From: Parcubacteria group bacterium Gr01-1014_20
Lineage (GTDB): Bacteria > Patescibacteriota > Minisyncoccia > UBA6257 > 2-01-FULL-56-20
Direction: 5' to 3'
Length of the DNA stretch: 64,000 bases
Assembly (NCBI GenBank): GCA_007376265.1
Contig: VMFW01000009.1
Coordinates: forward strand, 70,592-134,591
In this document: positions 1-64,000 of the stretch, piece after piece
How the letters are laid out: every line of letters begins with the position of its first letter
How positions within the stretch are numbered: position 1 is the stretch's first letter
Made by a program: the position numbers and the translations under genes
Notes under the pieces: model-generated
What the model was told of the DNA's origin: nothing
The model's database searches: none
What the model saw: only the letters and a program-made list of their open reading frames with translations

Positions 1-76
1 GAGAGACACAACGGTAACCCTTCAGATGGAGGTGTTCACCAAGCGCCCTCTCTTTTTTTTCTTTTGGTTTTATCAT
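1..76 (-). CDS. rpsD: 30S ribosomal protein S4, N-terminal fragment (gene continues beyond window start)
   Basis: Reverse-strand translation from ATG at 76: MIKPKEKKERALGEHLHLKGYRCVS, matching the S4 N-terminus (LKGERC-like motif). Sits 9 nt downstream of rpsK as in the alpha operon. Not in the ORF track because it is truncated by the window edge. Confidence 0.6.
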   Translation of the reverse strand, partial: MIKPKEKKERALGEHLHLKGYRCVS

Positions 77-85
77 TTTGTAGCG

Positions 86-538
86 TTAAACGCGCCTAGG
101 TTTTTTGGCTTTTGGTCCGTTGTGGGGAATAGGGGTAACATCCCGAATTGAGGTGATATTAAAGCCGTGATTAACTAGGGACCTAAGGGCAGAGTCTCTG
201 CCACCACCAACACCTCTCACGATAACGTCGATATCACTCGGACCAGTGGCTTTAAGTTGTTCGGCGAGCGCTCCAATTACCTTTGAAGAAGCAAAAGGGG
301 TGGCCTTCTTAGGACCGGAAAACCCCATTGATCCAGCTGACATCCAGGTGATGAGATTGCCATTGGCATCAGTGACGCTCACAAGCGTGTTGTTGTAGGA
401 GGCTTTTATATAGATCCTACCGTGATCAATTCTTTTGCTTTTTTTGGTAGACGGAGCCTTACTCAAAGGAGCCTCGGCGCCGGAGATTTCTTTAGTGACT
501 ACCTTTTCACTTGATTGAACTACTTTTTTCTTGCCCAT
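86..538 (-). CDS. rpsK: 30S ribosomal protein S11
   Basis: 150-aa ORF with S11 hallmarks (GRIYIKASYNNTLVSVTDANGN ... TPIPHNG). Confidence 0.9.
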   Translation of the reverse strand: MGKKKVVQSSEKVVTKEISGAEAPLSKAPSTKKSKRIDHGRIYIKASYNNTLVSVTDANGNLITWMSAGSMGFSGPKKATPFASSKVIGALAEQLKATGPSDIDVIVRGVGGGRDSALRSLVNHGFNITSIRDVTPIPHNGPKAKKPRRV

Positions 539-581
539 TTTGAATCAGGTTTTAGTTTTTAGGTTATAGGCTTTGATTGAA

Positions 582-965
582 TTACTTTAAGTCAACTTTA
601 CGCTTACCGCTGCCGGCGGTTTTCCTCACATTGCCTCGAACAGTTCGGGAGTTGGTTTTAGTCCGTTGACCCCGGACTGGCAAACGTCTCAAATGCCTGA
701 CGCCTCGGTAGGCCTGAAGTTCTTTAAGACGCTGGATGTTTTTCTTTAAAGCCTGCCTTAGGGATCCTTCAACAGAAAAATTTTTTTCGATGAAGTTTTG
801 AATTCGATTAATCTCCTCGGATGTTAGGTCTTTGGCGCGCTTGTCTACATTAACTTTTGTTTCGGATAAAATTTTGTCACTGCTGGATTGACCGACACCG
901 TATAGGTAAGTCAGAGCGATTTTAACTTTTTTATTATCTGGAAGGTTGACACCAAAAAGTCTCAT
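582..965 (-). CDS. rpsM: 30S ribosomal protein S13
   Basis: 127-aa ORF; N-terminus MRLFGVNLPDNKKVKIALTYLYGVG matches the S13 family; basic C-terminus. Confidence 0.9.
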   Translation of the reverse strand: MRLFGVNLPDNKKVKIALTYLYGVGQSSSDKILSETKVNVDKRAKDLTSEEINRIQNFIEKNFSVEGSLRQALKKNIQRLKELQAYRGVRHLRRLPVRGQRTKTNSRTVRGNVRKTAGSGKRKVDLK

Positions 966-982
966 GATTTTGTTTAAAGATA

Positions 983-1096
983 TTACCCTTGTCGTTGCTT
1001 ATGCTTAGGGGTTTTGCAAATAATATAAATCCGGCCCGATCTTTTTACGGTCTTACAATTCATACATATCTTCTTAACTGAGGCTCTTACTTTCAT
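983..1096 (-). CDS. rpmJ: 50S ribosomal protein L36
   Basis: Manual translation of the minus strand between rpsM and infA: [37 protein letters not shown] (37 aa, C-x2-C...C zinc ribbon). Canonical infA-rpmJ-rpsM order. Absent from the ORF track because it is shorter than the cutoff. Confidence 0.85.
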
Positions 1097-1171
1097 AAAA
1101 CTTAGATGTTGTTGTGGGGGCTCAAGTATTTATTGGAGACAACAAGTTCCTCCAAATTCAAAAACTATACA

Positions 1172-1393
1172 CTACAACCTCCTCACAATTCTCCCGCGAC
1201 GACCATCTGGGCTGAGCTCTACGGAAACTCTATCGCCAGGCAGGACTCTGATTCTGTTTATTTTCAGACGGCCAGCTAAGTAGGCCAAGACAGCTCGCCC
1301 GTCCTCAAGGACAACCGAAAAGGCCAGACCCGGGAGGGCCTCCTTAACTTGTCCGTTCCATCGAACCGGCTTCGAATTTTCAGTAGGTGCCAT
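1172..1393 (-). CDS. infA: translation initiation factor IF-1
   Basis: 73-aa S1-like OB protein; [60 protein letters not shown] matches IF-1. Confidence 0.9.
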
Positions 1394-1481
1394 TCATTTT
1401 ACTACAAAACCAGTCAGGCAATTATATGCTAAAAGCTCGGCCTATGTCAACCGAGAGGAGCCCCCCTGCTCAAAGGGGGCG

Positions 1482-3035
1482 CTAGTCGACGTTTATCTTG
1501 ATTTTGGCTGTATTTTGAGGTATTTTTTTCACCCAAACCGGCCAAACTGAAACTCGAGCGGTATCTAAGCCAGGCAAACTCAGTACGAGCGATCTGACGT
1601 CTTCGATCTTTCGACCGATAACCTGATCCTTAAAACTGTCTGCCGAGAACTCTGGGACGAGGTTTGCGGTAACCTCTAGATTAAAGCGAATCTCACCTTT
1701 CACAAGATCAGCTTTGATCTGGCTATAATCAATTTTGATGTCTTTGAAAACGCTTTGCTCATAGTCCCTGGAGGCGAGGGCTTTCAGGTAGGTGGTCACA
1801 TCACCCTCACGAAAAGCCACCCCCTTCAGTGTCGCCTCTCCGGTAACCTGAAAGTTGCCTTTTTCATCTGTGCTTTTGTTTACGCTAATTTTTGTAACCT
1901 TGATTTCATAGGCTTCATCGAAAATTTTAAAATCCTTAGGACGGTTGTTTAGAAATTCATTTTTGAGGGTGGCTTTAAGGAGCTCGGCTGTTTTCTCTTT
2001 GGCCATGGCGATATCTTTCTCAGTTGGAACGGATTTCTCACCAATGAAACCGCCAGTGGCTTTAACAAGAGATCCGTAAAAAGCTTGGTACTTTGGAGTC
2101 CCCTTGAACCCAGGGATGGATAACCCTTCAACTGGTCCAAGATTATATTCAGCCCCGGGCTGGTCGGCGGCGACGTCGGCTTCGATGCTCGATGGAATAA
2201 TCTTCCCCTCCTTGATCTCTGCGCCTGGAATAGTGACCGATTTTGTCAGTCGGAATATTTTGTTATCAGGAGTCAGGAAGCGGGTGTCAACAACAAGACC
2301 TTGCTTGGCAGAACTGTAGGCGTTGTAAATGACAATTTTGCCGGTGGCTTTTTCTTTGACGCTCGCCCGGCCGGTCGCAGGAAACAATTCTGTCGCATTT
2401 TTTGCCTGGGTGAAAACTTCGGCTGGCAAGCTATTTTCGCTGGCGCTAATTTTATTGATTTCGGCTTTGGCGATAACGTCACCTTTATGCTGCCAGGGCG
2501 TTTCTTTGAAATTAATAAAAATTTCCGCTTTAGCGAAACTGCTCGCAACCCAAAAATAACCAACTAAAGCCAAGACAACACATAGCCAGACCATAAGAAA
2601 TGCTGGTCTCAAAAACCAACGGCTAGATTTTTTGGTCTCACTTGCCTCATAGGCCTCCTCCAGGCGACGGTTTTTTGAACTCTTCACTTCCGGTTTGCGG
2701 ACTAGATCATCTTCGGTAAGTTCTGGAGACCCAGCTTCATCCATTGGGACGATATCGGACAGCGAGGATCCCCTTTTCCTTTTCTTAAATAGCGGGTGGA
2801 TGGCCTCGATGTGGCTAGCTTTAGCCAAAGCCAAAACGCCTTCGTCGACTGACTCGATCAGGATTGACTTTCCCGCCTCGGAAGCTTCGCGCTTGATTAG
2901 GTGAAAATTGCTGACGGATTCTTCGAGGATAGTATTTTTCGGGACGACCAGAACTATTTCCAAGTCCTCCTCCTCGAGGATCTTTTCAACAACCTCCGCA
3001 ATGCTGTCGTTCTTGCCGACAAAAATTTTTTTCAT
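1482..3035 (-). CDS. hypothetical membrane-anchored protein (one internal TM helix, no recognisable domain)
   Basis: 517-aa ORF. Hydrophobic segment WFLRPAFLMVWLCVVLALVGYFWVA. Many plus-strand ORFs in the track overlap it antisense and are treated as spurious. Confidence 0.5.
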   Translation of the reverse strand: MKKIFVGKNDSIAEVVEKILEEEDLEIVLVVPKNTILEESVSNFHLIKREASEAGKSILIESVDEGVLALAKASHIEAIHPLFKKRKRGSSLSDIVPMDEAGSPELTEDDLVRKPEVKSSKNRRLEEAYEASETKKSSRWFLRPAFLMVWLCVVLALVGYFWVASSFAKAEIFINFKETPWQHKGDVIAKAEINKISASENSLPAEVFTQAKNATELFPATGRASVKEKATGKIVIYNAYSSAKQGLVVDTRFLTPDNKIFRLTKSVTIPGAEIKEGKIIPSSIEADVAADQPGAEYNLGPVEGLSIPGFKGTPKYQAFYGSLVKATGGFIGEKSVPTEKDIAMAKEKTAELLKATLKNEFLNNRPKDFKIFDEAYEIKVTKISVNKSTDEKGNFQVTGEATLKGVAFREGDVTTYLKALASRDYEQSVFKDIKIDYSQIKADLVKGEIRFNLEVTANLVPEFSADSFKDQVIGRKIEDVRSLVLSLPGLDTARVSVWPVWVKKIPQNTAKIKINVD

Positions 3036-3110
3036 TATTTTTATAGTAAAAAACTCTTACACCTCCTGGAGGATGTACATAGATATTACACCAAATTTAG
3101 GATTTTGAAA

Positions 3111-4268
3111 CTAACTGCTTGAGCCCAGCCAGTGAAGTCGCCGGCGAAGCCAGTGGTTAATTGAAGATTCTTTATCATTATTATAGTAAAATTCGAAAAA
3201 TGGAGCGAGCCGTCTCGAAATTTCGTGAGCTCCAATCGGCCAATCTCGAAAATCGGCCTTGAAACCGAGCTTATCTAAAACAGGCATAACGGGCAAATCA
3301 ACAATTGTCATTCCCCTTAATCGTTTAGGGAAAACCGTTGGGATGGGCAGATGCGTATCCATAAAAACCTGACCCTTAAGATTGGCCTTCTTGAGTTCCT
3401 TATAAAGTGATTCTATGACTGGACTTGTAAGCCGGCTTAAGTATCGGAACACGTGGGGCGAGACGTCTTTTTTGAGGTAGTTTGAATATATCTCTCTCGC
3501 TATCGACTCGTCTACTCCCCAGGCCTTTGATATTTCCGAAATCATTTTATCGGCCAGCCAGTTAATTTTAAACCTCCTAACAATTGAGTTTTTGGAAGAC
3601 CGATCTATATGAAAAGCGGTGGTGCCATCTTTTTCTATGACAACGAGACTGAAGGGGGTGCGTTTTATTTTCTCGAGCACGGAAATTTCCGCGCGTGAAA
3701 GTTCGGTGAAAAAGAAGTTCCTAGTTTCGCCGATATTGAAGAAGTTTTTCCAATCATCAAAGATTTTCCGAGTAGTGAGGGTTAGTTCAAAAATCGCGTC
3801 GATATGTTTGGCTTTGAAATCGATGGGATTGACCACTTGGTGGTTATCGATTTTGAAACCAATCACACGATTGTCGATGAGGATTGTGTCGAGTTCGTCG
3901 ATGCCGAGTGACCGGCTCGCAAAAGCTCGGCATTGGTTGAAGATCTTGGCGGTCGCTTGAGCCAAAAGATTTTCTAATTCACCGGCTTGAATAGGAGAGG
4001 CATGCGAGTTTTTTTCTCTTTCGAGTCTGATGGGGATGACAGTGGTGACGGCTAGAACGGGACTCGCGGAGACAATTACGTTCCACTTGGTAATCTTTTG
4101 GCGAAAGTGCCTGGAAAGATTGGACCAGGAAAAGTTGCTCCAAATTTTCTCAAGTTTTATTTTTTTTCCCTGATCAATGCTAATTAACAGGCCCCTCGTT
4201 GCCCTGGGGTAAACTTCTAGGAGAAGAAACTTTTCCCGAGAATAATCTATAAATGGTAGCTTGATCAC
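3111..4268 (-). CDS. hypothetical protein (possibly a divergent actin-fold FtsA/PilM-like protein, unproven)
   Basis: 385-aa ORF directly upstream of smc; no clear motif recognised by eye. Confidence 0.4.
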   Translation of the reverse strand: MIKLPFIDYSREKFLLLEVYPRATRGLLISIDQGKKIKLEKIWSNFSWSNLSRHFRQKITKWNVIVSASPVLAVTTVIPIRLEREKNSHASPIQAGELENLLAQATAKIFNQCRAFASRSLGIDELDTILIDNRVIGFKIDNHQVVNPIDFKAKHIDAIFELTLTTRKIFDDWKNFFNIGETRNFFFTELSRAEISVLEKIKRTPFSLVVIEKDGTTAFHIDRSSKNSIVRRFKINWLADKMISEISKAWGVDESIAREIYSNYLKKDVSPHVFRYLSRLTSPVIESLYKELKKANLKGQVFMDTHLPIPTVFPKRLRGMTIVDLPVMPVLDKLGFKADFRDWPIGAHEISRRLAPFFEFYYNNDKESSINHWLRRRLHWLGSSS

Positions 4269-4310
4269 TGTTTGATTTTAACATAAAGCGGGAGTTTATT
4301 TTTGATGATT

Positions 4311-6491
4311 TTATGCTTCTAGCTTGAGCGATAAAATTTTTGAGGTTCCGTCGGCGGAAAGGGTCACGCCGTATAGGATGTCGGCGGCTTCCATGGTGGC
4401 TCGGTTGTGAGTGACAACCACGAATTGGGTTTTTTTAGAGAACTCGGCGAGGATTTGGGCAAAGCGACGAGTGTTTCGTTCGTCGAGCGCTGCGTCAATC
4501 TCATCGAGAACCAAAAAGGGCGGCGGACTAACGGAAATCATGGCGAAAAGAGCCGCGATACCAACTAGGCTTCTTTCTCCACCGGAGAGGACATCCAAAG
4601 AATTCAGGCGCTTTTTGGGGATGGAAAGATCGATTTCGATGCCACCTTCGCTTTCAGCAGTCTCCTCAAGAGAAACGGCCGCAACATTTTTCTCGGCGTC
4701 GACTTCGGTTTCGCCAGTCTTTAAAGCTACGATTTTAGGCTTCACGTATTTCAGCTTGGCATGACCACCTCCAAACATAGTTTTAAAGAACTCATTAAAT
4801 TCAGTATTGATCTTAATCAAGGCCTCGCCAAAACCGATCTTTATTTTTTCGTTTAGTTCATCAATCATGACCCTTAGGTCGGTTTCAGCGCTCTCCGCGT
4901 CAAGGAGCTCGCGGCTTAGGAATTGGTACCGGCTTTCAGTATCTTGCGCCTCTTTCATGACGGACGCGTCTACTTCACCAATAGAAGCCAAGTCGCCCCG
5001 GAGTTTGAATATTTTTTTCTCCATCTCTCTTAAATCTTCCACGCTGGCCTTGCTAACTTGACTGGGCTCCAAAGCAAACTCGTGGGGGTGGCGATTGGCT
5101 TGAGTAATCTGCCGCTTCAACTCTTCGAGTCTTAGATCAAGTTTTTCTTTATCAAAAAGGCGTCTTTGGTTACGACTTTCCCATTCTTCGATCTTTGATT
5201 TAACCAATTCAACCATCAAAACAGCTTCCTTGAATGAGAGATGAAACTCGCTTTGGCTTTTTTCAAGATGCTTCTCCTTGGTAGCTAAGCTCTCCAGGCT
5301 GTTTTCTATTGACTTAAGACTAGAGTTTATCGATTCCAACTTTTCTCGAATCGAATTTGGGGTTGGCGTTGGTGATTTTCTCGAACCGGACAAAACTGAA
5401 TCTATTTCAGCGATGATCTTCTTGGTTACAAGCGACAGGCCCTCAAAGTCCTTAGTAAGGGCGACACTCAATTCCTCTCTGACTTTTTTAACAAGGGTGG
5501 ATAAATCTAGAAGCGTGTTGGGGCCGGACACCCCCTTTGAAGACTCAATCTCAATTTGAGCTTCAAGCCGACCAACTTCTTTCTGGATTTGGCTTCTCTT
5601 TTCGAGGAGCGCGCGAGTTTCTTCTTTGATTTTTCTTAACTCCTCCCTTTCTTTGGGCTCACCCATTTCAACCTTCCGTTGGTGTTCCTCGGCCCTGCTC
5701 TTTTCCGCCTGAAGGTTCTTGATCTCGCCTTCATGGCCTCGGATGTCTTCTTTTGTTTTTTCTATTTCGAAGTGGAGGCCTTTTAGTTGAGGTCCAAAAA
5801 AACCCCTTTCTAATTCCTTTAGCTCCTGTTCTAATACCCCCCTCTTTTCCCAACGGCCGGTTTGCCGCCGAAGCGATCTGAGGTGGGGCAATATTTCTTC
5901 AATTAAAGCTTTGGCTTTGTCCAGATTGATGCGAGTGTTTTTGAGTCGGTTCTCGGCTTGGGCTTTTTTTATTTGATATTCTCGTAGGCCCAACATTTCT
6001 TCGATCATCTCCCGACGCTCTTTGGGGGTGGCCCGAATAAAAAGGTCGCTATTGCCCTGCCCGATGATGGTCATGCCCTTGGCGCCAAGCCTCACTTTGG
6101 CAAAAAAATCAATTAGATCCTTTAGTCGGATTTCGGATTTGTTTAAAAAATAGCGACTGGAGCCGTCCCGACTGACTTCTCTAGAAATAACCACTTCCGC
6201 AAAATCAACTGGAAAAAAGCCATTCCGATTGTCGAAGTGAAGGCTGGCCTGGGCCAGGCTCTGTCTTGGGCGCGAGGGGTTGCCGGCAAAAATTAAATCC
6301 TCGGCTTTGGCGCCGCGAAGGTTCTTGGCCTCTCTCTCCCCCAAAAGCCAGCGGATGGCGTCGACGATATTGGACTTACCGGAACCGTTTGGTCCGACTA
6401 TAGCTGTAACACCAGCGGGAAAATCAAGAGTGGTTTTACCAGAAAAAGACTTAAATCCGTTCAGCTCGAGACGCTTAAGTAGGTTCGGCAT
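4311..6491 (-). CDS. smc: SMC-family chromosome segregation ATPase, compact form (726 aa)
   Basis: N-terminal Walker A FPAGVTAIVGPNGSGKSNIVDAIRWLLGE. C-terminal signature and Walker B LSGGERSLVGIAALFAMI ... FLVLDEIDAALDE. Long charged coiled-coil middle. Shorter than the canonical ~1180-aa SMC. Confidence 0.8.
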   Translation of the reverse strand: MPNLLKRLELNGFKSFSGKTTLDFPAGVTAIVGPNGSGKSNIVDAIRWLLGEREAKNLRGAKAEDLIFAGNPSRPRQSLAQASLHFDNRNGFFPVDFAEVVISREVSRDGSSRYFLNKSEIRLKDLIDFFAKVRLGAKGMTIIGQGNSDLFIRATPKERREMIEEMLGLREYQIKKAQAENRLKNTRINLDKAKALIEEILPHLRSLRRQTGRWEKRGVLEQELKELERGFFGPQLKGLHFEIEKTKEDIRGHEGEIKNLQAEKSRAEEHQRKVEMGEPKEREELRKIKEETRALLEKRSQIQKEVGRLEAQIEIESSKGVSGPNTLLDLSTLVKKVREELSVALTKDFEGLSLVTKKIIAEIDSVLSGSRKSPTPTPNSIREKLESINSSLKSIENSLESLATKEKHLEKSQSEFHLSFKEAVLMVELVKSKIEEWESRNQRRLFDKEKLDLRLEELKRQITQANRHPHEFALEPSQVSKASVEDLREMEKKIFKLRGDLASIGEVDASVMKEAQDTESRYQFLSRELLDAESAETDLRVMIDELNEKIKIGFGEALIKINTEFNEFFKTMFGGGHAKLKYVKPKIVALKTGETEVDAEKNVAAVSLEETAESEGGIEIDLSIPKKRLNSLDVLSGGERSLVGIAALFAMISVSPPPFLVLDEIDAALDERNTRRFAQILAEFSKKTQFVVVTHNRATMEAADILYGVTLSADGTSKILSLKLEA

Positions 6492-6497
6492 CGAAAA

Positions 6498-7184
6498 CTA
6501 TTTGTACTTTTTGAGGGCGTTTTTGGCGGCTTCAACTTCGGCTTCCTGCTTTGACGTCCCAACCCCTTCCGCGATGAACTGATCAGAAAAATATACTCCG
6601 ACTTTGAAAACTTTTTGATGAGCGGGACCGGACTCTTCAATAACTTTATACCCTGGGGTGACTTTCATTCTTTCCTGAACCACCTCTTGGAGTTCACTTT
6701 TGGAATCTTTGTAGCTCTTGTTTTTAATGATGGCGGCAAGGTGCTTGAAGATAAAAGTTTCGATGAACTTTCTCGCGGAAGCAAATCCTTGGTCTCGATG
6801 GATAGCCCCGATTAAGGCTTCAATAGCGTTCGCCAAAATCACCTCTCGCGCTTTGCCGGTGTCTTTGGCTTCGCCTTTTGACATCAAAATGTACTTATCA
6901 AGACCGATCTCGGAGGCAACCTTGGCAAGGAGTTGGTAGTTCACGAGCGAGGCCCGAAGAACTGTGAGCTGCCCCTCGGGAAAACTTGGATACTTTGCGA
7001 ATAACTCTTCGCTTACGGCGAGCTCTAAAACCGCATCGCCGAGATACTCAAGTCGCTCGTTATGAGGGACTGACCATTTCGGTTCTTCGTTTATGAAAGA
7101 CCGGTGAGTAAGAGCTTCTTTGAGCAACTCTTCATTTTTAAATTTAATTTCTATTTTTTTTTCCAGTTCAGCCAATTTTATCAT
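6498..7184 (-). CDS. rnc: ribonuclease III
   Basis: RNase III signature ERLEYLGDAVLELAVSEELF plus a C-terminal dsRBD. Confidence 0.9.
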   Translation of the reverse strand: MIKLAELEKKIEIKFKNEELLKEALTHRSFINEEPKWSVPHNERLEYLGDAVLELAVSEELFAKYPSFPEGQLTVLRASLVNYQLLAKVASEIGLDKYILMSKGEAKDTGKAREVILANAIEALIGAIHRDQGFASARKFIETFIFKHLAAIIKNKSYKDSKSELQEVVQERMKVTPGYKVIEESGPAHQKVFKVGVYFSDQFIAEGVGTSKQEAEVEAAKNALKKYK

Positions 7185-7201
7185 CCAATTTAGAATAAGT
7201 T

Positions 7202-7663
7202 TTATTTTTTATCTTCCTTACTGGCCGCAGTTTTTTCTTCTTTCGCTTTTTCTATTTCTCGAAAGATTGTGCCCAAGACACCGTTTATAAATTTAACGGC
7301 ATTCGGGCCACCATAATTCTTAGCCATTTCGATTGCCTCATTGATGGCAACCTTAGGCGGAACCTCTTCTTGATCGGAGTAAAGAAGTTCAGCGAGGCCA
7401 ATTCTCAAGACATTGCGATTTATAATGGCAATTTTGTCGAGGGGCCACTCTGGGGCGGCTTTGGTTAAAATCTTGTCGATGCTCGTCAGGTGATCAGTCA
7501 CCTTCTTTAGGGTTTTAACGGCGAATTCTGGCTCATCCGCGCCGGGAGCAAACTCTTCGATATTCCTCGTGAGGATTTCGTCTAGGTTTTTGGCTTTGTT
7601 ATAAAAATCCCACTCGTAGAGAGATTGGAGGACGACTGTGCGAAGGAGATGTCGTGTGGCCAT
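7202..7663 (-). CDS. nusB: transcription antitermination factor NusB
   Basis: 153-aa all-helical ORF with the NusB-like N-terminus ([17 protein letters not shown]) and conserved core. Confidence 0.8.
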
Positions 7664-7739
7664 TTTAAAGTATCAGCTGTCGGGTCCCACGTGTCAGGTA
7701 CCAAGAAAATTCATGGCACTTGACACATGACACGGAAAA

Positions 7740-7892
7740 CTACTTCTTGCCGCACGCGCGGCAAGCCCGGTGGGGAAACTTGGGCGCGCTGCAGTTCTTA
7801 CAAACCAAAAGGCGCTCTTTTTTGAGCGCGTGGTGGGACCGCCTTCGGCCCACTTTGCCTTTGGAGTGATGTTTTATAGGTACGCCACCCAT
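7740..7892 (-). CDS. rpmF: 50S ribosomal protein L32
   Basis: Manual translation: MGGVPIKHHSKGKVGRRRSHHALKKERLLVCKNCSAPKFPHRACRACGKK (50 aa), typical L32 with a C-x2-C ... C-x2-C zinc ribbon. Not in the ORF track. Confidence 0.85.
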   Translation of the reverse strand: MGGVPIKHHSKGKVGRRRSHHALKKERLLVCKNCSAPKFPHRACRACGKK

Positions 7893-7934
7893 GGGAAGAA
7901 GTTTAAAATGAAAAGTTAAGAAAGTAAAGTAGCG

Positions 7935-8822
7935 TCAGCCGTTACTGAAAGATTTTCCGTTTTCGAGAATATGGACACGATCTTCGATATTTCCTAGCTT
8001 GGCCAAATTCCCTAAGATACCAGCCGGCTCGTTGATTGGCTCAAGCGACAATTTAAAATTTCCCCAGTGGATGGGAATGAGGTGTTTAGCCTTCAGGTCT
8101 TTAAAGGCCTGAAGGGCATCTTCGGGATTCATATGGTTTGGCCTGAATGTGGGCGGATTATTGTAGGCTCCGATCGGAAGGATAGCAAAACCAACCGAAT
8201 ATTTCGAACTGACTTTTTTGAATAAATCTCCGTAGCCTGTATCACCCCCGAAAAAAACGCTTTTCCCGTTGTTTTCAAATAAATAAGCATTGTAGCCTCG
8301 CTCTTCTTTTTCCCATAAGTATCTAAACCCCCAATGCCGAGGTTTAAAAGTATGAATGGTAACCTCTTTTTTGTATGTCTCTCCCCAACCGAGTTCGACA
8401 ACATTTTTGAATTCCATGCCACGTATTAAATCTAAACATCTTGATGGGATGATTAAGTTGGCTGTTTTAGGGGCGAGAAGACGAAGACTTTTTTTATGAA
8501 AATGGTCGAGGTGGGCATGAGATATAACTAAATAGTCGATAGGTGGTAATTCTGAAACTTCGAAGGGATAGGCAACGGATCGGCGAATAAATGGTGGAAG
8601 CCAGTTTGAGAATATTGGGTCGGTAAGTATGGTTTTCCCAAGTAAATTAATTAAAACCGTGGCGTGGCCAAGCGCCCAGATTCTTATCTCATTTGATTTA
8701 ATGACAATTTCTTCTTTAGGGGCCTTGCGGATTGGCTTGAAAAGACTCACTAAGTTGTAAAAAAGCAACTTAAATATAAAAGAAAAGGGTGGTCGTCTTA
8801 AGGTTGAACTCGTCTTTGGCAT
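7935..8822 (-). CDS. MBL-fold metallo-hydrolase
   Basis: HxHxDH motif (LVISHAHLDHF); N-terminal hydrophobic segment. COG2220-like. Confidence 0.6.
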   Translation of the reverse strand: MPKTSSTLRRPPFSFIFKLLFYNLVSLFKPIRKAPKEEIVIKSNEIRIWALGHATVLINLLGKTILTDPIFSNWLPPFIRRSVAYPFEVSELPPIDYLVISHAHLDHFHKKSLRLLAPKTANLIIPSRCLDLIRGMEFKNVVELGWGETYKKEVTIHTFKPRHWGFRYLWEKEERGYNAYLFENNGKSVFFGGDTGYGDLFKKVSSKYSVGFAILPIGAYNNPPTFRPNHMNPEDALQAFKDLKAKHLIPIHWGNFKLSLEPINEPAGILGNLAKLGNIEDRVHILENGKSFSNG

Positions 8823-8826
8823 TGGT

Positions 8827-9417
8827 TTAAATAAATCTTAAGAAGCTGCGTCGATGGACTATCAACGGACCAAACTTTTTTATTACCTGAATATGCCGCT
8901 TGGTGCCGTAGCCTTTGTGGGTTTCAAAATTATACTTGGGGTATTTTTTGGCGAGGCGGGCCATAAACTTGTCCCGGGAAACTTTGGCGATGATGGAGGC
9001 GATTTTTATAGCGGTGATTTTTTCGTCGCCTCGGATCACAGTTTTAGCAGGAATTCTATTTTTTCCACCACCCAGGTATAGTCCCCCATCCAAGTAAACA
9101 TCTGGGACCTTATATATAATACCGGACACTAGCCGTTCGTAGGCGTGGAGAGCGGCGAGGTTGGCGGCGTTCGAAATGTTAATCTGATCAATTTTCTTGG
9201 GATATACTCTGGCCAGAGTATATAGTACGTCGGGGTGATTTTTAAAAAACCTGAACCACTTTTCGCGCTTTTGGGAATTTACTTTCTTCGAATCCTTCAT
9301 AATTCCTAATTCATAATTCATAATTCTCAATCCTTTTGGAATTAAGACCGCCGCCACAACTACCGGACCGGCCAAAGAACCTCGTCCGACTTCATCGAGA
9401 CCGATCACGTATTTCAT
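8827..9417 (-). CDS. rnhB: ribonuclease HII
   Basis: N-terminus GLDEVGRGSLAGPVVVAAVL matches the RNase HII active-site region. Confidence 0.85.
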   Translation of the reverse strand: MKYVIGLDEVGRGSLAGPVVVAAVLIPKGLRIMNYELGIMKDSKKVNSQKREKWFRFFKNHPDVLYTLARVYPKKIDQINISNAANLAALHAYERLVSGIIYKVPDVYLDGGLYLGGGKNRIPAKTVIRGDEKITAIKIASIIAKVSRDKFMARLAKKYPKYNFETHKGYGTKRHIQVIKKFGPLIVHRRSFLRFI

Positions 9418-9442
9418 CGCTTAAATTTTATCATAAGAAAAA

Positions 9443-9467
9443 GCCCTCCAACGTAGCGTCGGAGGGC
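9443..9467. terminator. palindromic intrinsic terminator, copy 1 of a repeated family (GCCCTCCAACGTAGCGTCGGAGGGC)
   Basis: GC-rich hairpin flanked by an A-run on the plus strand (T-run on the minus strand) immediately after the stop of the 9475..10218 gene. Same motif recurs at 14771 and 19819. Confidence 0.6.
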
Positions 9468-9474
9468 TTGAAAG

Positions 9475-10218
9475 TTACTTGCTTGCAGCGAGGTACTGCA
9501 TCACTTCATAAAACTCACCCTTAGGAATTCGGTGGGTGGCCATGTAGAGCTCGAGAAGTTCCTCGATGCCGAAGAGGTAATAGACGTTATAGCCGGCATC
9601 TCGAAGCAGCTTGCTTCCGCCACGGGATCGATCCACGATCGCCAAGATGTCATAAACGCGGAGACCATTGGCCTCGAGAACCCTGGCGGCCTCAAGCGTG
9701 CATTGTCCTCGGTCAATGACCTCGGTGACCAGCAGGACACTTTCGCCGGGTTTGAATTTACCATCGACGGCGTTAAGGATTCTCTTCTCGCCAGTGGTTG
9801 CATCGACTTCTTTTGAGAGTTTCAACAAATGAATGCGCCCGCTCGGACACCCTTCGGACATGGCTTTGGCATACGGATTGGCGGAGTTTGGTACCGCGCA
9901 GACATATCCGTAGTCCAGTCGATTGATTCTTGCCATGCCGTAAAGGATCGAGCCGATTTCGGCAAGATTTTCCGGAGAAACGGGTCCGGGACATTTAGGA
10001 TCGTTGACTAGCCGAAAATCCAGAAACACCGGTGAGAGCGGAGCGGTGGGATCTTTTTCATGATCCTTCAGCTTATATCCCTCACCGTGAGGAGATTGGG
10101 CTTTGGTTTTGACGACCCCGATCTTGAAAAGTCTGGCGGCTACAACGTCTGACATGGTTCGGAGCGATAGAACTACGGCATCCTCGTCGTGGTGCATAAA
10201 CCGACCCTCCTTGCCCAT
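9475..10218 (-). CDS. type I phosphoribosyltransferase, orotate phosphoribosyltransferase-like
   Basis: PRPP-binding motif VLLVTEVIDRGQCTLEAARVLEANG aligns with PyrE VMLVDDVITAGTAIRE. 247 aa with an N-terminal extension. Confidence 0.5.
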   Translation of the reverse strand: MGKEGRFMHHDEDAVVLSLRTMSDVVAARLFKIGVVKTKAQSPHGEGYKLKDHEKDPTAPLSPVFLDFRLVNDPKCPGPVSPENLAEIGSILYGMARINRLDYGYVCAVPNSANPYAKAMSEGCPSGRIHLLKLSKEVDATTGEKRILNAVDGKFKPGESVLLVTEVIDRGQCTLEAARVLEANGLRVYDILAIVDRSRGGSKLLRDAGYNVYYLFGIEELLELYMATHRIPKGEFYEVMQYLAASK

Positions 10219-10450
10219 CCTATGGGCAAAAGTTGTGAAAAAATATGGAGAAGCACTTCCCTATGTGCTTTTGTAAAATTACGATTCTCGAACAAATATC
10301 GAGATTGTAGATTGTACAAGATAAGTAGTTTTAAGTCAACAGACGGGGTTCAAAACAGGTGGAAAAATTGCCCGCACTAAAAAGCGGGAGTTTGACTTAC
10401 TGGGGAGACAAGGATTAGCCTGATACTAGAACTTTAAAAAAGGAGGGCAA

Positions 10451-12499
10451 ATGGGTTGGTCAAGGCGAAGAACGAGAGATGTGCTCACATTACCGTTGGA
10501 TCTTTTTCCGGAGGAAAGACTAATTCCAAGCGACAAGATAAGGTCGCTCACCGATGAAGGTTTTAATTTTTTGGACCCGGACTTAATTCAACTTAGAGAT
10601 TACCAAGCCGTGGCCACCGGAATTATCCTAGATGGGAAAAACTACGGGTTGAACCTTGAAACCGCGGACGGTAAAACCATCGTGGCTTTCATTGTCGCAG
10701 ATCGAAAGCTGGAAAAAGGCCAGGTGATTCTCTTGGCGCCCCACACGGCTTTATGTGGCCAGCATCACGAGAGAGCCAGGGGCAGATTCAAGAAAATCGA
10801 TCCGGAGCAAATCAACCTGGTGACGGGAGATACGCCAGAAAGGTTGAGACCTGGAATTTATGAAAGGTCTAGGATCGTTATTGCTACGCCACAGACTTAT
10901 TTAAACGACCTTCGAAAAGGGGCGGCAAATCTGAACGGTGTTGAGATAATCATCTTGGACGAGATGCACATGGCGGCAGAAAATTATGCCTACGTCCCGA
11001 TTGCCCAAATGGCTTATGAGCGAGGCATTCAGATTCTCGGACTGACCGCATCGGCTGGAGGGACCAGGGAAAAGATAAACCGGGTTAAGGAGAACCTTCA
11101 CATTCACAGTTGGCTGAAACCTCCCTCGAGCAGATGGCGGCAAATCCGAGACCCCAGCCTTGAGGTAGTGCCTCTGGGCGAAGAGCTCGAGGAGGCGAAG
11201 GATTACCTGTGGGCGCTCTTGAATAAACTGTATCTCGAGATGGTTGAGATGGGCATCACCTCAAAACCTTTCCCCATCATGGCCGAACGTGACCTGAAAG
11301 AGATGCGAGCAAGGATTAGACGAGATATCGAAACCGTTTTGGATGACGAGATTAAGTACAGCCTTTATCGAGCGGCCTCAGTCTTTGCGAGCTATTACAA
11401 GGTCCTTAAACTCTTAACCTACCTAGTGACAGAAGGCTGGGAGGAGTTTGTAAAGTTCGCTTCAAAAATAGAAAAGGCTGACAATCAGGCCGGCGTAAGA
11501 ATTTTAGGCGATCCCCTTTTTGCCGCGACGACGGCAATCGTGGGCGACCTGATGCGTCGAGGCGTTAAACATCCTAAGCAGCAGAGGACCTTGGATGTTT
11601 TGGGCAATCTAAAGTCTTACGAAAAAGCCATCGTGTTCGCGAGATATATTCTTTCAAACCGAAGGCTCTCGGAGATACTAAACGAGGCCGGTATCCGGGC
11701 GGTGTCGCTCGTTGGGAAGAGTGAAATTCCCACCAAAAGACAGCTCGAAATCATTGAAAGTTTTGGCCGGGGGAATTACCAAGTGATGGTTTCAACGGCG
11801 GCTGGCCAGATGGGACTCGACATTGATTCAGTCGACATGGTGACTCACTATTCGGTTTGCCACACGGGGGTCGAAAAAATTCAAAGAGAAGGCCGGGGTG
11901 GACGCAAAAAAAGATGCCGAATCGTAAGCATCCTCATGGACCATCCACTCGATTGGATCCACCACCACTCTTCAAACCGTCAGGTGCGAACGATGACCCT
12001 TGAGGCGAAGAGAGATCGGGGAACGATTCAGGCAGAAGCGATTGAGTCGGCCGAACTCAACCATCCGGCAATTCAAACTTCAATTTTTTCTGGGCGACCG
12101 AAGAAAGAAACTGGATGGGTGCGTGATCTCCGACCGGGAGACTTAGTGCATGAGAGGTTTTTGGTCAGTTCGGTCGTGATAAAACAGAAGACCAAGTTTG
12201 GCCCGGCGGTGTGGATGAAACTCTCCGACAAGACTGGCACCATCCGGCTTTTTGCCAACTGCTCCGACATCGTTCAGGCTCAAGAACTAACCTGGAAAGT
12301 CAGTCGATCGAAAGAGGGCGTGGTTCACATTGTGATTGCCGAAGCTAGGGAACTGAAGAACGAATCCAATCCGAACGGAGAGGTAGTGCTCGTGGCCAAT
12401 TTACGCAGCGTGGATCATCGCCACCACATCGTAAGCTGTCCCGAGGGTGATTACCTTTCGGAAGATTATGTAAAAGTTGAGCCCCCAGACGATTTTTAA
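10451..12499 (+). CDS. SF2 DExH-box helicase with a C-terminal OB-fold-like domain
   Basis: Motif I ETADGKT, motif II DEMH, motif III TAS, motif VI QREGRGGR. Helical insertion between the RecA halves. C-terminal about 150 aa (GDLVHERFLVSSVVIKQKTKFGPAVWMKLSDKTGTIRLFAN) resembles an OB fold. Strong SD AAGGAGGG 6 nt before the ATG. Confidence 0.7.
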   Translation: MGWSRRRTRDVLTLPLDLFPEERLIPSDKIRSLTDEGFNFLDPDLIQLRDYQAVATGIILDGKNYGLNLETADGKTIVAFIVADRKLEKGQVILLAPHTALCGQHHERARGRFKKIDPEQINLVTGDTPERLRPGIYERSRIVIATPQTYLNDLRKGAANLNGVEIIILDEMHMAAENYAYVPIAQMAYERGIQILGLTASAGGTREKINRVKENLHIHSWLKPPSSRWRQIRDPSLEVVPLGEELEEAKDYLWALLNKLYLEMVEMGITSKPFPIMAERDLKEMRARIRRDIETVLDDEIKYSLYRAASVFASYYKVLKLLTYLVTEGWEEFVKFASKIEKADNQAGVRILGDPLFAATTAIVGDLMRRGVKHPKQQRTLDVLGNLKSYEKAIVFARYILSNRRLSEILNEAGIRAVSLVGKSEIPTKRQLEIIESFGRGNYQVMVSTAAGQMGLDIDSVDMVTHYSVCHTGVEKIQREGRGGRKKRCRIVSILMDHPLDWIHHHSSNRQVRTMTLEAKRDRGTIQAEAIESAELNHPAIQTSIFSGRPKKETGWVRDLRPGDLVHERFLVSSVVIKQKTKFGPAVWMKLSDKTGTIRLFANCSDIVQAQELTWKVSRSKEGVVHIVIAEARELKNESNPNGEVVLVANLRSVDHRHHIVSCPEGDYLSEDYVKVEPPDDF

Positions 12500-12513
12500 G
12501 TCTGGGGGTTTTT

Positions 12514-12600
12514 ATATGCGCTTCATTCACGGCGTAACCGCCGATGAAATCCCTAGGTTGCGCATATAAAAAAGCCGCCCCTCGAAAAGGCGGGGCGGCA
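12514..12600. terminator. bidirectional terminator region between the convergent helicase and cation antiporter genes (two hairpins)
   Basis: A 12-bp perfect stem ttttatatgcgc/gcgcatataaaa encloses an about 38-nt loop. It is followed by a GCCGCCCC/GGGGCGGC hairpin (12574..12599) flanked by A/T runs. Confidence 0.55.
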
Positions 12601-12606
12601 AGAGGT

Positions 12607-13647
12607 CTAGCTCGTGAACAAGAAGCAGACCATGATGGCAAAATAAAGTGCTAAGAGCATCACTCCCTCCGAGATCTCCCACTTGTCGTCGTGGAGAACC
12701 AGTAGGGTCGCAAAGAAGGTGGCGATGACGGCTCCAAGGGGAAGGCCGGCAAAGTGAAGTGTGACAGGATTGCCACAGATAACGCCAAAGAGGACGGCGG
12801 CTGGGGCGACCACCATGCCCACCTGGGAGGCCGAGCCGACGGCAATCGAAAGACTAAGCTCCGTCATGCCCTTTCGCGCCGCTACAACGGCGACAAAGTG
12901 TTCGGCGATGTTACCCAAGATCGGGATAAGGATGAAGCCGACAAATCCGGTCGAAAGTCCCAGGCTTGGGGCGACCGATTCGACTTCACCAACCAGAAGC
13001 TCACTCATCAGGAAGGCGCCGATTCCAGCGAGGATGATAACAAAGAAGGAAAAACCGGTGGACCAAGTTCCGTCCATCTTCTCTGATTGCTCTCGAACTT
13101 CCTTGAAGCGCTTGTCGGTCATAGATAAACGATAGAAGTAGACGTACGCGCAAGGGAGCATGAGGGCTAGGATGTAGCTCAAATCAACCTGGCCGACTTC
13201 AGAGATGTGCTCGTTGAAGAGCGTCGGCAGAAAGAGAGTCGCACAGACGAGGAAAAGCATCTTGAGTTGTAGCCAGGCCATGGCTTGGTTGTAGGTCAAG
13301 AGTCCATTTTTCCGGCAGCCGACGTAAATAGACATACCCATCACAAGCAACAGATTGCCCATGATGGAACCGGCAATCCCCGCTTGCACGAGATCAATCA
13401 TGTTTTTAGAGACCGCCACGTAGATGATGATGAGCTCGGCTAAGTTCGAGAGCGTCACGTTGATGAGCCCGGCTAACTGACCACCCAAGTGATCCGATAG
13501 ATGTTCGGTGGCGTCACCCAGCACCTTGCTCAAAAAGATGAGCGCGGCGGCGGACGCGAAGAACGTTAGAATCGGCAGATGGAACAGATAGTGGCTCGCG
13601 TAGGCCGTAGCCATAGACGCAGCTATCACAGTGATTATCTTTTTCAC
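12607..13647 (-). CDS. CaCA-family cation/proton antiporter (ChaA / Na+-Ca2+ exchanger-like)
   Basis: Two alpha-repeat motifs, GNLAELIIIYVAVSK and LGNIAEHFVAVVAARKG. About 10 TM helices. GTG start with a GGAGG SD. Confidence 0.75.
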   Translation of the reverse strand: MKKIITVIAASMATAYASHYLFHLPILTFFASAAALIFLSKVLGDATEHLSDHLGGQLAGLINVTLSNLAELIIIYVAVSKNMIDLVQAGIAGSIMGNLLLVMGMSIYVGCRKNGLLTYNQAMAWLQLKMLFLVCATLFLPTLFNEHISEVGQVDLSYILALMLPCAYVYFYRLSMTDKRFKEVREQSEKMDGTWSTGFSFFVIILAGIGAFLMSELLVGEVESVAPSLGLSTGFVGFILIPILGNIAEHFVAVVAARKGMTELSLSIAVGSASQVGMVVAPAAVLFGVICGNPVTLHFAGLPLGAVIATFFATLLVLHDDKWEISEGVMLLALYFAIMVCFLFTS

Positions 13648-13722
13648 TCCCCTCCTCCTTATGTTTTTCTTCCGTTATTTACGAATCAAAGTACAAAAAA
13701 CTCCAGTTTTACCTGTAGTTTG

Positions 13723-13731
13723 ATTATAGCA
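13723..13731 (-). promoter_or_regulatory. extended -10 promoter element (TGCTATAAT on the minus strand) upstream of the antiporter gene
   Basis: Reverse complement of gcattata. Lies 76 nt upstream of the antiporter start. Confidence 0.35.
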
Positions 13732-13763
13732 TACAATTTCAGAAAAGTCAAACGGTTTCGACT

Positions 13764-14663
13764 TCAATGAAGTTGGGGGGGGATTTCGCAGTTCAAAGCG
13801 GTTAAAATTTTTTGAATGATTTCGGGGTTTGGCTCTACGCATTTGCCGATTTCAATCGAGACGATGCAGCTTATGGATGTCTTTGCTTTCTCGGCCAACT
13901 CAAACTGGGTGAGACGAAGTTCAAGTCGCCGGGCGGTTAAAAACCCGCCTAGGGTTTTTGGGTTTCGGCCTACTTTAAATTTCCTCTTTACTCCCAGAGC
14001 GTGTAGTTCTGTGGCGTTGATCCCTAGGGCTTGAGCGATTTCATCGATCCGCTCTTTGTCCACACTCAGCCTAATTTGGCCAAGCTCGATGAGGCTAACA
14101 CCCGCCCGAGTCATGCCTATCTTTTCGCCTAATTTGGCTTGGGTCATATCTAACCTCTCACGATGATATCGAATAGCCTGACCAAGATCGCTCTGGGGAG
14201 TTTTGGTTCGTACGGATACAAACTCAATGAGCTCTGAAGGTGGTAGCTTCAAGGCTTTGGCCAAAGGATAGAGAAGGTAGAATTTTATGGTCGGGGTTTT
14301 GCCAATTTCTAGCTTCCTGGCCACTTTGAGTGGTACGCCCATTTGGGTAGCGAGTTCCAGGGGTGTTAACTCAAGCTCAGTCCTTCTTCGCTGAATTAGT
14401 TTGCCGAGATTGGTCTTCGGTTCGCCACGCCAAATGATAGGTCTTTCGGGGATTAGCGATCGAATATCCGATTCGGGGCGATTAATGAGAAGAGAGATAT
14501 TTTGTACCTGGACATCCGAAAGAAAGGAACGATCACCGGTTTCGGTTAGACTATAGACGGATCGATTCATGCCGAATCGCTTGGCCATGGATGTTTGGGC
14601 CAAACCAAGTTTGAGGCGCTCACTCCTTAGGAACTCTCCGAGTTTTGTCTTACATGGCACCAT
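13764..14663 (-). CDS. transcriptional regulator with four tandem XRE/Cro-C1-type HTH domains
   Basis: Four repeats of an HTH_3-like block (e.g. LGEFLRSERLKLGLAQTSMAKRFGMNRSVYSLTETG; LGQAIRYHRERLDMTQAKLGEKIGMTRAGVSLIELGQ). The track ORF extends to 14861, but that extension overlaps the upstream gene and its terminator; the start at M67 (14663) is preferred. Confidence 0.6.
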   Translation of the reverse strand: MVPCKTKLGEFLRSERLKLGLAQTSMAKRFGMNRSVYSLTETGDRSFLSDVQVQNISLLINRPESDIRSLIPERPIIWRGEPKTNLGKLIQRRRTELELTPLELATQMGVPLKVARKLEIGKTPTIKFYLLYPLAKALKLPPSELIEFVSVRTKTPQSDLGQAIRYHRERLDMTQAKLGEKIGMTRAGVSLIELGQIRLSVDKERIDEIAQALGINATELHALGVKRKFKVGRNPKTLGGFLTARRLELRLTQFELAEKAKTSISCIVSIEIGKCVEPNPEIIQKILTALNCEIPPQLH

Positions 14664-14770
14664 CCCGGTGCCAATAATTCGACCGGCTTTTGGCACCAAT
14701 GACTCCTTTTTAGTTGTTAACTTACTCTGGCTCAAACAGTAAAACAAGAGCTGGACATTGTCAAGAAAAA

Positions 14771-14795
14771 GCCCTCCGACGTTACGTCGGAAGGC
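14771..14795. terminator. palindromic intrinsic terminator, copy 2 of the family (GCCCTCCGACGTTACGTCGGAAGGC)
   Basis: Hairpin 2 nt after the stop of the CDF gene, flanked by AAAAA / TTT. Confidence 0.6.
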
Positions 14796-14796
14796 T

Positions 14797-15426
14797 TTAA
14801 TGAGAATGATAGACTTGCTTTTGTTTGGCGGCGCGAAAAAGATTGACGCTCCAGTAGGCAAAAACGATGGCGATCAGGATCGAGATAACAAGGTCAAAAA
14901 TCATAAAACCAGTTAGGGCAATCAGAATTCCGGCTGCGACCACGGCGACGCTCTGCCAGAGATCGGAGAGAATATGAACACTAAGACCGCGGTGGGTGAT
15001 GTCCTTAGAGTGGCTGGATTCAAGAACTCGGTGAGCTATGTAGTTTCCAAACCCACCGATCGTAGCCGTAACAATCAGGAGGCCGCTCAAAATTTGATCT
15101 TTGGAACCAAACCGTTCGATTGCTTCGAAAACAATCCAGGCGGCGACGGATAGCAAGAAGAGAGCATTCAGATAGGCGCCTCTTCTGCGCCACTTGTCTT
15201 CGTTCGCTCCCCTTCTGATGGCCAACTCGATCAGGATGGCGATTGTAATGACCAACATATCCTGGAAGACGTGAGCGGCATCGGAGAGGAGCGCAAGACT
15301 ACGAGAGGCGACACCACCGATGATTTCAACTATCAAAATTACGGATGAAATGCCTAAGACCAACCAGTAACGTTTTAGGTTGCAGTAACAGGGGCTGATC
15401 GCGCAACCCTGAAAGTGGCTTTGCAA
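14797..15426 (-). CDS. cation diffusion facilitator (CDF) family transporter, TM domain only (no C-terminal cytoplasmic domain)
   Basis: CDF signature SLALLSDAAHVFQDM in TM2 and HxxxD-like metal site in TM5 (ILSDLWQS). At 209 aa it is shorter than the typical about 300-aa CzcD/FieF. Confidence 0.6.
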   Translation of the reverse strand: MQSHFQGCAISPCYCNLKRYWLVLGISSVILIVEIIGGVASRSLALLSDAAHVFQDMLVITIAILIELAIRRGANEDKWRRRGAYLNALFLLSVAAWIVFEAIERFGSKDQILSGLLIVTATIGGFGNYIAHRVLESSHSKDITHRGLSVHILSDLWQSVAVVAAGILIALTGFMIFDLVISILIAIVFAYWSVNLFRAAKQKQVYHSH

Positions 15427-15502
15427 ACGAAACCTCCTTTATGGGGTTGAAGTCAAAGGTCTAGGTATCTTATAGAATGGTTTTAAGGCTTAAGCAAGAG
15501 AT

Positions 15503-15537
15503 AGAAAAAACCGGCGCATTTTTATGTACGCCGGTTT
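15503..15537 (-). terminator. intrinsic terminator after the 15543..15938 gene
   Basis: On the minus strand, stem aaccggcg/cgccggtt is followed by a T-run. Confidence 0.5.
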
Positions 15538-15542
15538 GGAAT

Positions 15543-15938
15543 CTACCAACCGACACGTGGATCGGCAGAACTTGGCGAATGGGGTTGTAGAATCATGAAA
15601 TGCCGTTCGTCTGGATCCCCCCAGGGTAGTTTCATTCGGACCTCAATACGCCGGCGACCCTGGTCGTCAAGAATCCACCATTGCCGAGATCGGATATCCC
15701 CGGGAGTCCAAACTTCACCTTCCGTGGACCAATCCTTTGGCAGAATTACTCCATCGAGACCTTTTAAGTCTCGCCGACCACAAAATTTGAAACCCCACTC
15801 TTTCAGGATTTCGAGCAACTGATCACTCTTAAGATTCGAACCAAGGAACATGATGTCGCCGACAGGAAGAACACAATCCCAAGTTTCTTTTGGTGGTTCC
15901 TCTAGCACGCGCCGAGCTAACGCAGCTAATTTTCCCAA
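15543..15938 (-). CDS. hypothetical protein
   Basis: 131-aa ORF with no recognisable motif. Confidence 0.4.
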   Translation of the reverse strand: MGKLAALARRVLEEPPKETWDCVLPVGDIMFLGSNLKSDQLLEILKEWGFKFCGRRDLKGLDGVILPKDWSTEGEVWTPGDIRSRQWWILDDQGRRRIEVRMKLPWGDPDERHFMILQPHSPSSADPRVGW

Positions 15939-16016
15939 AGTTTCCTCCTTTTAATGTTTGCTGATTTTCTAGCCGAAAATTAACACGAAGATATGTTTGT
16001 GTCAATTAGATTTTCT

Positions 16017-16210
16017 ACGTGTGCGCGGGACAGGCAATTGAACGTCGCTCATATCCATTCGCTCCCAATAGGGCTTCCGCCCTCTTGTCCTCGCTTACGC
16101 TCGGTCACCCCAACGGGGAAACACTAGCGTTTTTCCCCGACCCCCTTTCGTGTTCAACTCCTGTCCCTCAGGATAAAATTTGCACCGCAAAAGCGGTCCA
16201 AATTTTACAT
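16017..16210. repeat. degenerate tRNA-Leu 3'-end fragments (one direct, one inverted) adjacent to tRNA-Leu; possible att-site scar
   Basis: 16019..16042 (tgtgcgcgggacaggcaattgaac) copies the tRNA 3' end at 16211..16236 in direct orientation, with the first 15 nt identical. 16153..16168 (gttcaactcctgtccc) is an inverted copy of the T-arm/acceptor 3' strand. Neither folds into a complete tRNA. Confidence 0.5.
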
Positions 16211-16211
16211 G

Positions 16212-16294
16212 TGCGCGGGACAGGAGTTGAACCTGCATGCCCTTGCGGGCGCTACCACCTCAAGGTAGTGCGTCTGCCGTTTCGCCACCCGCGC
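16212..16294 (-). tRNA. tRNA-Leu(GAG), type II with long variable arm
   Basis: Minus-strand sequence GCGCGGGTGGCGAAACGGCAGACGCACTACCTTGAGGTGGTAGCGCCCGCAAGGGCATGCAGGTTCAACTCCTGTCCCGCGCA. Acceptor GCGCGGG/CCCGCGC, D-loop like the Leu consensus, anticodon loop CTTGAGGT (GAG), long variable arm, T-loop TTCAACT. CCA not encoded. Confidence 0.8.
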
Positions 16295-16341
16295 GTTATC
16301 AGGGTGATTCTAAACGATAGCACCCAAAATTTCAATAAAAA

Positions 16342-16362
16342 AGAGCCTAAGACTTAGGCTCT
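16342..16362 (-). terminator. intrinsic terminator overlapping the stop of the zinc-ribbon gene
   Basis: Perfect 9-bp hairpin agagcctaag-ac-ttaggctct, followed on the minus strand by TTTTTTATT. Confidence 0.5.
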
Positions 16363-16610
16363 TCGGAAGACAGGTGGAAAGATAGGTACGCTTTTTCATC
16401 GGGTACAAAGAAATAAGAAATACCGCAATTGGCGCAGTGGAAACCATCGGAAAATCTTTTAATCTGGTTTTGTGACCCTGGGCCAAATATGGGTGGGCCG
16501 GTACTCGGATCGTGACGACTCGAAAAGGATTCAACGATTTCACCAGCCTTGCAAACAACGCATTTGCGACCGGTTTTTACGTCATCGGGCTTAGGCGATC
16601 TGACTCCCAT
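16347..16610 (-). CDS. small zinc-ribbon protein (two CxxC pairs), function unknown
   Basis: Start chosen at M23 of the track ORF because of a strong SD (AAGGGGAGG, 4-nt spacer). Sequence MGVRSPKPDDVKTGRKCVVCKAGE...FHCANCGISYF. Confidence 0.5.
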   Translation of the reverse strand: MGVRSPKPDDVKTGRKCVVCKAGEIVESFSSRHDPSTGPPIFGPGSQNQIKRFSDGFHCANCGISYFFVPDEKAYLSFHLSSEEPKS

Positions 16611-16697
16611 ATTCCTCCCCTTGTTGAGTTTTAAAAATCTAAGGATAATTGAAACAGAAAAACCGCCCTTCGGCAAGCTCAGGACGGTTTCTTGTGG

Positions 16698-17000
16698 CTA
16701 GACCGAGACGCCGAGTTTTTTTCGAATAGTTCTGCCCGAAATGCCTCGAACAAAATAGAGCTTAGAGCGGTGAACTTTTTTGGGTGAGCTTATAATTAAA
16801 ACCTTGGAAAGACCGGGGGCGTGAATCGGGAAAACTTTTTCAACACCAACACCGGCCACAACAGAGCGGACCGTAAAAGTGGCGCCGATTTCTTTGCCGT
16901 GCTTTCTCGCAATCACCAAACCCTCAAAAGGCGTGGTGCCCTCGTAGACTTTAACTTTGCTCCCTGGTTTAATTTTATTGGCTATCTCTTCCTGAATCAT
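16698..17000 (-). CDS. rplS: 50S ribosomal protein L19
   Basis: 100-aa ORF; EGLVIARKHGKEIGATFTVRSVVAGVGVEKVFPIHAP matches the L19 core. Confidence 0.85.
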   Translation of the reverse strand: MIQEEIANKIKPGSKVKVYEGTTPFEGLVIARKHGKEIGATFTVRSVVAGVGVEKVFPIHAPGLSKVLIISSPKKVHRSKLYFVRGISGRTIRKKLGVSV

Positions 17001-17002
17001 GT

Positions 17003-17374
17003 TTATTTATTGGCAATTTCTTTGACGTGAGTTACAAGATCGTCAATCGATGTTTTAACTTTAACGAAATACTCAACCGCGCCCAGTCTTTTGACTTTAT
17101 CGATATCGCTATCCTGGCCGAGGTTGGAAAGAATCATAACGGGAATCCGACTAATTTGAGGATCAAGAGAAATGCTTTCCAAAAGCTCGAAGCCGGAAAC
17201 TTTCGGCATGATAAGATCCATAACAATTAAGTCGGGTTTATCTTGCTTCAGCAAATTCAAGGCCTCCTCGCCATCAAAGGCTTGGATGGCCGTGAATCCC
17301 TCTTTTTCGAGTCGAGCTTTCATGAGGGATGACAAAAAACGATCATCCTCAATAACCAGAATCTTTTTTCCCAT
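17003..17374 (-). CDS. stand-alone response regulator receiver domain (CheY-like)
   Basis: KILVIEDD ... phospho-acceptor D in LIVMDLIMP ... conserved K in VEYFVKVK. 123 aa with no output domain. Confidence 0.8.
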   Translation of the reverse strand: MGKKILVIEDDRFLSSLMKARLEKEGFTAIQAFDGEEALNLLKQDKPDLIVMDLIMPKVSGFELLESISLDPQISRIPVMILSNLGQDSDIDKVKRLGAVEYFVKVKTSIDDLVTHVKEIANK

Positions 17375-17414
17375 TTAGCTTATGTTAACACAAAGAAAAC
17401 CTGACCTCAATATT

Positions 17415-17439
17415 AAAAGAGCTTTTTAGTTGTCCCAAT
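17415..17439. repeat. 3' half of the pre-16S processing stem (pairs with 19150..19174)
   Basis: aaaagagctttttagttgtcccaat versus the reverse complement of attgggacaactaaaaaactctttt: 24 of 25 bp complementary, flanking the 16S gene. Classic RNase III stem; rnc is present in the window. Confidence 0.6.
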
Positions 17440-17594
17440 CCGGGCTCCATAATTTTAAAAAAATTCTTAAAAAATGGAGCGGTTTGTTAGCTAGATCTTC
17501 GCTTTTGGCCTCGAGAATCATGCCTTGCGGCATAAAAATTTAACCAAAAGCAAAAATCTATCGACACGATTTGAACCGAAGTTCAATCGTTTAG

Positions 17595-19088
17595 TTTAAT
17601 TGTTCCACGCACAGCTTCCGCTACGCGTGCCTTGTTACGACTTAGCCCATGTCACCGATCTGAAGTTAGTCCTACTTGCGTAGGCCTTCACCTCTTACCG
17701 GCTCCCTTGGCTTGACGGGCAGTGAGTACAGGACTCGAGAACGTATTCACCGCGCCGTGGCTGATGCGCGATTACTAGCGATTCCGGCTTCATGAGGGCG
17801 AGTTTCAGCCCTCAATCCGAACTGGGGCTAGGTTTTTGGGATTAGCTCCGTCTTGCGACTTGGCAACCCTTTGTCCTAGCCATTGTAACATGAGTGTAGC
17901 CCAGGGCGTCAAAGGGCCATGCTGATTTGACGTCATCCCCTCCTTCCTCCCAGCCTTTTGTTCACGAAGTGAACAAAAGGAATTAGGAATAATGAATCAG
18001 GAATCATGGTTTTTATTTCACAATTCACAATTCGAAATTCCAGATTCGCTTTTGCACCTCCTGTGCAAAAGGCTGGGCAGTCCCGTGTGACACTTGTAAC
18101 ACACGATAGGGGTTGCGCTCGTTACCCCACTTAAGGGAACACCTCAAGGCACGAGCTGACGACAACCATGCAGCACCTGGACTAGCGGTCCTTGTGAGAG
18201 GGCCAACCTTTCGGCCGGCTTTCCGCTAGAATTTCAAGCCCTGGTAAGGTTCCTCGCTTGTCGTCGAATTAAACCTCATGTTCCACCGCTTGTGCGAGTC
18301 CCCGTCTATTCCTTTGAGTTTTAAGCTTGCGCTCGTACTTCCCAGGCGGCCTGCTTAACGCGGAAAGTCCCAGTGTGCTGCCTTCGCCTTTGGTATTCCG
18401 CACGATATCAACGGATTTCACCCCTACACCGTGCGTTCTACACACCTCTGACTCCCTCTAGCCCGATCGTATCTTTGGCACTTCCACCGTTAGGCGGTGG
18501 GCTTTAACCAAAGACGCACCGAGCCCCCTACATACTCTTTACGCCCAATAAATCCGGATAACGCTTGAGGTCTACGTATTACCGCTGGTGCTGGCACGTA
18601 GTTACCCACCTCTTTCCGTAAGGCACTCATTTGCATTGTTACCTTACTACCGCAGTTTACGACCCGGAGGCCTTCTTCCTGCACGCGGCGTCGCTCCATC
18701 AGGCTTTCGCCCATTGTGGAATATTCTCGACTGCTGCCTCCCGTAGGAGTACGAGCCGTGTCTCAGTCTCGTCGTTGGAGATCGGGCTCTCACCCCTCCT
18801 ACCGGTCATAGCCTTGGTGAGCCATTACCTCACCAACTAGCTGATCGGACCTAAGCCGATCCCAAAGCCCCTTGCGGGTTTACTCTTGCGAGACCATCGA
18901 GTATTACCTCACCTTTCGATGAGCTATTCTCGACTTTGGGGTACGTACTAGGGTGTTACTAACTCGTTCGCCGCTAAACTAATAAATCCGTCGCCTTGAT
19001 GTAATCGCAACTTCTTCAAAATTAGTTCCGCACGACTTGCATGCCTTATCCACGCCGCCAGCGTTCATCCTGGACCAGGATCAAATCC
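17595..19088 (-). rRNA. rrs: 16S ribosomal RNA (about 1.5 kb) with an about 115-nt expansion insertion and an atypical 3' tail
   Basis: Minus strand begins GAGGATTTGATCCTGGTCCAGGATGAACGCTGGCGGCGTG. Contains the universal GTGCCAGCAGCCGCGGTAATAC and AAGTCGTAACAAGG blocks. 3' terminus reads ...GCGTGGAACAATTAAAC instead of ...GGATCACCTCCTT. The insertion at 17956..18070 is flanked by pairing cccagcc/ggctggg. Confidence 0.85.
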
Positions 19089-19149
19089 TCAAAAAAACTT
19101 TTCAACTTCGCTCAAGATTTTCATCTTGAGTTGATCGAAAAGTTAGTAA

Positions 19150-19174
19150 ATTGGGACAACTAAAAAACTCTTTT
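19150..19174. repeat. 5' half of the pre-16S processing stem
   Basis: Inverted repeat partner of 17415..17439; lies in the 16S leader. Confidence 0.6.
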
Positions 19175-19328
19175 ACCCGCTTAAGTTTCGCAATGCGAAA
19201 TTTTGGCGGGTCTCTTTCAAATATTCAGGTTTAACTATTAAGTTATAAAAAAACTGTCGGAGGCCCGACAGCTTACTTGGGTAAGCCATAAAAATTGTGA
19301 ATTTATCGGGCCGATTCACATGGTGGTT

Positions 19329-19356
19329 ATTATAGGCGGTCCCGCCCCCTTGTCAA
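19329..19356 (-). promoter_or_regulatory. sigma-70-type promoter for the 16S rRNA (minus-strand -35 TTGACA, 16-bp spacer, -10 TATAAT)
   Basis: Plus-strand tgtcaa at 19351..19356 and attata at 19329..19334. About 235 nt upstream of the mature 16S 5' end; the leader includes the processing stem. Confidence 0.6.
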
Positions 19357-19366
19357 GGTGCTCCAG

Positions 19367-19487
19367 CATATGGTTTTAAAGAACCGGCGTCCCTTATTTC
19401 CAGCGAATAATGGCGCCTGCGTCTCACCGCCAAAACCCTCCGGGACCGATCTTTTGGCGGTTCCGACAGCTTCTTTAAAACCATATG
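19367..19487. repeat. 121-nt palindromic element with 17-bp perfect terminal inverted repeats (CATATGGTTTTAAAGAA ... TTCTTTAAAACCATATG)
   Basis: Read directly from the sequence. A nested 9-bp IR ccgccaaaa/ttttggcgg lies inside. Located between the divergent 16S and rpmE promoters. Confidence 0.7.
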
Positions 19488-19520
19488 TTTCCGCGGGGTG
19501 GGGCGGAAAATCCGAGGTAT

Positions 19521-19549
19521 TTGCCAATACGGAACTCTTGTGTATAATG
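19521..19549 (+). promoter_or_regulatory. sigma-70-type promoter of rpmE (-35 TTGCCA, 17-bp spacer, -10 TATAAT); transcript predicted leaderless
   Basis: The -10 ends 9 nt before the rpmE ATG at 19559, so the TSS is expected within 2-3 nt of the start codon; no SD. Confidence 0.55.
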
Positions 19550-19558
19550 ATTTTCACT

Positions 19559-19813
19559 ATGGCTAAAAAAGACCTTCACCCAGAATACTTCCCTAAGGCC
19601 CACGTCAAATGCGCCTGCGGCAACTCTTTCACTATTGGCGCGACCAAGAAGGAGCTTAACGTTGAAATTTGCTCAAAGTGTCATCCTTTTTTCACTGGTG
19701 AAGAAAGATTGGTTGATACGGCTGGCCGAGTGGAGAAGTTTAGGAGCAGGAAAGAAAAAGCCTCCACCGCGCCGAAGAAAGAGAAGAAAGTGAGGGTGAA
19801 GAAGGCGAAGTAA
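19559..19813 (+). CDS. rpmE: 50S ribosomal protein L31 with a Lys-rich C-terminal tail
   Basis: [61 protein letters not shown] matches L31 (Cys-containing form). The track ORF 19358..19813 has a spurious 5' extension across the promoter. Confidence 0.85.
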
Positions 19814-19818
19814 AAAAA

Positions 19819-19841
19819 TCCCCCGCCGTTACGTCGGGGGA
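19819..19841. terminator. palindromic bidirectional intrinsic terminator, copy 3 of the family (TCCCCCGCCGTTACGTCGGGGGAT)
   Basis: Between convergent rpmE and the 19852 gene; A7 upstream and TTTTGATTT downstream. Confidence 0.65.
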
Positions 19842-19851
19842 TTTTGATTTC

Positions 19852-20748
19852 TTAGCTACCGACTCGCCAAGGATAAGGAGAGAGAACGGTAACGATTCTT
19901 TTTTTGAAGTCAGGACAAAGGAGGGTGAAAAAATCGTATCTCTCGGGATATTCTAGTGGTGCAAGCAAGATGTCTCCCAGCACGGGATTACTCCCTCCTA
20001 AGATTTTCCCCTCTTCAGCTTCGCAGGCAATTTGGAAATAAACATCCGTCTCCAATTCACTGTTTGTCTGAATAATTCCTGCCTCTTCCCTCGCCCAAGC
20101 TGAATGTCTTTCAATCTCTCGCTCAAGCGCTTTTTTTTCAACAAAGCTACCGACTTGATCCAAAACCTCTTCGGCTGGCCACGCTCTTTTCTCGAGACAA
20201 TCGTCTTCCCAGTTCAAGATCATGAGCCAGCCTTCTTTTTCTAATGGCCTGGCTAGTTCCTTAAGCATTGTTCCGTACTCTGTTTCAATTTCTTTGGTTA
20301 ATCTTCCCGAATTTAGATACGAGCGATTTAGGGTTATAAGCCAAGAAACCTCGACTCCAGCTTGATTGAAAATATCTTTTACGCCCCTTAGCTCGCTCGT
20401 AAAAAGTTTTTTTTCTTGCTTGGTCGCCAAAAAACAATCTCCCTGTTTCTCTCGACGAACTTCGAGGTCCTTGCTAAAGCACCATTGGGTCAGGATTGTG
20501 ATTGCTTTTCCACTCGTTACGGCTTCTTGTAGGTAAGAGTCAACCCAACCATCTATTCTTGGATTGTTTGGCCTTATCAAACTACTTCTCTTTCGCAGTA
20601 GCTCTAAAGCTTTTGTTACGGATCTGAATCTCATTTCTTGCCTCCTTGGTTTTATTAACTTGTAAAAGTACTTGGTAAAAACTAGCCCAACTCCTTTTTC
20701 GAATTGGCTAAATTTCGACCTTTTAATTTTTTTACTCTTGTAACTCAT
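19852..20748 (-). CDS. hypothetical protein
   Basis: The track ORF runs to 20895, but that region is tRNA-His. Start moved to the internal Met (MSYKSKKIKR) or possibly later (MRFRSV at 20634). No recognised domain. Confidence 0.4.
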   Translation of the reverse strand: MSYKSKKIKRSKFSQFEKGVGLVFTKYFYKLIKPRRQEMRFRSVTKALELLRKRSSLIRPNNPRIDGWVDSYLQEAVTSGKAITILTQWCFSKDLEVRREKQGDCFLATKQEKKLFTSELRGVKDIFNQAGVEVSWLITLNRSYLNSGRLTKEIETEYGTMLKELARPLEKEGWLMILNWEDDCLEKRAWPAEEVLDQVGSFVEKKALEREIERHSAWAREEAGIIQTNSELETDVYFQIACEAEEGKILGGSNPVLGDILLAPLEYPERYDFFTLLCPDFKKRIVTVLSPYPWRVGS

Positions 20749-20759
20749 TTTGAGTTGGG

Positions 20760-20833
20760 GTCGTCGAGGGGAGTCGAACCCCCAACCATTCCGTTCACAA
20801 CGGAACGCTCTACCGATTTGAGCTACGACGACC
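20760..20833 (-). tRNA. tRNA-His(GUG) with genomically encoded G-1
   Basis: Minus strand G-GTCGTCG-TA-GCTCAAATCGGTAGAGC-G-TTCCG-TTGTGAA-CGGAA-TGGTT-GGGGG-TTCGACT-CCCCT-CGACGAC-C. Anticodon GTG. The extra 5' G pairs with discriminator C73, the His identity element. CCA not encoded. Confidence 0.8.
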
Positions 20834-20842
20834 ATGTGGAGG

Positions 20843-20868
20843 GGAAGGAAAAGAACTTCCTTCCCCAT
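20843..20868. repeat. perfect 10-bp hairpin (ggggaaggaa-aagaac-ttccttcccc) immediately upstream of tRNA-His
   Basis: Read from the sequence; possible processing or terminator stem between hisS and tRNA-His. Confidence 0.4.
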
Positions 20869-21120
20869 TTGATGTGTGCGGCCCGGCACCGCCAAAGGCT
20901 CGATGCCAACTCGGAACCATTGGACTCCTCCCTTTTAAAGAACAAAAAAATCCCCGCCAAACAAAAACCCCTTCACAAGGAAGAGGCGGTTTAGTGGGGA
21001 CTGCTTAGCTGAATGAAAAAGCGTAAAACCAACCTCTTCTTAGAAGGGGTTGATATGGTGCACCAAATTATTGATGGACTTTTTCATTTGGCTTTTATTA
21101 TAGCAGCTTATAATCTGGTG

Positions 21121-22467
21121 TCAAGAGAGATTAATTTTTGTGTTAATTACAATACCTTTTTCTATATCTTTAAGGCTAACGGTTGTCTGCGTCCTTAGTT
21201 TTATATTTTTGACTTGGACTTTGGCGGATGATTTTTCTTCGCTACCGGCAAGCACAACGTATTCATAACCTTCGCTTATGGCATAAGCCAGCTGGCCCTT
21301 AAGACTCTTCTCCTGGCCTAGATAAAGATTAGTGGCTATTCCCGCCCTTCTTAATTTGGCCGTAATTTCCGCGACGTATTCGACACAGTTTTCGTCGAAG
21401 TTCAAGACAATAACTTTGGCGATAGAAGTTTGACTATCAACGAGACCGAGTTTTTCTATGGCGGCAAACAAACGATCAACGCCTACAGAGGCTCCGGTGG
21501 CAGGAATAGTTTGTCCGCCAAAACGCGCCACCAAATCGTCGTACCTACCACCTGAAAAAATACTGCCGATTTGAGGTAAATCTTTTAGAACGGCTTCGAA
21601 AACTGGCCCGGTGTAGTAGCCCAAACCCCTAGCAACAGAAAAGTCGATTTTCCAATTTTTTTCTGGAATACCATAAGCTTTTAGATAGCCGGAGATTCTT
21701 TCAAGCTCTTCAACTCCCATACTCGCTGTTGGCGATTTTTTCATTATTTTTCCGGCCCTAACAAGTGGCTCCCCGGAGATGGACAGATTTATAAATTCCT
21801 TAATGGCTTTTATGCTGTCCTTGCTTTTTAGTTTTATTGATAGATCTTTTTCAACCGATGACCAGCCATCTCGATCCAGCTTATCGATGGCCCGAAGAAC
21901 CTCTCCGGTTTTCTCTTCTTTAAAACCAGCGAATTCGGCAAGACCGTTGAGTATTTTTCGATTGTTGATTCGAATAAGGAAGTTTTTAACGCCAAGCCTA
22001 GTTAGGGTTTCGTTCATGAGTACTACGATTTCGGCATCCGCTAAGACACTTGGCGCACCAACGATATCGGCATCAAACTGCAGGAACTCTTTGAACCGAC
22101 CGGCCTGTGATCTCTCCCCTCGAAAAACTTTACCGACTTGGTAGCGTTTAAAAGGTTTCTTGATTTCGTTTGGGTAGGCAGAAACAACTCGCGCCAGGGG
22201 AACGGTAAGGTCAAACCTCAAAGCTAAATCCCCTTCTCCGTCCGGACTTTTTATCTCGAATAGCTGTTTTTTAAATTCCGGGTCGCCACCAGTCAGAATC
22301 ACTTTTTTTTCTATGGCGGGGGTGTCGATTGGCAGAAAACCGAAAGACTCAAAAACGCCCCGGATGGTATCGAGGATTTTTTGGCGGGGAATCATATCTT
22401 TGGGTAGATAGTCTCTTAGACCCCCTCCAAGCTCTGGTTTAATTTTTGGAATTTTATCTTTGTTCAT
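21121..22467 (-). CDS. hisS: histidyl-tRNA synthetase
   Basis: Class II aaRS; HisRS motif 3 region GGRYDDLV; 448 aa. Adjacent to tRNA-His. Confidence 0.8.
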   Translation of the reverse strand: MNKDKIPKIKPELGGGLRDYLPKDMIPRQKILDTIRGVFESFGFLPIDTPAIEKKVILTGGDPEFKKQLFEIKSPDGEGDLALRFDLTVPLARVVSAYPNEIKKPFKRYQVGKVFRGERSQAGRFKEFLQFDADIVGAPSVLADAEIVVLMNETLTRLGVKNFLIRINNRKILNGLAEFAGFKEEKTGEVLRAIDKLDRDGWSSVEKDLSIKLKSKDSIKAIKEFINLSISGEPLVRAGKIMKKSPTASMGVEELERISGYLKAYGIPEKNWKIDFSVARGLGYYTGPVFEAVLKDLPQIGSIFSGGRYDDLVARFGGQTIPATGASVGVDRLFAAIEKLGLVDSQTSIAKVIVLNFDENCVEYVAEITAKLRRAGIATNLYLGQEKSLKGQLAYAISEGYEYVVLAGSEEKSSAKVQVKNIKLRTQTTVSLKDIEKGIVINTKINLS

Positions 22468-22512
22468 TTGTTTTTTTGATTAAAGCATAATCTTGTCATA
22501 TGTCAATAGCGA

Positions 22513-23079
22513 TTAAATGTGTAATATTCTAGTTTTTCTTAGCGCAAGAAAGAGGCTGCTTATGTGCATTTCTTGAACAAATTCTTTCTTATCAATAAGT
22601 TTCAGTATGTCAGTTACACTCTTAAATTCATATTGAACCACTTCGAATGGATTGATAACCGGAATAGTGACTTGTTTTGGATTAGTAACAAGGTATGTAT
22701 AAGAGTAATTGGTTTGATTGGCTGGGTTAGGCGAAAAAATCCCTAGTAGAGTAAATTTACCAGTATAGCCAACTTCTTCCAGAAGCTCTCTTTTGGCGGC
22801 GCTCAAATGACTCTTGTCGTTTGGGTCTACGGTGCCGCTAACAAGTTCGGCAACTATTTGCTTAGTTCCGTGTCTATACTGGCGCGTTACTAAAATTTCG
22901 TTTTTACGATTGACAACAACCATACGCACCCAGTCTGGATATTCGAGCACATAATACGGCGAAATAACCTCGCCAGACTTAGTTCTGCAAGAGTCGGCTC
23001 GAACTTTGATCCATTTATCTTTCAAAACATACTTTGAGCTTGTTGTACTCCATTTTTGGAGTTTTTTTACTTTTTTCAC
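22513..23079 (-). CDS. NUDIX hydrolase
   Basis: Nudix box around AAKRELLEEVGYTG. Confidence 0.65.
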   Translation of the reverse strand: MKKVKKLQKWSTTSSKYVLKDKWIKVRADSCRTKSGEVISPYYVLEYPDWVRMVVVNRKNEILVTRQYRHGTKQIVAELVSGTVDPNDKSHLSAAKRELLEEVGYTGKFTLLGIFSPNPANQTNYSYTYLVTNPKQVTIPVINPFEVVQYEFKSVTDILKLIDKKEFVQEMHISSLFLALRKTRILHI

Positions 23080-23120
23080 GGTTGATTAAGTTTACTGCCG
23101 ATGGCGTTTTCTGACCTAAC

Positions 23121-23154
23121 AACATTCCAACATTCTCAAGAATGTTGGAATGTT
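23121..23154. repeat. 34-nt palindromic element copy 1 (ACATTCCAACATTCT-CA-AGAATGTTGGAATGT)
   Basis: Perfect 15-bp arms with a 2-nt centre, 2 nt after the stop of the histidine kinase gene. Sister copy inside miaA at 51834..51865. Confidence 0.7.
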
Positions 23155-23156
23155 GA

Positions 23157-24755
23157 CTATGTGATTTTTCGGAGCTTAACAAAGAATTTACTCCCCTTTC
23201 CTTCTCCGGGTGATTCTGCCCAGATTGTTCCGGCGTGATCGGTCACTATCCGTTTGGCGATGTAGAGTCCCAGGCCAGTACCCTTGATTTCTTTCTTTAC
23301 TCTCTCATCACGGATGAACTCCTGGTCGAAAAGATGAGGCAAAAGAGTTGGGCCGATACCAAGACCGGAGTCGGTGACTGAAAAAGTGACGTAACCGTTT
23401 TCCTCCTTGGTTTCCACCTTCACAAATCCCTGGGGGGTGTATTTGATGGAATTTTCCACCAAATTGGCGAGGACTTGCTTCAGTTTTTGTGGGTCGGCGC
23501 TAACGCTCGCCTCGGTTCCGGAGGTGAAGGAGAATTCCAGTTTTTTGGCATCGGCTTGAACCTTTAATCCGTCTATGACGTTCTGAACTAAATCTTTTAT
23601 TTTTACGTTCTCGAATTTGTAGTCCATCTTCCCCTCTTCTACCTTGCGGAGGTCAAGAAGAGTGTTGATGAGGTTGATAAGCTCGTCGGCGGAGTTTTTC
23701 ATCTTCTGGAGAGTTTCTTTGATTTTGTCATTAATGGGACCGTAGATACCGTCCATGATGATGGAAGCAAAGCCTTTGATAGTGGCAAGCGGAGCTTTGA
23801 TCTGGTGAGCGGAGAGAGCCAACATTTGGCTTTTGAAACGGCTGAGGCTTTCGAGTTCGGTGTTAGCTTTTTGGAGTTTTTCGGATAGTTCCTGGAGTTG
23901 TTCGCGCTGTTTTATTTCTTTTGTAACTCCCCTTATTACTAGCAGGCCGGTAACGATTGTGCCGATTAACACCACCCCATTCACCAGGATCTGTCTTACG
24001 GATTCTGAAGTGAGTAATTGAATAAAGATTGTAATATTTAGAAGTATGACAGCAAGCTCGGCCAAAATAGCTTTGAGATTTAATAGCCGATGCTTCACCA
24101 TTGCGTAAGTTGTGAAAACTATAAATGGCAGGGTATACAAATGGCCAAGCCTAACAGTAGACAAATCTTCGAATATAACGTAGTTGAAAAAACTGAAAAC
24201 CAATACCAGCAAGAAAGTGAAGACCAAGCCGAAAGAAAGGTAGCGCCATTGAAGCTTCTCCACCCCCTCCGACTTCTGATATTTTTTTACTAAGGAATAG
24301 AAGGCCCATAATATACATCCACCAACGAAAATTCCGAAAAATGGAATAGCCGGACCAGGTTTAGGACCTAAACTCCCAGATTGATTGGGTTCGAGTTTCT
24401 CAAAAATTAAGGGGGACAGAGTTAATGCAATAATTACAACTAGGAAAACGATTAATGGTGTTAGTAGTTTACTGGTCAAAACTTTTCTTTTTTCTAAGAA
24501 TGTATATATAAACAGAAAAAAGAAAAACGCATGTAAGGCAGCAAACAACATTGTTAAGCGAGCAAGCCAGAGAAAGTTATTTCCGACAAAAGCTGCAAAA
24601 TTTGTCCCAATCCAAAAGACTTGGCTCAATACAAATGCGCCAAAGAGATACCTAGAAACGCTTTTGGGCGAGTATCGTAAAACAATAATACCAAGAGAAA
24701 TATTGGCAATAATCGCGATAACAAAAAGTGGAAACTCAACTTGTATGTAGGTCAT
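23157..24755 (-). CDS. sensor histidine kinase (multi-TM sensor, HisKA + HATPase_c)
   Basis: About 7 N-terminal TM helices; H-box LSRFKSQMLALSAHQIKAPL; G-boxes SGLGIGPT and GTGLGLYIAKRIV. Start overlaps the stop of the upstream oxidoreductase (ATGA). Confidence 0.8.
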   Translation of the reverse strand: MTYIQVEFPLFVIAIIANISLGIIVLRYSPKSVSRYLFGAFVLSQVFWIGTNFAAFVGNNFLWLARLTMLFAALHAFFFFLFIYTFLEKRKVLTSKLLTPLIVFLVVIIALTLSPLIFEKLEPNQSGSLGPKPGPAIPFFGIFVGGCILWAFYSLVKKYQKSEGVEKLQWRYLSFGLVFTFLLVLVFSFFNYVIFEDLSTVRLGHLYTLPFIVFTTYAMVKHRLLNLKAILAELAVILLNITIFIQLLTSESVRQILVNGVVLIGTIVTGLLVIRGVTKEIKQREQLQELSEKLQKANTELESLSRFKSQMLALSAHQIKAPLATIKGFASIIMDGIYGPINDKIKETLQKMKNSADELINLINTLLDLRKVEEGKMDYKFENVKIKDLVQNVIDGLKVQADAKKLEFSFTSGTEASVSADPQKLKQVLANLVENSIKYTPQGFVKVETKEENGYVTFSVTDSGLGIGPTLLPHLFDQEFIRDERVKKEIKGTGLGLYIAKRIVTDHAGTIWAESPGEGKGSKFFVKLRKIT

Positions 24756-25777
24756 ATCAGAATATCTCTCACTGCTAACCTTGGGCTGTGTCTTGGAATC
24801 ATTTTTGAATACCCCACCCTTGCAAATACTCGTGGAGTGCTAGTGACACCAGCAACTTCTCTTACTTGCTTATGATAATCCCCAACCTGAACTCCCGAAG
24901 CCAGTGGGGCGCAGCTTATCCCAAAAGACTCTGCTATCAGCCATATCCTTTCAAAAGCTTGGCCGGACTTTACCCAACCTATCTGGTTGTCCTCCCTTGT
25001 CCCTATTATTATGAAAGCTGGGGTGTGCAATTTCAAAAGAGCATCGTCTTGCTTTTTACTCTTCCTAGACATATTAATTTTTTTTATAAGCTTGGAGGCT
25101 ATTAGTGATATTGGCGCTGGCAAACCCAAAGTGAATCCGGGCATGCCTACCTTGTCTTTTGTGAAATTTGATTTGACGTAGTGAGAAAGTTCCTCCCGAA
25201 AGGAATCGCTGTCCATAGATTCGATTTGGGCTTTATTAACTGTTTCTGCTAGTTGTTCTTTTATTTCTTTGTCGGTGATTAAAAGAACTTCGGTTTCACT
25301 GTTCGAAATTTTACTAATTTTTTCTATAAATTCCTGGGATAGAATTTTATCTTCATATTTTCCTCTATTGGTTCTTCGATTTGGTATGGAAAATATCAGA
25401 TGGTTTGAGTCATTTTTTGTTGATCCTGTTCGTGCTAGCGATGCCTTAACAAAAAAGTCTTTTTCTTCATTTAGGGGGAAATAGACAATATCGCAAGAAA
25501 ATCCATAGAAGTCTGCGGCTGTGATTAAGTTTTCAAGCGCGCATCCCATTGCAATAGAGAGTTGGCGTCTCTCTGGGTCACTTTTAGCTAAAGACCTATC
25601 TTTATTTACCCAAAACTCAACTGATTTATCAATAATTTTAAGGCTCCAGGGTTGACTGTTGTGGCCCGAGGGCGCAAGAAGAACAAAACCAAGCAAAAAT
25701 TTAAGTTGATCTCGTAGACCCCCTTGTTCTGGAAAAGAGTTTATATCTATCGCCCAGGGAGCGTAGTTTTCTTTCAC
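24752..25777 (-). CDS. tandem nitroreductase-fold FMN oxidoreductase (Acg-like)
   Basis: Nitroreductase family motif PSGHNSQPW near the N-terminus; 341 aa consistent with two nitroreductase-like halves. Confidence 0.55.
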   Translation of the reverse strand: MKENYAPWAIDINSFPEQGGLRDQLKFLLGFVLLAPSGHNSQPWSLKIIDKSVEFWVNKDRSLAKSDPERRQLSIAMGCALENLITAADFYGFSCDIVYFPLNEEKDFFVKASLARTGSTKNDSNHLIFSIPNRRTNRGKYEDKILSQEFIEKISKISNSETEVLLITDKEIKEQLAETVNKAQIESMDSDSFREELSHYVKSNFTKDKVGMPGFTLGLPAPISLIASKLIKKINMSRKSKKQDDALLKLHTPAFIIIGTREDNQIGWVKSGQAFERIWLIAESFGISCAPLASGVQVGDYHKQVREVAGVTSTPRVFARVGYSKMIPRHSPRLAVRDILI

Positions 25778-25790
25778 GCCTTAATTATAG

Positions 25791-26027
25791 CAGAAAAAAG
25801 ACGTAGCGGCCGGAAAATTTCCAATTTTGGTTGGGAGTGGAACTGACAAAGAAAATGCTCGGGAAATACTGAAAGTTGCTAACGGAGCAATTGTAAGCAC
25901 TTCCCTTAAGGAGGGTGCTAAGAAGAAAACGGAGGTGAACGTAAAAACTTACGAACAGAGAATTAGCGAAAAGAAAGTGCGCGAGTTAGTCCGCTCCCTA
26001 CGAACTAGAGCCCGAAGATTTTCTTGA
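25791..26027 (+). pseudogene. C-terminal remnant of a BtpA/SgcQ-family TIM-barrel protein
   Basis: In-frame translation GKFPILVGSGTDKENAREILKVANGAIVSTSLKEGAKK resembles the C-terminus of BtpA-family proteins. Stop codon at 25788, and no room for the about 190 missing N-terminal residues, which are occupied by the opposite-strand gene. Confidence 0.45.
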
Positions 26028-27186
26028 AGTTTTCCGTGGATTGCTTTCGGTTTTTGATTTCTTCCGGGGAGTTGTAGCTTGGGATCAGTTTTTCGTCCAA
26101 GGAAATTAGAGCGCGGTTGTTTTCGAGTGGTTGGCCATTCAGAATTTTTCGGACACAATAAGCCACGGCGGAACCGTTAAGTAGGGCTGCGCCTCCCAGT
26201 TGCGGCCACGAAACGGTAGTTTTCCCGATTTCTAAAAGAGAATCTTTCATCCCTTGGGTTACATTTTCCGGCCCCACAAGTTTGGTAATCATTTTACCAA
26301 TACCGAATTTGTCTAGGTTATTTAATTCTTCATAACTAACTTTGCCCATGCGCCCGTGGAAAAATTCTTGGTTAGGATCTAAATCGTAACGCTCAATATC
26401 CACTACGCCATTGTCTCCGTTGTCAGCCGCCATCACTACCGCTAATTTACGTTTTTGCGCTTGTTCGCGAATTAGATATTTAACAGCCAAGTTGTCGATC
26501 TCATCTATAATAATGTCTAGTCCATCGAAAAACTTCTCGATATTTTCCTTAGTTAGTCCATCTTTAAAAATCTCAACTTGGGCATAAGGATTAACAGCAT
26601 AGATTTCTCTTGCGGTCATTTCAGCTTTCAAGAGACCTAAATTTTCTACACCAACACGGATGCGATTTGTATTGGATAAGGCTAGCCGATCATGATCTGC
26701 TAGCTTAACACGCTTACCCCCGCCCTGAAGAACAATAGCTAGAGCCACGCTATTTCCCACGCTTAGACCGGCAACACCTATCGTGGAGTTGTAAAATTTT
26801 GACTGCTCTTCTTCGGTGATTAAATTTCTATTCCTGGCTGTCCTAACTTTTTGAAAATCATCTTCCTCTAGAATGTGAACAAGCGTCGAGAGCCAGGGGA
26901 AATAGACCCACCGCCCATGTTGCCATAACAAACTGGGGTTTCCCAGGGACAGAGAATATTGGTCAAACTGACTCTTAAAGCTGGGTTGATAGACTAGTGA
27001 TGGATTGGCGATTTGGAAAAGTTCGAGTTGTTGTTCTTTATAATCATCGACGACTTGGCTGATTACACCTTGATCGATTAACCCAGAAAGAGCGACGACG
27101 TCTTTTTTGTCACTAAGATTAAGGAAAAGCGGCTTCGAATCTGATATATTTTTTGATCTTTCGCTAATAAAGTCTTTAATTTCCAT
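26005..27186 (-). CDS. ThiF/MoeB (E1-like) family protein with an about 130-aa N-terminal extension
   Basis: Rossmann/E1 motif IGVAGLSVGNSVALAIVLQGGGKRVKLADHDRLALSNTNR. 5-nt gap to the upstream gene. Confidence 0.65.
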   Translation of the reverse strand: MEIKDFISERSKNISDSKPLFLNLSDKKDVVALSGLIDQGVISQVVDDYKEQQLELFQIANPSLVYQPSFKSQFDQYSLSLGNPSLLWQHGRWVYFPWLSTLVHILEEDDFQKVRTARNRNLITEEEQSKFYNSTIGVAGLSVGNSVALAIVLQGGGKRVKLADHDRLALSNTNRIRVGVENLGLLKAEMTAREIYAVNPYAQVEIFKDGLTKENIEKFFDGLDIIIDEIDNLAVKYLIREQAQKRKLAVVMAADNGDNGVVDIERYDLDPNQEFFHGRMGKVSYEELNNLDKFGIGKMITKLVGPENVTQGMKDSLLEIGKTTVSWPQLGGAALLNGSAVAYCVRKILNGQPLENNRALISLDEKLIPSYNSPEEIKNRKQSTENFKKIFGL

Positions 27187-27191
27187 AATGA

Positions 27192-28748
27192 TTAATCTCG
27201 AGATATATATTTGGGTTTTAACCCAGGTTTAAAGTACTTTTGGTGTTGGTAGGGCCAAAGCTTAATTCTGGGACGAATATCTTTATCGAGATTATTCCAC
27301 AAAAATAGGTATTCCATGTTGACTTCTTTTAGTCTTTTTATAACATGCTCCCGGATAACCAACGCCAACGTGCGGGTAGGTTTGACCCTAGATTTTAACT
27401 CGATATTGATTTCCAAAAATTCATCCATATTATCTCTGTAGTCTTTACGCATAGTGAACTTTCCAGTTAGTTTTCTTAAGAATGGTTCGTGGTTAAGAGC
27501 AGAGTGAACATGTTCGGGGTAAATGTTGGCCGCGTAAAAAACGATGGTGTGATCGCTTCGTCCCAAAAGACTTACGAATGGCAGTTTCCAGAGAACTTTA
27601 TCGCCACCCGAGGCTTTCAGTTCTGCTCGCCACTTAGGTTCGTAGTCGTCCAGAGCGCTAGACATTTCCTTAAATTTTACGACTTTGCCTCCGTCCTTAA
27701 GATTAAACCTGACAAGCGGTAGTCCGCTTGCGGAAGTGAAGATTAGCTCTCCTTTTACCGATTCGATATGACGCAGGTATGGGTTGAACTGGAAGAGCCC
27801 TGGAGTGTGGACTTTATTAAATAATTGGGTGTTAAGGTGTTTGTTTTTCTCCAGTAAGGTTCTTATCAAAATACTCAACGGAGTTTCATGAGCCATAAGA
27901 AGAAGTTCTGAAGATCCGTAGGTATTAATTATGTTTTTCAGATCACTAGTGAGACCAGCCTCGGATGCAAGGTATTTGCGCCAGGTTTCGTTGAAACCTT
28001 CGCTACAAAACATTAATCTGAGGCGACGACTCGACCATCGAATCCCCTCCTCTTTACCAGTTTCAATAACATCTTTGAGAAAAAATGGGTGACCAATTAG
28101 GACAATCTGCTCATAGTCTCGGTCCAGGTTTTTGACCAACCGCAAAATTTCGTTTTTGTTGTTTCCAACGCTTGCGAGAGTTAGGGGATAATTTTTGCTT
28201 GAAACAAGCCAGCTCGGAAGAAGCGTAGCCACCCCGGAAACATAAACCCCCATCGGAAAACCGACAACGAGCAGGGTTCTATATTTGTTTATTTCGAAAA
28301 GATAACGATATAAAAGCTCGTGGACGACTGCGGCTTCGAGTTCTTGAAAATGTCCGCGGGGCCAAAATTTCGGCTCGCCACTCGTGCCAGAACTTACGGC
28401 TACCAATTTAGCTTGCGCCATTTCCCCATCCCAGGAACGCTTCTCGATGGGATAGAAATTAACGTAGTTTTTCTTATCGGTGAGAGGAACTTGTTTAAAA
28501 TCCTCACTCGTTTTTACCTTTACTGGATTAACTTTGTGCTTCTTTAAAAAGTCTCTATAGGCAGGAACTCGCTTGGAAGCCAGATGGAAAAGTTTTAGGG
28601 CCTTCCTTTCACCAAGTTTTTCCCAAAAACTTTCGTCTTTTGTTTTTAAGAGCCCTTCAAATTTTGTGATATCAAAGGCGTAAAAATCTCTAAGGTGGCT
28701 TTTACCATTAAAATCTAGGTTTTTTAAGATGTGGCGCCCATGGTCCAT
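27192..28748 (-). CDS. adenylate-forming enzyme of the GH3 / PaaK-F390 synthetase (ANL) type
   Basis: P-loop VAVSSGTSGEPKFWP (SSGTSG...K...P pattern of GH3 / phenylacetate-CoA ligase families). 518 aa. Confidence 0.6.
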   Translation of the reverse strand: MDHGRHILKNLDFNGKSHLRDFYAFDITKFEGLLKTKDESFWEKLGERKALKLFHLASKRVPAYRDFLKKHKVNPVKVKTSEDFKQVPLTDKKNYVNFYPIEKRSWDGEMAQAKLVAVSSGTSGEPKFWPRGHFQELEAAVVHELLYRYLFEINKYRTLLVVGFPMGVYVSGVATLLPSWLVSSKNYPLTLASVGNNKNEILRLVKNLDRDYEQIVLIGHPFFLKDVIETGKEEGIRWSSRRLRLMFCSEGFNETWRKYLASEAGLTSDLKNIINTYGSSELLLMAHETPLSILIRTLLEKNKHLNTQLFNKVHTPGLFQFNPYLRHIESVKGELIFTSASGLPLVRFNLKDGGKVVKFKEMSSALDDYEPKWRAELKASGGDKVLWKLPFVSLLGRSDHTIVFYAANIYPEHVHSALNHEPFLRKLTGKFTMRKDYRDNMDEFLEINIELKSRVKPTRTLALVIREHVIKRLKEVNMEYLFLWNNLDKDIRPRIKLWPYQHQKYFKPGLKPKYISRD

Positions 28749-28763
28749 TTTTTTAACCTGAAA

Positions 28764-30323
28764 CTATACCAGGCTGCTTTTTTGGATTACCGTTTCTAGT
28801 TCCTTAAGTTCCTCGGTTAGGGGTCGATCATCGTTTACCGCCCCAGAAACACTTCTAACTAAATCATAGAGTTTGCTGGATTCGTTGGAAAGCTTTTCTT
28901 TTTCTTCATGACAGTCCACGGCTTGAGCCAGGGTGACGAGTTCGATGGTAAGCACCACGTAAGCATTTTCTAAAACCTTGGCGGCGAAGAGGGCGGCGTC
29001 TGTGCCCATACTAACTACATCCTGATTATCGGAGTTGGTAGAAATAGAGTGAATTGAATGAGGGAAGGCTAGCGACTGGCTTTGGGCGGTGGTGGAAGTG
29101 GCTACGAACTGCAAGCCTTGAAGACCCAGGGTGAGTCCTGGTTTTTTTAAATTTAGAAAAGGTGGGAAGGATCTGTTAACTTTGTCGTTTAAGAAAAAGT
29201 TAATCTGACGCTCAAGTAATATGGTTAATTTGACTAGGCTCGCTTTCAGTCCATCTACTGCGGAGGCCACGTAGTCACCATGAAAGTTGCCCCCATGGAT
29301 GAACTTACTATTTTCCCAATCAACTAACGGATTGTCGGTTACGGAGTTGATTTCTATTTCAACCGTGCTCTCGGTTTGTTTCAAAGCCTCCCAGATCGGG
29401 CCTAAAATTTGGGGTAAACACCGGAGCGAGTAAACTTCCTGAACATCGGAAGGGATTTTATAGACATCGTTTTCCTCCTTGATCATCTCTCGAAGTATTT
29501 TGCGATCACGCATCAACTTTGAGGACGCGAGAATCTCTCTCATCTTTCCAGCCACAAAAACCTGGCCTTCGTGGGGGCGAAGTTCGTGAAGTTTTTCGGA
29601 GATACTATCTAAGAAACCGTGGACGAGCTCGAGGGCCAAGGCTCCGGTTCTAATAGATGTGCTCAGAAGTTGATCGGTCTCAGCGCAAATTAGAGCGGTG
29701 ATGCCTGACATAACGGAAGTGCCATTGATTAGGGCGAGACCTTCCTTGGGTTTGAGTTTGATGGGAGTTAGGCCAACCTCCTTAAAAACTTCGGGGGTGG
29801 GACGGGTTTTCCCTTGATACGAAACTTTCCCCTCCCCGATTAGAACGAGGGCAATGTGGGCGAGTTGGGTTAGGTCGCCGCTTGTGCCCACCGCGCCGTG
29901 TTCTGGCACTATCGGTAAAATTCTATGGTTGATGATATTTTTAAAGAGCTCCACCAAGTCCCAGGAAACGCCGGAGTAGCCTTTGACGAGGGTATTTAGG
30001 CGGACAACCATGGAAGAGAGTACGTACTTCTCGGGGATTGGGCTACCGATGCCACAGGCATGACTGCGAACCAAGTTTTCTTGGAGTTCGATGAGATCAT
30101 TTTTACTGATGATGTGGGAGGCCATCGGCCCAAAACCAGTGTTTATGCCATAAACAATCTTATTGTTGGTTTCGAGCTCGCTATTCAAAAAAGCGTGGCA
30201 TTTTAATACGACTTCTTTGGCCGCATCTCCAATTTCCACCTTTGCTTCTGGGTTTTGGGTGAACCAGTTCAGATCTTTGATTTTCAGGCTTTTGCCGTCT
30301 AGGACTAGCTTTTGTTGCTCCAT
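28764..30323 (-). CDS. MIO-dependent aromatic amino acid ammonia-lyase/aminomutase family enzyme (HAL/PAL family; SH selectivity dyad like histidase, TSG instead of ASG at the MIO position)
   Basis: GINTGFGPMA, LVRSHACGIG, GAVGTSGDLTQLAHIALVLIGEG, LINGTS, YSLRC, GGNFHG are all HAL/PAL hallmarks. 519 aa. Confidence 0.75.
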   Translation of the reverse strand: MEQQKLVLDGKSLKIKDLNWFTQNPEAKVEIGDAAKEVVLKCHAFLNSELETNNKIVYGINTGFGPMASHIISKNDLIELQENLVRSHACGIGSPIPEKYVLSSMVVRLNTLVKGYSGVSWDLVELFKNIINHRILPIVPEHGAVGTSGDLTQLAHIALVLIGEGKVSYQGKTRPTPEVFKEVGLTPIKLKPKEGLALINGTSVMSGITALICAETDQLLSTSIRTGALALELVHGFLDSISEKLHELRPHEGQVFVAGKMREILASSKLMRDRKILREMIKEENDVYKIPSDVQEVYSLRCLPQILGPIWEALKQTESTVEIEINSVTDNPLVDWENSKFIHGGNFHGDYVASAVDGLKASLVKLTILLERQINFFLNDKVNRSFPPFLNLKKPGLTLGLQGLQFVATSTTAQSQSLAFPHSIHSISTNSDNQDVVSMGTDAALFAAKVLENAYVVLTIELVTLAQAVDCHEEKEKLSNESSKLYDLVRSVSGAVNDDRPLTEELKELETVIQKSSLV

Positions 30324-30381
30324 TTTATATCGAGTATTATAGCACCCTTGGCTGGATTAGTTAAGTCAAAAATCAAGACAT

Positions 30382-32163
30382 TTATCCCGAAACTACACCT
30401 TTAATCCTTCTTTGACCCGAACCTATCGATTCTTCTTTGGAAATCTTGAAGTGGCCAATGATGCCGGTGTGGTCGACATGAGGCCCTCCGCAGAACTCCT
30501 TACTCCAAGCGGATTTAATGTCTTTACCGACGAAATAAACCTTGACCATATCGGGATATTTTTCCTTGAAAAAGAAGAGGGCGCCGGTTTTTTCGGCTTC
30601 ACCCTTGGACATCTCTTTGAAATTGACCGGCAAATCTTCTTTGATTTTTTCATTCACTAAATCCTCAACTTTTTTGATTTCTTCCGGAATAAGTTTTCTT
30701 GGAAAAGAATAATCGAAGCGGGTGCGCTCGGCGGTGATGTCGGAACCGGTTTGTTTGACTTCCGGGCCTAAAACTTCACGGAGAGCTCTTTGCAATAAAT
30801 GAGTGGCGGTGTGGAGACAGAGAACTTTATTCAACTCCTCCTCGTTCACAGCTTTCAGCTCTCCGGTGTTTAAAATCAGGCCGTGGCCGCCGAACTTTTT
30901 GCCCACGCCGGCACGGGAAATTTCTTGGTGTTTTTTGAACTCTTCGTCGAATTCTTCGCGACTTAACTTTCCAGCTTTTGCGCCGGAAACTTCTTTGATG
31001 GTTTCGTAAGGTAGGCCGAAGCTTTCGTAGAGCCTGAAGGCGGATTTGGTATCAACTTCGGAAATTTTAGCTAGCTCTTTCAAACCAGTCGACAAGGTTT
31101 TTGAAAACTTGGTATTTTCGTCCTCAAACACAGACAAGATGGTTTTAATGTCTAACTTTTTGTAAAAAGCACCATAGTTTTCCACGATTGTTTTAAGAAC
31201 TTTTTCAATTTCCACTTTGGCTTGATAGGCAATGAGGCGGCGCGTTAGGCGGCGCAATATGTATCCAGCTTCCTTATTGGATGGCCTAACCCCATCCGAA
31301 ATCAAAAAACAAACTGCTCGGGAGTGGTCCGCAAAAACCCTTTTGGTTTTTTCATCCATTTCCTCCGGCAAGATTTTGAAAACCGGAGTGAACAAATCGG
31401 TTTCGAAAATGCTGGATTTTTGCTGGATAATCATAGCTAGCCGCTCAAAACCCATACCGGTGTCGACGCCTTTTTGTTTAAGAGGTTCCAGCTTCTTTCC
31501 TGAAGTACCGGCTAACAGCTCTTCGCGTGAGCCTGGGAAGAAAAACTCGTTGAAGACTAAATTCCATATCTCAACATCTTCACCCTTTACGTTTTTGCAG
31601 TAGATTTCGGTCGTAGGGCCACAGGGACCAGATGTGCCGGTTGGACCCCAAAAAACATCGTGCATCCCCTCCTCTCGAATGTCGGTGACGCCAAGATCTT
31701 TCCAGATTCCCGCGGATTCTTCGTCTCTCGGAACTTCGCTCGAACCCTTTCCGCCGGAGGCGGATCCGCCTTCGGGGGAAAAGATAGTGACGTAGGAAAT
31801 CGGAAAATTAAGTTCCTTAGTAATAAATTCGTGGGCGTATCCTATGGCTTCTTTTTTGAAGTACCCACTGAAGGAAAAGTTGCCTAACATTTCGAAAAAG
31901 GTGAGGTGGGTTTCGTCGCCGACTTCATCGATATCAGAGGTACGGAAGGATTTTTGGATGGAAGTAGTGTTTTTCGAACCAAAATCCTTAACCGGATCAG
32001 CTTCGCCAGTGTAGTATTTTTTGAACTGTTGCATACCCGCGGTTGTCAAAAGCACCGAGGGGTCGGTGGGGATGAGAGAAGAAGAAGGCACAACAACGTG
32101 GCCGTTCTTTTTAAAGTAGTCGAGGAATTTTTGACGGATTTCGGATGATGACAGATGACTCAT
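30382..32163 (-). CDS. alaS: alanyl-tRNA synthetase, short form (catalytic + editing domains, no C-Ala domain)
   Basis: N-terminus SEIRQKFLDYFKKNGHVVVPSSSLIP and FTNAGM-like TTAGMQQFK. Editing-domain zinc motif HTATHLL ... CGGPHV. Only 593 aa. Confidence 0.8.
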   Translation of the reverse strand: MSHLSSSEIRQKFLDYFKKNGHVVVPSSSLIPTDPSVLLTTAGMQQFKKYYTGEADPVKDFGSKNTTSIQKSFRTSDIDEVGDETHLTFFEMLGNFSFSGYFKKEAIGYAHEFITKELNFPISYVTIFSPEGGSASGGKGSSEVPRDEESAGIWKDLGVTDIREEGMHDVFWGPTGTSGPCGPTTEIYCKNVKGEDVEIWNLVFNEFFFPGSREELLAGTSGKKLEPLKQKGVDTGMGFERLAMIIQQKSSIFETDLFTPVFKILPEEMDEKTKRVFADHSRAVCFLISDGVRPSNKEAGYILRRLTRRLIAYQAKVEIEKVLKTIVENYGAFYKKLDIKTILSVFEDENTKFSKTLSTGLKELAKISEVDTKSAFRLYESFGLPYETIKEVSGAKAGKLSREEFDEEFKKHQEISRAGVGKKFGGHGLILNTGELKAVNEEELNKVLCLHTATHLLQRALREVLGPEVKQTGSDITAERTRFDYSFPRKLIPEEIKKVEDLVNEKIKEDLPVNFKEMSKGEAEKTGALFFFKEKYPDMVKVYFVGKDIKSAWSKEFCGGPHVDHTGIIGHFKISKEESIGSGQRRIKGVVSG

Positions 32164-32202
32164 GACTAATAACTTATAGTGCTAATCGACTAAAAACCAA
32201 CA

Positions 32203-33486
32203 CTAACCAAGCTCGTCGAAATTTTTGAGTTGGTCGGATTTGTGGTGCTCGCGGATTTTTTCGAGGGCTTTGGACTCGATCTGGCGGATACGTTCGCGAG
32301 TGACACCAAAAACTTTGCCGACTTCTTCGAGGGTGTGGGAGACGCCATCTTCTAGTCCAAAACGCATCTTGAGGATCTTTTGTTCCCGCTCGCTTAAATC
32401 AACCAAAATCTCCTTAATGAGATCGCGGAGTAAGGACTGGGTGACGAGCTGACTCGGGGAGGCGTTTTTATCGTCCGGAATGAAGTCGGAGAGGGTGGAA
32501 TCTTCTTCTTCCCCAACGGGTGATTCAATAGAGAGGACCTCTTGGGAAATTTTCTGGATGTGGCGGATTTTTTCAATATCAATGCCCATTTCGGCGGCAA
32601 TTTCTTCGGCCAGCGGATCACGGCCGAGCTCTTGGATCAACTGACGACGAACCTGGGTGTATTTGGAGATGGTTTCAACCATGTGGACCGGAATACGGAT
32701 AGTGCGGGACTGATCGGCCAAGGCTCTCGTGATGGCTTGCCTGATCCACCAGGTGGCGTAGGTCGAGAATTTAAAACCCCGGCGATAGTCGAATTTTTCT
32801 ACGGCCCGGGAGAGGCCTAGATTCCCTTCCTGGATAAGATCGAGGATGCTTAGGTGGGGCGTGCGGTTGACGTAGCGTTTAGCGATTGAAACGACCAACC
32901 TTAAATTAGCTTTCATAAGCTTTTGGCGCGCTTCCTCGTCCCCTTTTTCATTGCGCTTGGCTAAATCTTTTTCTTCATCCTTGGTTAGAAGTGGAGTTTT
33001 TCCGATTTCCTTCAGGTACATCTGGACCGCATCGGGGACATCGGTTTCAAATTCGGAGAATTTCTTGAGCTCGGCGGCTTTCGGTTCATCCTTTCCAACA
33101 TCAAGAAGAGCGCTAGTTTCAATGACTTTGATGCCAGCTTTTTCCAGGCGTTCGTAAATTTCTTCTAGAAAAGTAAGATCTTCCTCGATTTTGGGGAAGT
33201 AGTAGAGAATTTCGTTGTCGGTTACAAAACCCCTCGGCCTGCCGGATTCAACGAGCTCCTTAAGCGATTCTTCGTTAAGCTGGCGGCCTTTGGCGCCTTT
33301 TGGCAACCGGCCGAGCTTTACTTCTTTTTTTGATTTGGTCGGTTTCCCCTTTTTGGCTTTCTTAGCCTTTTTAAACTTAAGCTGACCTTGGCGTTTAAGC
33401 GGTTTTTTTAGTTTCTTTTTTTTCTTTACGGGTTTTTTCGCTTTTCTTTTTTGCGATTTAGGTTTTTTCTTTTTGCTTTTTTTCAT
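32203..33486 (-). CDS. rpoD: RNA polymerase sigma-70 factor RpoD with a Lys-rich N-terminal tail
   Basis: Region 2 [39 protein letters not shown]; region 4 [28 protein letters not shown]. First about 70 aa are about 60% Lys/Arg ([25 protein letters not shown]...). Confidence 0.85.
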
Positions 33487-33489
33487 TTT

Positions 33490-35196
33490 TTAACTTAGAC
33501 GATTTAAATTGTGAAATTCCTCTAGGGCAGAATTAAGCTCAGTCTCGTTTTTGTTGGCTTCGGCTTTTTTTACCTTGAGCGAGATCTCTTGGCGACGCTC
33601 TTTGAGGTGTTCCTTAGCAAGATGGATTTCGAGATCTTCGACTTCTTTTGGGCCTAGGGTTTCAGATCGCAGAAGGATGAGGTTTAAAAGCTTATCGACA
33701 TTAGGATCGCCGCTCTTTCGGACTCCGCTTTTTATGAGTTCGAAAATTTTTTTATAGGGGGGAGTGAGACGGAAAAGGTTTCTTTCAACTAATTCAAAAT
33801 TGTTTTTTTCGAGAGCCGCAGAGATTAGCCTCTCACAGATCATGTCGTAACGAGAAAGTTTCCTGGCGTCAGCCAGGTGGACTTCTTCAGTTTTGCTCGC
33901 ATACTGGGTTTCGCTTTTTTGGGGAACCAGCTTATCGGTTTCTTCCGTTAGAATTCTTTCGCTTACGCCGGTACGCCTGGAAAGCTCTTTTAGCCAAGAG
34001 CTTTTTGAAACTGGGCTGGATATAGCCCTTATTTTAGCAAGGACAACGCGTAGTCCTTTCAAGTTTTCTCGGTTGCCGTAATCTGCGTTGGTTTTGGGCA
34101 GATACCTTTCGAAATAAAATTCGGTAGCAGGCTTGGCTTCACCGAGAGCCTTAATTAAATCTTGAGGATTCTTAGCGGCAGCTTCGGCCGCATCCTTATA
34201 GTCCTTAAAGAGGACAACCTTTACATTATAGTCAAGAGACTCGGCAAGATCAATGGCCCGCTCACCGGCGTTCAGACCGGCCTCGTCGTTGTCAAAAGTA
34301 AGAATAATCTCATCGGTGAGCCTCTTTAGGGCCTGGAGATGGTCGGGAGTAAGAGCAGTGCCAGAAGAGGCCACCACATTTTTAACGCCGGACTGCCAAC
34401 TCATTAGGAAGTCAGTTTGGCCTTCCATCAGGAAAACTCGTTTTTCTTCTCGGATGAAGTCTTTGCTTTTATAAAAACCATAGAGCAACTTGGACTTATT
34501 AAAAATTGGCGTTTCGGGACTGTTTACATACTTACCAACGTTACCAGGATCAAATTCGGCTAAGATTCGGCCAGTGAAACCGACGGTCTTGCCTAGATTG
34601 TTTTTTATCGGAAACATGATCCGGCCACGAAAACGGTCAAACTGGCCGCCCCGGTCACTTTTGATGGCGAGGCCAGCACGAACGATATCTTCCGGGCTGT
34701 GGCCGGAATTAATGAAATAAAGATTTAGCGAGTCGGGAAGATTGGGGGCAAAGCCAAGTTCAAATTCCTCGATGGTTTCGGGTTTTAGACCACGACTTTT
34801 CAGATAATTTTTCGCTAGCTCGGAACTTGCTAGCTCCTTCTTATAAAATTCTTTCGCAGCTTCATTTAGATCATATAGAAGACCAAAAAATTTGTAGTCG
34901 GCGGGGCTCACTTTTCTTAATTCAACTCCGGCTTTTTCAGCGAGAACCTTGAGCGCTTCGGCAAACTCAAGATTTTCATATTTCATAAGGAAGGTGAAGA
35001 CATCCCCTCCGAGCCCGCAACCAAAACAGTGCCAACTTTGTCTTTCGGGCGAAATCATGAAGGACGGACTTTTTTCCTTATGAAAGGGACAGAGGCCTTT
35101 AAAGTTCTTGCCGGAGGGTTGAACCGTGAGATACCCCTTTAAAAACTCGGCGATGTCGAGTTTCTCTTTAATTTGTTCTACGGGGGTTCCAGCCAT
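33490..35196 (-). CDS. dnaG: DNA primase
   Basis: Zinc ribbon CPFHKEKSPSFMISPERQSWHCFGCG; TOPRIM EGQTDFLMSWQSG. Classic dnaG-rpoD arrangement. Confidence 0.85.
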   Translation of the reverse strand: MAGTPVEQIKEKLDIAEFLKGYLTVQPSGKNFKGLCPFHKEKSPSFMISPERQSWHCFGCGLGGDVFTFLMKYENLEFAEALKVLAEKAGVELRKVSPADYKFFGLLYDLNEAAKEFYKKELASSELAKNYLKSRGLKPETIEEFELGFAPNLPDSLNLYFINSGHSPEDIVRAGLAIKSDRGGQFDRFRGRIMFPIKNNLGKTVGFTGRILAEFDPGNVGKYVNSPETPIFNKSKLLYGFYKSKDFIREEKRVFLMEGQTDFLMSWQSGVKNVVASSGTALTPDHLQALKRLTDEIILTFDNDEAGLNAGERAIDLAESLDYNVKVVLFKDYKDAAEAAAKNPQDLIKALGEAKPATEFYFERYLPKTNADYGNRENLKGLRVVLAKIRAISSPVSKSSWLKELSRRTGVSERILTEETDKLVPQKSETQYASKTEEVHLADARKLSRYDMICERLISAALEKNNFELVERNLFRLTPPYKKIFELIKSGVRKSGDPNVDKLLNLILLRSETLGPKEVEDLEIHLAKEHLKERRQEISLKVKKAEANKNETELNSALEEFHNLNRLS

Positions 35197-35249
35197 GCTT
35201 TCAGCTGATTTTAGGCTGAATGGAGTAGATTAAGCAAGCCGAGCTGTTT

Positions 35250-35987
35250 CTATTCTGGGAATATGCCGCCAATTAGCCAAATGATGACTATCCCAAGAAA
35301 GATGCTCAAGAGATGGCCAATGTCTAGGTTTTTCTTGGTGTGTTTCAACTCTGGCAGAAGATCGGAAACAGCGATGTAAATGAAGGTTCCGGCCGCAAAA
35401 GCTAGGAGGTAGCCAACGAGGGGGGAAATCACGGGCAAAAGGAGGTATCCAATGACGGCGCCAAGTGGGGCGGTGAGGGCGGTTAAGACATTGTAGTAGA
35501 TTATTTTTTTGCGAGAATATCCGGCGTGAAGCAAAATTCCAAAATCGCCAATTTCCTGGGGAACCTCATGGAAGAAGACGGCGATGGCCGAGGCGAGACC
35601 AAGTTCGGTCGAGACACTAAAGCTTAGAGCGATGATGATGCCGTCGATAAAATTGTGGAGCGCATCGCCAAAAAGAACTGTGCCGGTGAGCGCGTGGTAG
35701 TCGGAAGGTTCTTCGTCGTGACGGTGGTACCAATTAAGGAATTTTTCAAGTATGAAAAGAGTAATGATGCCGAAAATGATAAGGGGTGAGATAGTCTCGA
35801 AGCTAAGGTCGTGAACTGCTTCAGGGATAAGCTCCAGAAAGGCGGCGCCGATCAAGCTCCCAGCAGCGAAGCTGACTAAAGTTAATGAAAACTTTCTAGC
35901 TACATCTTCTCGCCAAAGTAAAATCAAACCACCGGCCAGCGAGAAGATTCCGCCGATAACACTTGCAATCAGGATTTGGGTAAACAT
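35250..35987 (-). CDS. zupT: ZIP-family metal (zinc) transporter
   Basis: HNFIDGIIIALSF and FFHEVPQEIGDFGIL motifs of ZIP/ZupT. Confidence 0.75.
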   Translation of the reverse strand: MFTQILIASVIGGIFSLAGGLILLWREDVARKFSLTLVSFAAGSLIGAAFLELIPEAVHDLSFETISPLIIFGIITLFILEKFLNWYHRHDEEPSDYHALTGTVLFGDALHNFIDGIIIALSFSVSTELGLASAIAVFFHEVPQEIGDFGILLHAGYSRKKIIYYNVLTALTAPLGAVIGYLLLPVISPLVGYLLAFAAGTFIYIAVSDLLPELKHTKKNLDIGHLLSIFLGIVIIWLIGGIFPE

Positions 35988-36080
35988 ATATATTGGATGA
36001 TAAGCTAAAAAAAAGTTTTAGTAAAATTGTGGCTAGCGCGATTGAAATAAAAATGGTCAAATGATAAATTGATGGGGCAC

Positions 36081-36151
36081 GCGGGTGTAGTACAGTGGCA
36101 GTACACGACCTTCCCAAGGTTGAAGCGAGGGTTCGATTCCCTTCACCCGCT
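36081..36151 (+). tRNA. tRNA-Gly(CCC)
   Basis: GCGGGTG-TA-GTAC-AGTGGCA-GTAC-A-CGACC-TTCCCAA-GGTTG-AAGC-GAGGG-TTCGATT-CCCTT-CACCCGC-T. Anticodon CCC. CCA not encoded. Confidence 0.75.
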
Positions 36152-36160
36152 CAAGTCAAT

Positions 36161-36188
36161 AAAAAACCGCCACGATGTGACGGTTTTT
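36161..36188. terminator. bidirectional terminator hairpin between tRNA-Gly and the convergent 36207 gene
   Basis: aaaaaaccg-ccacgatgtga-cggttttt: stem flanked by an A-run and a T-run. Confidence 0.55.
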
Positions 36189-36206
36189 GGCAGAGTGGAT
36201 TCTTTT

Positions 36207-36764
36207 TCAGTCAAGGCAAAAATCGATAGCTCTTAGTTTGGTTTCGTCATCGGCAACAGAACGGAGCCGGTCGGCAATAATTTTTTGGGCCGTTCCGTCT
36301 ACAGCAGACTCACTGAAGATGAGAATGGCAGTCACGAAGAAGCACTCTTGCCCTATGAAATCCTTGCCAGGTTTCACATGAACCAGGGAACGGTGAACGC
36401 TATCGCTGAAGATAAAGGGTGTAAAGACAAGTTCCAGAAGCTCTTCAAATCTTGAGGCAAAGAATACGGATTCCGGATCAAAGGGAAGTTTAACGTAACG
36501 CTCTGGGGTATGGCGATAGGTCCATCCCTCATAAATAAGTTTCGGAAGGATCGGATCTTCGATAAGAACGCCCCAGTTCATGCAAAGGCCGAGGCTATCC
36601 AAGGTGTCGATAGCCTTTTCTAGGGTGTCAACCGGACCGGAAAATTCGCTCATTCCCGATTCGAAAACAACATGTCTCACCTCGCTTGTTACTGGATCCA
36701 TCAAAGCCTCCTTTTGGAATAAATGGTCTTTTCGGATTTTACTAGATTCTCTTGAAGATGTCAA
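36207..36764 (-). CDS. hypothetical protein
   Basis: 185-aa ORF; start may be the internal Met (MDPVTSEV). No motif recognised. Confidence 0.4.
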   Translation of the reverse strand: MTSSRESSKIRKDHLFQKEALMDPVTSEVRHVVFESGMSEFSGPVDTLEKAIDTLDSLGLCMNWGVLIEDPILPKLIYEGWTYRHTPERYVKLPFDPESVFFASRFEELLELVFTPFIFSDSVHRSLVHVKPGKDFIGQECFFVTAILIFSESAVDGTAQKIIADRLRSVADDETKLRAIDFCLD

Positions 36765-36778
36765 AGCTTGCGAGTGAT

Positions 36779-37405
36779 CTAATCATCGACAACAAGTGGC
36801 ACGAAGCGGAATCCTTGGTACTCTTCGGTTTCAAAATCTTTTTCGGATTTTTTGTTGATGACTACAATACTCCCACCGACTGGAGCGACAATGCAACCGC
36901 CGATTTTAAGCTGATCTTTCCAGACTTCGGGAATAGCTTCGGCCGAGGCGGCGGCGATGATCTTGTCGTAGGGAGCTTCTTCGGGCACCCCGCCGGCAGC
37001 ATTTTTCCAGATTACCTTCACAGTTCCCCGACTTGTAAAACTATATTTGGAAATGTTTTCTTCAGCTAGAGCTTTGATCGGCAAAATTCTTTCAACGGCG
37101 ATTACTTTGCCTTTCTCGCCGACGATGTTCCCGAGAAGCGCTGACTGCCAGCCAGAACCAGCGCCAATATCTAAAATTTTTTCACCAGGCTTAGGATCGA
37201 GAAGCTCCAGCATAAAGGCGACGGTAAGGGGTTGAGAAATAGTTTGACCGCGGCCAATCGGTACAGGCTCATTTTTATAGGCCTCGAATTCAAGATTTTT
37301 GGGAATAAAATCTTTTCGATCAATTTCTTCGAAGGCCTTGAGAATTAACGGGTTTTTGAGATACCCCCAATCGACTAGGGCGCGTATCAGTTCGTTTTTG
37401 GACAT
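36779..37405 (-). CDS. pcm: protein-L-isoaspartate O-methyltransferase
   Basis: RGQTISQPLTVAFMLELL and SAM-binding ILDIGAGSGWQSALL. Confidence 0.85.
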   Translation of the reverse strand: MSKNELIRALVDWGYLKNPLILKAFEEIDRKDFIPKNLEFEAYKNEPVPIGRGQTISQPLTVAFMLELLDPKPGEKILDIGAGSGWQSALLGNIVGEKGKVIAVERILPIKALAEENISKYSFTSRGTVKVIWKNAAGGVPEEAPYDKIIAAASAEAIPEVWKDQLKIGGCIVAPVGGSIVVINKKSEKDFETEEYQGFRFVPLVVDD

Positions 37406-37435
37406 GGTCCAAGTTTAATAGGGGCTTGCGGCTAA

Positions 37436-38008
37436 CTACTTTCCTTTAACCTTGATCTCCTTTCCGTCCCAATAAAATTGACTAGAAAAAACTCTGATCT
37501 GGCTAGATTTTTTAGTTTCTTCGAGCCAGGAATCTATTTTTTCGCCTTTCAGGAACAACCTCCCAACTAAAATTTCCTGATTAGCCATGGGCAGTAAAAT
37601 TTCTTTTTCGAAGTCCTTAAGATTTAAGTTGTAGATGGCTTGGGCGGCCTGTTTAATTTTGGGGTCGCTGGTTAGTTTGGTGATTTTTTCTTGAACCAGG
37701 GAGCTCATCTCGGTGCCGACTTCCTCTCTTACTTTTCCTTCGATCAACTTGTTTTCGATGAGCTGAGTTAGGATCGAACGCTTGAGGTCGCTCGCAGTGA
37801 TCTCTTCTTCGCTAAAATCCTCGCTGAAGGCGCGTTTAACGCTTTGATAGTAGGCGGCACCAGCTTGATAGTTTTTCCAGAAAGTTTTGGCAGAGACCAA
37901 CTGGCCGTTTACCGAAAGAATCGGATAATAACCGGCGGAGATGATGAAAATTATTAGAAGGGCAACGGTGATGAGGCCTGTAAAGATTATGTAGGGCTTG
38001 TATTTCAT
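37436..38008 (-). CDS. hypothetical membrane-anchored protein
   Basis: N-terminal TM helix; 190 aa. Overlaps the next gene by 4 nt (operon). Confidence 0.4.
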   Translation of the reverse strand: MKYKPYIIFTGLITVALLIIFIISAGYYPILSVNGQLVSAKTFWKNYQAGAAYYQSVKRAFSEDFSEEEITASDLKRSILTQLIENKLIEGKVREEVGTEMSSLVQEKITKLTSDPKIKQAAQAIYNLNLKDFEKEILLPMANQEILVGRLFLKGEKIDSWLEETKKSSQIRVFSSQFYWDGKEIKVKGK

Positions 38009-38373
38009 GGTCTTTGAGTTTCTTCGGTTGAGGTGGGTTGCTCTTTTTGGGGCACCAAGATAATCATTCTTTCGCCGGGTTTTTTCAGGTTAAAGCTGGA
38101 ACGGAGCTCTTTTTCGAGGTTGGCGCGGTTCGAAAGATATTCAAGTTCGGCTTTAAGTTTTTCGTTGTTGATCGTGGCTTGGTTTAGATTTTTCTGGGCC
38201 TCGTCGAGTTTTAGGCCCGACTCGTGTTTTTCTTTGACGAATGAAAAGACCTGAAAGCCAAGGAGAAAGACGACGATCACGAGGAATGTGGGTAGAGCCA
38301 GTTTCATCGCTTCAGACTTATAGATTAGATGATAAAAGTCGCTGTGACAAATGATCCAGCATAAAACTACCAT
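38005..38373 (-). CDS. septum formation initiator (FtsB/DivIC-like) protein
   Basis: Single TM helix plus coiled coil (KLDEAQKNLNQATINNEKLKAELEYLSN) and C-terminal LKKPGERMIIL, as in FtsB/DivIC. Confidence 0.5.
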   Translation of the reverse strand: MVVLCWIICHSDFYHLIYKSEAMKLALPTFLVIVVFLLGFQVFSFVKEKHESGLKLDEAQKNLNQATINNEKLKAELEYLSNRANLEKELRSSFNLKKPGERMIILVPQKEQPTSTEETQRP

Positions 38374-38437
38374 TTTTGACCAAGCAAATCAGAACTGATA
38401 TGTTTTCCTTAGCACACACAAATAAACTGGAGGATTT

Positions 38438-38965
38438 ATGGGGGCAAAGTCACGCTGGTACGTTATAACGGGAGGGTTTTCGTCAGGGAAGACCACTGTT
38501 TGTAACCTCCTCGAGGAAATGAATTATGGAGTGGTCCCAAACGCTGCGCGCGTTTTGATCGACGAAGGACTGGAGAAAGGCATACCTGTAGAAGAAACCA
38601 GAAAGAGTGAGGGAGAGTTTCAAAGAGAGGTTCTTGCCCGAAAGTTGAGGGATGAGAGAAGACTTCTTCGAAACCAAATTACCTTCTTGGACAACGCTGT
38701 TCCCTGTAGCATTCCCTACTTTGCTTTGAACGAAGTTGACCCTCAAGAAGCTCTGCGGTTTTGTGAACGTGGGCTCTACGCAGGAGTTTTCTTGATGGAC
38801 CAACTTCCATATGAACACGATTATGCCAGAACCGAAACCGAGGAGTTTATGCTGAAACTCAACGGGGAGCTAAGGATGGCGTACACTAATTTGGGATACG
38901 AAGTCATTAAGATCCCAGTCGTGTCACCCGAAGAACGAGTGAGGCTAATTTTGGCTCACGTCTAA
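38438..38965 (+). CDS. P-loop NTPase of the AAA_28 / NadR-like (nicotinamide riboside kinase-like) type
   Basis: Walker A ITGGFSSGKTT resembles the NadR RNK domain GGESSGKS; 175 aa. SD GGAGGA upstream. Confidence 0.45.
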   Translation: MGAKSRWYVITGGFSSGKTTVCNLLEEMNYGVVPNAARVLIDEGLEKGIPVEETRKSEGEFQREVLARKLRDERRLLRNQITFLDNAVPCSIPYFALNEVDPQEALRFCERGLYAGVFLMDQLPYEHDYARTETEEFMLKLNGELRMAYTNLGYEVIKIPVVSPEERVRLILAHV

Positions 38966-39061
38966 TGATGCACTGCACAAAGACAAGGACGCATTTAACA
39001 TGCGTCCTTACTTTTTTAAGATTTCGCGGTCCTTCGACGAAGTTCAGGATCAGTGTCGATT

Positions 39062-40825
39062 TTATTTCTTTAAAATCTCCCTGAAAACTTCGATTGGCAC
39101 TTCCACCCGGCCGGTTTGTTTGAGGCGATCCTTACCCCGCTTCTGTTTTTTCCAGAGCTTCATTTTGCGGGTTCTGTCCCCGCCAGTTTTTCCAAAGTTA
39201 CCGAGCAGTTTTTTCATAGCGGCGATGGTCTCGCGGGCAATAATGCGTCCCCCCGAGACGGCCTGAATGGCTTGGGCAAACTGCTGTTTCGGTAAAAGTT
39301 CCTTGAGTTTCTCAACGGATTTTCTAGCTTCACGCTCCAAATCTTTTTTGGGGATGATGCGGGTGAGCGCGGGCACCGCTTCGTTCGCAACAACGATTTC
39401 CAGCTTTTCAACGTCGGCTTCTTCTTCTCCGGCAAGGTCGTAGCTGAAAGAAGCAAACCCCTGGGAAAGGGATTTCAGCTGGTCGTCAAAGTCGCGAATA
39501 AGTTCCGAGAGCGGCATTTTGCCTTGAAGCAGGACATTCTGACCGATGGTTTTTACCTCCAGGATTTCCAGATCAAAAACTTTCTTGAGATTCATCACAG
39601 AGCTTAAATGCTCGGCTGGGGACAAGATTTCAATATTGATAATGGGTTGAAAAACCTTATCTGGTTTTACGGGAAAATCTTGGGGTTGCTTAATGACGTA
39701 TTCCTTATCCCCTTCTTTAATGCGGTAAGCAACGGACGGAAAACTGGTGATGAATTCAGCGTTGAACTCGTTTTCCAGACGACTCGAAATAATTTCAAAG
39801 TGGAGTTGACCTAAAAAACCAACTTTAAGGCCCCGGCCAAGCGCATCGTTCGCTTCTGGCTCGAGCGAGAGCGCGGCATCGGTGAGCTTGAGCTTGGCAA
39901 AACCCATTTTGAGATCTTCAAACTTAGTGGACCCGGTTGGGTAGAAAGAGATGAAGACCACTGGTGCCGCTTCACGGTAACCGTGGAGCGCGTGGCTCTT
40001 GGGGTTGTTTGAGACGGTGTCGCCGATGCGAATTAAGTCTGGTTCTTTTAGGCCAGTAGCTAAATAACCCATCTCTCCCGGTAAAATTTCCTTGGCGGCC
40101 TTCAGATCTGGCACAAAGTAACCAAGTTCTTTGAGTTTGAGTTTACTTTTGGTGGCGAGGAGATAAATTTCGTCGGTATTTTTAAGGGTGCCACCGAAAT
40201 TTCTCACAAAAGCCAGGATGCCCTTGTGATCGTCGTAGAGAGAGTCGAAAATTAGGGATTGATTTTCCTTGCTCTCTTTAGGTGCTGGGAATTCACTCAC
40301 AACGGCCTCGAGAAGCTCGGGGACGCCGGCCCCAGTTTTGCCCGAAACTTTAAAAATCTCTCCTTCAGGGACCCCGAGGAGGTTGGCTAGCGCTTCGATA
40401 ACTTTTTCCACGTGGGCCAAATCGAGATCGATCTTGTTAACCGCACCGATAATTTTTAAGCCGGCTTTTTGAGCCGACCGGAAATTTGAGAGCGTTTGAG
40501 CTTGGATGCCTTTGGTCACATCGACCAGGAGAATAGCTCCCTCGACGGCGGCGAGGGCCCGGGAAACCTCGTAAGAGAAGTCGCTGTGACCCGGGGTGTC
40601 GATTAAATTCAGGATATAAGGAGTACCGCGGAAGGTGTAGCTCATGCGAACAGGAGCCATCTTAATGGTAATCCCCCGCTCGCGTTCTAGCTCTAGACGA
40701 TCCAAATACTGTGGACGCATTTTTCTAGCTTCAACGGTGCCGGTGACTTCTAAAAGTCGGTCGGCCAAGGTGGACTTGCCATGGTCAATGTGGGCGATGA
40801 TGCAAAAATTGCGAATGTTGGTCAT
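39062..40825 (-). CDS. lepA: elongation factor 4 (LepA)
   Basis: N-terminus MTNIRNFCIIAHIDHGKSTLADRLL ... LERERGITIK and the LepA-specific C-terminal domain; 587 aa. Confidence 0.85.
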   Translation of the reverse strand: MTNIRNFCIIAHIDHGKSTLADRLLEVTGTVEARKMRPQYLDRLELERERGITIKMAPVRMSYTFRGTPYILNLIDTPGHSDFSYEVSRALAAVEGAILLVDVTKGIQAQTLSNFRSAQKAGLKIIGAVNKIDLDLAHVEKVIEALANLLGVPEGEIFKVSGKTGAGVPELLEAVVSEFPAPKESKENQSLIFDSLYDDHKGILAFVRNFGGTLKNTDEIYLLATKSKLKLKELGYFVPDLKAAKEILPGEMGYLATGLKEPDLIRIGDTVSNNPKSHALHGYREAAPVVFISFYPTGSTKFEDLKMGFAKLKLTDAALSLEPEANDALGRGLKVGFLGQLHFEIISSRLENEFNAEFITSFPSVAYRIKEGDKEYVIKQPQDFPVKPDKVFQPIINIEILSPAEHLSSVMNLKKVFDLEILEVKTIGQNVLLQGKMPLSELIRDFDDQLKSLSQGFASFSYDLAGEEEADVEKLEIVVANEAVPALTRIIPKKDLEREARKSVEKLKELLPKQQFAQAIQAVSGGRIIARETIAAMKKLLGNFGKTGGDRTRKMKLWKKQKRGKDRLKQTGRVEVPIEVFREILKK

Positions 40826-40931
40826 TGCGTGTTTAGAGTTAAATTAACATGGAAAAGCGTCCGAAAGCTAGACAACTGTTTACATATTCTCAAATTCTGC
40901 TATCTTTTAGCTAGCTAAAAAGGAGGTAAAA

Positions 40932-41309
40932 GTGACTAAAAGACGGGTGGATTGGTTTCGAACATTTTCATGGAGCGTGGTCGTTGTGTCCTCCGCTTTG
41001 ATAATCTATCAAATGGCTAGGCCTATTATTTCCAAGCAACCGACGAACTTTCCCATTCTTGTTATAACGCTAGCCGGTCTCGTTGCTTTCGTTTACCGAT
41101 GGATACGCGGTGCCGGGGAACTCCATAAGAAAGACCAGATAATCAGCAAGCTTAAAGATGAGATTCGCAAGCTTGGTGGATCTCCGGTGCCGAGCGTTAA
41201 CGCAGACGAAGATGAACTGCCGGACTGGGAAAAAAGTGGAGGAATACAACTCGGTGGGAAAGCCAGAGATCAGCTAAGAGAAATTTTAGGCGATAACGCC
41301 ATAGAATAA
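40932..41309 (+). CDS. hypothetical small membrane protein
   Basis: GTG start 7 nt after SD AAGGAGGT; two hydrophobic helices; C-terminal charged tail. Confidence 0.5.
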   Translation: MTKRRVDWFRTFSWSVVVVSSALIIYQMARPIISKQPTNFPILVITLAGLVAFVYRWIRGAGELHKKDQIISKLKDEIRKLGGSPVPSVNADEDELPDWEKSGGIQLGGKARDQLREILGDNAIE

Positions 41310-41311
41310 AG

Positions 41312-41346
41312 ACACTCCTCCGCCGGACCGCGGAGGAGTTTTTATT
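41312..41346 (+). terminator. rho-independent terminator
   Basis: ctcctccgc-cggacc-gcggaggag followed by TTTTTATTT. Confidence 0.7.
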
Positions 41347-41453
41347 TAATCCTGAATGGGAATAGCCGAGCGACGATTTGGATATCGATTGACAAACTTC
41401 GGGTTTTTGCTTATCCTAAGCGCAGATTTTGAGACTTCAAAAGGAGGGAGAAA

Positions 41454-41828
41454 ATGGATTTCCTGGGTTGGTTGGTCTTGCAGATTTTCAAAGGCGGAGG
41501 GTTCGTACTGGAACATTGGCGTTGGTTTCTCGGGGGAGTTGGGGCGATTATCTTTATTTTCGTCCTGCCCGAGAAGATGCGACACCTTTCAAACTCGATC
41601 ACAAAAATGATCGATGCCTGTTATTTGCTCCTCGGGAGAATCACGAGATACTTTCTGTCGCTAGCAGTGATCGCGATCGTTGTTTACGGGCTATACCATG
41701 TTGGCAACTGGCGAGGGTTGCCCGAAAATACGAAGCGATCATCCACCACAGACAACAGCCGCCACATTCAAGAACCTACAGCTAAAGATTTGGCGAACGC
41801 TGAGGCCAGGAAAGACCAGCCTAAGTAA
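41454..41828 (+). CDS. hypothetical small membrane protein
   Basis: SD AAAAGGAGGGAG 5 nt upstream; three hydrophobic helices; 124 aa. Confidence 0.5.
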   Translation: MDFLGWLVLQIFKGGGFVLEHWRWFLGGVGAIIFIFVLPEKMRHLSNSITKMIDACYLLLGRITRYFLSLAVIAIVVYGLYHVGNWRGLPENTKRSSTTDNSRHIQEPTAKDLANAEARKDQPK

Positions 41829-41854
41829 GAACTGTAAGGAAGCAGAACCCTTAA

Positions 41855-41886
41855 GAAGCCCGGGTAATAAACTCGGGCTTTTTTAT
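41855..41886. terminator. bidirectional rho-independent terminator
   Basis: aagcccg-ggtaataaact-cgggctt followed by TTTTTTAT. Sits between the convergent 41454 (+) and 41883 (-) genes. Confidence 0.65.
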
Positions 41887-43949
41887 ATCTTTTTTAAAGT
41901 GAGCTCCAAAATTAGTTGGCCGGGGGAATCAAGGGATGAATATTCAAAGATTGGTAAATTGTTTTCCTGCCAATAGTAACCGACTGGCGCTCCAATTTCG
42001 AACTTATACTCGCCGTTAATTCCGGGCTGTTTATCGAAAATAAAGGTGTACTTGCGGCCGCTCGCTGGTGGGTTGGGCAGGCGATGGACATAATCGAGAG
42101 TGATGGTGGCGGTCTTACCGGGATCAATTTTTGACCAGAAACCAAAGACGTCTTTTTCTGACTCTTTAAACATTTTTACATTTGGGTAGCTCAAAAGATC
42201 TCGTTCGGTTGATTCAATTTTACGCAAGTCTTCATCGGGTGTGTAACCCGAAGAGGCGTAATTTATTTTGGGTTTCACGATTTTACTAATACTGCCAGAA
42301 TGATTATCCAACCTAGAACCGTCAGGCACGTAAACGCGAATATAGCTTTGGTTGGTTGTGTTGTACCACGAAAACTTGGACTTGTTGCCGCTATGTTTTC
42401 TTTCAATTTTAAGGCGATCGGAGACGGTGCCATCTTCATTGATTTGGCTCTCGAGGGTAATTTTTTGGTCAATGAAAAGATCGGTCTTTGATCCTCCTAG
42501 GTTGGCGTTTGAAACAGCGAGGTAATCACCATAAAAACTCTGGGAGATGGAGTAAGTTCGTCCCGAGAGATTGTGGGCTTCCATAAAGCTTTCAAGCTCT
42601 TCATCTTCAAGCACAATTCGAACATCTTTTTTTTCAACCCAATTCAAGGCAAAAGAAGTGAAGTTTTTTCTATTTTCTTCGCTCAAGCTCGCGAGTCTCT
42701 CAAAAAGGACGGGGGTAATCTTTTGGAGGATTCGCTTTGGGTAACTGTCATTACTCACCCGATTTTCTTGAACCTGTCTTTGAATTTCAGTCAGGAAATT
42801 GTCTTTATCGATTACGACTTTTTCATCAGCGATTTCGATTGGGCCAGTTAAAGAAAGGAGATCTCTTATAACGTTGTGGGAAACAGCAATGACACCATCA
42901 AAAGTGGTTTTTCCTTTATACAGGTTGGATGACTCGATAAAGTACTTAACTTTCTTGGCAGAGGTGGGGAAATCAAAAAACCAGTTGGCGTCGGCCGCCC
43001 GCCAGTTGGTCGCGATTGCCTGAATAGGTTTGGGCGGAATAGTTCTTAGGTCAAGTTCTCTGTCAGCATCATTTATGTCGTGAACGTTAACGCTCTCTAT
43101 ATTTCCATTTTTGAGGGCGATATCGGCAAAACTACCGATAAAACCGCCGGTTGGGCGCATTTCCGAAGGGTTCTCAAGAAGAACCAGTAGGTGGTGATCT
43201 TCCGGTCCTTTTAGCCAGACAACGAGGGCGCCCAGAAATTTATTTAACCGGCCAATCTCGATTTGGATCGGCAAGGCCAAGTCGGACCTGGTGTCCGAAA
43301 AGTTTTTTAGCTTTGAGGTTTGGTTGGTTAGGACCAAGTTTTTGCTGTCGATATCGGCAAGGATGTTACGGATCGCTTCCAGCTCCCCGATTAATTCGCC
43401 TCCACGCTGGCCGAAAACAAGAGCTGGGATTTTATCGAAAAGAGAAGATGATTTCTGGAGAAGCAGGAACGTATTCCCGACAATTTCTTGAAAAGTCTTG
43501 TACGCTCCCATACTCTCTTTAAGGACAGGGATAACTTTTGATCCGAATTCGACGAGTGGGGAAGGGGCGGGTAGGATATTTTTTTCACGATTGAGGTTAA
43601 AAATTTCTGGATTTAAGGGGTCGAAACTCGACGCGGACTCCTCAAAGAGACCGATGTTATTCTTCAGGGAATCAACAACTTGGTTATGAAAATCGTAAAG
43701 ACTAAAAACAATAATGCCACCACCTAAAGCAAAAATTACAACGGCAAGGAAAAAGATTTTTTTAAACTTCTTCTCCGCGAGTTGATTTTTCCTGACCTTT
43801 TTGGGTTCGAAGCTTCTTAGACTTTGGTGGGTTTTTGCGCTGAAAACACCGGTCTTTTTAAACGAGGGTCGGGTTTTCGATATAGAGCTTTCCGGTTTTT
43901 TGATGTCGGTAACGCTCGACAAGTTGTTTTTTGAAAAATCTCGGGGCAC
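41883..43949 (-). CDS. large membrane-anchored extracytoplasmic protein, function unknown
   Basis: 688 aa with a single N-terminal TM (FFLAVVIFALGGGIIVFSLY) after a basic cytoplasmic tail; no recognised catalytic motif. Confidence 0.5.
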   Translation of the reverse strand: MPRDFSKNNLSSVTDIKKPESSISKTRPSFKKTGVFSAKTHQSLRSFEPKKVRKNQLAEKKFKKIFFLAVVIFALGGGIIVFSLYDFHNQVVDSLKNNIGLFEESASSFDPLNPEIFNLNREKNILPAPSPLVEFGSKVIPVLKESMGAYKTFQEIVGNTFLLLQKSSSLFDKIPALVFGQRGGELIGELEAIRNILADIDSKNLVLTNQTSKLKNFSDTRSDLALPIQIEIGRLNKFLGALVVWLKGPEDHHLLVLLENPSEMRPTGGFIGSFADIALKNGNIESVNVHDINDADRELDLRTIPPKPIQAIATNWRAADANWFFDFPTSAKKVKYFIESSNLYKGKTTFDGVIAVSHNVIRDLLSLTGPIEIADEKVVIDKDNFLTEIQRQVQENRVSNDSYPKRILQKITPVLFERLASLSEENRKNFTSFALNWVEKKDVRIVLEDEELESFMEAHNLSGRTYSISQSFYGDYLAVSNANLGGSKTDLFIDQKITLESQINEDGTVSDRLKIERKHSGNKSKFSWYNTTNQSYIRVYVPDGSRLDNHSGSISKIVKPKINYASSGYTPDEDLRKIESTERDLLSYPNVKMFKESEKDVFGFWSKIDPGKTATITLDYVHRLPNPPASGRKYTFIFDKQPGINGEYKFEIGAPVGYYWQENNLPIFEYSSLDSPGQLILELTLKKI

Positions 43950-43985
43950 AAAGAGATTTTATCAGCTTAAAGCTCAAAACCAAAA

Positions 43986-44804
43986 CTACTTGTGAGTATA
44001 AACTCGATTCTCCACTCTTAAATCCACGTACGCGAGATTGGTAAAATTGGGCTCTTTGGCCAGGGCTTTTAAGATATCTAGGTAAATATCGGCTTTTCTT
44101 CGCAAGCTGAAATAGATTTTGGGGCCATCAAAGGTTGAAACTTCAACTTCTTGCAACTTCAGGTCTAATATCTCTATCTTTTTTGGGCTTAAAGAAGTTT
44201 CAGAAAGCATTACTAGAATTGAAATCATATTTTCCGCCATGGGATCAGGCAGGATTTTTGAGTTTAAAGTCAGGTTTTCTTGTGAATAGTCGTCGACGAC
44301 CTTGATTAAGTTGCCACTAGTTGAAAGTGATTCTTTGAAGATTTTCCCGGAACGATCAAAGAGCCAGCATTTAGGGTTGGAGGTGTCAGACTCTTTTCGA
44401 AGACACCAGATACCGGCAATATCTTTTTCGAGGATACTAATTAGTAGCGCCTGGCTAAAGTAGTTTTTTCTAATCTCAATTTTGTCTAGTTCTGGAAAAC
44501 CAATTTCTTTGCCGGTTAAAGATTTTGGCCAAATAAAAAAATGATCAGGACCGAGAATATCGACCACCAAGGAATTTTTTTGGACATAGGTTTTCACGAC
44601 TTCGATTAATTTTTCGCCAATTTGGGTTTCGCTAGCATTGGAACTAATGGTTTTGAATTTTAAAAGCGGAAGATTGATGGTGAGCCAAACGAGTGAGGCG
44701 AGAACTACGACACCCCCAAAGATCGAGAGATAGATTTTTAGCAAAAACCTCCGACGACGGCGATTCTTGTTTAGATCAGAAAACTGACTGATTTTGTCTT
44801 TCAT
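43986..44804 (-). CDS. cell division protein FtsQ/DivIB-like
   Basis: N-terminal basic stretch, single TM, then a POTRA-like region; position in a division-related gene string. Confidence 0.4.
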   Translation of the reverse strand: MKDKISQFSDLNKNRRRRRFLLKIYLSIFGGVVVLASLVWLTINLPLLKFKTISSNASETQIGEKLIEVVKTYVQKNSLVVDILGPDHFFIWPKSLTGKEIGFPELDKIEIRKNYFSQALLISILEKDIAGIWCLRKESDTSNPKCWLFDRSGKIFKESLSTSGNLIKVVDDYSQENLTLNSKILPDPMAENMISILVMLSETSLSPKKIEILDLKLQEVEVSTFDGPKIYFSLRRKADIYLDILKALAKEPNFTNLAYVDLRVENRVYTHK

Positions 44805-45961
44805 TTAAATAAGCACTCTTTCCATGAGGGGGTTTAGGCGGGTGACGATTTCATAATGGCTAGTTTGAGCAAGGCGCGCCATCTCTTCGGCTTTGATTTC
44901 GTCCTTTCCGTCTTGGCCGATCAAAGTGGCGATGTCCCCTACCTGACACTTGATACCAGTCACGTCTACCACAGTTAAATCCATTGAGACTCGACCCAGA
45001 ATTTTGGCGCGGCGGCCGCTGATTAAAACTTCACCGACGCTTGAAAGCGCGCGCGGGAGGCCGTGCCAGTAGCCGATCGGAAGGACGGCGATTTTGGTGG
45101 GTCGGTTTACGCGCTCCACTAAATCATAACCCACAAATTGACCCTGGGGGATGTTTTTGACTTCGCTTATGATAGTTTTCCAACTTAAAACTGGTTTTAG
45201 GCTAATCTTATTACTCAATTGCAATTCAAGCTCTTTGGCTGGCCAGAGGCCATAGAGACCGATGCCGACCCGAACAGCATCTAGATGGTATTTAGAATTA
45301 ATCATCGTGCCGCCGGTGGCGGAGACGTGTTTGATTAAATTCTGATATCCAGCTTTTTCGAAAAGCTTGACGACTTTATTGAATATTTCAAATTGGCGGT
45401 CGGTATAGGTGGGGTAGTTAGTATCTTTGGCGGAGGCGAAGTGAGTGTAAAACCCCACGAATTTTGAATTATGAATTATGAATTTGGAACTAAGGAACTT
45501 GATGATTTTGGGGATGTCCTCCAGGAAAAATCCTTGGCGGGACATGCCGGTGTCAATTTTAATATGGAAGTTAGGAGGATTTTTGGGTTCGGCAAGATGT
45601 TTTAGAATCTCGAAATTCGAGACGCTTAAAGTGATGTCTTTCGCAGCGGCGTCTTTCGCGAGTTCGGCTAGGGTTGGACCTAGGACAAGAATGGATTTTT
45701 TAATCCCCTCTCTGCGAAGTCGGAGAGCTTCGACAAATGAATCGACGCAGAAACCATCGATGCCAGATTTTTCTACAAGCCTAGAAAATTGGACAAGGCC
45801 GTGGCCGTAGGCGTTGGACTTTACCACCGACCAAAGTTTAGTTTAAGTTTCCGAAAGGTAGCGATGTTTTTTTGAACAGCGCTTCTTGAGATTTCTACCC
45901 AGGTACGAAAAGAACCTTTAGAGTCGAATTTGCCACGGGTTTTGAAATTTGGTTTTGCCAT
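44805..45961 (-). pseudogene. alr: alanine racemase interrupted by a -1 frameshift (sequencing error or pseudogene)
   Basis: Frame A (start about 45961, ...SFRTWVEISRSAVQKNIATFRKLKLNFGRW*) carries the Alr N-terminus. Frame B (44805..45827, ...KLWSVVKSNAYGHG...) carries the PLP-lysine motif VVK(A/S)NAYGHG and the remainder. Frames switch in the A-rich repeat aaacttaaactaaacttt about 45830..45850; a single extra A would fuse them. Confidence 0.7.
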
Positions 45962-46058
45962 CACACATTCTATCGTAGAAGAAATTGAGTGGTTTGTTAA
46001 GAATAAAAATGAGGCCAAGAACTCGTTGTTCTGGGCCTCAAGTTGTGGTACTTCCCTT

Positions 46059-46553
46059 CTAGTCACGGAGAGCTAAGAAGCAAACGGGGTGATCCCACCA
46101 TATTTCACAGATGGGTATTCTGAAGACTCGACGCATTTCACCGTCTATCTCACGCGCTTCAAGAAGAGGTGATGTCCAAGGATCCCCTACTGGCTTTTTA
46201 TCTGGAGATAGAGAAACAACTGTGAATTGTCTTTGCAAATCTGGAAACTGGGCACCTAAAGCCAACAGCTCTCGGACTCCCGCTCCTTTGAGTTTTAGCC
46301 ATTTTTTGAATGCTAGCCCCACGTCATACCGCTGGAGTTGGGCGTCGAAACGAACTAAAACGGCTTCAACTTTCTGTTTTCCGCGACGTGTTCCGTGGGG
46401 GTCTTGATAATATGCTCGGTACGGGGGTGACGACCACCTATCGTAATTCCCGAGAGTGACGGCCTGTTCGTCGGTAAGATCGTAGTCAACCACCAATTCA
46501 ATCACCTGAAGTGTGTGGGCTGGAATTACCTTTCTTTCTCTGGGGCTTTTCAC
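46059..46553 (-). CDS. hypothetical protein
   Basis: 164-aa ORF; no motif recognised. Confidence 0.4.
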   Translation of the reverse strand: MKSPRERKVIPAHTLQVIELVVDYDLTDEQAVTLGNYDRWSSPPYRAYYQDPHGTRRGKQKVEAVLVRFDAQLQRYDVGLAFKKWLKLKGAGVRELLALGAQFPDLQRQFTVVSLSPDKKPVGDPWTSPLLEAREIDGEMRRVFRIPICEIWWDHPVCFLALRD

Positions 46554-46643
46554 CTTATACCTCCTTGTTCTTGGATTTCAACTCAAACTCACCATGGGCT
46601 TAAAGCCGGGCATAGTGTACTAGAATATCTTCTAAAAGTCAAG

Positions 46644-47876
46644 CTAGCCGATTTCCTTTTTGCCAACGTAATCTCGAAGAGCTTTGGGCACGATCACCTT
46701 CCCTTCTTTGGTTTGGAAGTTTTCGATGATGGCGATCACGGTTCGGCCGATGGCGAAGGCGGTGCCGTTTAGCATGTGAACGAATTCTTTTTTTCCGTCT
46801 CTGGTTTGATACTTGGTGTTTAAGCCACGAGCTTGGTAGTCGGTGGTGTTGGAGACGGATTGGGTTTCGCGGTACTTGTTTTCGCTCGGAAGCCAGGTTT
46901 CGATATCATACTGACGAGCGTCGGCAAAAGTCATATCGCCAGTGCAAATTTCCATAACTTGGTATGGAAGTTCAAGGGCTTTCATTAACTTTTCTTGCAT
47001 TGATAACATAAACTGATGCTGTTTTTCAGAATCTTCGGGCTTGGAAAAAGTAATCATTTCGACTTTATCGAACTGATGGACGCGTAATATACCTTTGGTG
47101 TCTTTGCCATAACTCCCCGCTTCGCGGCGAAAACAGGTAGAAAAACCAACGTAGCGTTTGGGTAAGTCTTTTTCATTGAAGGTCTCGCCCATATGATAAG
47201 GACCGACCGAGTGTTCGGACGAACCCACTAAATAAAGATCGTCTTCGGTGATATGGTAAGCGTCTTTATCTTTAATAAAATTGCTTTTACCCATCGCTTT
47301 CATAATTTCGGGCTTGACCAAAACCGGAGGAACAATCAAAGAGAAACCCTCTTTAATCAAAGTCTTCATGGCGAGATCAACGAGGGCAAACTCGAGGAGC
47401 ACGGCCTCATTTTTCAAATAACCGAAACGGCTCCCGGAAATTTCGCCGGCTTTTTCGACGTCGATTAAATCTAGGTTTTTAGCAAGGGTTAAATAGTCTT
47501 TGGGTTCAAATCCGAAATCGGGCTTCTTGCCGACTTCTCTAAGAACCTTGTTTCCAGCTTCATCCCTGCCAACAGGAACGTCTTCAAAAGGAAGGTTGGG
47601 GAATTCTAATAGAAGGGTGTCGCGCTTTTGGGTGGTTGCTAAAAATTCTTCTTCAAGGCCCTTAATTTCGTCTTTGAGTTTTTTGGCTTTTTCAACGTCT
47701 TTGACCTCACCGGCTTTTCTTTGTTCGGCTCGAAGATCTTCAGACTTCTTGGTTAAATCTCGCCATTTTTCATCGAGAACCAAAAATTCGTCTACTAATT
47801 TAGGGTTGACGCCTTTGGCAAAAACGCCTTTTTTGACACGCTCGGGATTTTCTCGGATAAGCTTGATGTCTAACAT
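46644..47876 (-). CDS. serS: seryl-tRNA synthetase
   Basis: Start at MLDIKLIRENPERVKK (ATG at 47876); the track ORF has a 40-aa spurious extension. N-terminal coiled-coil arm and class II core; about 410 aa. Confidence 0.85.
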   Translation of the reverse strand: MLDIKLIRENPERVKKGVFAKGVNPKLVDEFLVLDEKWRDLTKKSEDLRAEQRKAGEVKDVEKAKKLKDEIKGLEEEFLATTQKRDTLLLEFPNLPFEDVPVGRDEAGNKVLREVGKKPDFGFEPKDYLTLAKNLDLIDVEKAGEISGSRFGYLKNEAVLLEFALVDLAMKTLIKEGFSLIVPPVLVKPEIMKAMGKSNFIKDKDAYHITEDDLYLVGSSEHSVGPYHMGETFNEKDLPKRYVGFSTCFRREAGSYGKDTKGILRVHQFDKVEMITFSKPEDSEKQHQFMLSMQEKLMKALELPYQVMEICTGDMTFADARQYDIETWLPSENKYRETQSVSNTTDYQARGLNTKYQTRDGKKEFVHMLNGTAFAIGRTVIAIIENFQTKEGKVIVPKALRDYVGKKEIG

Positions 47877-47938
47877 GATTAAAATAATAACCCAGAATTT
47901 GGGTTTAGTTAAGGCTTTAAAACGAAAGATTTTTAGCT

Positions 47939-47944
47939 TATAAT
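47939..47944 (+). promoter_or_regulatory. -10 element TATAAT for thrS; leaderless transcript predicted
   Basis: TATAAT overlaps the first in-frame ATG (47943); the second ATG (47952, MSKDELK) lies 8 nt downstream of the -10. No SD. Confidence 0.45.
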
Positions 47945-49178
47945 GCAATTTATGTCTAAAGACGAACTGAAGCCAGAGGAAAGCAAAAATGACCACCGAG
48001 CCATTGGTGAGGCCTTAGATTTGTTCTCTTTTCATGAGGTAGCGCCGGGGACGGCTTTTTGGCACGGCAAGGGCATGATTATCTTTCGAGAGCTGGAGAA
48101 GTTAATTCGAGGGGAATTAGACCAAGTTGGATACGAGGAAATCTCGACGCCGATTATGGTGAAAAAAGAAGTCTTTGAAAAATCTGGGCATGCCAAATAT
48201 TATCGAGAAAACATGTTCGAGCTTGAAGACGGAGATCAGACTTACTTTTTGAAACCGATGAACTGCCCAGAATCGACTTATGTTTATGGCTCAAGAATCC
48301 GAAGTTATAAAGATTTACCTTTGCGACTATCGGAGATTGGACGTTTACATCGCAATGAACTATCAGGGGTTTTAGGTGGACTTTTTAGAGCGCGGCAGTT
48401 CACGATGGACGACGCGCATATTTATTTGCGGCCAGATCAGATCCAGGGAGAGGTTTCTTCACTTTTGAAGTTAGTGACGAAGGTTTACGCCATTTTTGGT
48501 TTTAGTCCGAAGTTTTATTTATCGACGATGCCGGACAAAGCCATGGGCGACAAAAAAGCGTGGGAGAAAGCCGAAGAGGCACTCGAGATGGCGTTAAAGG
48601 AAAATGGAGTAAAACATGAACTCAAAGAAAAGGACGGAGCTTTTTACGGACCGAAGATTGATATTGAAATTAAGGATTCTCTGGGAAGGAGCTGGCAGTT
48701 GGCGACGATTCAACTAGACCTACTGATGCTTCCCGAGCAGTTCGGCTTAACTTATATTGACGAGGAGGGGAAAAAACAGAAACCCATGGTCATTCATCGA
48801 GCGGTTTATGGTTCTTTTGAAAGATTCATCGGAGTTCTGCTCGAGCATTTTGAGGGAGCGCTCCCGCTTTGGCTCTCCCCTGTCCAGGCGGTGGTGCTAC
48901 CAGTGAGTGAAAAATTTACGGGCTATGGAAAAAAAGTTTTTGACGAGTTAAAAAACGCTGGAATTCGAGTAGAAATTTCAGATGCGAATGAAACATTGGG
49001 CAAAAGAATCCGCGAGGCGGAGGTTAGAAAGATTCCTTACGTGATTGTGGTGGGAGAGAGGGAGGAGTCGGGAGATTTTGTAAATGTTCGACGGCGTGGT
49101 TCGAAAGATAATACGGAAGTTAAAGTTTCGGAGCTGATTTCGAGGATTAAAAAAGAGATTGAGGAGAGGGCTTTGTAA
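47943..49178 (+). CDS. thrS: threonyl-tRNA synthetase, N-terminally truncated form (catalytic + anticodon-binding domains only; no TGS or editing domain)
   Basis: Class II motifs: HRELEKLIRGEL, FRARQFTMDDAHIY, and C-terminal anticodon-binding domain. Only 411 aa versus about 640; the true start may be 47952. Confidence 0.8.
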   Translation: MQFMSKDELKPEESKNDHRAIGEALDLFSFHEVAPGTAFWHGKGMIIFRELEKLIRGELDQVGYEEISTPIMVKKEVFEKSGHAKYYRENMFELEDGDQTYFLKPMNCPESTYVYGSRIRSYKDLPLRLSEIGRLHRNELSGVLGGLFRARQFTMDDAHIYLRPDQIQGEVSSLLKLVTKVYAIFGFSPKFYLSTMPDKAMGDKKAWEKAEEALEMALKENGVKHELKEKDGAFYGPKIDIEIKDSLGRSWQLATIQLDLLMLPEQFGLTYIDEEGKKQKPMVIHRAVYGSFERFIGVLLEHFEGALPLWLSPVQAVVLPVSEKFTGYGKKVFDELKNAGIRVEISDANETLGKRIREAEVRKIPYVIVVGEREESGDFVNVRRRGSKDNTEVKVSELISRIKKEIEERAL

Positions 49179-49407
49179 AGTAAAAGAAAACCCAAGCATA
49201 GCTTGGGTTGAAACCTTGTCTTTGGTTTTCGATTTTTGATTTAAGGGCAAGGAAAAATACCAGCCCGAGAATCACGGCAATGAAAAGAAATAGAGTCGAC
49301 TTCCTCGGCGAGACGCCCAGAGTAATGTTCGTGATCAGATAGAGAATAGCCACTCCCATAATCACGCAGAGAACCGCGAGCGCGTATATGTCGTATACCT
49401 GGAACAT
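49147..49407 (-). CDS. possible small two-TM membrane protein (weak)
   Basis: 86-aa ORF with two hydrophobic helices. Overlaps the thrS 3' end and a hairpin (49190..49210), so it may be spurious. Confidence 0.25.
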   Translation of the reverse strand: MFQVYDIYALAVLCVIMGVAILYLITNITLGVSPRKSTLFLFIAVILGLVFFLALKSKIENQRQGFNPSYAWVFFYFTKPSPQSLF

Positions 49408-49454
49408 CCCTCCTCCCCGCTCTCGATGGAGAATCTGATCGGTGGATTTGAAGC

Positions 49455-50399
49455 TTACATAGATTCAAGTTCGTCGAGATCGACATCCTGGGCTTCATAG
49501 AGAAATGAGCAGTCTATACCTAGCGGCAAGAGAGCGCTACGGAACTCACCTTCAAAGTTGCGCAGGTCCGTCTGATCTCTCCTTGAGTCATGATGGGTTA
49601 CGAAAACTGATTTTGGCACTTCACTGCAACGTTCGAGTGAGGCCAAAATCATCTCGGGAGTTGAATGGCCCCAGCCGATCATTGGAGTGGCCGGCGAATC
49701 CATCACACCAACTTTGCCAAGATATTCGCCTTCACGCAGTTGGCACTCGACGACCAGGAAATCTGCGCCATCCACGAACCTCGCAAAGTTCTTCTGATGG
49801 TAAGCGCTTGAAAGCTCAACATCCGTGGCGATGACAATAGACTTCTTATCGGAAAGCTGGATACGATAGCCGCAGCTCTCCCCGGGATGATTTTGAAGCG
49901 AAGTGAGAATGTCACGATCGAAGACCACGAGACTGGCACCCGGTTTGAAATCATAGATGCTGGTCTGACACTTGGGCGCAATTGGCCAATGAGAAGTATT
50001 CAAAAGCCTCTCGTTCCAGAGCTGATTCGGTACTACCCCTCCCACCTTAGGACAAAAGAACTGAGTGAGCGGGCTATCGGGCCGATACAGCAGTGGATTC
50101 AGGTGCATGCCTTCAATGTGATCGTAGTGGTAATGAGACTGAAACATTGCCACCTGCTTCGGCTCAGCCTGTTGAATGGCATCACCAGTGATTTGAACGC
50201 CGAGTCCGTTGTCGATCAAGAAGGCGACATCTTCGTCGATAATCGCGAAGGACGTGGTAAGTTGACCAAATTCTCCTCGATCGAGATCTCTCTGCATCCA
50301 GATCTGGGGCGGAGTGTCACTCCTGCTCACACCTAGTTTGAGTCGCCTGGCGGGCGCAACGGCGCCACCAGTGCAACCACCAACAATCAGACAACGCAT
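49455..50399 (-). CDS. MBL-fold metallo-hydrolase
   Basis: HxHxDH motif in MFQSHYHYDHIEG; 314 aa. Confidence 0.6.
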   Translation of the reverse strand: MRCLIVGGCTGGAVAPARRLKLGVSRSDTPPQIWMQRDLDRGEFGQLTTSFAIIDEDVAFLIDNGLGVQITGDAIQQAEPKQVAMFQSHYHYDHIEGMHLNPLLYRPDSPLTQFFCPKVGGVVPNQLWNERLLNTSHWPIAPKCQTSIYDFKPGASLVVFDRDILTSLQNHPGESCGYRIQLSDKKSIVIATDVELSSAYHQKNFARFVDGADFLVVECQLREGEYLGKVGVMDSPATPMIGWGHSTPEMILASLERCSEVPKSVFVTHHDSRRDQTDLRNFEGEFRSALLPLGIDCSFLYEAQDVDLDELESM

Positions 50400-50498
50400 T
50401 TCGTTTCCTCCTATTTTTGAGATGTTTGATTATCAAAAGAACGAATCCATATTCTAGTATATTTGTGTTAAAAAGTCAATCTGAATACACAAAGAAAA

Positions 50499-50522
50499 AC
50501 CCGCGCCTTTTGGACGCGGGGT
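50499..50522 (-). terminator. intrinsic terminator downstream of yajC
   Basis: Minus strand ccccgcgtcc-aaaagg-cgcggg followed by TTTTTCTTT. Confidence 0.55.
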
Positions 50523-50540
50523 AATACGAAGAACGAGTGA

Positions 50541-50840
50541 TCAAGAAACAACTTGGAGGCGGTCGAGGCTGCGGCGCACCGTAAAGGGATTGCCTTTGCG
50601 ATCTTTCAGCTCAACCACAGCTTTTTGGCCGACGATGTCGACAACCTTACCGACCTTGCCGCCAGTTATGACGTTGCGGTCAATCTCGATTGAGGAGGCC
50701 ATGCGATTACCGAAGGCCACTTCCTCTTTCGACAGACGGCCCCAGTTTTTGAACAGATAGATGAGCAGACCCGCCGATGCGATAATCAGAACCGCTATAA
50801 GCCACGGCTCCACCTGCTGAAGCGTTTCTAAAGACAACAT
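50541..50840 (-). CDS. yajC: preprotein translocase subunit YajC
   Basis: Single N-terminal TM then ITGGKVGKVVDIVGQKAVVELKDRKGNPFTVRRSL, characteristic of YajC; 99 aa. Confidence 0.75.
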   Translation of the reverse strand: MLSLETLQQVEPWLIAVLIIASAGLLIYLFKNWGRLSKEEVAFGNRMASSIEIDRNVITGGKVGKVVDIVGQKAVVELKDRKGNPFTVRRSLDRLQVVS

Positions 50841-50861
50841 CTTGACCCTCCTCCTTGAGCG

Positions 50862-50984
50862 TTACGGGTTGGACTGCTGTTTTTTCTTTTCCGCTTTAGC
50901 GATCTCTTTCTGAACTTCATGCCAGACCAAACCGATGCCGATGATCGCGATCACAACACCCAAAAAAGATTTAGTGCTCGCCAT
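50862..50984 (-). CDS. small single-TM peptide (40 aa), unannotated
   Basis: Manual translation MASTKSFLGVVIAIIGIGLVWHEVQKEIAKAEKKKQQSNP. SD AAAGGAGAAAA directly upstream. Not in the ORF track. Confidence 0.5.
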   Translation of the reverse strand: MASTKSFLGVVIAIIGIGLVWHEVQKEIAKAEKKKQQSNP

Positions 50985-51114
50985 TTTTCTCCTTTGACGC
51001 CGGCTTGAAGAGTCGGCTTAAGAGCAACCCTCCGCCACCCACGACGGCAAAAATGATCAAAACGATGACGACGTTTTCCACCGTGAAAGGCACGGGATCA
51101 AATAAAGGTTGCAT
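50971..51114 (-). CDS. small single-TM peptide (47 aa), unannotated
   Basis: MQPLFDPVPFTVENVVIVLIIFAVVGGGGLLLSRLFKPASKEKNGEH. SD GGAGGAG 4 nt upstream. Its stop overlaps the start region of the next peptide gene. Confidence 0.5.
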   Translation of the reverse strand: MQPLFDPVPFTVENVVIVLIIFAVVGGGGLLLSRLFKPASKEKNGEH

Positions 51115-51126
51115 GGCTCCTCCGAT

Positions 51127-51234
51127 TTACAGCTTAAATCCGAGTACTCGTTTTGACAGCCACCCAAGAAAGCGATCTTGGGCGAGACCAATCAAAAGGA
51201 TGACTGAGACAACAAGAGCGACTTGCAAGAACAT
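51127..51234 (-). CDS. small single-TM peptide (35 aa), unannotated
   Basis: MFLQVALVVSVILLIGLAQDRFLGWLSKRVLGFKL. SD GGAGGAGGA 6 nt upstream. Confidence 0.45.
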   Translation of the reverse strand: MFLQVALVVSVILLIGLAQDRFLGWLSKRVLGFKL

Positions 51235-51303
51235 TTGATCCTCCTCCAGCTATGATTTTGACAACCTGACTGTCTCGGGGTATTATATTACATATTTATC
51301 AAA

Positions 51304-52215
51304 ATGTCAAGTATCAAGAAACCGCCTAGGATACTAGTGGTTTTAGGCCCTACGGCCAGTGGGAAATCGGCTTTGGCGATTCGACTCGCCAGGAAGTTTC
51401 GAGGCGAGATAATCTCAGCTGATTCGCGGCAGGTTTATCGCGGAATGGATATCGGAACCGGAAAAACCATGAGAAAAGAGATGGCAGGCGTCCCCCACCA
51501 CCTGCTTGACGTCGCCTCGCCAAAACAAAAATTCACAGTAACGCGCTATCAAAAATTAGCAGGCAAAGTCATCAAAGATATTTTGAAGCGTGGCAAGCTG
51601 CCGATCGTCTGCGGAGGAACAGGACTTTATATTGACGCGCTAATTTATGACTGGAAACTGCCTGAGGTAAAACCCAACTGGAGACTTCGCGGTGAGCTCG
51701 AAAAAAAATCGATTGGAGAACTTTTCCGGCGACTTGAAAAACTGGACCCAAAGAGGGCAACGGAAATAGACAGGCATAACCGCCGCCGACTAGTGCGAGC
51801 GTTGGAGATTGTGATAACGACTGGACAATCCTCACATTCTAACATTCTGCAGAATGTTAGAATGTCTGAATATAACGTTTTAAAAATTGGGGTTAAATTG
51901 TCAGACGAAGAATTGAAGCGGCGGATAAAAAATCGATTGCTAGCGAGAGTAAAGCGAGGAATGGTTCGGGAGGTGAAACAGTTGCGCGCTCAAGGTTTGA
52001 GCTGGAATCGCTTGGATAGTTTCGGGCTCGAGTATCGATGGGTTTCAAAATTTTTGCGAGGCGAGATTTCCAGATCAGAAATGATTGAGAAATTGAATTC
52101 GGAAATTTGGCACTACGCCAAGCGGCAAATGACTTGGTTTAAAAGAGATAAAAATATGAAGTGGATTTTAAAAAGCTCTGAAGCGGAGGGGTTGACTAGG
52201 GGGTTCCTGCGGTAA
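51304..52215 (+). CDS. miaA: tRNA dimethylallyltransferase (contains an in-frame palindromic insertion)
   Basis: P-loop VLGPTASGKSALAIRLA, DSRQVYRGMDIGTGK. Residues SHSNILQNVRM are encoded by the 32-nt palindrome at 51834..51865. Confidence 0.85.
   Translation: MSSIKKPPRILVVLGPTASGKSALAIRLARKFRGEIISADSRQVYRGMDIGTGKTMRKEMAGVPHHLLDVASPKQKFTVTRYQKLAGKVIKDILKRGKLPIVCGGTGLYIDALIYDWKLPEVKPNWRLRGELEKKSIGELFRRLEKLDPKRATEIDRHNRRRLVRALEIVITTGQSSHSNILQNVRMSEYNVLKIGVKLSDEELKRRIKNRLLARVKRGMVREVKQLRAQGLSWNRLDSFGLEYRWVSKFLRGEISRSEMIEKLNSEIWHYAKRQMTWFKRDKNMKWILKSSEAEGLTRGFLR
51834..51865. repeat. 32-nt perfect palindromic element copy 2 (ACATTCTAACATTCT-GC-AGAATGTTAGAATGT) inserted in frame within miaA
   Basis: 30 of 32 nt identical to the copy at 23121..23154, with compensatory C/T and G/A changes that preserve perfect self-complementarity; the centre creates CTGCAG. 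Confidence 0.7.
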
Positions 52216-52284
52216 TCCCTCGTTCGCTCGGGATGATTGAATCGCTAAACTCATATTTCGTTAAGTGATTCTAATCAAATAAAA

Positions 52285-52311
52285 ACTCCCCGAAGGTTCT
52301 AACTGGGGAGT
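52285..52311 (-). terminator. terminator hairpin (actcccc...ggggagt) overlapping the 3' end of the 52299 gene
   Basis: Plus-strand A-run precedes the stem, giving a T-run after the hairpin on the minus strand. Confidence 0.4.
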
Positions 52312-52607
52312 TGTCGCAAAGTCGCGTATACACGCTTATGGCTTAGGTCGCCTTCGGGCGGGGCTTCAATTCCTGCCACTTTAGCTCCGCCAACTAGCCT
52401 CGATACCGCGTTTTGAAATTTGTCTTTCAAGGAGCTAAATGAGCTTCGATCGTCTTCGGAGATCATCGTGCCTGACCTGGCCTGGATAGCCAAGCTCACC
52501 GCGTAATCCTTTAGTTCAATGGTGGCGGTGACAAGCTGGGTCCAGATTGGTCTTAGAGCAGGATTTCCCTCGTAACTAGGTTTGAGGTCTTCAAGTTTCA
52601 AGGCCAT
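52299..52607 (-). CDS. hypothetical protein (overlaps the upstream ORF by 17 nt; possibly one frameshifted gene)
   Basis: 102-aa ORF. The weak SD is only 1 nt from the ATG, so independent initiation is doubtful. Confidence 0.35.
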   Translation of the reverse strand: MALKLEDLKPSYEGNPALRPIWTQLVTATIELKDYAVSLAIQARSGTMISEDDRSSFSSLKDKFQNAVSRLVGGAKVAGIEAPPEGDLSHKRVYATLRQLPS

Positions 52608-53061
52608 GCTCCTTTAGGGTGTCGGCGACGAGGTGGTCGCTAACCGTTAGCGCCCAAGCCGCGATTTGATCTCGGTCGACTCCGATTTTCTTCCGCCAAT
52701 TGTTGTCGAGGTCGGCTCGATGAAAGGCTCGGGAAACGACATTCAGTTGGCTAATTAGTGAATCGTGAATGGCTTTCTTGCCCCGGTCGGCAACTTCAAA
52801 GTCGTGTCTGGTTTCTGGAGTGCTCCCTTCTGATTCCCACTTCAACTTTGCACCCAAGAATGTACTTTCGGCTTTGGCGTAGCGAAGTAGGTGGTTTTCA
52901 AGATCGTCGATTAGCTCGGCTACGGCTGGGTCTTTTTCAGCGGCCACTTTCATGTCGAGGAAGATACCAAAATTGATATCTTCGGGATTTTCAGCTATCA
53001 ATTCGTCCTCCTTTTTTCGGCCCCACAGTTCGCCTAAAAAATCTCTTTCCCCAAATGGCAT
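52591..53061 (-). CDS. hypothetical protein
   Basis: 156-aa acidic ORF; no motif recognised. Confidence 0.4.
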   Translation of the reverse strand: MPFGERDFLGELWGRKKEDELIAENPEDINFGIFLDMKVAAEKDPAVAELIDDLENHLLRYAKAESTFLGAKLKWESEGSTPETRHDFEVADRGKKAIHDSLISQLNVVSRAFHRADLDNNWRKKIGVDRDQIAAWALTVSDHLVADTLKEHGLET

Positions 53062-53211
53062 GATTGTTTATAAACTAAATTATGGCTTTTGTCAAACAAA
53101 TACGATGCATTTCTTTGTCTCCACCTAATTTTACTATCTTATTACCAAAATTAAAGTCCTACGAATAAAAAACACCCCGCTCTCCTTTTGGAGAACAGGG
53201 TGGGTGTGCAA

Positions 53212-54111
53212 TTACCAATTTCTAACCACAGACGGTGATTCCGTGAAACCAAGATAGACGAAGTGGATATCTCTCGAAGGGCCAACACGGAAAGCTCTCC
53301 ATCCATCCGCCTGGAACTCACTAACCCACAAACCGGACATGTCGGTGAACATGCGATTGTCGAGGAAACACTCCTCAATCTCGTGGTAGGCCTTGGGGCC
53401 ATCCAGAAGACTCGGCAGACTCTCTTCGTCAATCCCGAACTGCTCTTTTATGACGGGGAAGAAATTACTTCGACCCCTACTGCCTTCTTCATCGTAGGCG
53501 GTAAAGAGGCTCGCGGCGCGCATCACGGCCAGATTGTCTTTTACTTTGGCCTCACTAACACCAACGGGCACGGTTTGGATCATGGCGTAACGTGCCACAG
53601 TGAGGCTGTCGATGTCGGGATGCCAGCAAACTGTCGAGGTATCGTCGGCATCTCGTTTCAAGATATGGATGCCGCTACCGTTGGCAAATTCCTGGCCACG
53701 ATGGATAAACAAGGCGTAGAGGTTTTCATTCACTTTGCGAAGTCGAACCCCATCTTGGATTTCCACGGGGAAAAAATCACTGTAATCGCTCTGGGTATTT
53801 AGAAATCCCCATGAGCCACCCCGATTAAGATTCATAAAATCTCCAGACCGACTCACCCCGCGCATGAAGCAGGTAAGGAACTCATCCAAGATGTGACCGG
53901 CGCTAGCTTGGTCTACCATGAAAAGATCAGTTTCGAGTTTTTGGAAGCTCTCTTGATAAGAGAACTGCGCCGGTGAGTAGGACAAGCAGTCGATCTCGTT
54001 GGAACTTACGGCGCTCGTGCCGCAAGACGGGAGATCGCCGGCGAACGAGACGTTGGGAATCGCGACAATCACCATGATTGCAACGATAAATCCGAGCAAG
54101 AACTTCTTCAT
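53212..54111 (-). CDS. secreted hypothetical protein (signal peptide)
   Basis: Start moved to MKKFLLGFIVAIMVIVAIPNVSFA (Sec signal peptide with AxA-like cleavage site). Cys-containing mature region. The track ORF extension to 54234 lacks support. Confidence 0.5.
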   Translation of the reverse strand: MKKFLLGFIVAIMVIVAIPNVSFAGDLPSCGTSAVSSNEIDCLSYSPAQFSYQESFQKLETDLFMVDQASAGHILDEFLTCFMRGVSRSGDFMNLNRGGSWGFLNTQSDYSDFFPVEIQDGVRLRKVNENLYALFIHRGQEFANGSGIHILKRDADDTSTVCWHPDIDSLTVARYAMIQTVPVGVSEAKVKDNLAVMRAASLFTAYDEEGSRGRSNFFPVIKEQFGIDEESLPSLLDGPKAYHEIEECFLDNRMFTDMSGLWVSEFQADGWRAFRVGPSRDIHFVYLGFTESPSVVRNW

Positions 54112-54460
54112 TTCTTCTTCCTCCTTAGGAAGGGGTTCTGGGTGAACTGCGTTTTTAATTTTCAAGCTGCTAACGTCGAAACATCTTAATACAAAATCTA
54201 GGTTTTTGTCAATATGCGAGATATTTTGGAACAAAAAGAGCGCTCGACTGGGCGCTCTTTTTAAAATCGTTTTCCCATCAGAAGAGTCGAATTAATTGAA
54301 GTCCCTCGATTGATTCGGGATTTCGCTTCGCTCAACCACTCTGATAGGAGGGGGAGCTGATACATCGTACATTGATGTCTGACCCTCCCCCTTTTTCCGA
54401 CATCTCCGTTTCCGGAGTGACTGGCTGCAGTGTCGGGCTGCGCCGCCGATGATTCCGAGA

Positions 54461-54547
54461 TTAGTTAGACTCTTCGCGAGTGCGAATGGCATCCGCAATG
54501 TCCGTTGTCGTTGTGCCGTTTGGCAGAATGACGATTGGATATGACAT
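54461..54547 (-). CDS. 28-aa peptide with strong SD (unannotated)
   Basis: MSYPIVILPNGTTTTDIADAIRTREESN, preceded by GGAAGGGAGGTGATCGT-ATG. A GC-rich stem-loop lies downstream at 54336..54395. Confidence 0.4.
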   Translation of the reverse strand: MSYPIVILPNGTTTTDIADAIRTREESN

Positions 54548-54582
54548 ACGATCACCTCCCTTCCTTGGGTTTGATGGCTGAA

Positions 54583-54861
54583 CTACTGAATCAGTCCTCT
54601 GATCCGAGACTGCGATGCTCCTCCCGCCAAGACGTGATCGGGAAGGACATCCACGTGAAAGAAGGCGTGGCCGAGGCTTTCCAGTCCGGACATGAATTTC
54701 GTTGATTCGTCGGGGTTTTGGCCCTGGCGAACCCAACGTTTGACGGAAGCATTGACGCTTTCATCGGTCGCTTGGGGGTCTTCCCACTCTATGGTGAGAG
54801 AATCAATGAGTTCCCCGTTAACGACCAGCGCAGTGAGGTGTAGGTTATATCGGGCAATCAT
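54583..54861 (-). CDS. hypothetical protein
   Basis: Start set at MIARYNLHL (92 aa); no motif recognised. Confidence 0.4.
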   Translation of the reverse strand: MIARYNLHLTALVVNGELIDSLTIEWEDPQATDESVNASVKRWVRQGQNPDESTKFMSGLESLGHAFFHVDVLPDHVLAGGASQSRIRGLIQ

Positions 54862-55059
54862 CTTAAACCTCCTTGTCGGGCAGGCGAGAAGAGTTAACTT
54901 CAACCTGTTTCTGCCCCTATTATACCATACTGTTTCCATATTTGTCAAGAGCTTAAACCCTACGGAAAATAGGGATTTTTTGAGTTACGGCTTGATTTAG
55001 GGGGTAAAAAAAGCCCCCATCACCCTTAAATAAAGGAGATGGGGGCGTAGAAGTTGCTA

Positions 55060-57001
55060 TTAGACAGACAGGTCGGGAAGCTCGGACGGGACCTCCGATT
55101 CGAGGCTGTCGAGCCAGATTTGCGGATCAGCATCTGAGGGCATGCGCCAGTCCCCTCTTGGAGAAACACATGTCAAGCCAACCTTCGGACCGTCTGGCAG
55201 ACAGGAGCGTTTATTCTGAGATCGGAAAAAGCGAGTGATGAATAGGTTGAGCCACTTTTTGATTTCGGCGATGGAATACTGGGTGCCAAAAGCGTGGTGG
55301 GCCATCCTCGCAATTTTAGCCGGTGACATACCAAAGCGCACAAAGTAATACCCAAAGAAATCATGGAGCTCATAAGGGCCAATGATCCCCTCGGTTTTTT
55401 GCGCGATTTGACCCTGGTCGGCCGAGAGCAGTTCTGGCGAAATGGGAGTCGAGAGGATGTCTTCGAGGACTCGCTGAACTTCCGGCTGGTCTTTGTAGAT
55501 CACGTCCGAAGTCCACTTGATCAGGTAAGAGATGAGGGTCTTTGGAACGCCGGCATTAATACCATAGTGGCTGGCGTGATCACCAAACATGGTGGTCCAG
55601 CCAAGCATGAGCTCCGAGAGATCTCCAGCCCCGAGAACAATCCCACTGCGCTCGCAAGCGACAGAAAGTTCGGTAAACTTCCTGGCCCACGCCTGAACAT
55701 TTTCGAAGGTGAGGTTCTCGACCGTGGGATCGTGACCGATGCTCCGGAAAATTTCCAGAGCGACTGGGGTAATCGGAATTTCCAAAATGGTAACACCGAG
55801 CGCCTGCATAAGCCGAATGGCATTATTTTTCGTGCGGTCGGTGGTGCCCAACCCTGGCATGGTGATACCGATCACGCTCACTCTCGGGAGACCCAAAAGA
55901 TCCGTGGCGAAGACAGCGACATCAAGCGCATGCGTGGAATCCTGGCCGCCTGAGACGCCGAGGATGACTTTTCGCATGCTCGGTGGCAGTTGTTCGAGAC
56001 GCCGCGCAAGAGCCGTGGCTTGAATCATGAAAGTTTCATAGCAACGGATGTCTCGCTTGGCGGGATCAGTCGGGACGAAAGGATGTTTCTCGATCTTTCT
56101 TTCCAAAAAAAGATTCGGGGTAGAAAAAGGATTTTTCCCTTTCAGCCGCGGTTTTTCAAACTCGACGCTTTCGACACACAGATCGACGGTGCGGAATTCA
56201 CGACCTTCGTCTTTGCCGTTCTCACGGAAAGAACTTTGCCGAGAACGCTCTTGGATGAGATTCCCGAGATCTACGTCCGTGACAATCGACTGACTCTCTC
56301 GTTTGAATCTTTCGGTTCTCACGAGCAGAGCCCCTCGTTCGGCGATTAAGCCGTCACCATCCCAGGCGAGATCCGTTGAGGATTCGCCATAACCGGCGGC
56401 GGAGTACATCTGAACGGCTAGGTTTTTTCCGGAAGAACCAACCACGAGCGTCTCGCGGTATTCGGACTTGCCGATAGTGATGTTCGAGGCCGAAAGGTTG
56501 GCGAGGACAGTGGCCCCCGCTAAAGCCGCGTGAGCACTTGGCGGAATCGGCACCCAGATGTCTTCACAGATTTCGGTGTGAAGAACGAAGCTGGGGTGTT
56601 CGAGAGACCGAATGAGGATGTCATTGCCGAACGGGACTTCTTGCCCCAGGAGGTTGATCGTTTTGCTCTTAGCCTCGGAGGCTCTGGCAAAGTGACGAAG
56701 CTCGTAGAACTCGCGATACTCTGGCGGATAAGACTTGGGCGCAACGGCCAGAATTTCACCGGCGTGAAAAGTAACCGCGACGTTAAAGAGCATGTCGTCA
56801 ACCATGAGCGGGCCCTAGCTCTGGGCAAAGAATATAGTAAGCGCCGTGATCGAGGTAAAGACGCTCGATTTCTCCTCGGTGCGACAGCATGTTTTGCCAA
56901 GGGTTGGATAAATGAACCCTCGGAACAGCAACGCCAACTCGGACAAAGCCGTGATTTCTTACATCTAGGAACTTATATGGGTTGGGTCCGTGGTAGGCCA
57001 T
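55060..57001 (-). pseudogene. nadE: glutamine-dependent NAD+ synthetase, disrupted (frameshift plus about 40-aa internal deletion in the CN-hydrolase domain)
   Basis: N-terminal ORF (start 57001) MAYHGPNPYKFLDVRNHGFVRVGVA...ILCPELG matches the NadE N-terminus (HGFVRV; FPEL catalytic Glu) and stops at 56798. The main ORF 55060..56805 (...APKSYPPEYREFYE...EICED...GVSGGQDSTHALDVA...) carries the remaining C-N hydrolase residues and the PP-loop synthetase domain. The segment between PELG and GPLMVDD expected from full-length NadE is missing. Confidence 0.65.
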
Positions 57002-57011
57002 TTTTCCTCCT

Positions 57012-57959
57012 TTAGGCGAGCAGTTGAGCGACTGTGTGGGCAAAAACCGGCGAGATATCAAGGACCTGGATCTTGCTGGACCTTGCGACTAGGGGATGTT
57101 GACTCATTGGATGAGAGTTCGTCCCGATGATCTTTACGATTGGCGAAGCCTCGAGTTTGCGAACTACCGACTCGTCGTTTAGAGCTAGATGCGAAACCAC
57201 CGCGTAAACATCTTTGGCGTTGTGACCTAGGTAGGCATTGGCGGCGTCGATGAGACTCGAGCCACCACGGATCATGTCGTCATAGATAATGACGGTTTTG
57301 CCGGCAGGGTTCCCGATCACTGCATTAACTTTAGTGATCTCAAACTCGCGGCCTTTGTCCACCAGGACGATTGAAACGCCGAAATGTTTGGCGTAGGTTC
57401 TGATCCACTTCGGTCTGCCTAAATCGGCCGAGCCGAAGATAAAATCACTCAGACCAAGCTGTCGGATGGCGGTAAGAATTGTAGACTCGGCGTAGGTTTC
57501 GAACCTCAGACAATCACCTTCCATGTAGTGAACCAGACCTTCGTTGTGAAGGTCTAGAAATAAGAAAGTGTTGCCGCCGCGAGTGTTGGGAATAGAAGAC
57601 AAAAAACGCATGCAGGTTTTGGCAGTGACCACCTCGCCGGGGAGTTTGGCTCGCTCCATGGTGGAATAGCCAAAAAACGGAATGACGAAGATGCGAGAGC
57701 GAGCGCCGTAACCGGCAAGAGCACAACCAACGCGATGAAGCTCTTGGAGATCGTCATCAGTATGAGTACTACCCACGAAGACAACGTCTTTTCCCATGAG
57801 GCCAGCGCGATCGTCAATACCGATGCGGTAATATCGTTCGCCGCCCGGAAAGATTCGCCTGTCGATTTGACCCCGTTCGGTTACGCCCAGCTGAAGGGCG
57901 ATTTTTTGAGCCAGGTAATCTGAGGCTTTAGTCGAAAAAACAAGAGGGCTACTCATCAT
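57012..57959 (-). CDS. prs: ribose-phosphate pyrophosphokinase (PRPP synthetase)
   Basis: N-terminal Prs fold and PRPP-binding loop VIIYDDMIRGGSSL; 315 aa. Confidence 0.8.
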   Translation of the reverse strand: MMSSPLVFSTKASDYLAQKIALQLGVTERGQIDRRIFPGGERYYRIGIDDRAGLMGKDVVFVGSTHTDDDLQELHRVGCALAGYGARSRIFVIPFFGYSTMERAKLPGEVVTAKTCMRFLSSIPNTRGGNTFLFLDLHNEGLVHYMEGDCLRFETYAESTILTAIRQLGLSDFIFGSADLGRPKWIRTYAKHFGVSIVLVDKGREFEITKVNAVIGNPAGKTVIIYDDMIRGGSSLIDAANAYLGHNAKDVYAVVSHLALNDESVVRKLEASPIVKIIGTNSHPMSQHPLVARSSKIQVLDISPVFAHTVAQLLA

Positions 57960-58103
57960 GGAAGACTCCTTTCAAGATTAGATTAAGTTTTCAAATATCA
58001 GTTTTCCTTGGTGGAGACACCTATTTTTCAATAAGTAGCTCCGTTAAGAAAAAGATGGGGGGGGCGGAAGAGTTCTTATTCAGAACTCTTCCGCCCGTAG
58101 AAA

Positions 58104-58823
58104 TCAGCAGGTTATCTCTTGCCATCCATCCGAACTTAGAACGATCAGCCCCTCTCTGGGGTTCAAATTCTTTCCGGAAGCTAGCTGAACTTGAACTACG
58201 ATGAGGGTAATACCGTCCCGAAGAACAAGCTCGACTCTGGCCTGACTAAGAAATAAATGTCGCCTACGAAGATCCCGATACCATTCTTGGAAATGTATGA
58301 CCCTCCAGACCCGGAGAGGCACGTAACGTTCGCCCACGGAGCGAAGAGCCCCGTCCTTAGTCATGGCCATGGCTTTCTGGATTGTTTCCTCAAGCGTTGT
58401 GGCCTGCGGGACGAATACTTCACTTCCCTTCAAACGAAGATAGCGAGTCTTCGGGGCATTGGGTGGAGCGCCGAAAACCACTTTGCCGGATCGGAACCAC
58501 TCACCGTGTTCGTGGTTAGTGGTAAAACCCGGCATTATTGCAAGATCGCGATCGAGCCAGAAGGCAATGCAATCTGACATTTCCATGGCTTCGGCTTCCC
58601 AGCGGCACTGTTTCGGATAGTCCTCGTCAGACACCCGAAACGGCACGGTGTGAAATTCAGGAACGAAGACCACGCCGTCGTAGCCGGCTTCTTCCAGGAG
58701 CCTGAGAGCTTCGGGGCGCCAAGAAGGCACACCTTTATCCCTTGGGGTGGGGCCAGCCAAAAAGATGGACCGACTAAACGATTCTGGCATGGGCTCGAGT
58801 GAATAAATCACCCGCATCGGCAT
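58104..58823 (-). CDS. nucleoside 2-deoxyribosyltransferase-like (Rossmann-type) domain protein
   Basis: N-terminal SIFLAGPTPRD ... GVVFVPEF pattern typical of the deoxyribosyltransferase-like fold; C-terminal half unassigned. Confidence 0.4.
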   Translation of the reverse strand: MPMRVIYSLEPMPESFSRSIFLAGPTPRDKGVPSWRPEALRLLEEAGYDGVVFVPEFHTVPFRVSDEDYPKQCRWEAEAMEMSDCIAFWLDRDLAIMPGFTTNHEHGEWFRSGKVVFGAPPNAPKTRYLRLKGSEVFVPQATTLEETIQKAMAMTKDGALRSVGERYVPLRVWRVIHFQEWYRDLRRRHLFLSQARVELVLRDGITLIVVQVQLASGKNLNPREGLIVLSSDGWQEITC

Positions 58824-58954
58824 GGCAAGTTTCTCCTCTCTTAATATGGTTTAAAAGAACAAAGTCTCCTTATTGCAGTTACCCAAAACTTTTTGAGTAA
58901 CTCCATCAAGGAGCGGTGGAGGATAAAATTTCATCCCCCACCGCTAAGGTGCTA

Positions 58955-60208
58955 CTAGTATCGACAAGCCTCGTTTAGAGTTGAGGCATAGCCGAAAATG
59001 CTTTTGAAACGTTCAATGTCTTCCGGTTTTCCAATGGCTTTGGCGATATTGTCGCTAAGCTTTACGGTGCCGTGACCGTTGGCTCTAACCAACTTCACAA
59101 CCAGAGACAAAGTCTTATGTCCGAGGTCGTTAGTAAGGTTCGTGCCCCAGCCAAAACTCACGTTGATTTTTGACTGAAACTCGCGAGCCAACTCCATGAT
59201 CCGATTAAGATCGAGACCATCGCTGAAGACGACCAACTTTGTTTTGGGATCAATGCCACGACTCTCGTAAAAGTCGATGGCTTTTCTCCCAAATTCGATC
59301 GGATCGCCAGAATCCTGGCGAAGGCCTTTCCACTCTTTGGCCTGTTCATCAGTCATGTCTCGGAAGAAAAAGTCGGTGCCATAGGTGTCGGTGAGCGCGA
59401 TCGAGAGACCCCAGCCGTATTCACTCCACCAGTCCTGGAGGACTCGGTTGTGAGATTCGAGGATAGTGTCGTCGCTCTCGTGGCAGATGCCGGAATAGGC
59501 CATGAACATCTCGTGAGCGGAAGTGCCCATTGGGAGCAGGCCGTATTTCATGGCCAGATGAGTGTTCGACGTACCCAGGAATTGGGTAGGCAGCTCTTCG
59601 GCCATGATGCTTACAACGTAATCCTGCCAATCTCGACTGAACCGACGACGGGTGCCGAAATCAGAGAATCTGACATCGAGATAGCTCAATCTTCGGATGG
59701 CTTCGATCTTTTCGCCAAGCTTCAACCTTCCGCGAGCAATATCTTGATCGATCGTGGCTCGCCTCGCCCAGCCTTGGGGGATTCCCCGTCGATGGAAAAG
59801 CTCGTTCACAATCGACAAGGCAATGGTTTCCCAGTAGATGGTGTGAGACCAGGGCCCGTAGAACTTGAGGGTGCCGCGTGGCCAGTCTATTTCATAGGGG
59901 GGCAATGAGAGCGTCAAGAGAAAATCAAGATAGTCTTCTTGAAACATCCGATCTTGATACTCGTTAGTGCCGCGAAGGTAGTGGATTTCCGACCGGTTAA
60001 AGCGAAGAGACATGGCGTGATCGAGTTGTTCCCGCAGCTCGCCTTCGTCAATCTCCCTCGAGAGTTTAACTCCAGTCGTGCGATTCACGAGAGCGTATTC
60101 AACCGGCACATTGGGGTGTCGATGAAAAACTAGCTGGCCCATAGTGAATTTGTAGAAATCGATGTCGAGCAGAGATTCGATGATGGGCTTGTCAGGACGA
60201 CGGGGCAT
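58955..60208 (-). CDS. pncB: nicotinate phosphoribosyltransferase
   Basis: DIDFYKFTM N-terminal motif and FSDFGTRRR active-site motif of NAPRTase; 417 aa. Confidence 0.8.
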   Translation of the reverse strand: MPRRPDKPIIESLLDIDFYKFTMGQLVFHRHPNVPVEYALVNRTTGVKLSREIDEGELREQLDHAMSLRFNRSEIHYLRGTNEYQDRMFQEDYLDFLLTLSLPPYEIDWPRGTLKFYGPWSHTIYWETIALSIVNELFHRRGIPQGWARRATIDQDIARGRLKLGEKIEAIRRLSYLDVRFSDFGTRRRFSRDWQDYVVSIMAEELPTQFLGTSNTHLAMKYGLLPMGTSAHEMFMAYSGICHESDDTILESHNRVLQDWWSEYGWGLSIALTDTYGTDFFFRDMTDEQAKEWKGLRQDSGDPIEFGRKAIDFYESRGIDPKTKLVVFSDGLDLNRIMELAREFQSKINVSFGWGTNLTNDLGHKTLSLVVKLVRANGHGTVKLSDNIAKAIGKPEDIERFKSIFGYASTLNEACRY

Positions 60209-60860
60209 TCGTACCTCCTTTCGATTTTTCGCCGAAAAAGGCGGCCGGCCAGGGCTTGTTGGTCAACATAGCCTGAGAGATCGTTCGGAGAATGTATTGG
60301 GCAAGAGCGTAGGTTTTCATGTCGTGAATTTCAAGAAATGGAAGACTGGCTCTTGGAACGATCACTCGTTCGGTGGACTCGCCTTCTTCTTCAAGACCGA
60401 AGACACTTCTTTCCGGCTCGTGGATGTTTTCATTTCTGATCACAACCACGGCCAAGTGCATTCGCTCGGTCATGGCACCGGGGGAAAGGTAGAGCGGGCA
60501 ATCGCCAGTGATAACTTTCACCATATCTTCGGTGACTTTTATTCGTAGTTCTTCCCAAAGTTCCTCAACAACGGTTTGTTCAACCGTCAGGCCGTCTTTC
60601 AAATGGCCGGCGGGGACTTCATGGATGTAGCCAGGTTCTGGATTGCGTACAACATCATCCGAGTTGCATACAACGGCAACTGCCGAACGAAATTGGGACA
60701 CAAAGACAAGGGTGTCGTCTTCTTGGTTATAAACCACAAAGGCGACAGAGTCTCTCACTTCTAATACCTCATGGTTCTGGCCGTTGTTTAGACGTGCTTT
60801 AAGAAGCGTGTTGTGTCCGCTATAGAGCGGTGCAATGCAGGTTAATTCTATCCTCTTCAT
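60192..60860 (-). CDS. NUDIX hydrolase (candidate NADH / ADP-ribose pyrophosphatase)
   Basis: Nudix box AGHLKDGLTVEQTVVEELWEELRIKV; overlaps pncB by 17 nt and the nadD-nadK gene by 4 nt. Confidence 0.6.
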   Translation of the reverse strand: MKRIELTCIAPLYSGHNTLLKARLNNGQNHEVLEVRDSVAFVVYNQEDDTLVFVSQFRSAVAVVCNSDDVVRNPEPGYIHEVPAGHLKDGLTVEQTVVEELWEELRIKVTEDMVKVITGDCPLYLSPGAMTERMHLAVVVIRNENIHEPERSVFGLEEEGESTERVIVPRASLPFLEIHDMKTYALAQYILRTISQAMLTNKPWPAAFFGEKSKGGTNAPSS

Positions 60861-62260
60861 TGATCCTCCTTTTGGACGGGAAACTGGATCTCCATAAGTT
60901 TTTCGGCCAAATCTCTTTCTGGGAGATAGGCCAACTCAACAAAAGCGGTACGGCTGGCACGGATCGTCATACTTCGAACTTCTCCGACGCTCACCGAATC
61001 GACGAACCCGAGAATGGGTCTTTTGTTCGACAAACTCGAATCGGCATTCAAGATTTCAACCTCGGCGTCGGCAGGAATGTAGGCTGATTTCCAACCGGGC
61101 GGTTCTCCGATGTTGGAACCGACCAAGATGAGAGCTGGGGTACCAACCAAAAGTGGAGTGGCACCCATGGCTCTTGCGTAGGCGGTGGAACCAGCCGGAG
61201 TGGAAACGAGAATGGAATCACCGACCAACTTCTGGATCTTGGTTGTGCCGTTAATCTTAACGGTGAACCAAGCGGTGCTACCGGAAGCGCGTTCGGCCCA
61301 GGCATCGTTGAAGGCCAGACCGGAGTTTACGGAACCGTCACCTCTCTTCGATTCAACGTAGAGAAGGGGTGATTGCCAGGCGATGAGTCCTTCGGAGAGA
61401 ATCTCTCGGATTTTCTCGACTTCGAGATTGTTGAGAAGAAATCCTCGGTGACCGGTGTTGATTCCCAAGAAGGGAACCCGCAGTCGCCAAAAATTTCTAA
61501 TCGCGTGAAGCATCGTGCCGTCACCACCCACAACCACAATGAGGTTGGGGTTTTCGGTGTCTTCGAGATTCGAAAGCGAATGCGATATGGCCACGGCTTT
61601 GGGATTCTCCGGGTCGACCACGATTTTAATGCGCGGACTTCCCAGGTTCAGCATGGTGCTGGCCCTCGGAAGACGACCGAGATAGAGATTGTGACGATCG
61701 ATGTAGGCTCCGACTTCAGGAACAACGAGGTCCCCGATTGGTCGGTGTTTCAGGATCTTCTCGCGAATCTCAGTACTTGAGCCAGAATAGGGCGGCTTCA
61801 AGACAATTGAGTGCGGTGGCAGATCGCTCGGATCATAGGGGAAACCGACGCGTTCAGCGACGGCAAAGTTAAGATCTTTCCAGATTTCGGGACCGTGGCC
61901 CCATTCTCTCTCTATAACCGACTCCCCTTTTCCGCCGCCACAGATAAGATCCGTGCCGACGAAATGCCAGACTTCACCCAAGTGTTTATACTTCTCGCTT
62001 AGTTCGAAGGTACGGGTGAAATCGTCGTTCTCGAGATCAAAAAGATCAACCTCGAGATTGGGAATGCCTCGAAAATTCATGTCGACCATCGCGGCTCGAT
62101 CGGTACTAAGGGTGTCGTTGGTCGTGAGCTTATCGGGACGCAAACCGCAAGGAATCACTATGACGTGATCAAACTGACTGGCTAGGGCTTCCGCTAAAAC
62201 TCGATGGTGTTTGGCTGAAGGGTTAAAACTCCCGCCAAAGAGAACAACGCGTTTTGCCAT
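60857..62260 (-). CDS. bifunctional fusion: nicotinate-nucleotide adenylyltransferase (NadD-like) + NAD kinase (NadK-like)
   Basis: N-terminal GGSFNPSAKHHRVL (H/T-x-G-H nucleotidyltransferase motif). C-terminal IVVVGGDGTMLHAIRNF and DSILVSTPAGSTAYARAMGATP (NAD kinase GGDG and NE/D motifs). 467 aa single ORF. Confidence 0.7.
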   Translation of the reverse strand: MAKRVVLFGGSFNPSAKHHRVLAEALASQFDHVIVIPCGLRPDKLTTNDTLSTDRAAMVDMNFRGIPNLEVDLFDLENDDFTRTFELSEKYKHLGEVWHFVGTDLICGGGKGESVIEREWGHGPEIWKDLNFAVAERVGFPYDPSDLPPHSIVLKPPYSGSSTEIREKILKHRPIGDLVVPEVGAYIDRHNLYLGRLPRASTMLNLGSPRIKIVVDPENPKAVAISHSLSNLEDTENPNLIVVVGGDGTMLHAIRNFWRLRVPFLGINTGHRGFLLNNLEVEKIREILSEGLIAWQSPLLYVESKRGDGSVNSGLAFNDAWAERASGSTAWFTVKINGTTKIQKLVGDSILVSTPAGSTAYARAMGATPLLVGTPALILVGSNIGEPPGWKSAYIPADAEVEILNADSSLSNKRPILGFVDSVSVGEVRSMTIRASRTAFVELAYLPERDLAEKLMEIQFPVQKEDQ

Positions 62261-62448
62261 CTATCCCTCCTTTAAATTCGAACGTTTCAGATTTGGGTTA
62301 TGTAAAGGTGCAGCTGCTCCGACTTCCGAAGCAGAAAATTAGAACCGATTTAAGGTTGCAATTTTCTATTTCAGAAAAAGTGGAGCCAGGAATCGCCTTT
62401 GGGGGCGATTCCTGGCTTTTACTACTTCATAATGGAACTTCTTGCTTC

Positions 62449-63237
62449 TTAGCCGGCAAATCCTCCGATGGCCGTTTGGCTGAAAGTACCAGCGTTTTGA
62501 CTGGCGCGAGCTGCCGACTGCGAAAAGACTTGGAAGCCTTTGCGGATTTCCGTGGGTGAGTTTCCTGGGGTCAGAATCCACTGATCCAGAATGCCCATTT
62601 CACGAAAGATCTGCCGAAAGTCCGTGTGTCCGTCATCTACACCCATACCGGCCACAATGTGAGTCTCGGCGCGGAGAAGGTCAGCAACGATAGCCGAGAC
62701 CGTTTTGGTGGTCTGACGAACGGAGTGTTGATCGTGACCATCGGTGACGATCAGGGTAATGGTGCGAACGGCGATGCCGTTGTCAGAATATTCCCTGGCT
62801 TTAGCTAGCACCGTCCCCAAAAGTACGGCCGACTCATCGTAAAGCGGCGTGCTGCCGTCAGGGTTGAAGTTGTGAGAATCCATGGGTGCAACCTGATCGA
62901 TGGGTTGGTAGGGATACAGGACGGTGCCGTTCAGGTAGCGACAATGAACAAGAACGTCGCCGGACTGTTTCGACTTCTTGAGTGATTCGATGATGAGGTT
63001 GTGACCATCGCGAACAGCTTCAGTGTTCCCCGGAACGAAACGGATAGAACCGGAATCGTCGATAAGGAGGGACACTAGAATCACTTCGGTAGCCGTGATG
63101 TTGTCGATTGGGGTGCCGAGCGCGGCCTGAATCTTAGCGCCGATGTCGCCCACCGTGAGAGCTCGGAGGGTTTCTCTCGAAAGATCTCCGCTGTCGTGGG
63201 CAGAGCTTAAAAGGCTCTGTACGCTTGGTTGACTCAT
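62449..63237 (-). CDS. von Willebrand factor A (vWA) domain protein
   Basis: MIDAS motif LLIDDSGSI and downstream T/D residues; 262 aa. Confidence 0.55.
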   Translation of the reverse strand: MSQPSVQSLLSSAHDSGDLSRETLRALTVGDIGAKIQAALGTPIDNITATEVILVSLLIDDSGSIRFVPGNTEAVRDGHNLIIESLKKSKQSGDVLVHCRYLNGTVLYPYQPIDQVAPMDSHNFNPDGSTPLYDESAVLLGTVLAKAREYSDNGIAVRTITLIVTDGHDQHSVRQTTKTVSAIVADLLRAETHIVAGMGVDDGHTDFRQIFREMGILDQWILTPGNSPTEIRKGFQVFSQSAARASQNAGTFSQTAIGGFAG

Positions 63238-63282
63238 CTACTTTTTCTCCTTTTCATCTTTCTCTGGTTTTTGGGATTCTGG

Positions 63283-64000
63283 TTAGAGAACAATCCCCGA
63301 CCAAGAGTCGATCGGGTCAGTCGAGCGAACTACGTGCATACCGGCGTCCGAGAACCGTTTGAAAGCGGCGTCCGCGTCGTCGGTGTAATCGATCACGTTC
63401 GGGACCACGACGGGTGAAGTGCAGTCTTCAAGCAAGTAGACCTTTTTCGCGAGAGCCGGATCTTGGGCGTTGATCTCGTTTAAGAGATCGTCGATCGTCC
63501 AGGCCACGCAGTGACTTTTTGCCTGACCGGCAATGATCACCGCGTCGAAATCGAGCAACTTCTTGATGAACTCGGTGTTCTTCTGACCCACCACTTGATT
63601 GGCTTCACCTGATCGGAGGGGTGGACCGTCCATAACCTCTGGACGAAGCACGGAGTAGTTCTCAGTGTAAGCATTGCCGCCCTTGATCTCGGGCCCGGTC
63701 TGACTGGAACGAGCCAGGTTGTGGAAGAAGCAGGCCTCCTCAATCGATGAGGTTAAGGCGTGACCGATGCCACCTAGCATGGCGTGATACGGCCAGATGG
63801 TGAGCGCGTACTTACCGCTCTTGCTCAAACTTTCGGTGTAATGCAACGCGTAACGCGCGAGATATTGATACGGCGCGTTCAAGTTGGCTGCCATGGCGGG
63901 GTTCACCTTCCAAGTGCCGTTTTTCACCTGATCGAATGTGATCATGGAAAAAGGCCCGGGATGCTCACCCGCGTCGTTCACCCAAAAAACGGGGTGAAAG
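63283..64000 (-). CDS. isochorismatase-family cysteine hydrolase, candidate nicotinamidase (partial, N-terminus beyond window end)
   Basis: Catalytic Cys context AGQAKSHCVAWTIDDL. The frame stays open upstream of the GTG at 63981 to the window edge. Confidence 0.5.
   Translation of the reverse strand, partial: FHPVFWVNDAGEHPGPFSMITFDQVKNGTWKVNPAMAANLNAPYQYLARYALHYTESLSKSGKYALTIWPYHAMLGGIGHALTSSIEEACFFHNLARSSQTGPEIKGGNAYTENYSVLRPEVMDGPPLRSGEANQVVGQKNTEFIKKLLDFDAVIIAGQAKSHCVAWTIDDLLNEINAQDPALAKKVYLLEDCTSPVVVPNVIDYTDDADAAFKRFSDAGMHVVRSTDPIDSWSGIVL

What the first reader, a model, noticed from the sequence alone, without database searches (positions are those of the whole stretch)
17595..19088. 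16S rRNA 3' terminus lacks the canonical anti-Shine-Dalgarno, yet many genes in the window carry strong AGGAGG SDs
After the universal AAGTCGTAACAAGG block, helix 45 is recognisable (GGCACGCGTAGCGGAAGCTGTGCGTGG). The terminal single strand, however, reads AACAATTAAAC-TAAACG instead of GGATCACCTCCTT. No CCTCC occurs anywhere in the 215 nt between the gene and the downstream CDS. Several genes here have textbook SDs (AAGGAGGG before 10451; GGAGGAG before the small peptides), while others (rpmE, thrS, serS) look leaderless. Either this rrs copy is a divergent or non-functional paralog, or the tail is remodelled, or the organism relies on a different copy for SD-dependent initiation.
Basis: seen in the sequence. 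Interest (0 to 1): 0.55.

Follow-up and report, generated by a model that had tools for sequence, protein, structure and literature searches.

The report
16S rRNA without an anti-Shine-Dalgarno tail
This groundwater Parcubacteria genome has a 16S rRNA whose mRNA-docking tail (CCUCC) is replaced by AAUUAAAC, a loss shared by its whole clade and already published, but a minority of accessory genes still carry textbook AGGAGG ribosome-binding sites that this rRNA cannot pair with.

Summary
The covariance model places the 16S gene at 17593-19096 (minus strand). It aligns the model tail GAUCACCUCCUUU to GAACAAUUAAACU. There is no CCUCC anywhere in the trailer.

An independent Logan assembly reproduces the junction exactly. 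About 40 species-level Parcubacteria relatives carry the same tail in the same 16S / response-regulator / L19 synteny. So this is the lineage's normal rrs with a remodelled tail, not a stray paralog. Loss of the anti-SD in a Parcubacteria subgroup is already published (Tsurumaki 2022).

Core genes look leaderless: a TATAAT-like box sits 6-9 nt before the start codon. AGGAGG motifs are real (23 of 59-70 genes, against 0-5 for control motifs). They sit on GC-richer accessory genes, including a block inserted between L19 and RNase HII that is absent from 32 relatives, and an NAD-salvage island. They are probably imported signals that this ribosome does not read. One gene family conserved across three anti-SD-less species keeps its SD core, so an unknown function is not excluded.

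That is either an assembly error or an inactivating deletion.

The parts
17593..19096 (-). 16S rRNA gene (rrs) of Parcubacteria group bacterium Gr01-1014_20
   Evidence: RF00177, 1197.9 bits, model 1-1533. The organism name comes from the NCBI name of the identical NAPRTase protein.
17593..17605 (-). 3' single-stranded tail GAACAAUUAAACU, which takes the place of GAUCACCUCCUUU and has no anti-SD
   Evidence: CM alignment. Identical in the Logan contig L001. The tail is conserved as GGAUCAAUUAAAC in about 40 relatives.
17606..17630 (-). Helix 45 with the GGAA loop (the dimethyl-adenosine loop)
   Evidence: All pairs are canonical in the CM alignment. Relatives L011 and L015 show compensatory double changes.
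17415..17439 (-). 3' strand of the pre-16S processing stem (AUUGGGACAACUAAAAAGCUCUUUU)
   Evidence: Pairs with 19150-19174 in the cofold. The motif TTGGGACAACTAAAAAGCTCTT is conserved at the end of the trailer in relatives.
19150..19174 (-). 5' strand of the pre-16S processing stem (AAAAGAGUUUUUUAGUUGUCCCAAU)
   Evidence: Cofold of leader and trailer. An RNase III gene is present at 6498-7184.
19329..19356 (-). Consensus sigma-70 promoter (TTGACA, 16 nt, TATAAT) upstream of rrs
   Evidence: 12/12 match.
18360..18363 (-). Junction of a 117-nt deletion that removes helices 24-26 (the 790 loop and the GGATTAGATACCC primer site). The deletion is unique to this sequence.
   Evidence: 114 model positions are replaced by 1 nt. 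All relatives have the segment. No copy of the segment occurs elsewhere in the window.
17954..18072 (-). 119-nt expansion segment inside the 16S. It contains a hairpin with AGGAG in its loop.
   Evidence: CM insertion *[119]*. AGGAGGTG on the rRNA strand at 18062-18055.
9475..16676 (.). Lineage-specific insertion between L19 and RNase HII, next to tRNA-Leu. It carries five SD-bearing genes (a hypothetical, a DEAD helicase, a Ca2+/H+ antiporter and two more hypotheticals) plus an HTH protein.
   Evidence: None of the six genes has a homolog in 32 anti-SD-less relatives' loci, while the flanking synteny is conserved. GC is 48-51%. tRNA-Leu lies at 16211-16294.
49147..63237 (-). GC-richer accessory region with about 15 SD-bearing genes, including an NAD-salvage cluster (NadE, a PRPP-synthetase-like protein, a nucleoside deoxyribosyltransferase-like protein, NAPRTase, NUDIX, and an NMNAT-NAD kinase fusion). 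It is interrupted by an SD-less miaA at 51304-52215.
   Evidence: The same cluster with its SD cores is present in L084.
28764..30323 (-). Example of a leaderless-type gene: TATAAT lies 12 nt before the ATG
   Evidence: Upstream sequence gctataatactcgatataaaATG. The clade-wide peak of -10-like hexamers lies 6-9 nt before starts.

Best explanation
The gene is the ordinary, orthologous 16S gene of a Parcubacteria (Paceibacteria-type) clade. In an ancestor of this clade the anti-SD CCUCCUU was replaced by AAUUAAAC, and the new tail has since been held nearly invariant. This part is shown.

These cells start translation of most core genes on leaderless mRNAs. That is inferred from a -10 promoter box sitting 6-9 nt before the start codon.

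The AGGAGG motifs cannot pair with this 16S (shown by sequence and by predicted duplex energy). They are concentrated on accessory, GC-richer DNA that is inserted relative to related genomes.

The most likely reading is that these motifs arrived with gene cassettes exchanged among CPR bacteria, about half of whose Parcubacteria lineages still carry an anti-SD. Here the genes would be translated without SD pairing, through A/G-rich unstructured short leaders and translational coupling. This last step is inferred.

The unique 117-nt loss of helices 24-26 in this copy is a separate matter. It is most likely an assembly or scaffolding error.
For: Tail, junction and energetics.

Clade-wide conserved tail in the conserved 16S / response-regulator / L19 synteny, with conservation dropping right after AAAC(UA).

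Functional hallmarks of the gene: a 12/12 promoter, a long leader-trailer stem together with an RNase III gene, compensatory changes in h45 in relatives, and 15 singleton substitutions against 0-17 in relatives.

Literature: the anti-SD motif was detected in only 48% of Parcubacteria, and the SD helix was presumed not to form (PMC9297842).

Leaderless signature: 71 -10-like hexamers lie 6-9 nt before starts among 554 genes of relatives, against about 3 per other position. The top upstream 6-mers are -10-like.

Two gene classes in the window: SD-plus genes average GC 50.5% and SD-minus genes 45.0% (p = 3.6e-7). SD-minus genes are the core genes, such as S11, S13, SMC, RNase III, NusB, aminoacyl-tRNA synthetases, RpoD, DnaG, L19, L31 and LepA.

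The SD-plus block 9475-16676 is absent from 32 relatives at a conserved site next to tRNA-Leu.

E. coli ribosomes with an altered anti-SD still initiate at the correct sites (PMC7043885).
Against: One accessory gene family, found just after L19 in three anti-SD-less species, keeps an SD-like core at the right spacing. Those species have 94-96% 16S identity, and the two members matched by tblastn share 49% protein identity. The spacer and flanks around the core have diverged.

GGAGG/AGGAG also shows a positional peak 4-9 nt before starts in relatives: about 28-34 observed against about 6 expected.

SD cores are mostly retained between the window and L084 at 77-85% nucleotide identity.

The Ca2+/H+ antiporter has only CPR homologs above 45% identity, so its donor need not be a classical SD user.

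In relatives, SD-plus genes are not GC-deviant.

The rest of the genome was not searched for a second rrs.

Gene starts come from a simple ORF rule, not from a trained gene finder.
Confidence: 0.6

Rival explanations
1. The AGGAGG motifs are functional and kept by selection in anti-SD-less cells. They would be read by something other than the 16S 3' tail, such as another rRNA segment, a ribosomal protein or a regulator. Alternatively they act only by keeping short leaders unstructured.
For: An SD-like core is conserved in the L010/L021/L027 family although the flanks have diverged. GGAGG shows a positional peak in 32 anti-SD-less loci. SD cores are kept in L084. SD-plus genes are exactly those without a -10 box next to the start, so they have leaders and need 30S loading.
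Against: No CCUCC is available in the tail or trailer. Only one of 47 multi-species families shows the pattern, and none of the members of the conserved core families has it. In the window, SD-plus genes are compositionally foreign and inserted. No receptor is known.
Confidence: 0.22
2. This rrs is a dead or specialised paralog, and another rrs copy with a canonical anti-SD serves the SD-led genes.
For: This copy lacks helices 24-26, including the 790 loop. That would be lethal for a sole rrs, by established knowledge of 30S function. Only 64 kb of the genome was available.
Against: Full-length relatives carry the same tail at the same syntenic locus. The promoter, the processing stem and a normal substitution load are all present. 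CPR genomes generally have one rRNA copy (own knowledge). Anti-SD loss is already reported for this group.
Confidence: 0.07
3. The new tail AAUUAAAC is a replacement anti-SD that pairs with a new upstream mRNA motif (GUUUAAUU).
For: The tail is strongly conserved across about 40 species, although the classical function is gone.
Against: Complementary k-mers are not enriched upstream of 618 starts: GTTTAAT occurs 2 times against 1 in the background, and TTTAATT 4 against 3. Most genes appear leaderless.
Confidence: 0.03
4. The tail is an assembly artefact or a chimeric join at 17590-17610.
For: Metagenome assemblers often break or mis-join at 16S genes.
Against: The independent Logan contig is identical across the junction. 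The same tail is present in about 40 independent MAGs and in 2 JGI contigs.
Confidence: 0.01

Closest known systems
Anti-SD-lacking 16S rRNAs of a Parcubacteria subgroup (Tsurumaki et al. 2022, RNA 28:1041, PMC9297842)
   Same: Both are CPR/Parcubacteria 16S genes with no CCUCCU at the 3' end, and in both the SD helix is presumed not to form. This window is an instance of that group.
   Different: The paper reports only the absence of the motif. It does not describe the conserved replacement AAUUAAAC, the leaderless promoter signature, or residual AGGAGG motifs on accessory genes. The paper notes that h26 is highly conserved in Parcubacteria, and h26 is the helix deleted in this copy.
Bacteroidetes/Flavobacteria-type SD-independent initiation
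   Same: Most genes lack SD motifs, and initiation relies on A-rich or unstructured upstream regions. A few genes still carry strong SDs.
   Different: Bacteroidetes keep the anti-SD in the rRNA but occlude it with ribosomal proteins. Here the anti-SD sequence itself is gone. The dominant mode here appears to be leaderless rather than leadered A-rich.
Mitochondrial small-subunit rRNA with leaderless mRNAs
   Same: The rRNA has no anti-SD, and translation is largely leaderless.
   Different: This is a free-living or episymbiotic bacterium with a bacterial-size 16S. The GGAUCA motif and helix 45 are retained, and the new tail is conserved rather than lost.
Engineered anti-SD-mutant (orthogonal) E. 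coli ribosomes (Saito, Green and Buskirk 2020, PMC7043885)
   Same: Ribosomes that cannot pair with SD still initiate at the correct start codons. This is a model for how SD-bearing imported genes could be expressed here.
   Different: That system is experimental and short-term. This is a natural state that has been stable over evolutionary time.

Membership tests
Bacterial SSU rRNA (Rfam RF00177) | Covariance-model score above the gathering threshold over the full model | tested here: met
   1197.9 bits against a gathering score of 50, model 1-1533.
Bacterial SSU rRNA (Rfam RF00177) | Complete central domain, including helices 24-26 and the 790 loop | tested here: not met
   114 model positions are replaced by 1 nt. 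All relatives have the segment.
Bacterial SSU rRNA (Rfam RF00177) | 3' tail GAUCACCUCCUUA (the anti-SD) | tested here: not met
   The tail is GAACAAUUAAACU. There is no CCTCC in the trailer.
Anti-SD-lacking Parcubacteria 16S (Tsurumaki 2022) | Parcubacteria/CPR affiliation | tested here: met
   The source is named Parcubacteria group bacterium Gr01-1014_20. The closest L19 loci are Parcubacteria, Paceibacterota and Liptonbacteria MAGs.
Anti-SD-lacking Parcubacteria 16S (Tsurumaki 2022) | No CCTCCT motif at the 16S 3' end | tested here: met
Anti-SD-lacking Parcubacteria 16S (Tsurumaki 2022) | Co-occurrence with loss of ribosomal protein uL1 | not testable with these tools
   This needs the whole genome, and only 64 kb was available.
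Canonical SD-led initiation | GGAGG-type motif 4-10 nt upstream of start codons, above chance | tested here: met
   23/70 genes against 0-5 for controls. The spacer peaks at 4-7 nt. It holds only for accessory genes.
Canonical SD-led initiation | Complementary anti-SD in the 16S rRNA | tested here: not met
   Duplex energy is -0.2 to -0.5 kcal/mol, against -8.7 to -12.2 for a canonical tail.
Leaderless initiation | Promoter -10 element about 6-9 nt upstream of the start codon | tested here: met
   The peak at 6-9 nt has 71 hexamers among 554 genes in relatives. In the window 12/36 SD-minus genes have one, against 0/23 SD-plus genes.
Leaderless initiation | Mapped transcription start at the start codon | not testable with these tools
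   This needs 5' RACE or dRNA-seq.
rRNA pseudogene | Relaxed constraint: excess substitutions at invariant positions, or loss of the promoter or processing signals | tested here: not met
   15 singleton changes against 0-17 in relatives. The promoter and processing stem are intact.
rRNA pseudogene | Loss of an essential structural element | tested here: inconclusive
   The 117-nt h24-h26 deletion is present in the sequence. Whether it exists in the reads could not be checked (searches found nothing on record).

The most novel reading that the evidence does not exclude
In a bacterial clade whose only 16S rRNA has no anti-SD, AGGAGG motifs at canonical spacing are still kept by selection on leadered accessory genes. 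That would mean the Shine-Dalgarno motif can be read, or can act, by a route that does not involve pairing with the 16S 3' tail.
Probability: 0.15. Interest if true: 0.8.

Novelty: new member of a known kind. Interest (0 to 1): 0.4.

Why it matters
The headline, a bacterial 16S without an anti-SD, is real but already reported for this Parcubacteria subgroup. On its own it is therefore confirmation, not discovery.

What this case adds:
- The tail was not simply lost. It was replaced by a sequence (AAUUAAAC) that has been held nearly invariant across about 40 species, so it has some other, unknown role.
- Core genes show a clear leaderless signature.
- SD motifs persist on exchangeable accessory DNA. 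This gives a natural system for asking whether SD motifs do anything without their rRNA partner.

Practical consequences:
- SD-based start-codon calling will mislead in these MAGs.
- Standard 515F primers will mismatch the 530 loop in this clade, and in this assembly the 785F/805R target site is missing altogether.
- The unique 117-nt gap flags a probable error in a deposited MAG.

Tried and rejected
1. Hidden anti-SD downstream, as an intron or a split tail. There is no CCTCC in the 215-nt trailer. The shortest relatives' trailers are about 30 nt with no CCUCC. CACCTCCT occurs only twice in the window, both times on the wrong strand or in the wrong place.

2. The missing h24-h26 segment encoded elsewhere in the window. 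GGATTAGATACCCTGGTAGTCC with up to 3 mismatches gives 0 hits.

3. The tail as a new anti-SD. Complementary k-mers are not enriched upstream of 618 starts.

4. A chimeric contig joining an SD-using organism to a CPR organism. SD-less core genes are interleaved with SD-plus genes (miaA at 51304-52215, and aminoacyl-tRNA synthetase genes at 46.6-49.2 kb). The NAD cluster recurs in a related groundwater contig, L084.

5. Recent transfer from non-CPR donors. The Ca2+/H+ antiporter has only CPR-type homologs above 45% identity. NAPRTase is about equally similar (61-67%) to CPR and non-CPR proteins, so it is not informative.

6. Independent evidence on the deletion junction through Logan contigs. Four look-ups of ORFs inside the 16S found nothing on record.

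7. GC deviation of SD-plus genes in relatives. None was found, but that set is diluted by chance motif hits.

8. Eight-base complementarity between the tail (AAUUAAAC) and the universal 16S segment GUUUAAUU (18274-18267). It was noted but treated as probable chance, because that segment is invariant and no covariation test is possible.

Full report
WHAT IS THERE

The window is part of a 141-kb contig of 'Parcubacteria group bacterium Gr01-1014_20'. The name comes from the identical NAPRTase protein. Rfam's bacterial SSU model matches 17593..19096 on the minus strand at 1197.9 bits over the full model. In the covariance-model alignment, helix 45 is perfectly paired. The 13 terminal model positions GAUcACCUCCUUu are aligned to GAACAAUUAAACU.

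On the rRNA strand, CCTCC occurs only inside the 16S body (18670) and in a hairpin of the 5' leader (19263). It does not occur in the 3' trailer. A canonical tail would bind AAGGAGGU at about -12 kcal/mol. This tail gives -0.5 kcal/mol.

IT IS NOT AN ARTEFACT AND NOT A STRAY PARALOG

A Logan contig from run SRR8863434 is 100% identical from helix 45 through the tail and trailer into the downstream response-regulator gene.

I used the adjacent L19 protein to fetch related loci from species-representative genomes. About 40 Parcubacteria, Paceibacterota and Liptonbacteria MAGs have the same 16S / response-regulator / L19 arrangement. Every one has the tail GGAUCAAUUAAAC(UA) or a one- or two-base variant, and none has CCUCC. 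Two JGI contigs agree. Conservation stops abruptly after AAAC(UA). Beyond that point the trailers are variable hairpins, and they end in a conserved TTGGGACAACTAAAAAGCTCTT.

In the window that motif pairs with the leader sequence AAAAGAGTTTTTTAGTTGTCCCAAT to form a long processing stem. An RNase III gene lies in the window. A perfect TTGACA-16-TATAAT promoter sits upstream of the gene. Relatives show compensatory double changes in helix 45 (L011, L015). The window's 16S has 15 private substitutions at otherwise invariant columns, within the 0-17 range of its relatives. This is the lineage's normal rrs with a remodelled tail.

ALREADY KNOWN

Tsurumaki et al. 2022 (PMC9297842) report three things. 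The CCTCCT motif is detected in only 48% of Parcubacteria. The lineages without it overlap the uL1-lacking group. The SD helix is thought not to form there. I found no paper that deals with SD motifs upstream of genes in these lineages.

HOW GENES START

With a simple ORF-based gene set, SD 6-mers lie upstream of 23/70 genes in the window. Four control motif sets give 0-5. The spacer distribution peaks at 4-7 nt.

The genes fall into two classes (Pfam results).
- SD-minus genes are the core genes: S11, S13, SMC, RNase III, NusB, RNase HII, HisRS, AlaRS, SerRS, RpoD, DnaG, L19, L31, LepA and MiaA. They average 45.0% GC. Twelve of 36 have a -10-like box in the 30 nt before the start.
- SD-plus genes are accessory: a DEAD helicase, a Ca2+/H+ antiporter, hypotheticals, and an NAD-salvage cluster. 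They average 50.5% GC (p = 3.6e-7), and none of the 23 has such a box.

In 32 anti-SD-less relatives' loci (476 kb), -10-like hexamers peak sharply 6-9 nt before start codons. There are 71 among 554 genes, against about 3 per other position. The most enriched upstream 6-mers are -10-like. This is the classic signature of leaderless mRNAs. K-mers complementary to the new tail are not enriched, so the tail is not a new anti-SD.

WHERE THE SD-BEARING GENES COME FROM

The close relatives L037, L002, L013 and L005 conserve the gene order 16S, response regulator, L19, a variable stretch, then RNase HII, NusB, RNase III and SMC. In the window the variable stretch is 7.3 kb (9475-16676), next to tRNA-Leu. 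It holds six genes, five of them SD-bearing. None of the six has a homolog in any of the 32 loci.

The second SD-rich region (49-63 kb, GC 51-53%) holds the NAD-salvage cluster. That cluster recurs, SD cores included, in a Hainich groundwater contig with 88% protein identity. The antiporter's homologs above 45% identity are, where named, all from CPR bacteria, so exchange was probably within the radiation. About half of Parcubacteria still have an anti-SD.

My preferred reading is that the SD motifs travel with exchangeable cassettes and are not read by this ribosome. The genes would be translated anyway, as E. coli ribosomes with an altered anti-SD still initiate at the right sites (PMC7043885).

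WHAT DOES NOT FIT

Relatives also show a positional GGAGG/AGGAG peak 4-9 nt before starts: about 28-34 observed against about 6 expected, after allowing for spurious ORFs inside the 16S.

One small gene family sits directly after L19 in L010, L021 and L027. These species have 94-96% 16S identity. L19 third codon positions are about 60% identical. The two members matched by tblastn share 49% protein identity. All three genes keep an SD-like core at the right distance, although the spacer and the rest of the leader have diverged. This is one of 47 multi-species families, and conserved core families never have an SD. The evidence is therefore thin, but it keeps open the possibility that SD-like motifs have a function that does not need the 16S tail. 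In relatives, SD-plus genes are not GC-deviant, although that set is diluted by chance hits.

A SEPARATE PROBLEM IN THIS COPY

The covariance-model alignment shows 114 model positions replaced by one base at about 18361. This removes helices 24-26, the 790 loop and the universal GGATTAGATACCC site. Every relative has these 117 nt. That includes two contigs that share the exact 26-mer just 5' of the junction.

There is no microhomology longer than 1-2 nt at the junction and no N in the window. The segment is not found elsewhere in the window. Outside the gap the gene shows no decay. A sole rrs without the 790 loop should not be viable, by established knowledge of 30S function. I therefore consider an assembly or scaffolding error most likely, and a very recent deletion (with another copy present) the alternative. 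I could not check the reads.

VERDICT

The phenomenon is published, so novelty is low. The residual SD motifs on accessory genes, the strict conservation of the replacement tail, and the unique central-domain gap are the points worth a follow-up.

CAVEATS

Gene starts come from an ORF rule that prefers an SD-supported start where one exists. The same rule was applied to the control motifs. Only 64 kb of this genome and about 20 kb per relative were available. Anti-SD status is known only for loci that include the 16S 3' end.

Noticed in passing
window 18360-18363 (minus strand): A 117-nt deletion removes 16S helices 24-26, including the 790 loop and the 785F/805R primer site. It is unique to this assembly: all of the roughly 30 relatives and the two contigs that share the flanking 26-mer have the segment. 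It is either a probable assembly error or an inactivating deletion.
   Followed up: partly
L082:1640-2605 (minus strand); also L026, L039, L007, L029, L024: Relatives carry large insertions (introns) in the 16S. L082 has about 990 nt with an ORF inside the 790 loop (AGGATT|...|AGATACCC). L026 and L039 have about 855 nt at window-rrs position 1375/1376. L007 has about 810 nt at 952/953, L029 about 300 nt at 934, and L024 about 500 nt at 1461.
   Followed up: no
window 17954-18072 (minus strand), hairpin at about 18050-18070: A 119-nt expansion segment inside the 16S contains a hairpin (CUUUUGCAC-AGGAG-GUGCAAAAG) that displays an SD-like AGGAG in its loop. L083 has a comparable but different expansion at the same site.
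   Followed up: no
window about 18575-18600 (minus strand): The 530 loop reads GCCAGCACCAGCGGUAAUAC instead of the universal GCCAGCAGCCGCGGUAAUAC. This holds across the clade (14/14 loci). The pseudoknot partner is changed as well (GGUGGGUAAC), so the 507:524 pair is switched C-G to G-C. Standard 515F primers would mismatch.
   Followed up: partly
window 19329-19356 and 19251-19274 (minus strand): A perfect consensus sigma-70 promoter is followed about 55 nt later by a terminator-like hairpin with a U-run (its loop region contains GCCUCC). This all lies upstream of the 16S processing stem. It could be an rRNA leader attenuator or a short RNA.
   Followed up: no
window 17594-17601 versus 18267-18274 (minus strand): The conserved tail AAUUAAAC is perfectly complementary to the universal 16S segment GUUUAAUU (E. 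coli about 956-963, next to helix 31). This may be chance. No covariation test is possible because both segments are invariant.
   Followed up: partly
window 55060-62260 (minus strand); L084: An NAD-salvage gene cluster: NadE, a PRPP-synthetase-like protein, a nucleoside 2-deoxyribosyltransferase-like protein, NAPRTase, NUDIX, and an NMNAT-NAD kinase fusion. GC is 51-54% and every gene has an SD. It is shared at 88% protein identity with a Hainich groundwater contig.
   Followed up: partly
window 24752-30323 (minus strand): A low-GC (39-47%) run of nitroreductase-family, ThiF-family, 518-aa hypothetical and aromatic amino-acid lyase genes. Each has its own -10-like box just before the start. 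It may be a small biosynthetic cluster.
   Followed up: no
L010:10300-10790, L021:10300-10790, L027:10300-10779: A gene family of about 130 aa lies directly after L19 in three anti-SD-less species. All three keep an SD-like core (AGGAG/GGAGG) 6-8 nt before the ATG, behind an extended -10-like TGCTAG box. The rest of the leader has diverged.
   Followed up: partly
window 12607-13647 (minus strand): NCBI annotates the Ca2+/H+ antiporter as 335 aa, using an internal ATG. Two close homologs (93-95% identity) and the SD-supported GTG give 346-347 aa. This illustrates how uncertain start calls are in this lineage.
   Followed up: no

Follow-up and report, generated by a model that had tools for sequence, protein, structure and literature searches.

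A 64-kb stretch of DNA from Parcubacteria group bacterium Gr01-1014_20 (the window) carries five minus-strand open reading frames (ORFs) for an aromatic amino-acid ammonia-lyase, two adenylating enzymes, a flavoenzyme and a sensor kinase. The locus raises the question of whether these genes constitute a functional unit and, if so, what such a unit would make. The initial annotation had proposed an operon-like accessory small-molecule locus of five same-strand genes; all five ORFs are present, and the proposal is borne out by the recurrence of the same gene order, with tight gaps, in other Patescibacteria.

Organization and conservation of the cassette

The ORFs encode, in order of transcription, an MIO-dependent, TAL-like aromatic amino-acid ammonia-lyase (519 aa; 28764..30323), a PaaK-family adenylate-forming ligase (518 aa; 27192..28748), a ThiF/E1-like adenylating cyclase (E1, 393 aa; 26005..27186), a single-chain Acg-type nitroreductase-fold flavin-dependent oxidase with a GTG start (341 aa; 24752..25777) and a 7TM sensor histidine kinase (532 aa; 23157..24755). 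The lyase and ligase genes are separated by 15 nt (previously given as 16 nt), while the other spacings stand as first noted: 5 nt between ligase and E1, 227 nt between E1 and oxidase, and a 4-nt overlap (ATGA), read directly from the sequence, of the oxidase stop with the kinase start. A candidate operon promoter (30336..30364, minus strand), inferred by consensus match, lies within the 58-nt gap from the alanyl-tRNA synthetase gene to the lyase gene; it consists of TTAACT, a 17-nt spacer and a TG-extended TATAAT, matches 10 of 12 consensus positions and has the top score in the region.

Among 42 independently assembled Patescibacteria loci, the canonical order of lyase, ligase, E1, nitroreductase-fold flavoenzyme and 7TM kinase is found in 26, which is more than chance. 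The median intergenic gaps along the canonical cassette are −1.5, 2, 4.5 and 2.5 nt, and the flanking housekeeping genes differ from genome to genome. The five-gene array is thus a real operon that has been kept across many of the ultra-small CPR/Patescibacteria. An MIO lyase/ligase/E1/flavoenzyme cassette linked to a 7TM kinase is absent from the literature searched, in keeping with the earlier suggestion that the combination is undescribed.

Variant cassettes are informative with regard to the order of the reactions. Ligase-E1, E1-ligase, amino-acid-dehydrogenase-ligase and dehydrogenase-ligase-E1 fusions occur, always in cassettes that also possess the reductase and the 7TM kinase, and they link the ligase both to the enzyme that deaminates in the first step and to the cyclase. 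In variant cassettes an amino-acid dehydrogenase occupies the slot of the lyase, which suggests that the function common to the two enzymes is deamination to an acid. These dehydrogenase-type variants retain the 7TM kinase and gain an alpha/beta hydrolase. In one relative (L010) E1 and the kinase are present without a reductase between them.

The MIO lyase and the PaaK-family ligase

The lyase (Pfam Lyase_aromatic, 534 bits) scores best among NCBIfam models with the FlxA TAL (601.7 bits), followed by hutH (470 bits), and falls below both equivalog cut-offs (700 and 539 bits, respectively); the tyrosine-2,3-mutase model, at 392 bits, is about 210 bits under the FlxA score. Residues His88, Gln434, Y58, T147-S148-G149, N200, Y298 and R301 are invariant in all 37 members of the lyase family. 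The His switch together with Gln are TAL markers (PMC3992019), and on this basis, along with alignments to SgTAM and HAL, the enzyme is most likely tyrosine-type, although TAL and tyrosine aminomutase are not separable by sequence here. Two earlier interpretations of motifs that are indeed present have to be given up. The Ser-His pair in LVRSHACGIG had been considered histidase-type, yet the same pair is found in the tyrosine aminomutase SgcC4 (LVRSHSAGVG), and residue 434 is Gln, as in TAL and PAL, where HAL has Glu. The TSG triad had been viewed as an aminomutase variant; its presence in 37/37 family members makes it uninformative on mutase versus lyase. A histidase identity was rejected on the sub-threshold hutH score and the Gln at the HAL Glu marker. 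The deposited names of the lyase and the ligase are 'histidine ammonia-lyase' and 'phenylacetate-CoA ligase'.

The ligase has no Pfam matches, and the PaaK, FlxY and F390-synthetase N-terminal models match it weakly (PaaK 51.5 bits against a cut-off of 646; FlxY 24 bits). It represents a new, mostly patescibacterial subfamily of the PaaK family; the fold is that of PaaK, so the GH3 part of the initial GH3/PaaK-like label does not hold, but the idea that lyase and adenylating enzyme act as a pair is supported. Among its structural neighbours are NatL2 and ClxA, ligases that form amides or esters without CoA (18–19% structure-aligned identity), and with such neighbours and a PaaK fold the enzyme could form an amide directly.

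The ThiF-like cyclase and its flavoenzyme partner

E1 (ThiF, 74 bits) matches the 'Rv1355c family' model NF005901 with 346.7 bits over model positions 5–347 of 722, that is the N-terminal half, and the match to Rv1355c/TrzS spans the entire length of E1, including its N-terminal extension. E1-reductase fusions in two loci, L017 and L032, score 474.2 and 500.1 bits on the same model, just below and above its 476-bit cut-off. All of 34 E1 homologues keep the DxD...SNxNR and DExD adenylation motifs unchanged, and the closest solved structure is the t6A cyclodehydratase TcdA, another oxazolone-forming cyclodehydratase; together these features make E1 look catalytically competent. Profile matches place the pair of ThiF-like enzyme and nitroreductase-fold flavoenzyme with the oxazolone synthetases (OxzB, TyzBC and TrzS = Rv1355c), and not with the azoline-RiPP scaffold/dehydrogenase pairs to which it had first been compared.

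The flavoenzyme (Pfam Nitroreductase, 41 bits) is assigned to the Acg family by NF047509 (204.1 bits; cut-off 199), while the C-terminal half of the Rv1355c model gives it only 80 bits; its top PDB match is MsAcg (2ymv), and the APS-N-QPW and R-x-x-N-R motifs are conserved. Of 36 cassette reductases that were typed, 30 are Rv1355c-type and six are Acg-type (the window, its duplicate L001, L004, L011, L018 and L031). By this classification the window enzyme is a minority Acg-type paralogue in a slot mostly filled by an Rv1355c-type oxidase. The FDO-B-like (Acg-type) group is considered uninvolved in oxazolone synthesis in M. tuberculosis (PMC10404671), which counts against an oxazolone pathway here.

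The sensor kinase and response regulators

The kinase contains HisKA_7TM (35.9 bits), HisKA (48.7 bits) and HATPase_c (88.6 bits) domains. That it is part of the unit, as originally proposed, is supported by the ATGA overlap and by the HisKA_7TM-type kinase that follows the cassette in complete loci. This conserved linkage suggests that it probably senses the pathway product or a related cue. Regulators near the cassette are without DNA-binding domains. A receiver-only CheY-like response regulator (123 aa; 17003..17374, minus strand; Pfam Response_reg, 79 bits) lies 5.8 kb from the kinase and groups by sequence (cluster c5) with the receiver-only genes found immediately beside the cassette in about 14 relatives; it is a candidate partner of the kinase.

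Proposed pathway

In the reading that we favour, at a probability of roughly 50%, the five genes form a self-contained operon whose enzymes need nothing but amino acids and ATP to build a small molecule of the oxazolone (azlactone) type, and the kinase probably detects that molecule. The lyase, as judged from its residue pattern, would convert L-Tyr to p-coumarate and NH3. The ligase would then adenylate p-coumarate and couple it straight to an amino acid through the amino group of the latter, so that an N-(p-coumaroyl) amino acid forms with no involvement of CoA; the fusions, gene content and structural neighbours all point to this step. It would stand in for the acyl-CoA-dependent N-acyltransferase of the Oxz, Tyz and Trz pathways, the three characterised oxazolone pathways, each of which uses such an enzyme; none was found within the 64-kb window or among the recurrent neighbours in the 42 loci. 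ThiF-cyclase/FDO oxazolone synthetases act on free N-acyl amino acids, and family membership suggests that E1 would adenylate the free carboxylate, whereupon the amide oxygen closes the ring in an ATP-dependent cyclodehydration. Desaturation of the Cα/Cβ bond by the flavoenzyme would finally yield a conjugated arylidene oxazolone, a step that is less secure in the window because of the Acg-type paralogue. Known FDO desaturases require O2, which also counts against this last step and sits badly with the low-oxygen groundwater that many cassette hosts inhabit. The hydrolase added in dehydrogenase-type variants means that the final product there could be a ring-opened derivative. From the conserved linkage of the kinase, the hydrophobic product would most likely be sensed within the membrane in an autoinducer-like loop, with output probably to receiver-only regulators rather than to a DNA-binding regulator.

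Comparison with known systems

One close parallel is TrzAS (Rv1356c/Rv1355c) of Mycobacterium tuberculosis, which makes N-acyl tryptazolone; here Rv1355c (TrzS), the N-acyl-tryptazolone synthase, joins a ThiF-like ATP-dependent cyclase to a nitroreductase-fold FDO desaturase (PMC12856293). In the window, cyclase and oxidase are encoded by two genes, with an oxidase of Acg type; in place of a TrzA-type acyl-CoA N-acyltransferase, which is absent, the locus has a tyrosine-type MIO lyase, a PaaK-family ligase and a 7TM kinase, and it belongs to a CPR bacterium, not an actinomycete. The same cyclase and oxidase logic is followed by TyzBC of the M. tuberculosis N-acyl tyrazolone cluster TyzABC, where the two are separate proteins as in the window (PMC10404671), and by OxzB of OxzAB, for N-acyl tyrazolone synthesis in Pseudoalteromonas rubra (bioRxiv 10.1101/2020.06.11.147165). 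These systems use aromatic amino-acid-derived substrates to form an oxazolone, as proposed for the window, but their acyl group comes from fatty acyl-CoA via TyzA or OxzA, whereas that of the window would be a deaminated amino acid supplied by an ATP-dependent ligase, and their clusters are without a sensor kinase.

The front end of the cassette resembles FlxA/FlxY of flexirubin initiation in Chitinophaga pinensis, which likewise pairs a His+Gln TAL with a ligase other than a plant-type 4CL (PMC3992019); however, the FlxY match is weak, the lyase is under the FlxA cut-off, and the type II polyketide/fatty-acid machinery fed by the CoA thioester of FlxY is missing at the window locus. NatL2 and ClxA are PaaK-fold ligases of benzoxazole biosynthesis that use aminohydroxybenzoate substrates and carry a special extension of the cap domain (PMC7204872, PMC12519233). 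In TOMM or linear azole peptide machineries (McbBCD type) an E1-like protein also adjoins an FMN-dependent nitroreductase-fold enzyme. Such a TOMM/RiPP reading was discarded, as there is no precursor peptide, neither the cassette nor the 64-kb window yielded a YcaO (in line with the earlier remark that this is not a standard TOMM), the E1 adenylation motifs are retained and the reductases are Rv1355c- or Acg-type, not SagB-type. By gene logic only, the locus is similar to agrBDCA-type autoinducer operons, in which the genes for biosynthesis are joined by one for a histidine kinase with several membrane helices; the signal would be a small aromatic heterocycle rather than a peptide, the kinase belongs to another family, HisKA_7TM, and the nearby regulators are without DNA-binding domains.

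Alternative explanations

The same product could arise by a classical route, with the ligase acting as an FlxY-like 4-coumarate-CoA ligase, an unlinked acyl-CoA-dependent N-acyltransferase forming the amide, and E1 and the flavoenzyme making the oxazolone. PaaK-family enzymes are mostly CoA ligases, and FlxY, the sole characterised partner of an FlxA-type TAL, yields 4-coumaroyl-CoA (PMC3992019); both facts count against CoA-free chemistry. We nevertheless regard this route as unlikely, since the acyltransferase is usually adjacent in characterised systems but is not a repeated neighbour in the 42 loci or in the variant cassettes, and since the ligase-E1 fusions suggest a direct handover to E1; E1 requires a free carboxylate, which a CoA thioester does not offer. 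It is rather improbable that E1 instead acts on the C-terminus of a protein or peptide, be it MccB- or PaaA-like, in a RiPP pathway, or to link coumarate to a protein in the manner of photoactive yellow protein, even though most ThiF-like enzymes take polypeptides or tRNA and a TAL with a ligase also supplies the chromophore of that protein. With median gaps of ≤5 nt a conserved precursor gene would not fit between the genes, no recurrent small-ORF family was found on the coding strand of the cassettes, and YcaO is missing as noted; the reductase types and the full-length match of E1 to a small-molecule enzyme, Rv1355c/TrzS, also argue against a polypeptide substrate, and a domain search found no PAS/PYP domain in the kinase.

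The MIO enzyme might also be a tyrosine 2,3-aminomutase, with the pathway operating on beta-tyrosine as in SgcC4/SgcC1 and leading to a different heterocycle or conjugate. Its PDB matches to AdmH (303.7 bits) and SgTAM (297 bits) are on par with those to HAL, the Ser-His motif is identical to that of SgTAM, and TSG is also MIO-forming in the aminomutase AdmH. The lead of the FlxA TAL model (601.7 versus 392 bits), the invariant Pro of the lyase family at the position of SgTAM Glu71, and the dehydrogenase in the lyase slot of variants, which implies a shared role in deamination rather than isomerisation, leave this improbable. Of very low probability is an ordinary catabolic HutH and PaaK lying by chance beside unrelated genes, as the deposited names would have it: the hutH score (470 against 539 bits), the Gln in place of the HAL Glu and the PaaK score (51.5 against 646 bits) speak against it, HutU/HutI and paa genes were not found in the 64-kb window, and the five-gene order is kept in divergent genomes with different flanks.

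The BtpA remnant

The 227-nt gap and the adjoining 3′-end of the E1 gene hold the last ~67 codons of a BtpA-family gene (25818..26027, plus strand; Pfam BtpA, 30 bits, profile positions 204–246 of 254), which converges on the E1 gene and overlaps it by 23 nt. By tblastn, 25818–26009 (plus strand) aligns to residues 203–269 only of an intact 269-aa BtpA that directly follows the ligase in the relative L004 (Pfam BtpA, 230 bits). The truncated remnant described in the initial annotation is thus real, but the accompanying view of a BtpA locus as the site of insertion was rejected: flanking housekeeping genes vary, the L004 gene is intact after the ligase, and the E1-to-reductase gap is usually about 5 nt. 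These observations indicate that the 227-nt gap is the scar of a deletion within the cassette; the BtpA fragment marks a local rearrangement and has no part in the pathway. The scar coincides with an Acg-type enzyme having taken the place of the usual Rv1355c-type flavoenzyme.

Organization and distribution of the cassette

An ORF check confirms the five minus-strand genes reported in the initial annotation. These encode a MIO-type lyase (28764-30323), a PaaK-family ligase (27192-28748), a ThiF/E1-like protein (26005-27186), a flavin-dependent reductase (24752-25777) and a HisKA_7TM histidine kinase (23157-24755). Spacers of 15, 5 and 227 nt separate the first four genes; reductase and kinase then overlap at ATGA, the stop of one and the start of the other, as read directly from the sequence. 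The neighbouring genes are housekeeping genes (HisRS, a NUDIX hydrolase, AlaRS, sigma-70 and primase), as is the remainder of the 64 kb inspected in Gr01-1014_20, a CPR/Patescibacteria genome bin. The deposited names (histidine ammonia-lyase, phenylacetate-CoA ligase, dinucleotide-utilizing protein and hypothetical) do not hint at an oxazolone-related role, and on the evidence presented here they are misleading. In sequence, the window ligase is 100% identical to its NCBI protein entry.

Scanning of the ligase alignment against one genome per species yielded 42 loci, all from Patescibacteria and including Paceibacteria, Doudnabacteria, Kaiserbacteria and Lloydbacteria; as the loci were gathered via the ligase, the co-occurrence of the other genes is conditional on it. 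The canonical same-strand order lyase, ligase, E1, reductase, kinase is present in 26 of the 42 (tblastn with the window proteins), a count that includes two identical loci, L007 and L008. Among the remainder, the cassette is permuted in L022 and dispersed in L039; several other loci are truncated at the end of a contig, and several show rearrangement. From one gene to the next the median gaps are -1.5, 2, 4.5 and 2.5 nt, which makes the cassette a compact operon with the kinase as one of its members. Its neighbours vary from genome to genome (DnaK/DnaJ/GrpE, TrpRS, HisRS or MltG), and the five genes therefore move together as one unit.

A ligase profile search of 1.84 billion representative sequences retrieved 879 cluster representatives at E values up to 1e-30, which is an upper bound that may take in neighbouring PaaK-like families. 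Among the matches listed with an organism name almost all are from Patescibacteria, and together with the number of representatives this suggests that the cassette is possibly common in these bacteria. It may be an overlooked part of the way in which ultra-small bacteria sense a partner or host. One match labelled "Gammaproteobacteria" (P0062) was considered as a sign of spread beyond the CPR and rejected, as its contig has a CPR-type DnaJ and TrpRS context; the "Gammaproteobacteria"-binned cassette contig (L044, JGI 3300045996, with which L045, GCA_020697435.1, was noted) is probably a mis-binned CPR contig.

Some cassettes hold extra tailoring-type genes (L025 12797-13747 and L002 9416-10360; L006, L009, L020 and L036; L005 7986-8939). 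The kinds encountered are a radical SAM/SPASM protein after the E1, a class I SAM methyltransferase between reductase and kinase, and, ahead of the reductase, a protein resembling histidine-specific methyltransferases; in L006, L009, L020 and L036 the extra gene sits between reductase and kinase.

The lyase and the ligase

The window lyase matches the MIO aromatic amino-acid lyase family at 534 bits. Among eight MIO models the best is the flexirubin tyrosine ammonia-lyase FlxA (NF053541), at 601.7 bits and below the 700-bit equivalog cut-off, followed by hutH (470.1 bits) and the phenylalanine and tyrosine aminomutase models (424 and 392 bits). The marker residues of a tyrosine ammonia-lyase (TAL) are in place, with His at the selectivity switch, Gln as the second marker, an X-Ser-Gly triad and the catalytic Tyr and Arg. 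All 37 cassette lyases share His88, Gln434, T147-S148-G149, Y58, Y298, R301 and the catalytic Asn. At the second marker, histidases have Glu whereas TAL and phenylalanine ammonia-lyase have Gln (PMC3992019), and it is with this histidase Glu that Gln434 aligns. From this residue pattern we read the enzyme as a tyrosine ammonia-lyase.

No Pfam domain is recognised in the window ligase, and its matches to PaaK, FlxY and F390 synthetase are weak and confined to the N-terminal part. Against the PaaK model TIGR02155 it scores 51.5 bits over the N-terminal part, with an equivalog cut-off of 646 bits, so it is not PaaK itself, though its fold is that of the PaaK family. The GH3 label it had been given at first does not survive comparison with the GH3 profile and with the closest folds. 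The AlphaFold model is confident (pLDDT 93), and on its predicted fold the enzyme belongs to a distant subfamily of the PaaK family. In an alignment of 94 homologues the core residues for adenylation, namely the P-loop Ser-Ser-Gly, Y277-G278, D352, R397 and a C-terminal Lys, are invariant, and neighbouring motif residues are kept in at least 90% of the sequences. The four top structural neighbours of the model are two CoA ligases, an entry of the NatL2 series and ClxA. In benzoxazole synthesis, the NatL2-series enzyme and ClxA let the acyl-adenylate be captured directly by an amine or phenol, without CoA (PMC12519233; PMC7204872), and we propose by analogy that the window ligase may act in the same CoA-free manner.

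Fusion proteins among the 879 relatives place the ligase between its neighbours. It is encountered as ligase-E1 (863 aa), E1-ligase (880 aa), a ScyB-like amino-acid dehydrogenase-ligase (847 aa) and dehydrogenase-ligase-E1 (1242 aa). The contigs with these fusions bear a second form of the cassette, consisting of a reductase, the dehydrogenase-ligase(-E1), an alpha/beta hydrolase and the HisKA_7TM kinase, and found in L046 (6986-14237), L048 (6962-14901), L050 (1114-6742) and L051 (4095-10155); one of these contigs was produced by the sequencing project that also yielded the window. Here, an ELFV-family (ScyB-like) amino-acid dehydrogenase takes the place of the MIO lyase; it is joined to the ligase and, in L046, to the E1 as well. 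The first enzyme is therefore interchangeable between two amino-acid deaminating kinds. The ligase stands physically tied between the first enzyme and the cyclase, and the 7TM kinase is constant.

The E1-like protein and the reductase

The window E1 matches ThiF at 74 bits and the "Rv1355c family" model NF005901 at 346.7 bits over positions 5-347, the N-terminal half. The reductase matches the Acg-family model NF047509 at 204 bits (cut-off 199) and the C-terminal half of the Rv1355c model at only 80.3 bits. The NF005901 cut-off of 476 bits applies to the whole protein, and the scores of the split pair are not comparable with it; the fused E1-reductase proteins of two relatives score 500.1 bits (L032, above it) and 474.2 bits (L017, just under it). 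The adenylation motifs D-x-D...S-N-x-N-R and D-E-x-D are invariant in 34 homologues and align with those of TcdA, so the window E1 appears to retain the intact adenylation motifs of an oxazolone synthetase. Equivalents in the window proteins of D217, an Asp essential in TrzS, and of TrzS R540 are putative and based on profiles and motifs. The nearest solved structure to the E1 is TcdA, which likewise closes an oxazolone ring.

Rv1355c has been characterised as the oxazolone synthetase TrzS (PMC12856293), and the same chemistry is carried out by the split pair TyzB/TyzC of M. tuberculosis (PMC10404671) and by OxzB of Pseudoalteromonas rubra (bioRxiv 10.1101/2020.06.11.147165). According to a 2025 review, OxzB is the sole validated ThiF-like enzyme in a natural-product pathway outside the RiPPs. 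In oxazolone synthetases the expected partner of the ThiF enzyme is an FDO-A-type nitroreductase-fold oxidase, fused or adjacent, that desaturates in an O2-dependent manner. Among 36 cassette reductases, 30 are of the Rv1355c type, with about 140-210 bits to the C-terminal half of the model, and two of them are fused to the E1. An Acg-type paralogue occupies the same slot in the window, in its duplicate L001, and in L004, L011, L018 and L031. Work on mycobacteria sees no link between Acg-type enzymes and oxazolones (PMC10404671), and desaturation is therefore the least secure step for Gr01-1014_20.

Proposed pathway and alternatives

The cassette can be read as a short route from amino acids to a conjugated oxazolone that is sensed by the kinase. 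The lyase, with its TAL residue pattern, would convert tyrosine into p-coumarate, and the ligase would form coumaroyl-AMP, which an amino acid would capture to yield its N-coumaroyl derivative. The ThiF-like enzyme, as a member of its family, would then close the ring at the expense of ATP to give an oxazolone, and flavin-dependent desaturation, less surely so with an Acg-type enzyme, would yield an arylidene oxazolone. The membrane kinase, by virtue of its linkage, is the candidate sensor of the product and would signal via receiver-only proteins. We give this scheme as a whole a probability of about 0.5, in which the functions are deduced from sequence and predicted structure together with fusions and the order of the genes.

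At the ligase step the scheme departs from known oxazolone pathways, which employ acyl-CoA-dependent N-acyltransferases (OxzA, TyzA and TrzA). By Pfam annotation, none of these recurs beside the cassette in the 42 loci or in the variant cassettes, and none is seen among the ORFs of the 64-kb window. Since the cyclase needs a free carboxylate and an amide and no N-acyltransferase is nearby, the simplest reading is that the ligase itself makes the N-acyl amino acid. A CoA-dependent variant in which the acyltransferase is encoded elsewhere would fit the precedent of these acyltransferases and is unlikely. Somewhat more improbable is an E1 directed at a protein or peptide. The initial annotation had likened the E1 and reductase to the scaffold and dehydrogenase of azoline-forming RiPP machineries while setting aside a standard TOMM. 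The latter point is borne out, as YcaO is absent from the cassette, its recurrent neighbours and the 64-kb window. The likeness itself falls away, as the pair matches the small-molecule enzyme Rv1355c, and the TOMM machinery has a SagB-type dehydrogenase, in contrast to the Acg- or Rv1355c-type reductase of the cassette. No small ORF recurs across the loci as a precursor peptide, and median gaps of at most 5 nt leave no space for a conserved one; three clusters of antisense small ORFs (c12, c39 and c60) were rejected as precursor genes, being shadows of an intact E1 gene missed by ORF picking.

The remaining alternatives concern the lyase. Its Ser-His dyad had been taken as histidase-type, a reading undone by the presence of the same dyad in the tyrosine aminomutase SgcC4, by Gln434 in place of the histidase Glu, by a hutH score below the 539-bit cut-off of TIGR01225, and by the lack of urocanase (hutU) and imidazolonepropionase (hutI) genes in the 64-kb window. 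HutH identity thus fails on marker residues, model scores and gene context, and ordinary catabolism, as the deposited lyase name might imply, is given next to no weight. The lyase sequence is compatible with an aminomutase, which would open a beta-tyrosine pathway; the FlxA model outscores both aminomutase models, and we consider this pathway slightly less probable than a peptide-directed E1.

The oxazolone scheme, should it hold, would be of interest on several counts. Natural oxazolones first came to light in 2021, and PMC12856293 states that what they do physiologically is not yet known. The cassette hard-wires the synthetase pair to a membrane sensor kinase and so gives a testable idea of that role, with the kinase as a candidate receptor. 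If the acyl group stems from a deaminated amino acid and is put in place by a ligase that uses ATP and no CoA, the route would suit a minimal metabolism with no fatty-acid synthesis. Within incomplete journal coverage, no literature was found that links the oxazolone or ThiF-nitroreductase pair to an ammonia-lyase, a PaaK-type ligase, a histidine kinase or the CPR. The synthetase pair is known, and we found no paper describing its union with lyase, PaaK-type ligase, kinase and CPR hosts, which appears to be new.

The kinase and receiver proteins

The window kinase consists of HisKA_7TM, HisKA and HATPase_c domains, and N52, R66 and K228 of its membrane domain are invariant. No response regulator adjoins the window cassette, the nearest being a receiver-only gene at 17003-17374, 5.8 kb away; among the relatives, about 14 loci have a receiver-only response regulator beside the cassette. 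Directly behind the kinase and receiver-only regulator, four loci encode a 576-aa fusion of a receiver domain with a T2SSE/PilB-type secretion ATPase (L013 15758-17488, L019 15900-17651, L030 15758-17488 and L041 15750-17486), which may be a hint that type IV pili, and not transcription, are under the control of the kinase. A wider generalization is tentative: a widespread CPR signalling module may make an arylidene oxazolone from amino acids and ATP alone, without CoA or lipid metabolism, detect it by the co-encoded seven-helix kinase and give its output via receiver-only proteins and, in some lineages, the receiver-PilB-type ATPase. On this reading no natural oxazolone would have had a receptor candidate before this kinase, and the module would serve to sense other cells or a host in bacteria credited with hardly any secondary metabolism. 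More remote and speculative is the idea that a reactive azlactone might acylate the kinase itself and form a GFP-like chromophore.

Two or three HisKA_7TM paralogues occur with several of the cassettes (L031 5056-8223 and 14727-16307; L044 6260-9645; L048 12733-14901 and from 18423 onward), which suggests that the sensor has diversified around the same set of biosynthetic genes.

The BtpA remnant and surrounding genes

Within the 227-nt gap between E1 and reductase, a 66-codon plus-strand ORF matches the C-terminal end of BtpA (residues 203-269, the last quarter). The initial annotation had taken this remnant as a sign that the cluster was inserted into a BtpA locus. In the relative L004, however, an intact BtpA gene lies on the opposite strand directly after the ligase, the cassette flanks differ among genomes, and the E1-to-reductase gap is usually about 5 nt in relatives, as against 227 nt here. 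The remnant is therefore the scar of a rearrangement within the cassette and not a landing site.

An extended -10-like sequence, TGCTATAAT, is located upstream of the lyase gene (30336-30344, minus strand). A second copy of TGCTATAAT is found inside the BtpA-remnant gap (25784-25792, minus strand), where it precedes the GTG start codon of the reductase gene by 6 nt, and so reductase and kinase may have their own, possibly leaderless, promoter in Gr01-1014_20.

The ORF directly upstream of the cassette (30382-32163, minus strand) encodes 593 aa and was read from its translation as alanyl-tRNA synthetase. The usual bacterial enzyme has about 870 aa, and the C-terminal parts therefore seem to be missing. 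A 347-aa mechanical ORF (19852-20895, minus strand), whose product has no Pfam or NCBIfam match, crosses the tRNA-His gene (20756-20832, minus strand), and its true start must therefore lie downstream of the tRNA. The 16S rRNA gene (17593-19096, minus strand) is full-length (Rfam 1198 bits) with no insertion, and is flanked by the genes for ribosomal protein L31 and a receiver-only regulator; no 23S or 5S gene is present in the 64-kb window, and the rRNA genes appear to be unlinked in Gr01-1014_20. A run of NAD-salvage genes (55060-62260, minus strand) comprises NAD synthase, PRPP synthetase, a nucleoside deoxyribosyltransferase-like protein, nicotinate phosphoribosyltransferase, a NUDIX hydrolase and a 467-aa bifunctional protein in which a cytidylyltransferase-like (NMNAT-type) domain is joined to an NAD kinase domain.

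Follow-up and report, generated by a model that had tools for sequence, protein, structure and literature searches.

The two perfect palindromes in the 64-kb window of Parcubacteria DNA analysed here (the window being the whole 64,000-nucleotide stretch) may be understood as solo copies of a dispersed element made of four hexamers (ACATTC/GAATGT). Our main reading, to which we give a probability of about 50%, is that this element is a binding site for an ArsR/MarR-like winged-helix protein and that it has been dispersed by insertion, in the manner of Rickettsia palindromic elements (RPE) or of REP sequences. Both the four-hexamer anatomy and the partner winged-helix gene are additions to what had been read from the sequence originally. 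The family is apparently undescribed so far: literature searches for the DNA string of the element and for its three possible peptides found no description, and those on CPR, MITE and REP topics surfaced only known analogues (RPE, Coxiella MITEs, REP and PARCEL).

Much of bacterial diversity belongs to the Patescibacteria, whose gene regulation and mobile DNA are poorly known. The protein family to which the element is tied is uncharacterised and numbers over 5000 sequence clusters, and the same peptide is read from the element within TsaD, MiaA, MnmA, PGK, aldolase, UvrC and TspO, a recurrent insertion that could in practice confuse protein-family alignments. If the protein does bind the element, the pair would provide a testable handle on transcription or chromosome organisation in Patescibacteria. 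The element also offers a clean natural system in which to study how palindromes are kept perfect.

The perfect palindromes reported at both sites by the first-pass annotation (Table 1) are indeed present in the sequence and are unmatched in shuffled versions of it. Copy 1, CAACATTCCAACATTCT-CA-AGAATGTTGGAATGTTG, has perfect 17-nt arms around a 2-nt centre, so that its extent had been set one base pair too short on each side, and copy 2, ACATTCTAACATTCTG|CAGAATGTTAGAATGT, has perfect 16-nt arms. The two differences between the copies are compensatory, as had been proposed, the C/T in one arm being mirrored by a G/A in the other. A degenerate consensus with up to 3 mismatches matches only these two copies in the window, where the chance expectation is a mean of 0.00 matches (100 shuffles), and no extra half-sites of the palindrome stand out there. 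Folding predicts a 14-16-bp hairpin from either strand of both copies, with energies of -23.8 kcal/mol (z -5.7) for copy 1 and -18.2 kcal/mol (z -4.5) for copy 2. At the Rfam gathering score neither copy has a match, the only passing hits of the window being a 16S rRNA and three tRNAs. Copy 1 lies 2 nt past the TAG stop codon (23157-23159) of the minus-strand kinase gene, and 42 nt separate its other end from the GTG start codon (23079) of the NUDIX gene; it has no T-run, no terminator was called at it and no promoter was called nearby. Copy 2 leaves the frame of miaA intact, as first annotated, and is translated as S-HSNILQNVRM-S (residues 177-188). The MiaA encoded in the window is identical to a protein of Parcubacteria group bacterium Gr01-1014_20, from which the window comes.

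Table 1. Positions, in window coordinates, of the two palindromes and of the genes that host or adjoin them
Feature	Position	Strand	Description	Basis
Copy 1, palindromic element	23120..23155	.	CA-spacer subtype, centre CA; intergenic	Sequence, chance expectation, hairpin energy, relatives
Copy 2, palindromic element	51834..51865	.	TA-spacer subtype, centre GC; in frame within miaA	
miaA	51304..52215	+	tRNA dimethylallyltransferase; host of copy 2	Pfam IPPT 4e-74; PDB MiaA 2.6e-61
Histidine kinase gene	23157..24755	-	7TM-HisKA-HATPase; stop codon abuts copy 1	
NUDIX hydrolase gene	22513..23079	-	Downstream of copy 1	Start GTGAAAAAAG kept in orthologues

The idea that the two copies belong to a larger repeat family is borne out by hundreds of further copies in genomes and metagenomes. 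A scan of species-representative genomes with an exact pattern returned at least 119 loci, a metagenome scan built to catch variants returned at least 120 more, and both scans pooled hold at least 262 distinct copies after removal of duplicates. Among the matches listed, the hosts are mostly Patescibacteria (Saccharibacteria, Paceibacterota and many 'Parcubacteria' lineages); Verrucomicrobiota, Kiritimatiellia and Phycisphaerae are also found in the listed matches, as MAGs on long contigs, together with one Gammaproteobacteria MAG and one Pacearchaeota MAG. The locus carrying the archaeal label (L080) has neighbour genes in common with a Patescibacteria contig (L001, UBA6102), and the label is probably a binning error. 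The G+C content is 52-59% at the Verrucomicrobiota, Kiritimatiellia and Phycisphaerae loci, 27-48% at the CPR loci and about 34-37% in the element itself. Carriage by phages was rejected, viral contigs giving 0 matches to the element pattern. The number of copies per genome appears to be low, perhaps a few to tens, and in this the element is unlike classic selfish repeats.

Alignment of the copies resolves the unit into four hexamers, [ACATTC]NN[ACATTC]T-NN-A[GAATGT]NN[GAATGT], in which the two hexamers of an arm are direct repeats at a spacing of 8 bp and the two arms form an inverted repeat across a free 2-nt centre (GC, TG/CA, TA, AT or CG). The invariance of these 24 bases across copies is built into the sample, the hexamers having been fixed by the search patterns. 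The 2-nt spacers define CA, TA, TC, TG, CG and TT subtypes. Outside the core, positions 17-19 are rich in A 5' of the element and in T 3' of it, the flanks of the family being only weakly T-rich, and the whole element spans 32-38 bp with ends of the form A-N-A-ACATTC. Contigs from different assemblers begin (L250) or end (L033, L058, L060 and L080) inside the palindrome; the element fragments metagenome assemblies.

Copy 1 had been described as sitting exactly at a gene end, and proximity to stop codons turns out to be general for the family. Under a simple ORF model, 59 copies lie between tandem genes, 16 between convergent and 7 between divergent ones, and about 27 lie within an ORF. About half of the adjacent gene 3' ends fall within 12 nt of the element, whose sequence often contains the stop codon itself (as ACA TTC TAA or a central TGA), and the distances from the element to start codons are broad.

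Residence within genes is likewise a general trait. Among the matches listed, 28 of 262 copies (about 11%) are embedded in long ORFs, defined by at least 70 open codons on either side of the element, and 26 of these 28 are read in a single frame, x-HS[N/H/Y/D]IL[Q/E/K]NV[G/R]M-[S/L]; the RPE-like in-frame behaviour first proposed from copy 2 therefore extends to the family. The alternative frames encode TFQHSAECWNV and NIPTFCRMLEC, both Cys/Trp-rich. By Pfam assignment, the host proteins with several copies are TsaD (3), TspO (3), class II aldolase (2) and glycosyltransferases (2), and the single-copy hosts are PGK, MnmA, MiaA, Sua5, a PurL-like protein, PIF1 helicase, 6PGDH, UvrC, GluRS, a Mur ligase and an FAD oxidase. 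Compared with PDB homologues, class II aldolase (FBA) has 8 extra residues exactly at HSNILKNV and MnmA has 10-11 extra residues at the element, and PGK has an enlarged loop there when compared with solved structures. In at least four loci, L107 and L206 among them, the TspO gene has an in-frame element at one common site.

Several known kinds of element were considered and rejected. Direct repeats of 3 nt or more are not in excess at the element boundaries, and an excess of 2-nt repeats is explained by the palindromic flank, which dismisses a target-site duplication. Of 43 apparent 'solo arms' in 1.6 Mb of loci, 40 belong either to complete palindromes in which one hexamer is mutated or to copies truncated at the end of a contig, and single arms bound no gene; a parent IS with single-arm termini was rejected on this ground. 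A portable promoter was dismissed as well: TANNNT hexamers show no peak at a fixed distance downstream of solo copies, and no promoter was called near copy 1. Mobility is inferred from the diversity of contexts, since no recent pair of filled and empty sites with alignable flanks was recovered.

Clustering of all nearby ORFs yielded a sole recurrent gene family next to the elements, encoding a protein of 88-99 residues with the consensus KTxKQLERHFKGxANHxRIxIL...NFKTISEHTRRLVQAGLLNKKYxGRxVxHSLSPYGKxFxKFxxTF. Among the matches listed, about 20 of 119 genome loci contain this partner gene, as do 49 of the 252 loci when all are counted. Of the 12 loci scored that have an intact upstream copy, 9 place the start of this element 56-64 nt before the ATG (range -50 to -97), and the element typically ends about 25-30 nt before it; in some loci TTGGAA is followed, after 17 nt, by a -10-like hexamer. 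In most loci the stop codon of the partner gene falls within a second element (ACA TTC TAA or central TGA), and because of this overlap the C-terminal T-F (or TFQHS) of the protein is encoded by the element. Among 33 further members of the family, F88 is invariant and T87 nearly so.

By sequence and by predicted fold, the partner belongs to the ArsR/SmtB-MarR group of winged helix-turn-helix proteins. Pfam HTH_5 matches it at 5e-6, above the cut-off, and NCBIfam HTH_metalloreg at 46 bits, below the cut-off of 55; its PDB sequence matches are CadC, ArsR and HlyU, and its structural model (pLDDT 89.5) retrieves MexR, MarR, HlyU and CadC in Foldseek. No cysteine is conserved in the family, nor does any occur among its invariant columns; the family comprises at least 5630 clusters at 90% identity, named only as generic HTH proteins. 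The partners of Kiritimatiellia and CPR are up to 77% identical, and this sequence similarity suggests transfer of the whole unit of element and gene between these groups. The partner gene itself has no tblastn match within the 64-kb window.

Pfam assignment of the neighbouring genes (62 lying 5' and 74 lying 3' of elements) shows enrichment of the partner HTH family only, the others being diverse housekeeping genes, and a coherent regulon was rejected on that basis. Recurrence of TspO, NUDIX and MsrB genes beside elements hints at a regulon component. No transposase family was found among the element neighbours, and no catalytic or mobilising protein is known for the element. TspO adjoins the partner gene or lies within about 2 kb of it in four loci (L003, L075, L229 and L251). 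In one locus (L197, 3025-6712), five elements surround the partner gene within 3.7 kb, one per intergenic gap; the genes between them, which include a CysRS gene, the wHTH gene and a gene for a 94-aa Cys-rich protein, give a cassette-array-like layout. Compared with dispersed copies, the elements preceding the partner gene have diverged further (L038, L032 and L086). The hexamer change in L038 is symmetric (ACACTC...GAGTGT), a possible handle on co-evolution of protein and site.

That palindromy is maintained, as had been argued from the two copies of the window, is upheld by the covariation of the arms in the family and by a compensatory A-T to C-G change in a miaA orthologue. Position 10 of the arm is complementary in 95% of copies vs 62% expected from base composition, and position 1 in 0.66 vs 0.36. 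The corresponding values for positions 17, 18 and 19 are 0.75, 0.47 and 0.60 vs 0.61, 0.28 and 0.51 expected. Among copies picked for a non-A at position 9 in one arm, C at this position is paired with G in 56 of 77. The spacers of the two arms match in 86 of 112 orientable copies, the remainder being hybrids of two subtypes in which an orientation bias was looked for and none was found. Beyond position 19 the flanks are random on average; the palindrome is nevertheless extended by at least 5 bp in 20 of 129 copies and by at least 7 bp in 13 copies, with a different sequence in each.

Orthologous in-gene copies in miaA, TsaD and TspO keep 24 of 24 hexamer bases at near saturation of synonymous sites (39-56% identity), in a set retrieved by a pattern that demands intact hexamers. 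Their spacers switch symmetrically, from TA/TA to TC/TC or the reverse in miaA and between CA/CA and TC/TC in both TsaD and TspO. Tuning as an RNA hairpin was rejected, the variable pairs showing on the sense strand no excess of G.U (8) over A.C (15). A genome-wide homogenisation of copies was likewise rejected, on account of the mixed copies of GCA_964366545.1, which holds both a CA/CA copy and a TT/TC miaA copy. Foreign DNA occurs exactly at the centre of the element in three copies (L195, L231 and MiaA P0007), and the centre appears to be a hot spot of breakage or insertion. These insertions measure about 22-33 nt, or 8 codons (L195, ~397-450; L231, ~2170-2250; and MiaA P0007). Symmetric spacers, an exempt centre, outward growth of the palindrome and breakage or insertion at the centre fit the typical behaviour of DNA hairpins or cruciforms.

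For the miaA copy, the proposed gain of about 10 residues did not hold. The MiaA of the window aligns without gaps with 3d3q and 2zm5 through the element segment, 2qgn being one residue longer; other CPR MiaA proteins have the same length with unrelated residues at this position (e.g., TGKPNPTAAQAQRKKTRYE), and the window protein exceeds one relative by 4 aa. The element-derived peptide is common to a clade of MiaA orthologues at 62-80% identity, in some of which it is intact (SSHSHILENVRMSE) and in others decayed (SSHSNILQKAGILK, SAYSNVLENNRISK). From the peptide shared by the clade and the unchanged length, the miaA copy is one old replacement at the base of the clade that brought no net gain in length. 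Because some of the MiaA copies decay (P0003, P0004, P0006 and P0008), selection on in-gene copies is not universal. The miaA orthologue of L120 carries ACATTCTCACATTCT-TG-AGAATGTGAGAATGT, again a perfect palindrome, and differs from the window copy by the compensatory A-T to C-G change, the remainder of the gene being 75% identical to the window gene and 52% identical at third codon positions. In the AlphaFold model, residues 177-188 form a low-confidence linker between a helix (160-173) and a strand (191-197) with pLDDT of 61-66, falling below 50 at 182-184; the model fits a peptide that occupies a tolerated loop. One orthologue, P0005 (L121, 10001-11011), has an extra 15-residue insertion, FLPFGGAQDKNLPYK, three codons past the element peptide; the MiaA linker therefore tolerates further changes in length.

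The site of copy 1 shows gain and loss among relatives. A 99% identical strain (L250) has the element at the same junction of kinase stop and NUDIX gene, its contig breaking within the palindrome, and the element is present at this junction also in L248, whose NUDIX is 87% identical. It is absent from the more distant L249, which has the same nitroreductase-X-kinase-NUDIX order and an unrelated 13-bp hairpin at the site. It is absent, too, from the rearranged junction of L246, where hicAB lies upstream of NUDIX and a canonical element just downstream of it; the same assembly has a TT/TC copy in miaA. In this close relative (L246, 3084-3977), the kinase gene upstream of NUDIX is cut to a 68-aa HATPase fragment and a hicB-hicA toxin-antitoxin pair fills the junction.

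The element resembles several known systems without coinciding with any of them. RPE are about 100-150 bp long, imperfect and confined to Rickettsia, and to our knowledge they have no linked protein gene. The element has in common with them dispersed palindromes that occupy intergenic positions as well as in-frame positions in housekeeping genes, and the lack of a known transposase and of target-site duplications. It differs in being perfect, built of four hexamers, found across phyla and tied to a winged-helix gene; at 32-38 bp and with no Rickettsia among the matches listed, it does not qualify as an RPE by length, nor apparently by homology. The in-frame, tolerated peptide (26 of 28 embedded copies; +8 aa in FBA, +10-11 aa in MnmA) is a likeness of behaviour, not of homology, and in MiaA the element replaces residues, unlike the peptide addition of RPE. 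A parallel for the covarying arms is the quasi-palindrome template switch of E. coli genetics, in which a change is copied from one arm to the other during replication within a hairpin. This would produce the symmetric spacer changes with an exempt loop centre seen here, yet it is a mutational mechanism and not a family of elements.

REP sequences, too, are short palindromes (20-40 bp) situated just downstream of genes without target-site duplication, and the REPtron, like the present unit, has a dedicated protein gene flanked by two repeat copies, the protein recognising the repeat in the REPtron case. REPs are G+C-rich and imperfect with a GTAG or CGTC tag (PMC3733652); they are extragenic and of high copy number, and their partner is a HUH Y1 transposase (RAYT). 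The present palindrome is instead A+T-rich (about 34-37% GC), perfect and of low copy number, with 11% of its copies in genes, and it ends in A-N-A-ACATTC without a tag. Its partner is a non-catalytic-looking ArsR-like protein. A REP/RAYT system was rejected, since the flanked gene encodes an 88-99-aa ArsR/MarR-like winged-helix protein and no transposase occurs among the neighbours.

With MITEs (Correia elements; Coxiella MITEs, PMC5896051) the element shares small size, a non-autonomous nature, inverted termini, in-frame insertion within genes and putative sites for protein binding. MITEs have internal sequence between their termini, target-site duplications and an origin from a recognisable IS, whereas the 'termini' here abut with 2 nt between them, with neither a duplication of 3 nt or more nor a single-arm IS; a classic MITE was rejected on both the duplication and the parent IS. 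Nor does copy 1 show the G+C-rich stem and T-run of an intrinsic terminator. ArsR/SmtB repressors with a 12-2-12 operator are also small winged-helix dimers with an inverted repeat in their own promoter region, and the inner hexamer pair of the element is spaced 10 bp centre to centre in a comparable way. The partner has the ArsR fold; unlike these repressors it lacks metal-site cysteines, or any conserved cysteine suited to metal or thiol sensing, and scores below the NCBIfam cut-offs. Unlike their operators, the element is a 32-38-bp site with four half-sites, scattered at gene ends and inside unrelated genes and not placed at one defined operon.

We propose that the element is the cognate binding site of the 88-99-aa winged-helix protein and that it would also mediate autoregulation of the partner gene, given that its hexamers are strict, that its inner inverted pair is spaced at 10 bp and that it is linked in a fixed manner to a gene for a winged-helix dimer. 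The partner gene with one element in its promoter region and a second over its stop codon would then form a 'master' unit, from which solo copies would be distinguished by arising through insertion, as indicated by the gains of 8-11 aa in other hosts, the gain and loss at the site of copy 1, the at least 262 contexts and the spread across phyla. New copies would insert without target-site duplication and persist where harm is small, right after stop codons or in variable surface loops of proteins. The frame bias (26/28) leads us to infer that selection leaves copies after stops and in the one hydrophilic loop frame (HSNILxNVGM). After insertion the hexamers would be kept intact, which is consistent with selection for protein binding, and the spacers, the centre and the immediate flanks would drift, both arms usually changing together with the exception of the unpaired centre. 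This joint change may stem from hairpin-templated correction by quasi-palindrome template switch or from selection for a DNA hairpin.

In the window itself, copy 1 would have been gained at the kinase/NUDIX junction within a shallow lineage and is probably a protein-bound or hairpin boundary between two co-directional genes, and copy 2 would be an old, fixed, in-frame resident of the MiaA linker. Candidate roles of the bound sites are a boundary between co-directional genes, a roadblock and nucleoid organisation. More tentatively, and with the odds somewhat against it in our view, element and gene could constitute a hitherto overlooked two-part mobile system that moves between phyla, plants binding sites at gene ends and in frame in essential genes and preserves them over long spans of evolution, by a spread that is not transposase-like. 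If so, the reduced Patescibacteria genomes would have their transcription, or their chromosome structure, rewired or partitioned by a mobile protein-binding site.

Other explanations were weighed against this dispersed binding site. The element might be the ordinary operator of a regulon, in which a winged-helix repressor of the stress type acts on sites at NUDIX, TspO and MsrB genes that are kept by selection and not spread by mobility. The geometry at the partner gene fits autoregulation, copy 1 lies upstream of NUDIX at 42 nt, NUDIX genes follow elements in three other loci (L012, L015 and L020), the partner gene is near TspO in three loci (L075, L229 and L251) and adjoins it in L003, and MsrB, AhpC, 6PGDH and transketolase are among the neighbours. 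Even so we find this explanation unlikely: 59 Pfam families are represented among the 62 genes lying 5' of elements, with only the partner enriched, the elements hug stop codons far more than starts, and no positioned -10 element lies downstream of solo copies. Furthermore, the presence of an identical 32-nt site in at least 16 unrelated housekeeping proteins, as an insertion of 8-11 aa in one frame, is beyond point mutation, and near-identity of sequence across phyla of 27-59% GC points to transfer. We consider it distinctly unlikely that the element is a protein-independent hairpin of REP type, acting as a compact bidirectional RNA terminator or 3'-end stabiliser to which the winged-helix gene is linked incidentally. 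Such a role would suit the stable predicted hairpins, the placing of about half of the adjoining 3' ends at 12 nt or less, the excess of tandem (59) and convergent (16) over divergent (7) contexts and the A-rich 5' and T-rich 3' flanks, and the in-gene copies would be masked by translation. A terminator, by contrast, needs no identical set of 24 hexamer bases across phyla in all recovered copies; the sense-strand count of G.U against A.C (8 vs 15) indicates that palindromy is not RNA-tuned, no Rfam family matches, and copy 1 has neither T-run nor terminator call. The fixed overlap with the start region and stop of the partner, in a family of more than 5000 members, is hardly incidental.

Very unlikely, in our judgement, is a role as chromosome-organising or centromere-like sites from which the protein, once bound to dispersed palindromes, would perhaps spread, by analogy with ParB at parS, MatP at matS and the ArsR-like AspA of plasmid pNOB8. 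The low copy number, the presence of sites inside genes, the lack of regulon logic and the grouping of sites near the gene of the protein itself (5 within 3.7 kb in L197) agree with such a function, as does a Foldseek match to the pNOB8 centromere-binding protein (4rs8, TM 0.79 normalised to the target). MarR and ArsR repressors nonetheless score better in the fold search, no gene for a partner NTPase lies beside the winged-helix gene in the loci with neighbours listed, and the patchy spread across phyla looks accessory and not core. Chance similarity or an assembly or sequencing artefact is effectively refuted. Assemblers do struggle with the palindrome, inside which contigs end (L033, L058, L060, L080 and L250), but zero chance matches are expected, assemblies made independently in separate studies show the element at an identical codon of miaA, TspO, TsaD and FBA, and it is translated in frame within conserved proteins.

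Two further features of the window were noted apart from the palindromes. A complete 16S rRNA gene lies at 17593-19096 on the minus strand, and neither a 23S nor a 5S gene reaches the Rfam threshold anywhere in the 64 kb; from a 16S gene standing without them in the window, the rRNA genes of this genome appear to be unlinked. Finally, a perfect inverted copy of the last 16 nt of the minus-strand tRNA-Leu(GAG) gene lies about 50 nt downstream of it (GTTCAACTCCTGTCCC; 16152-16167, 16211-16294), and this repeat could be the remnant of an integration site or a partial tRNA duplication.
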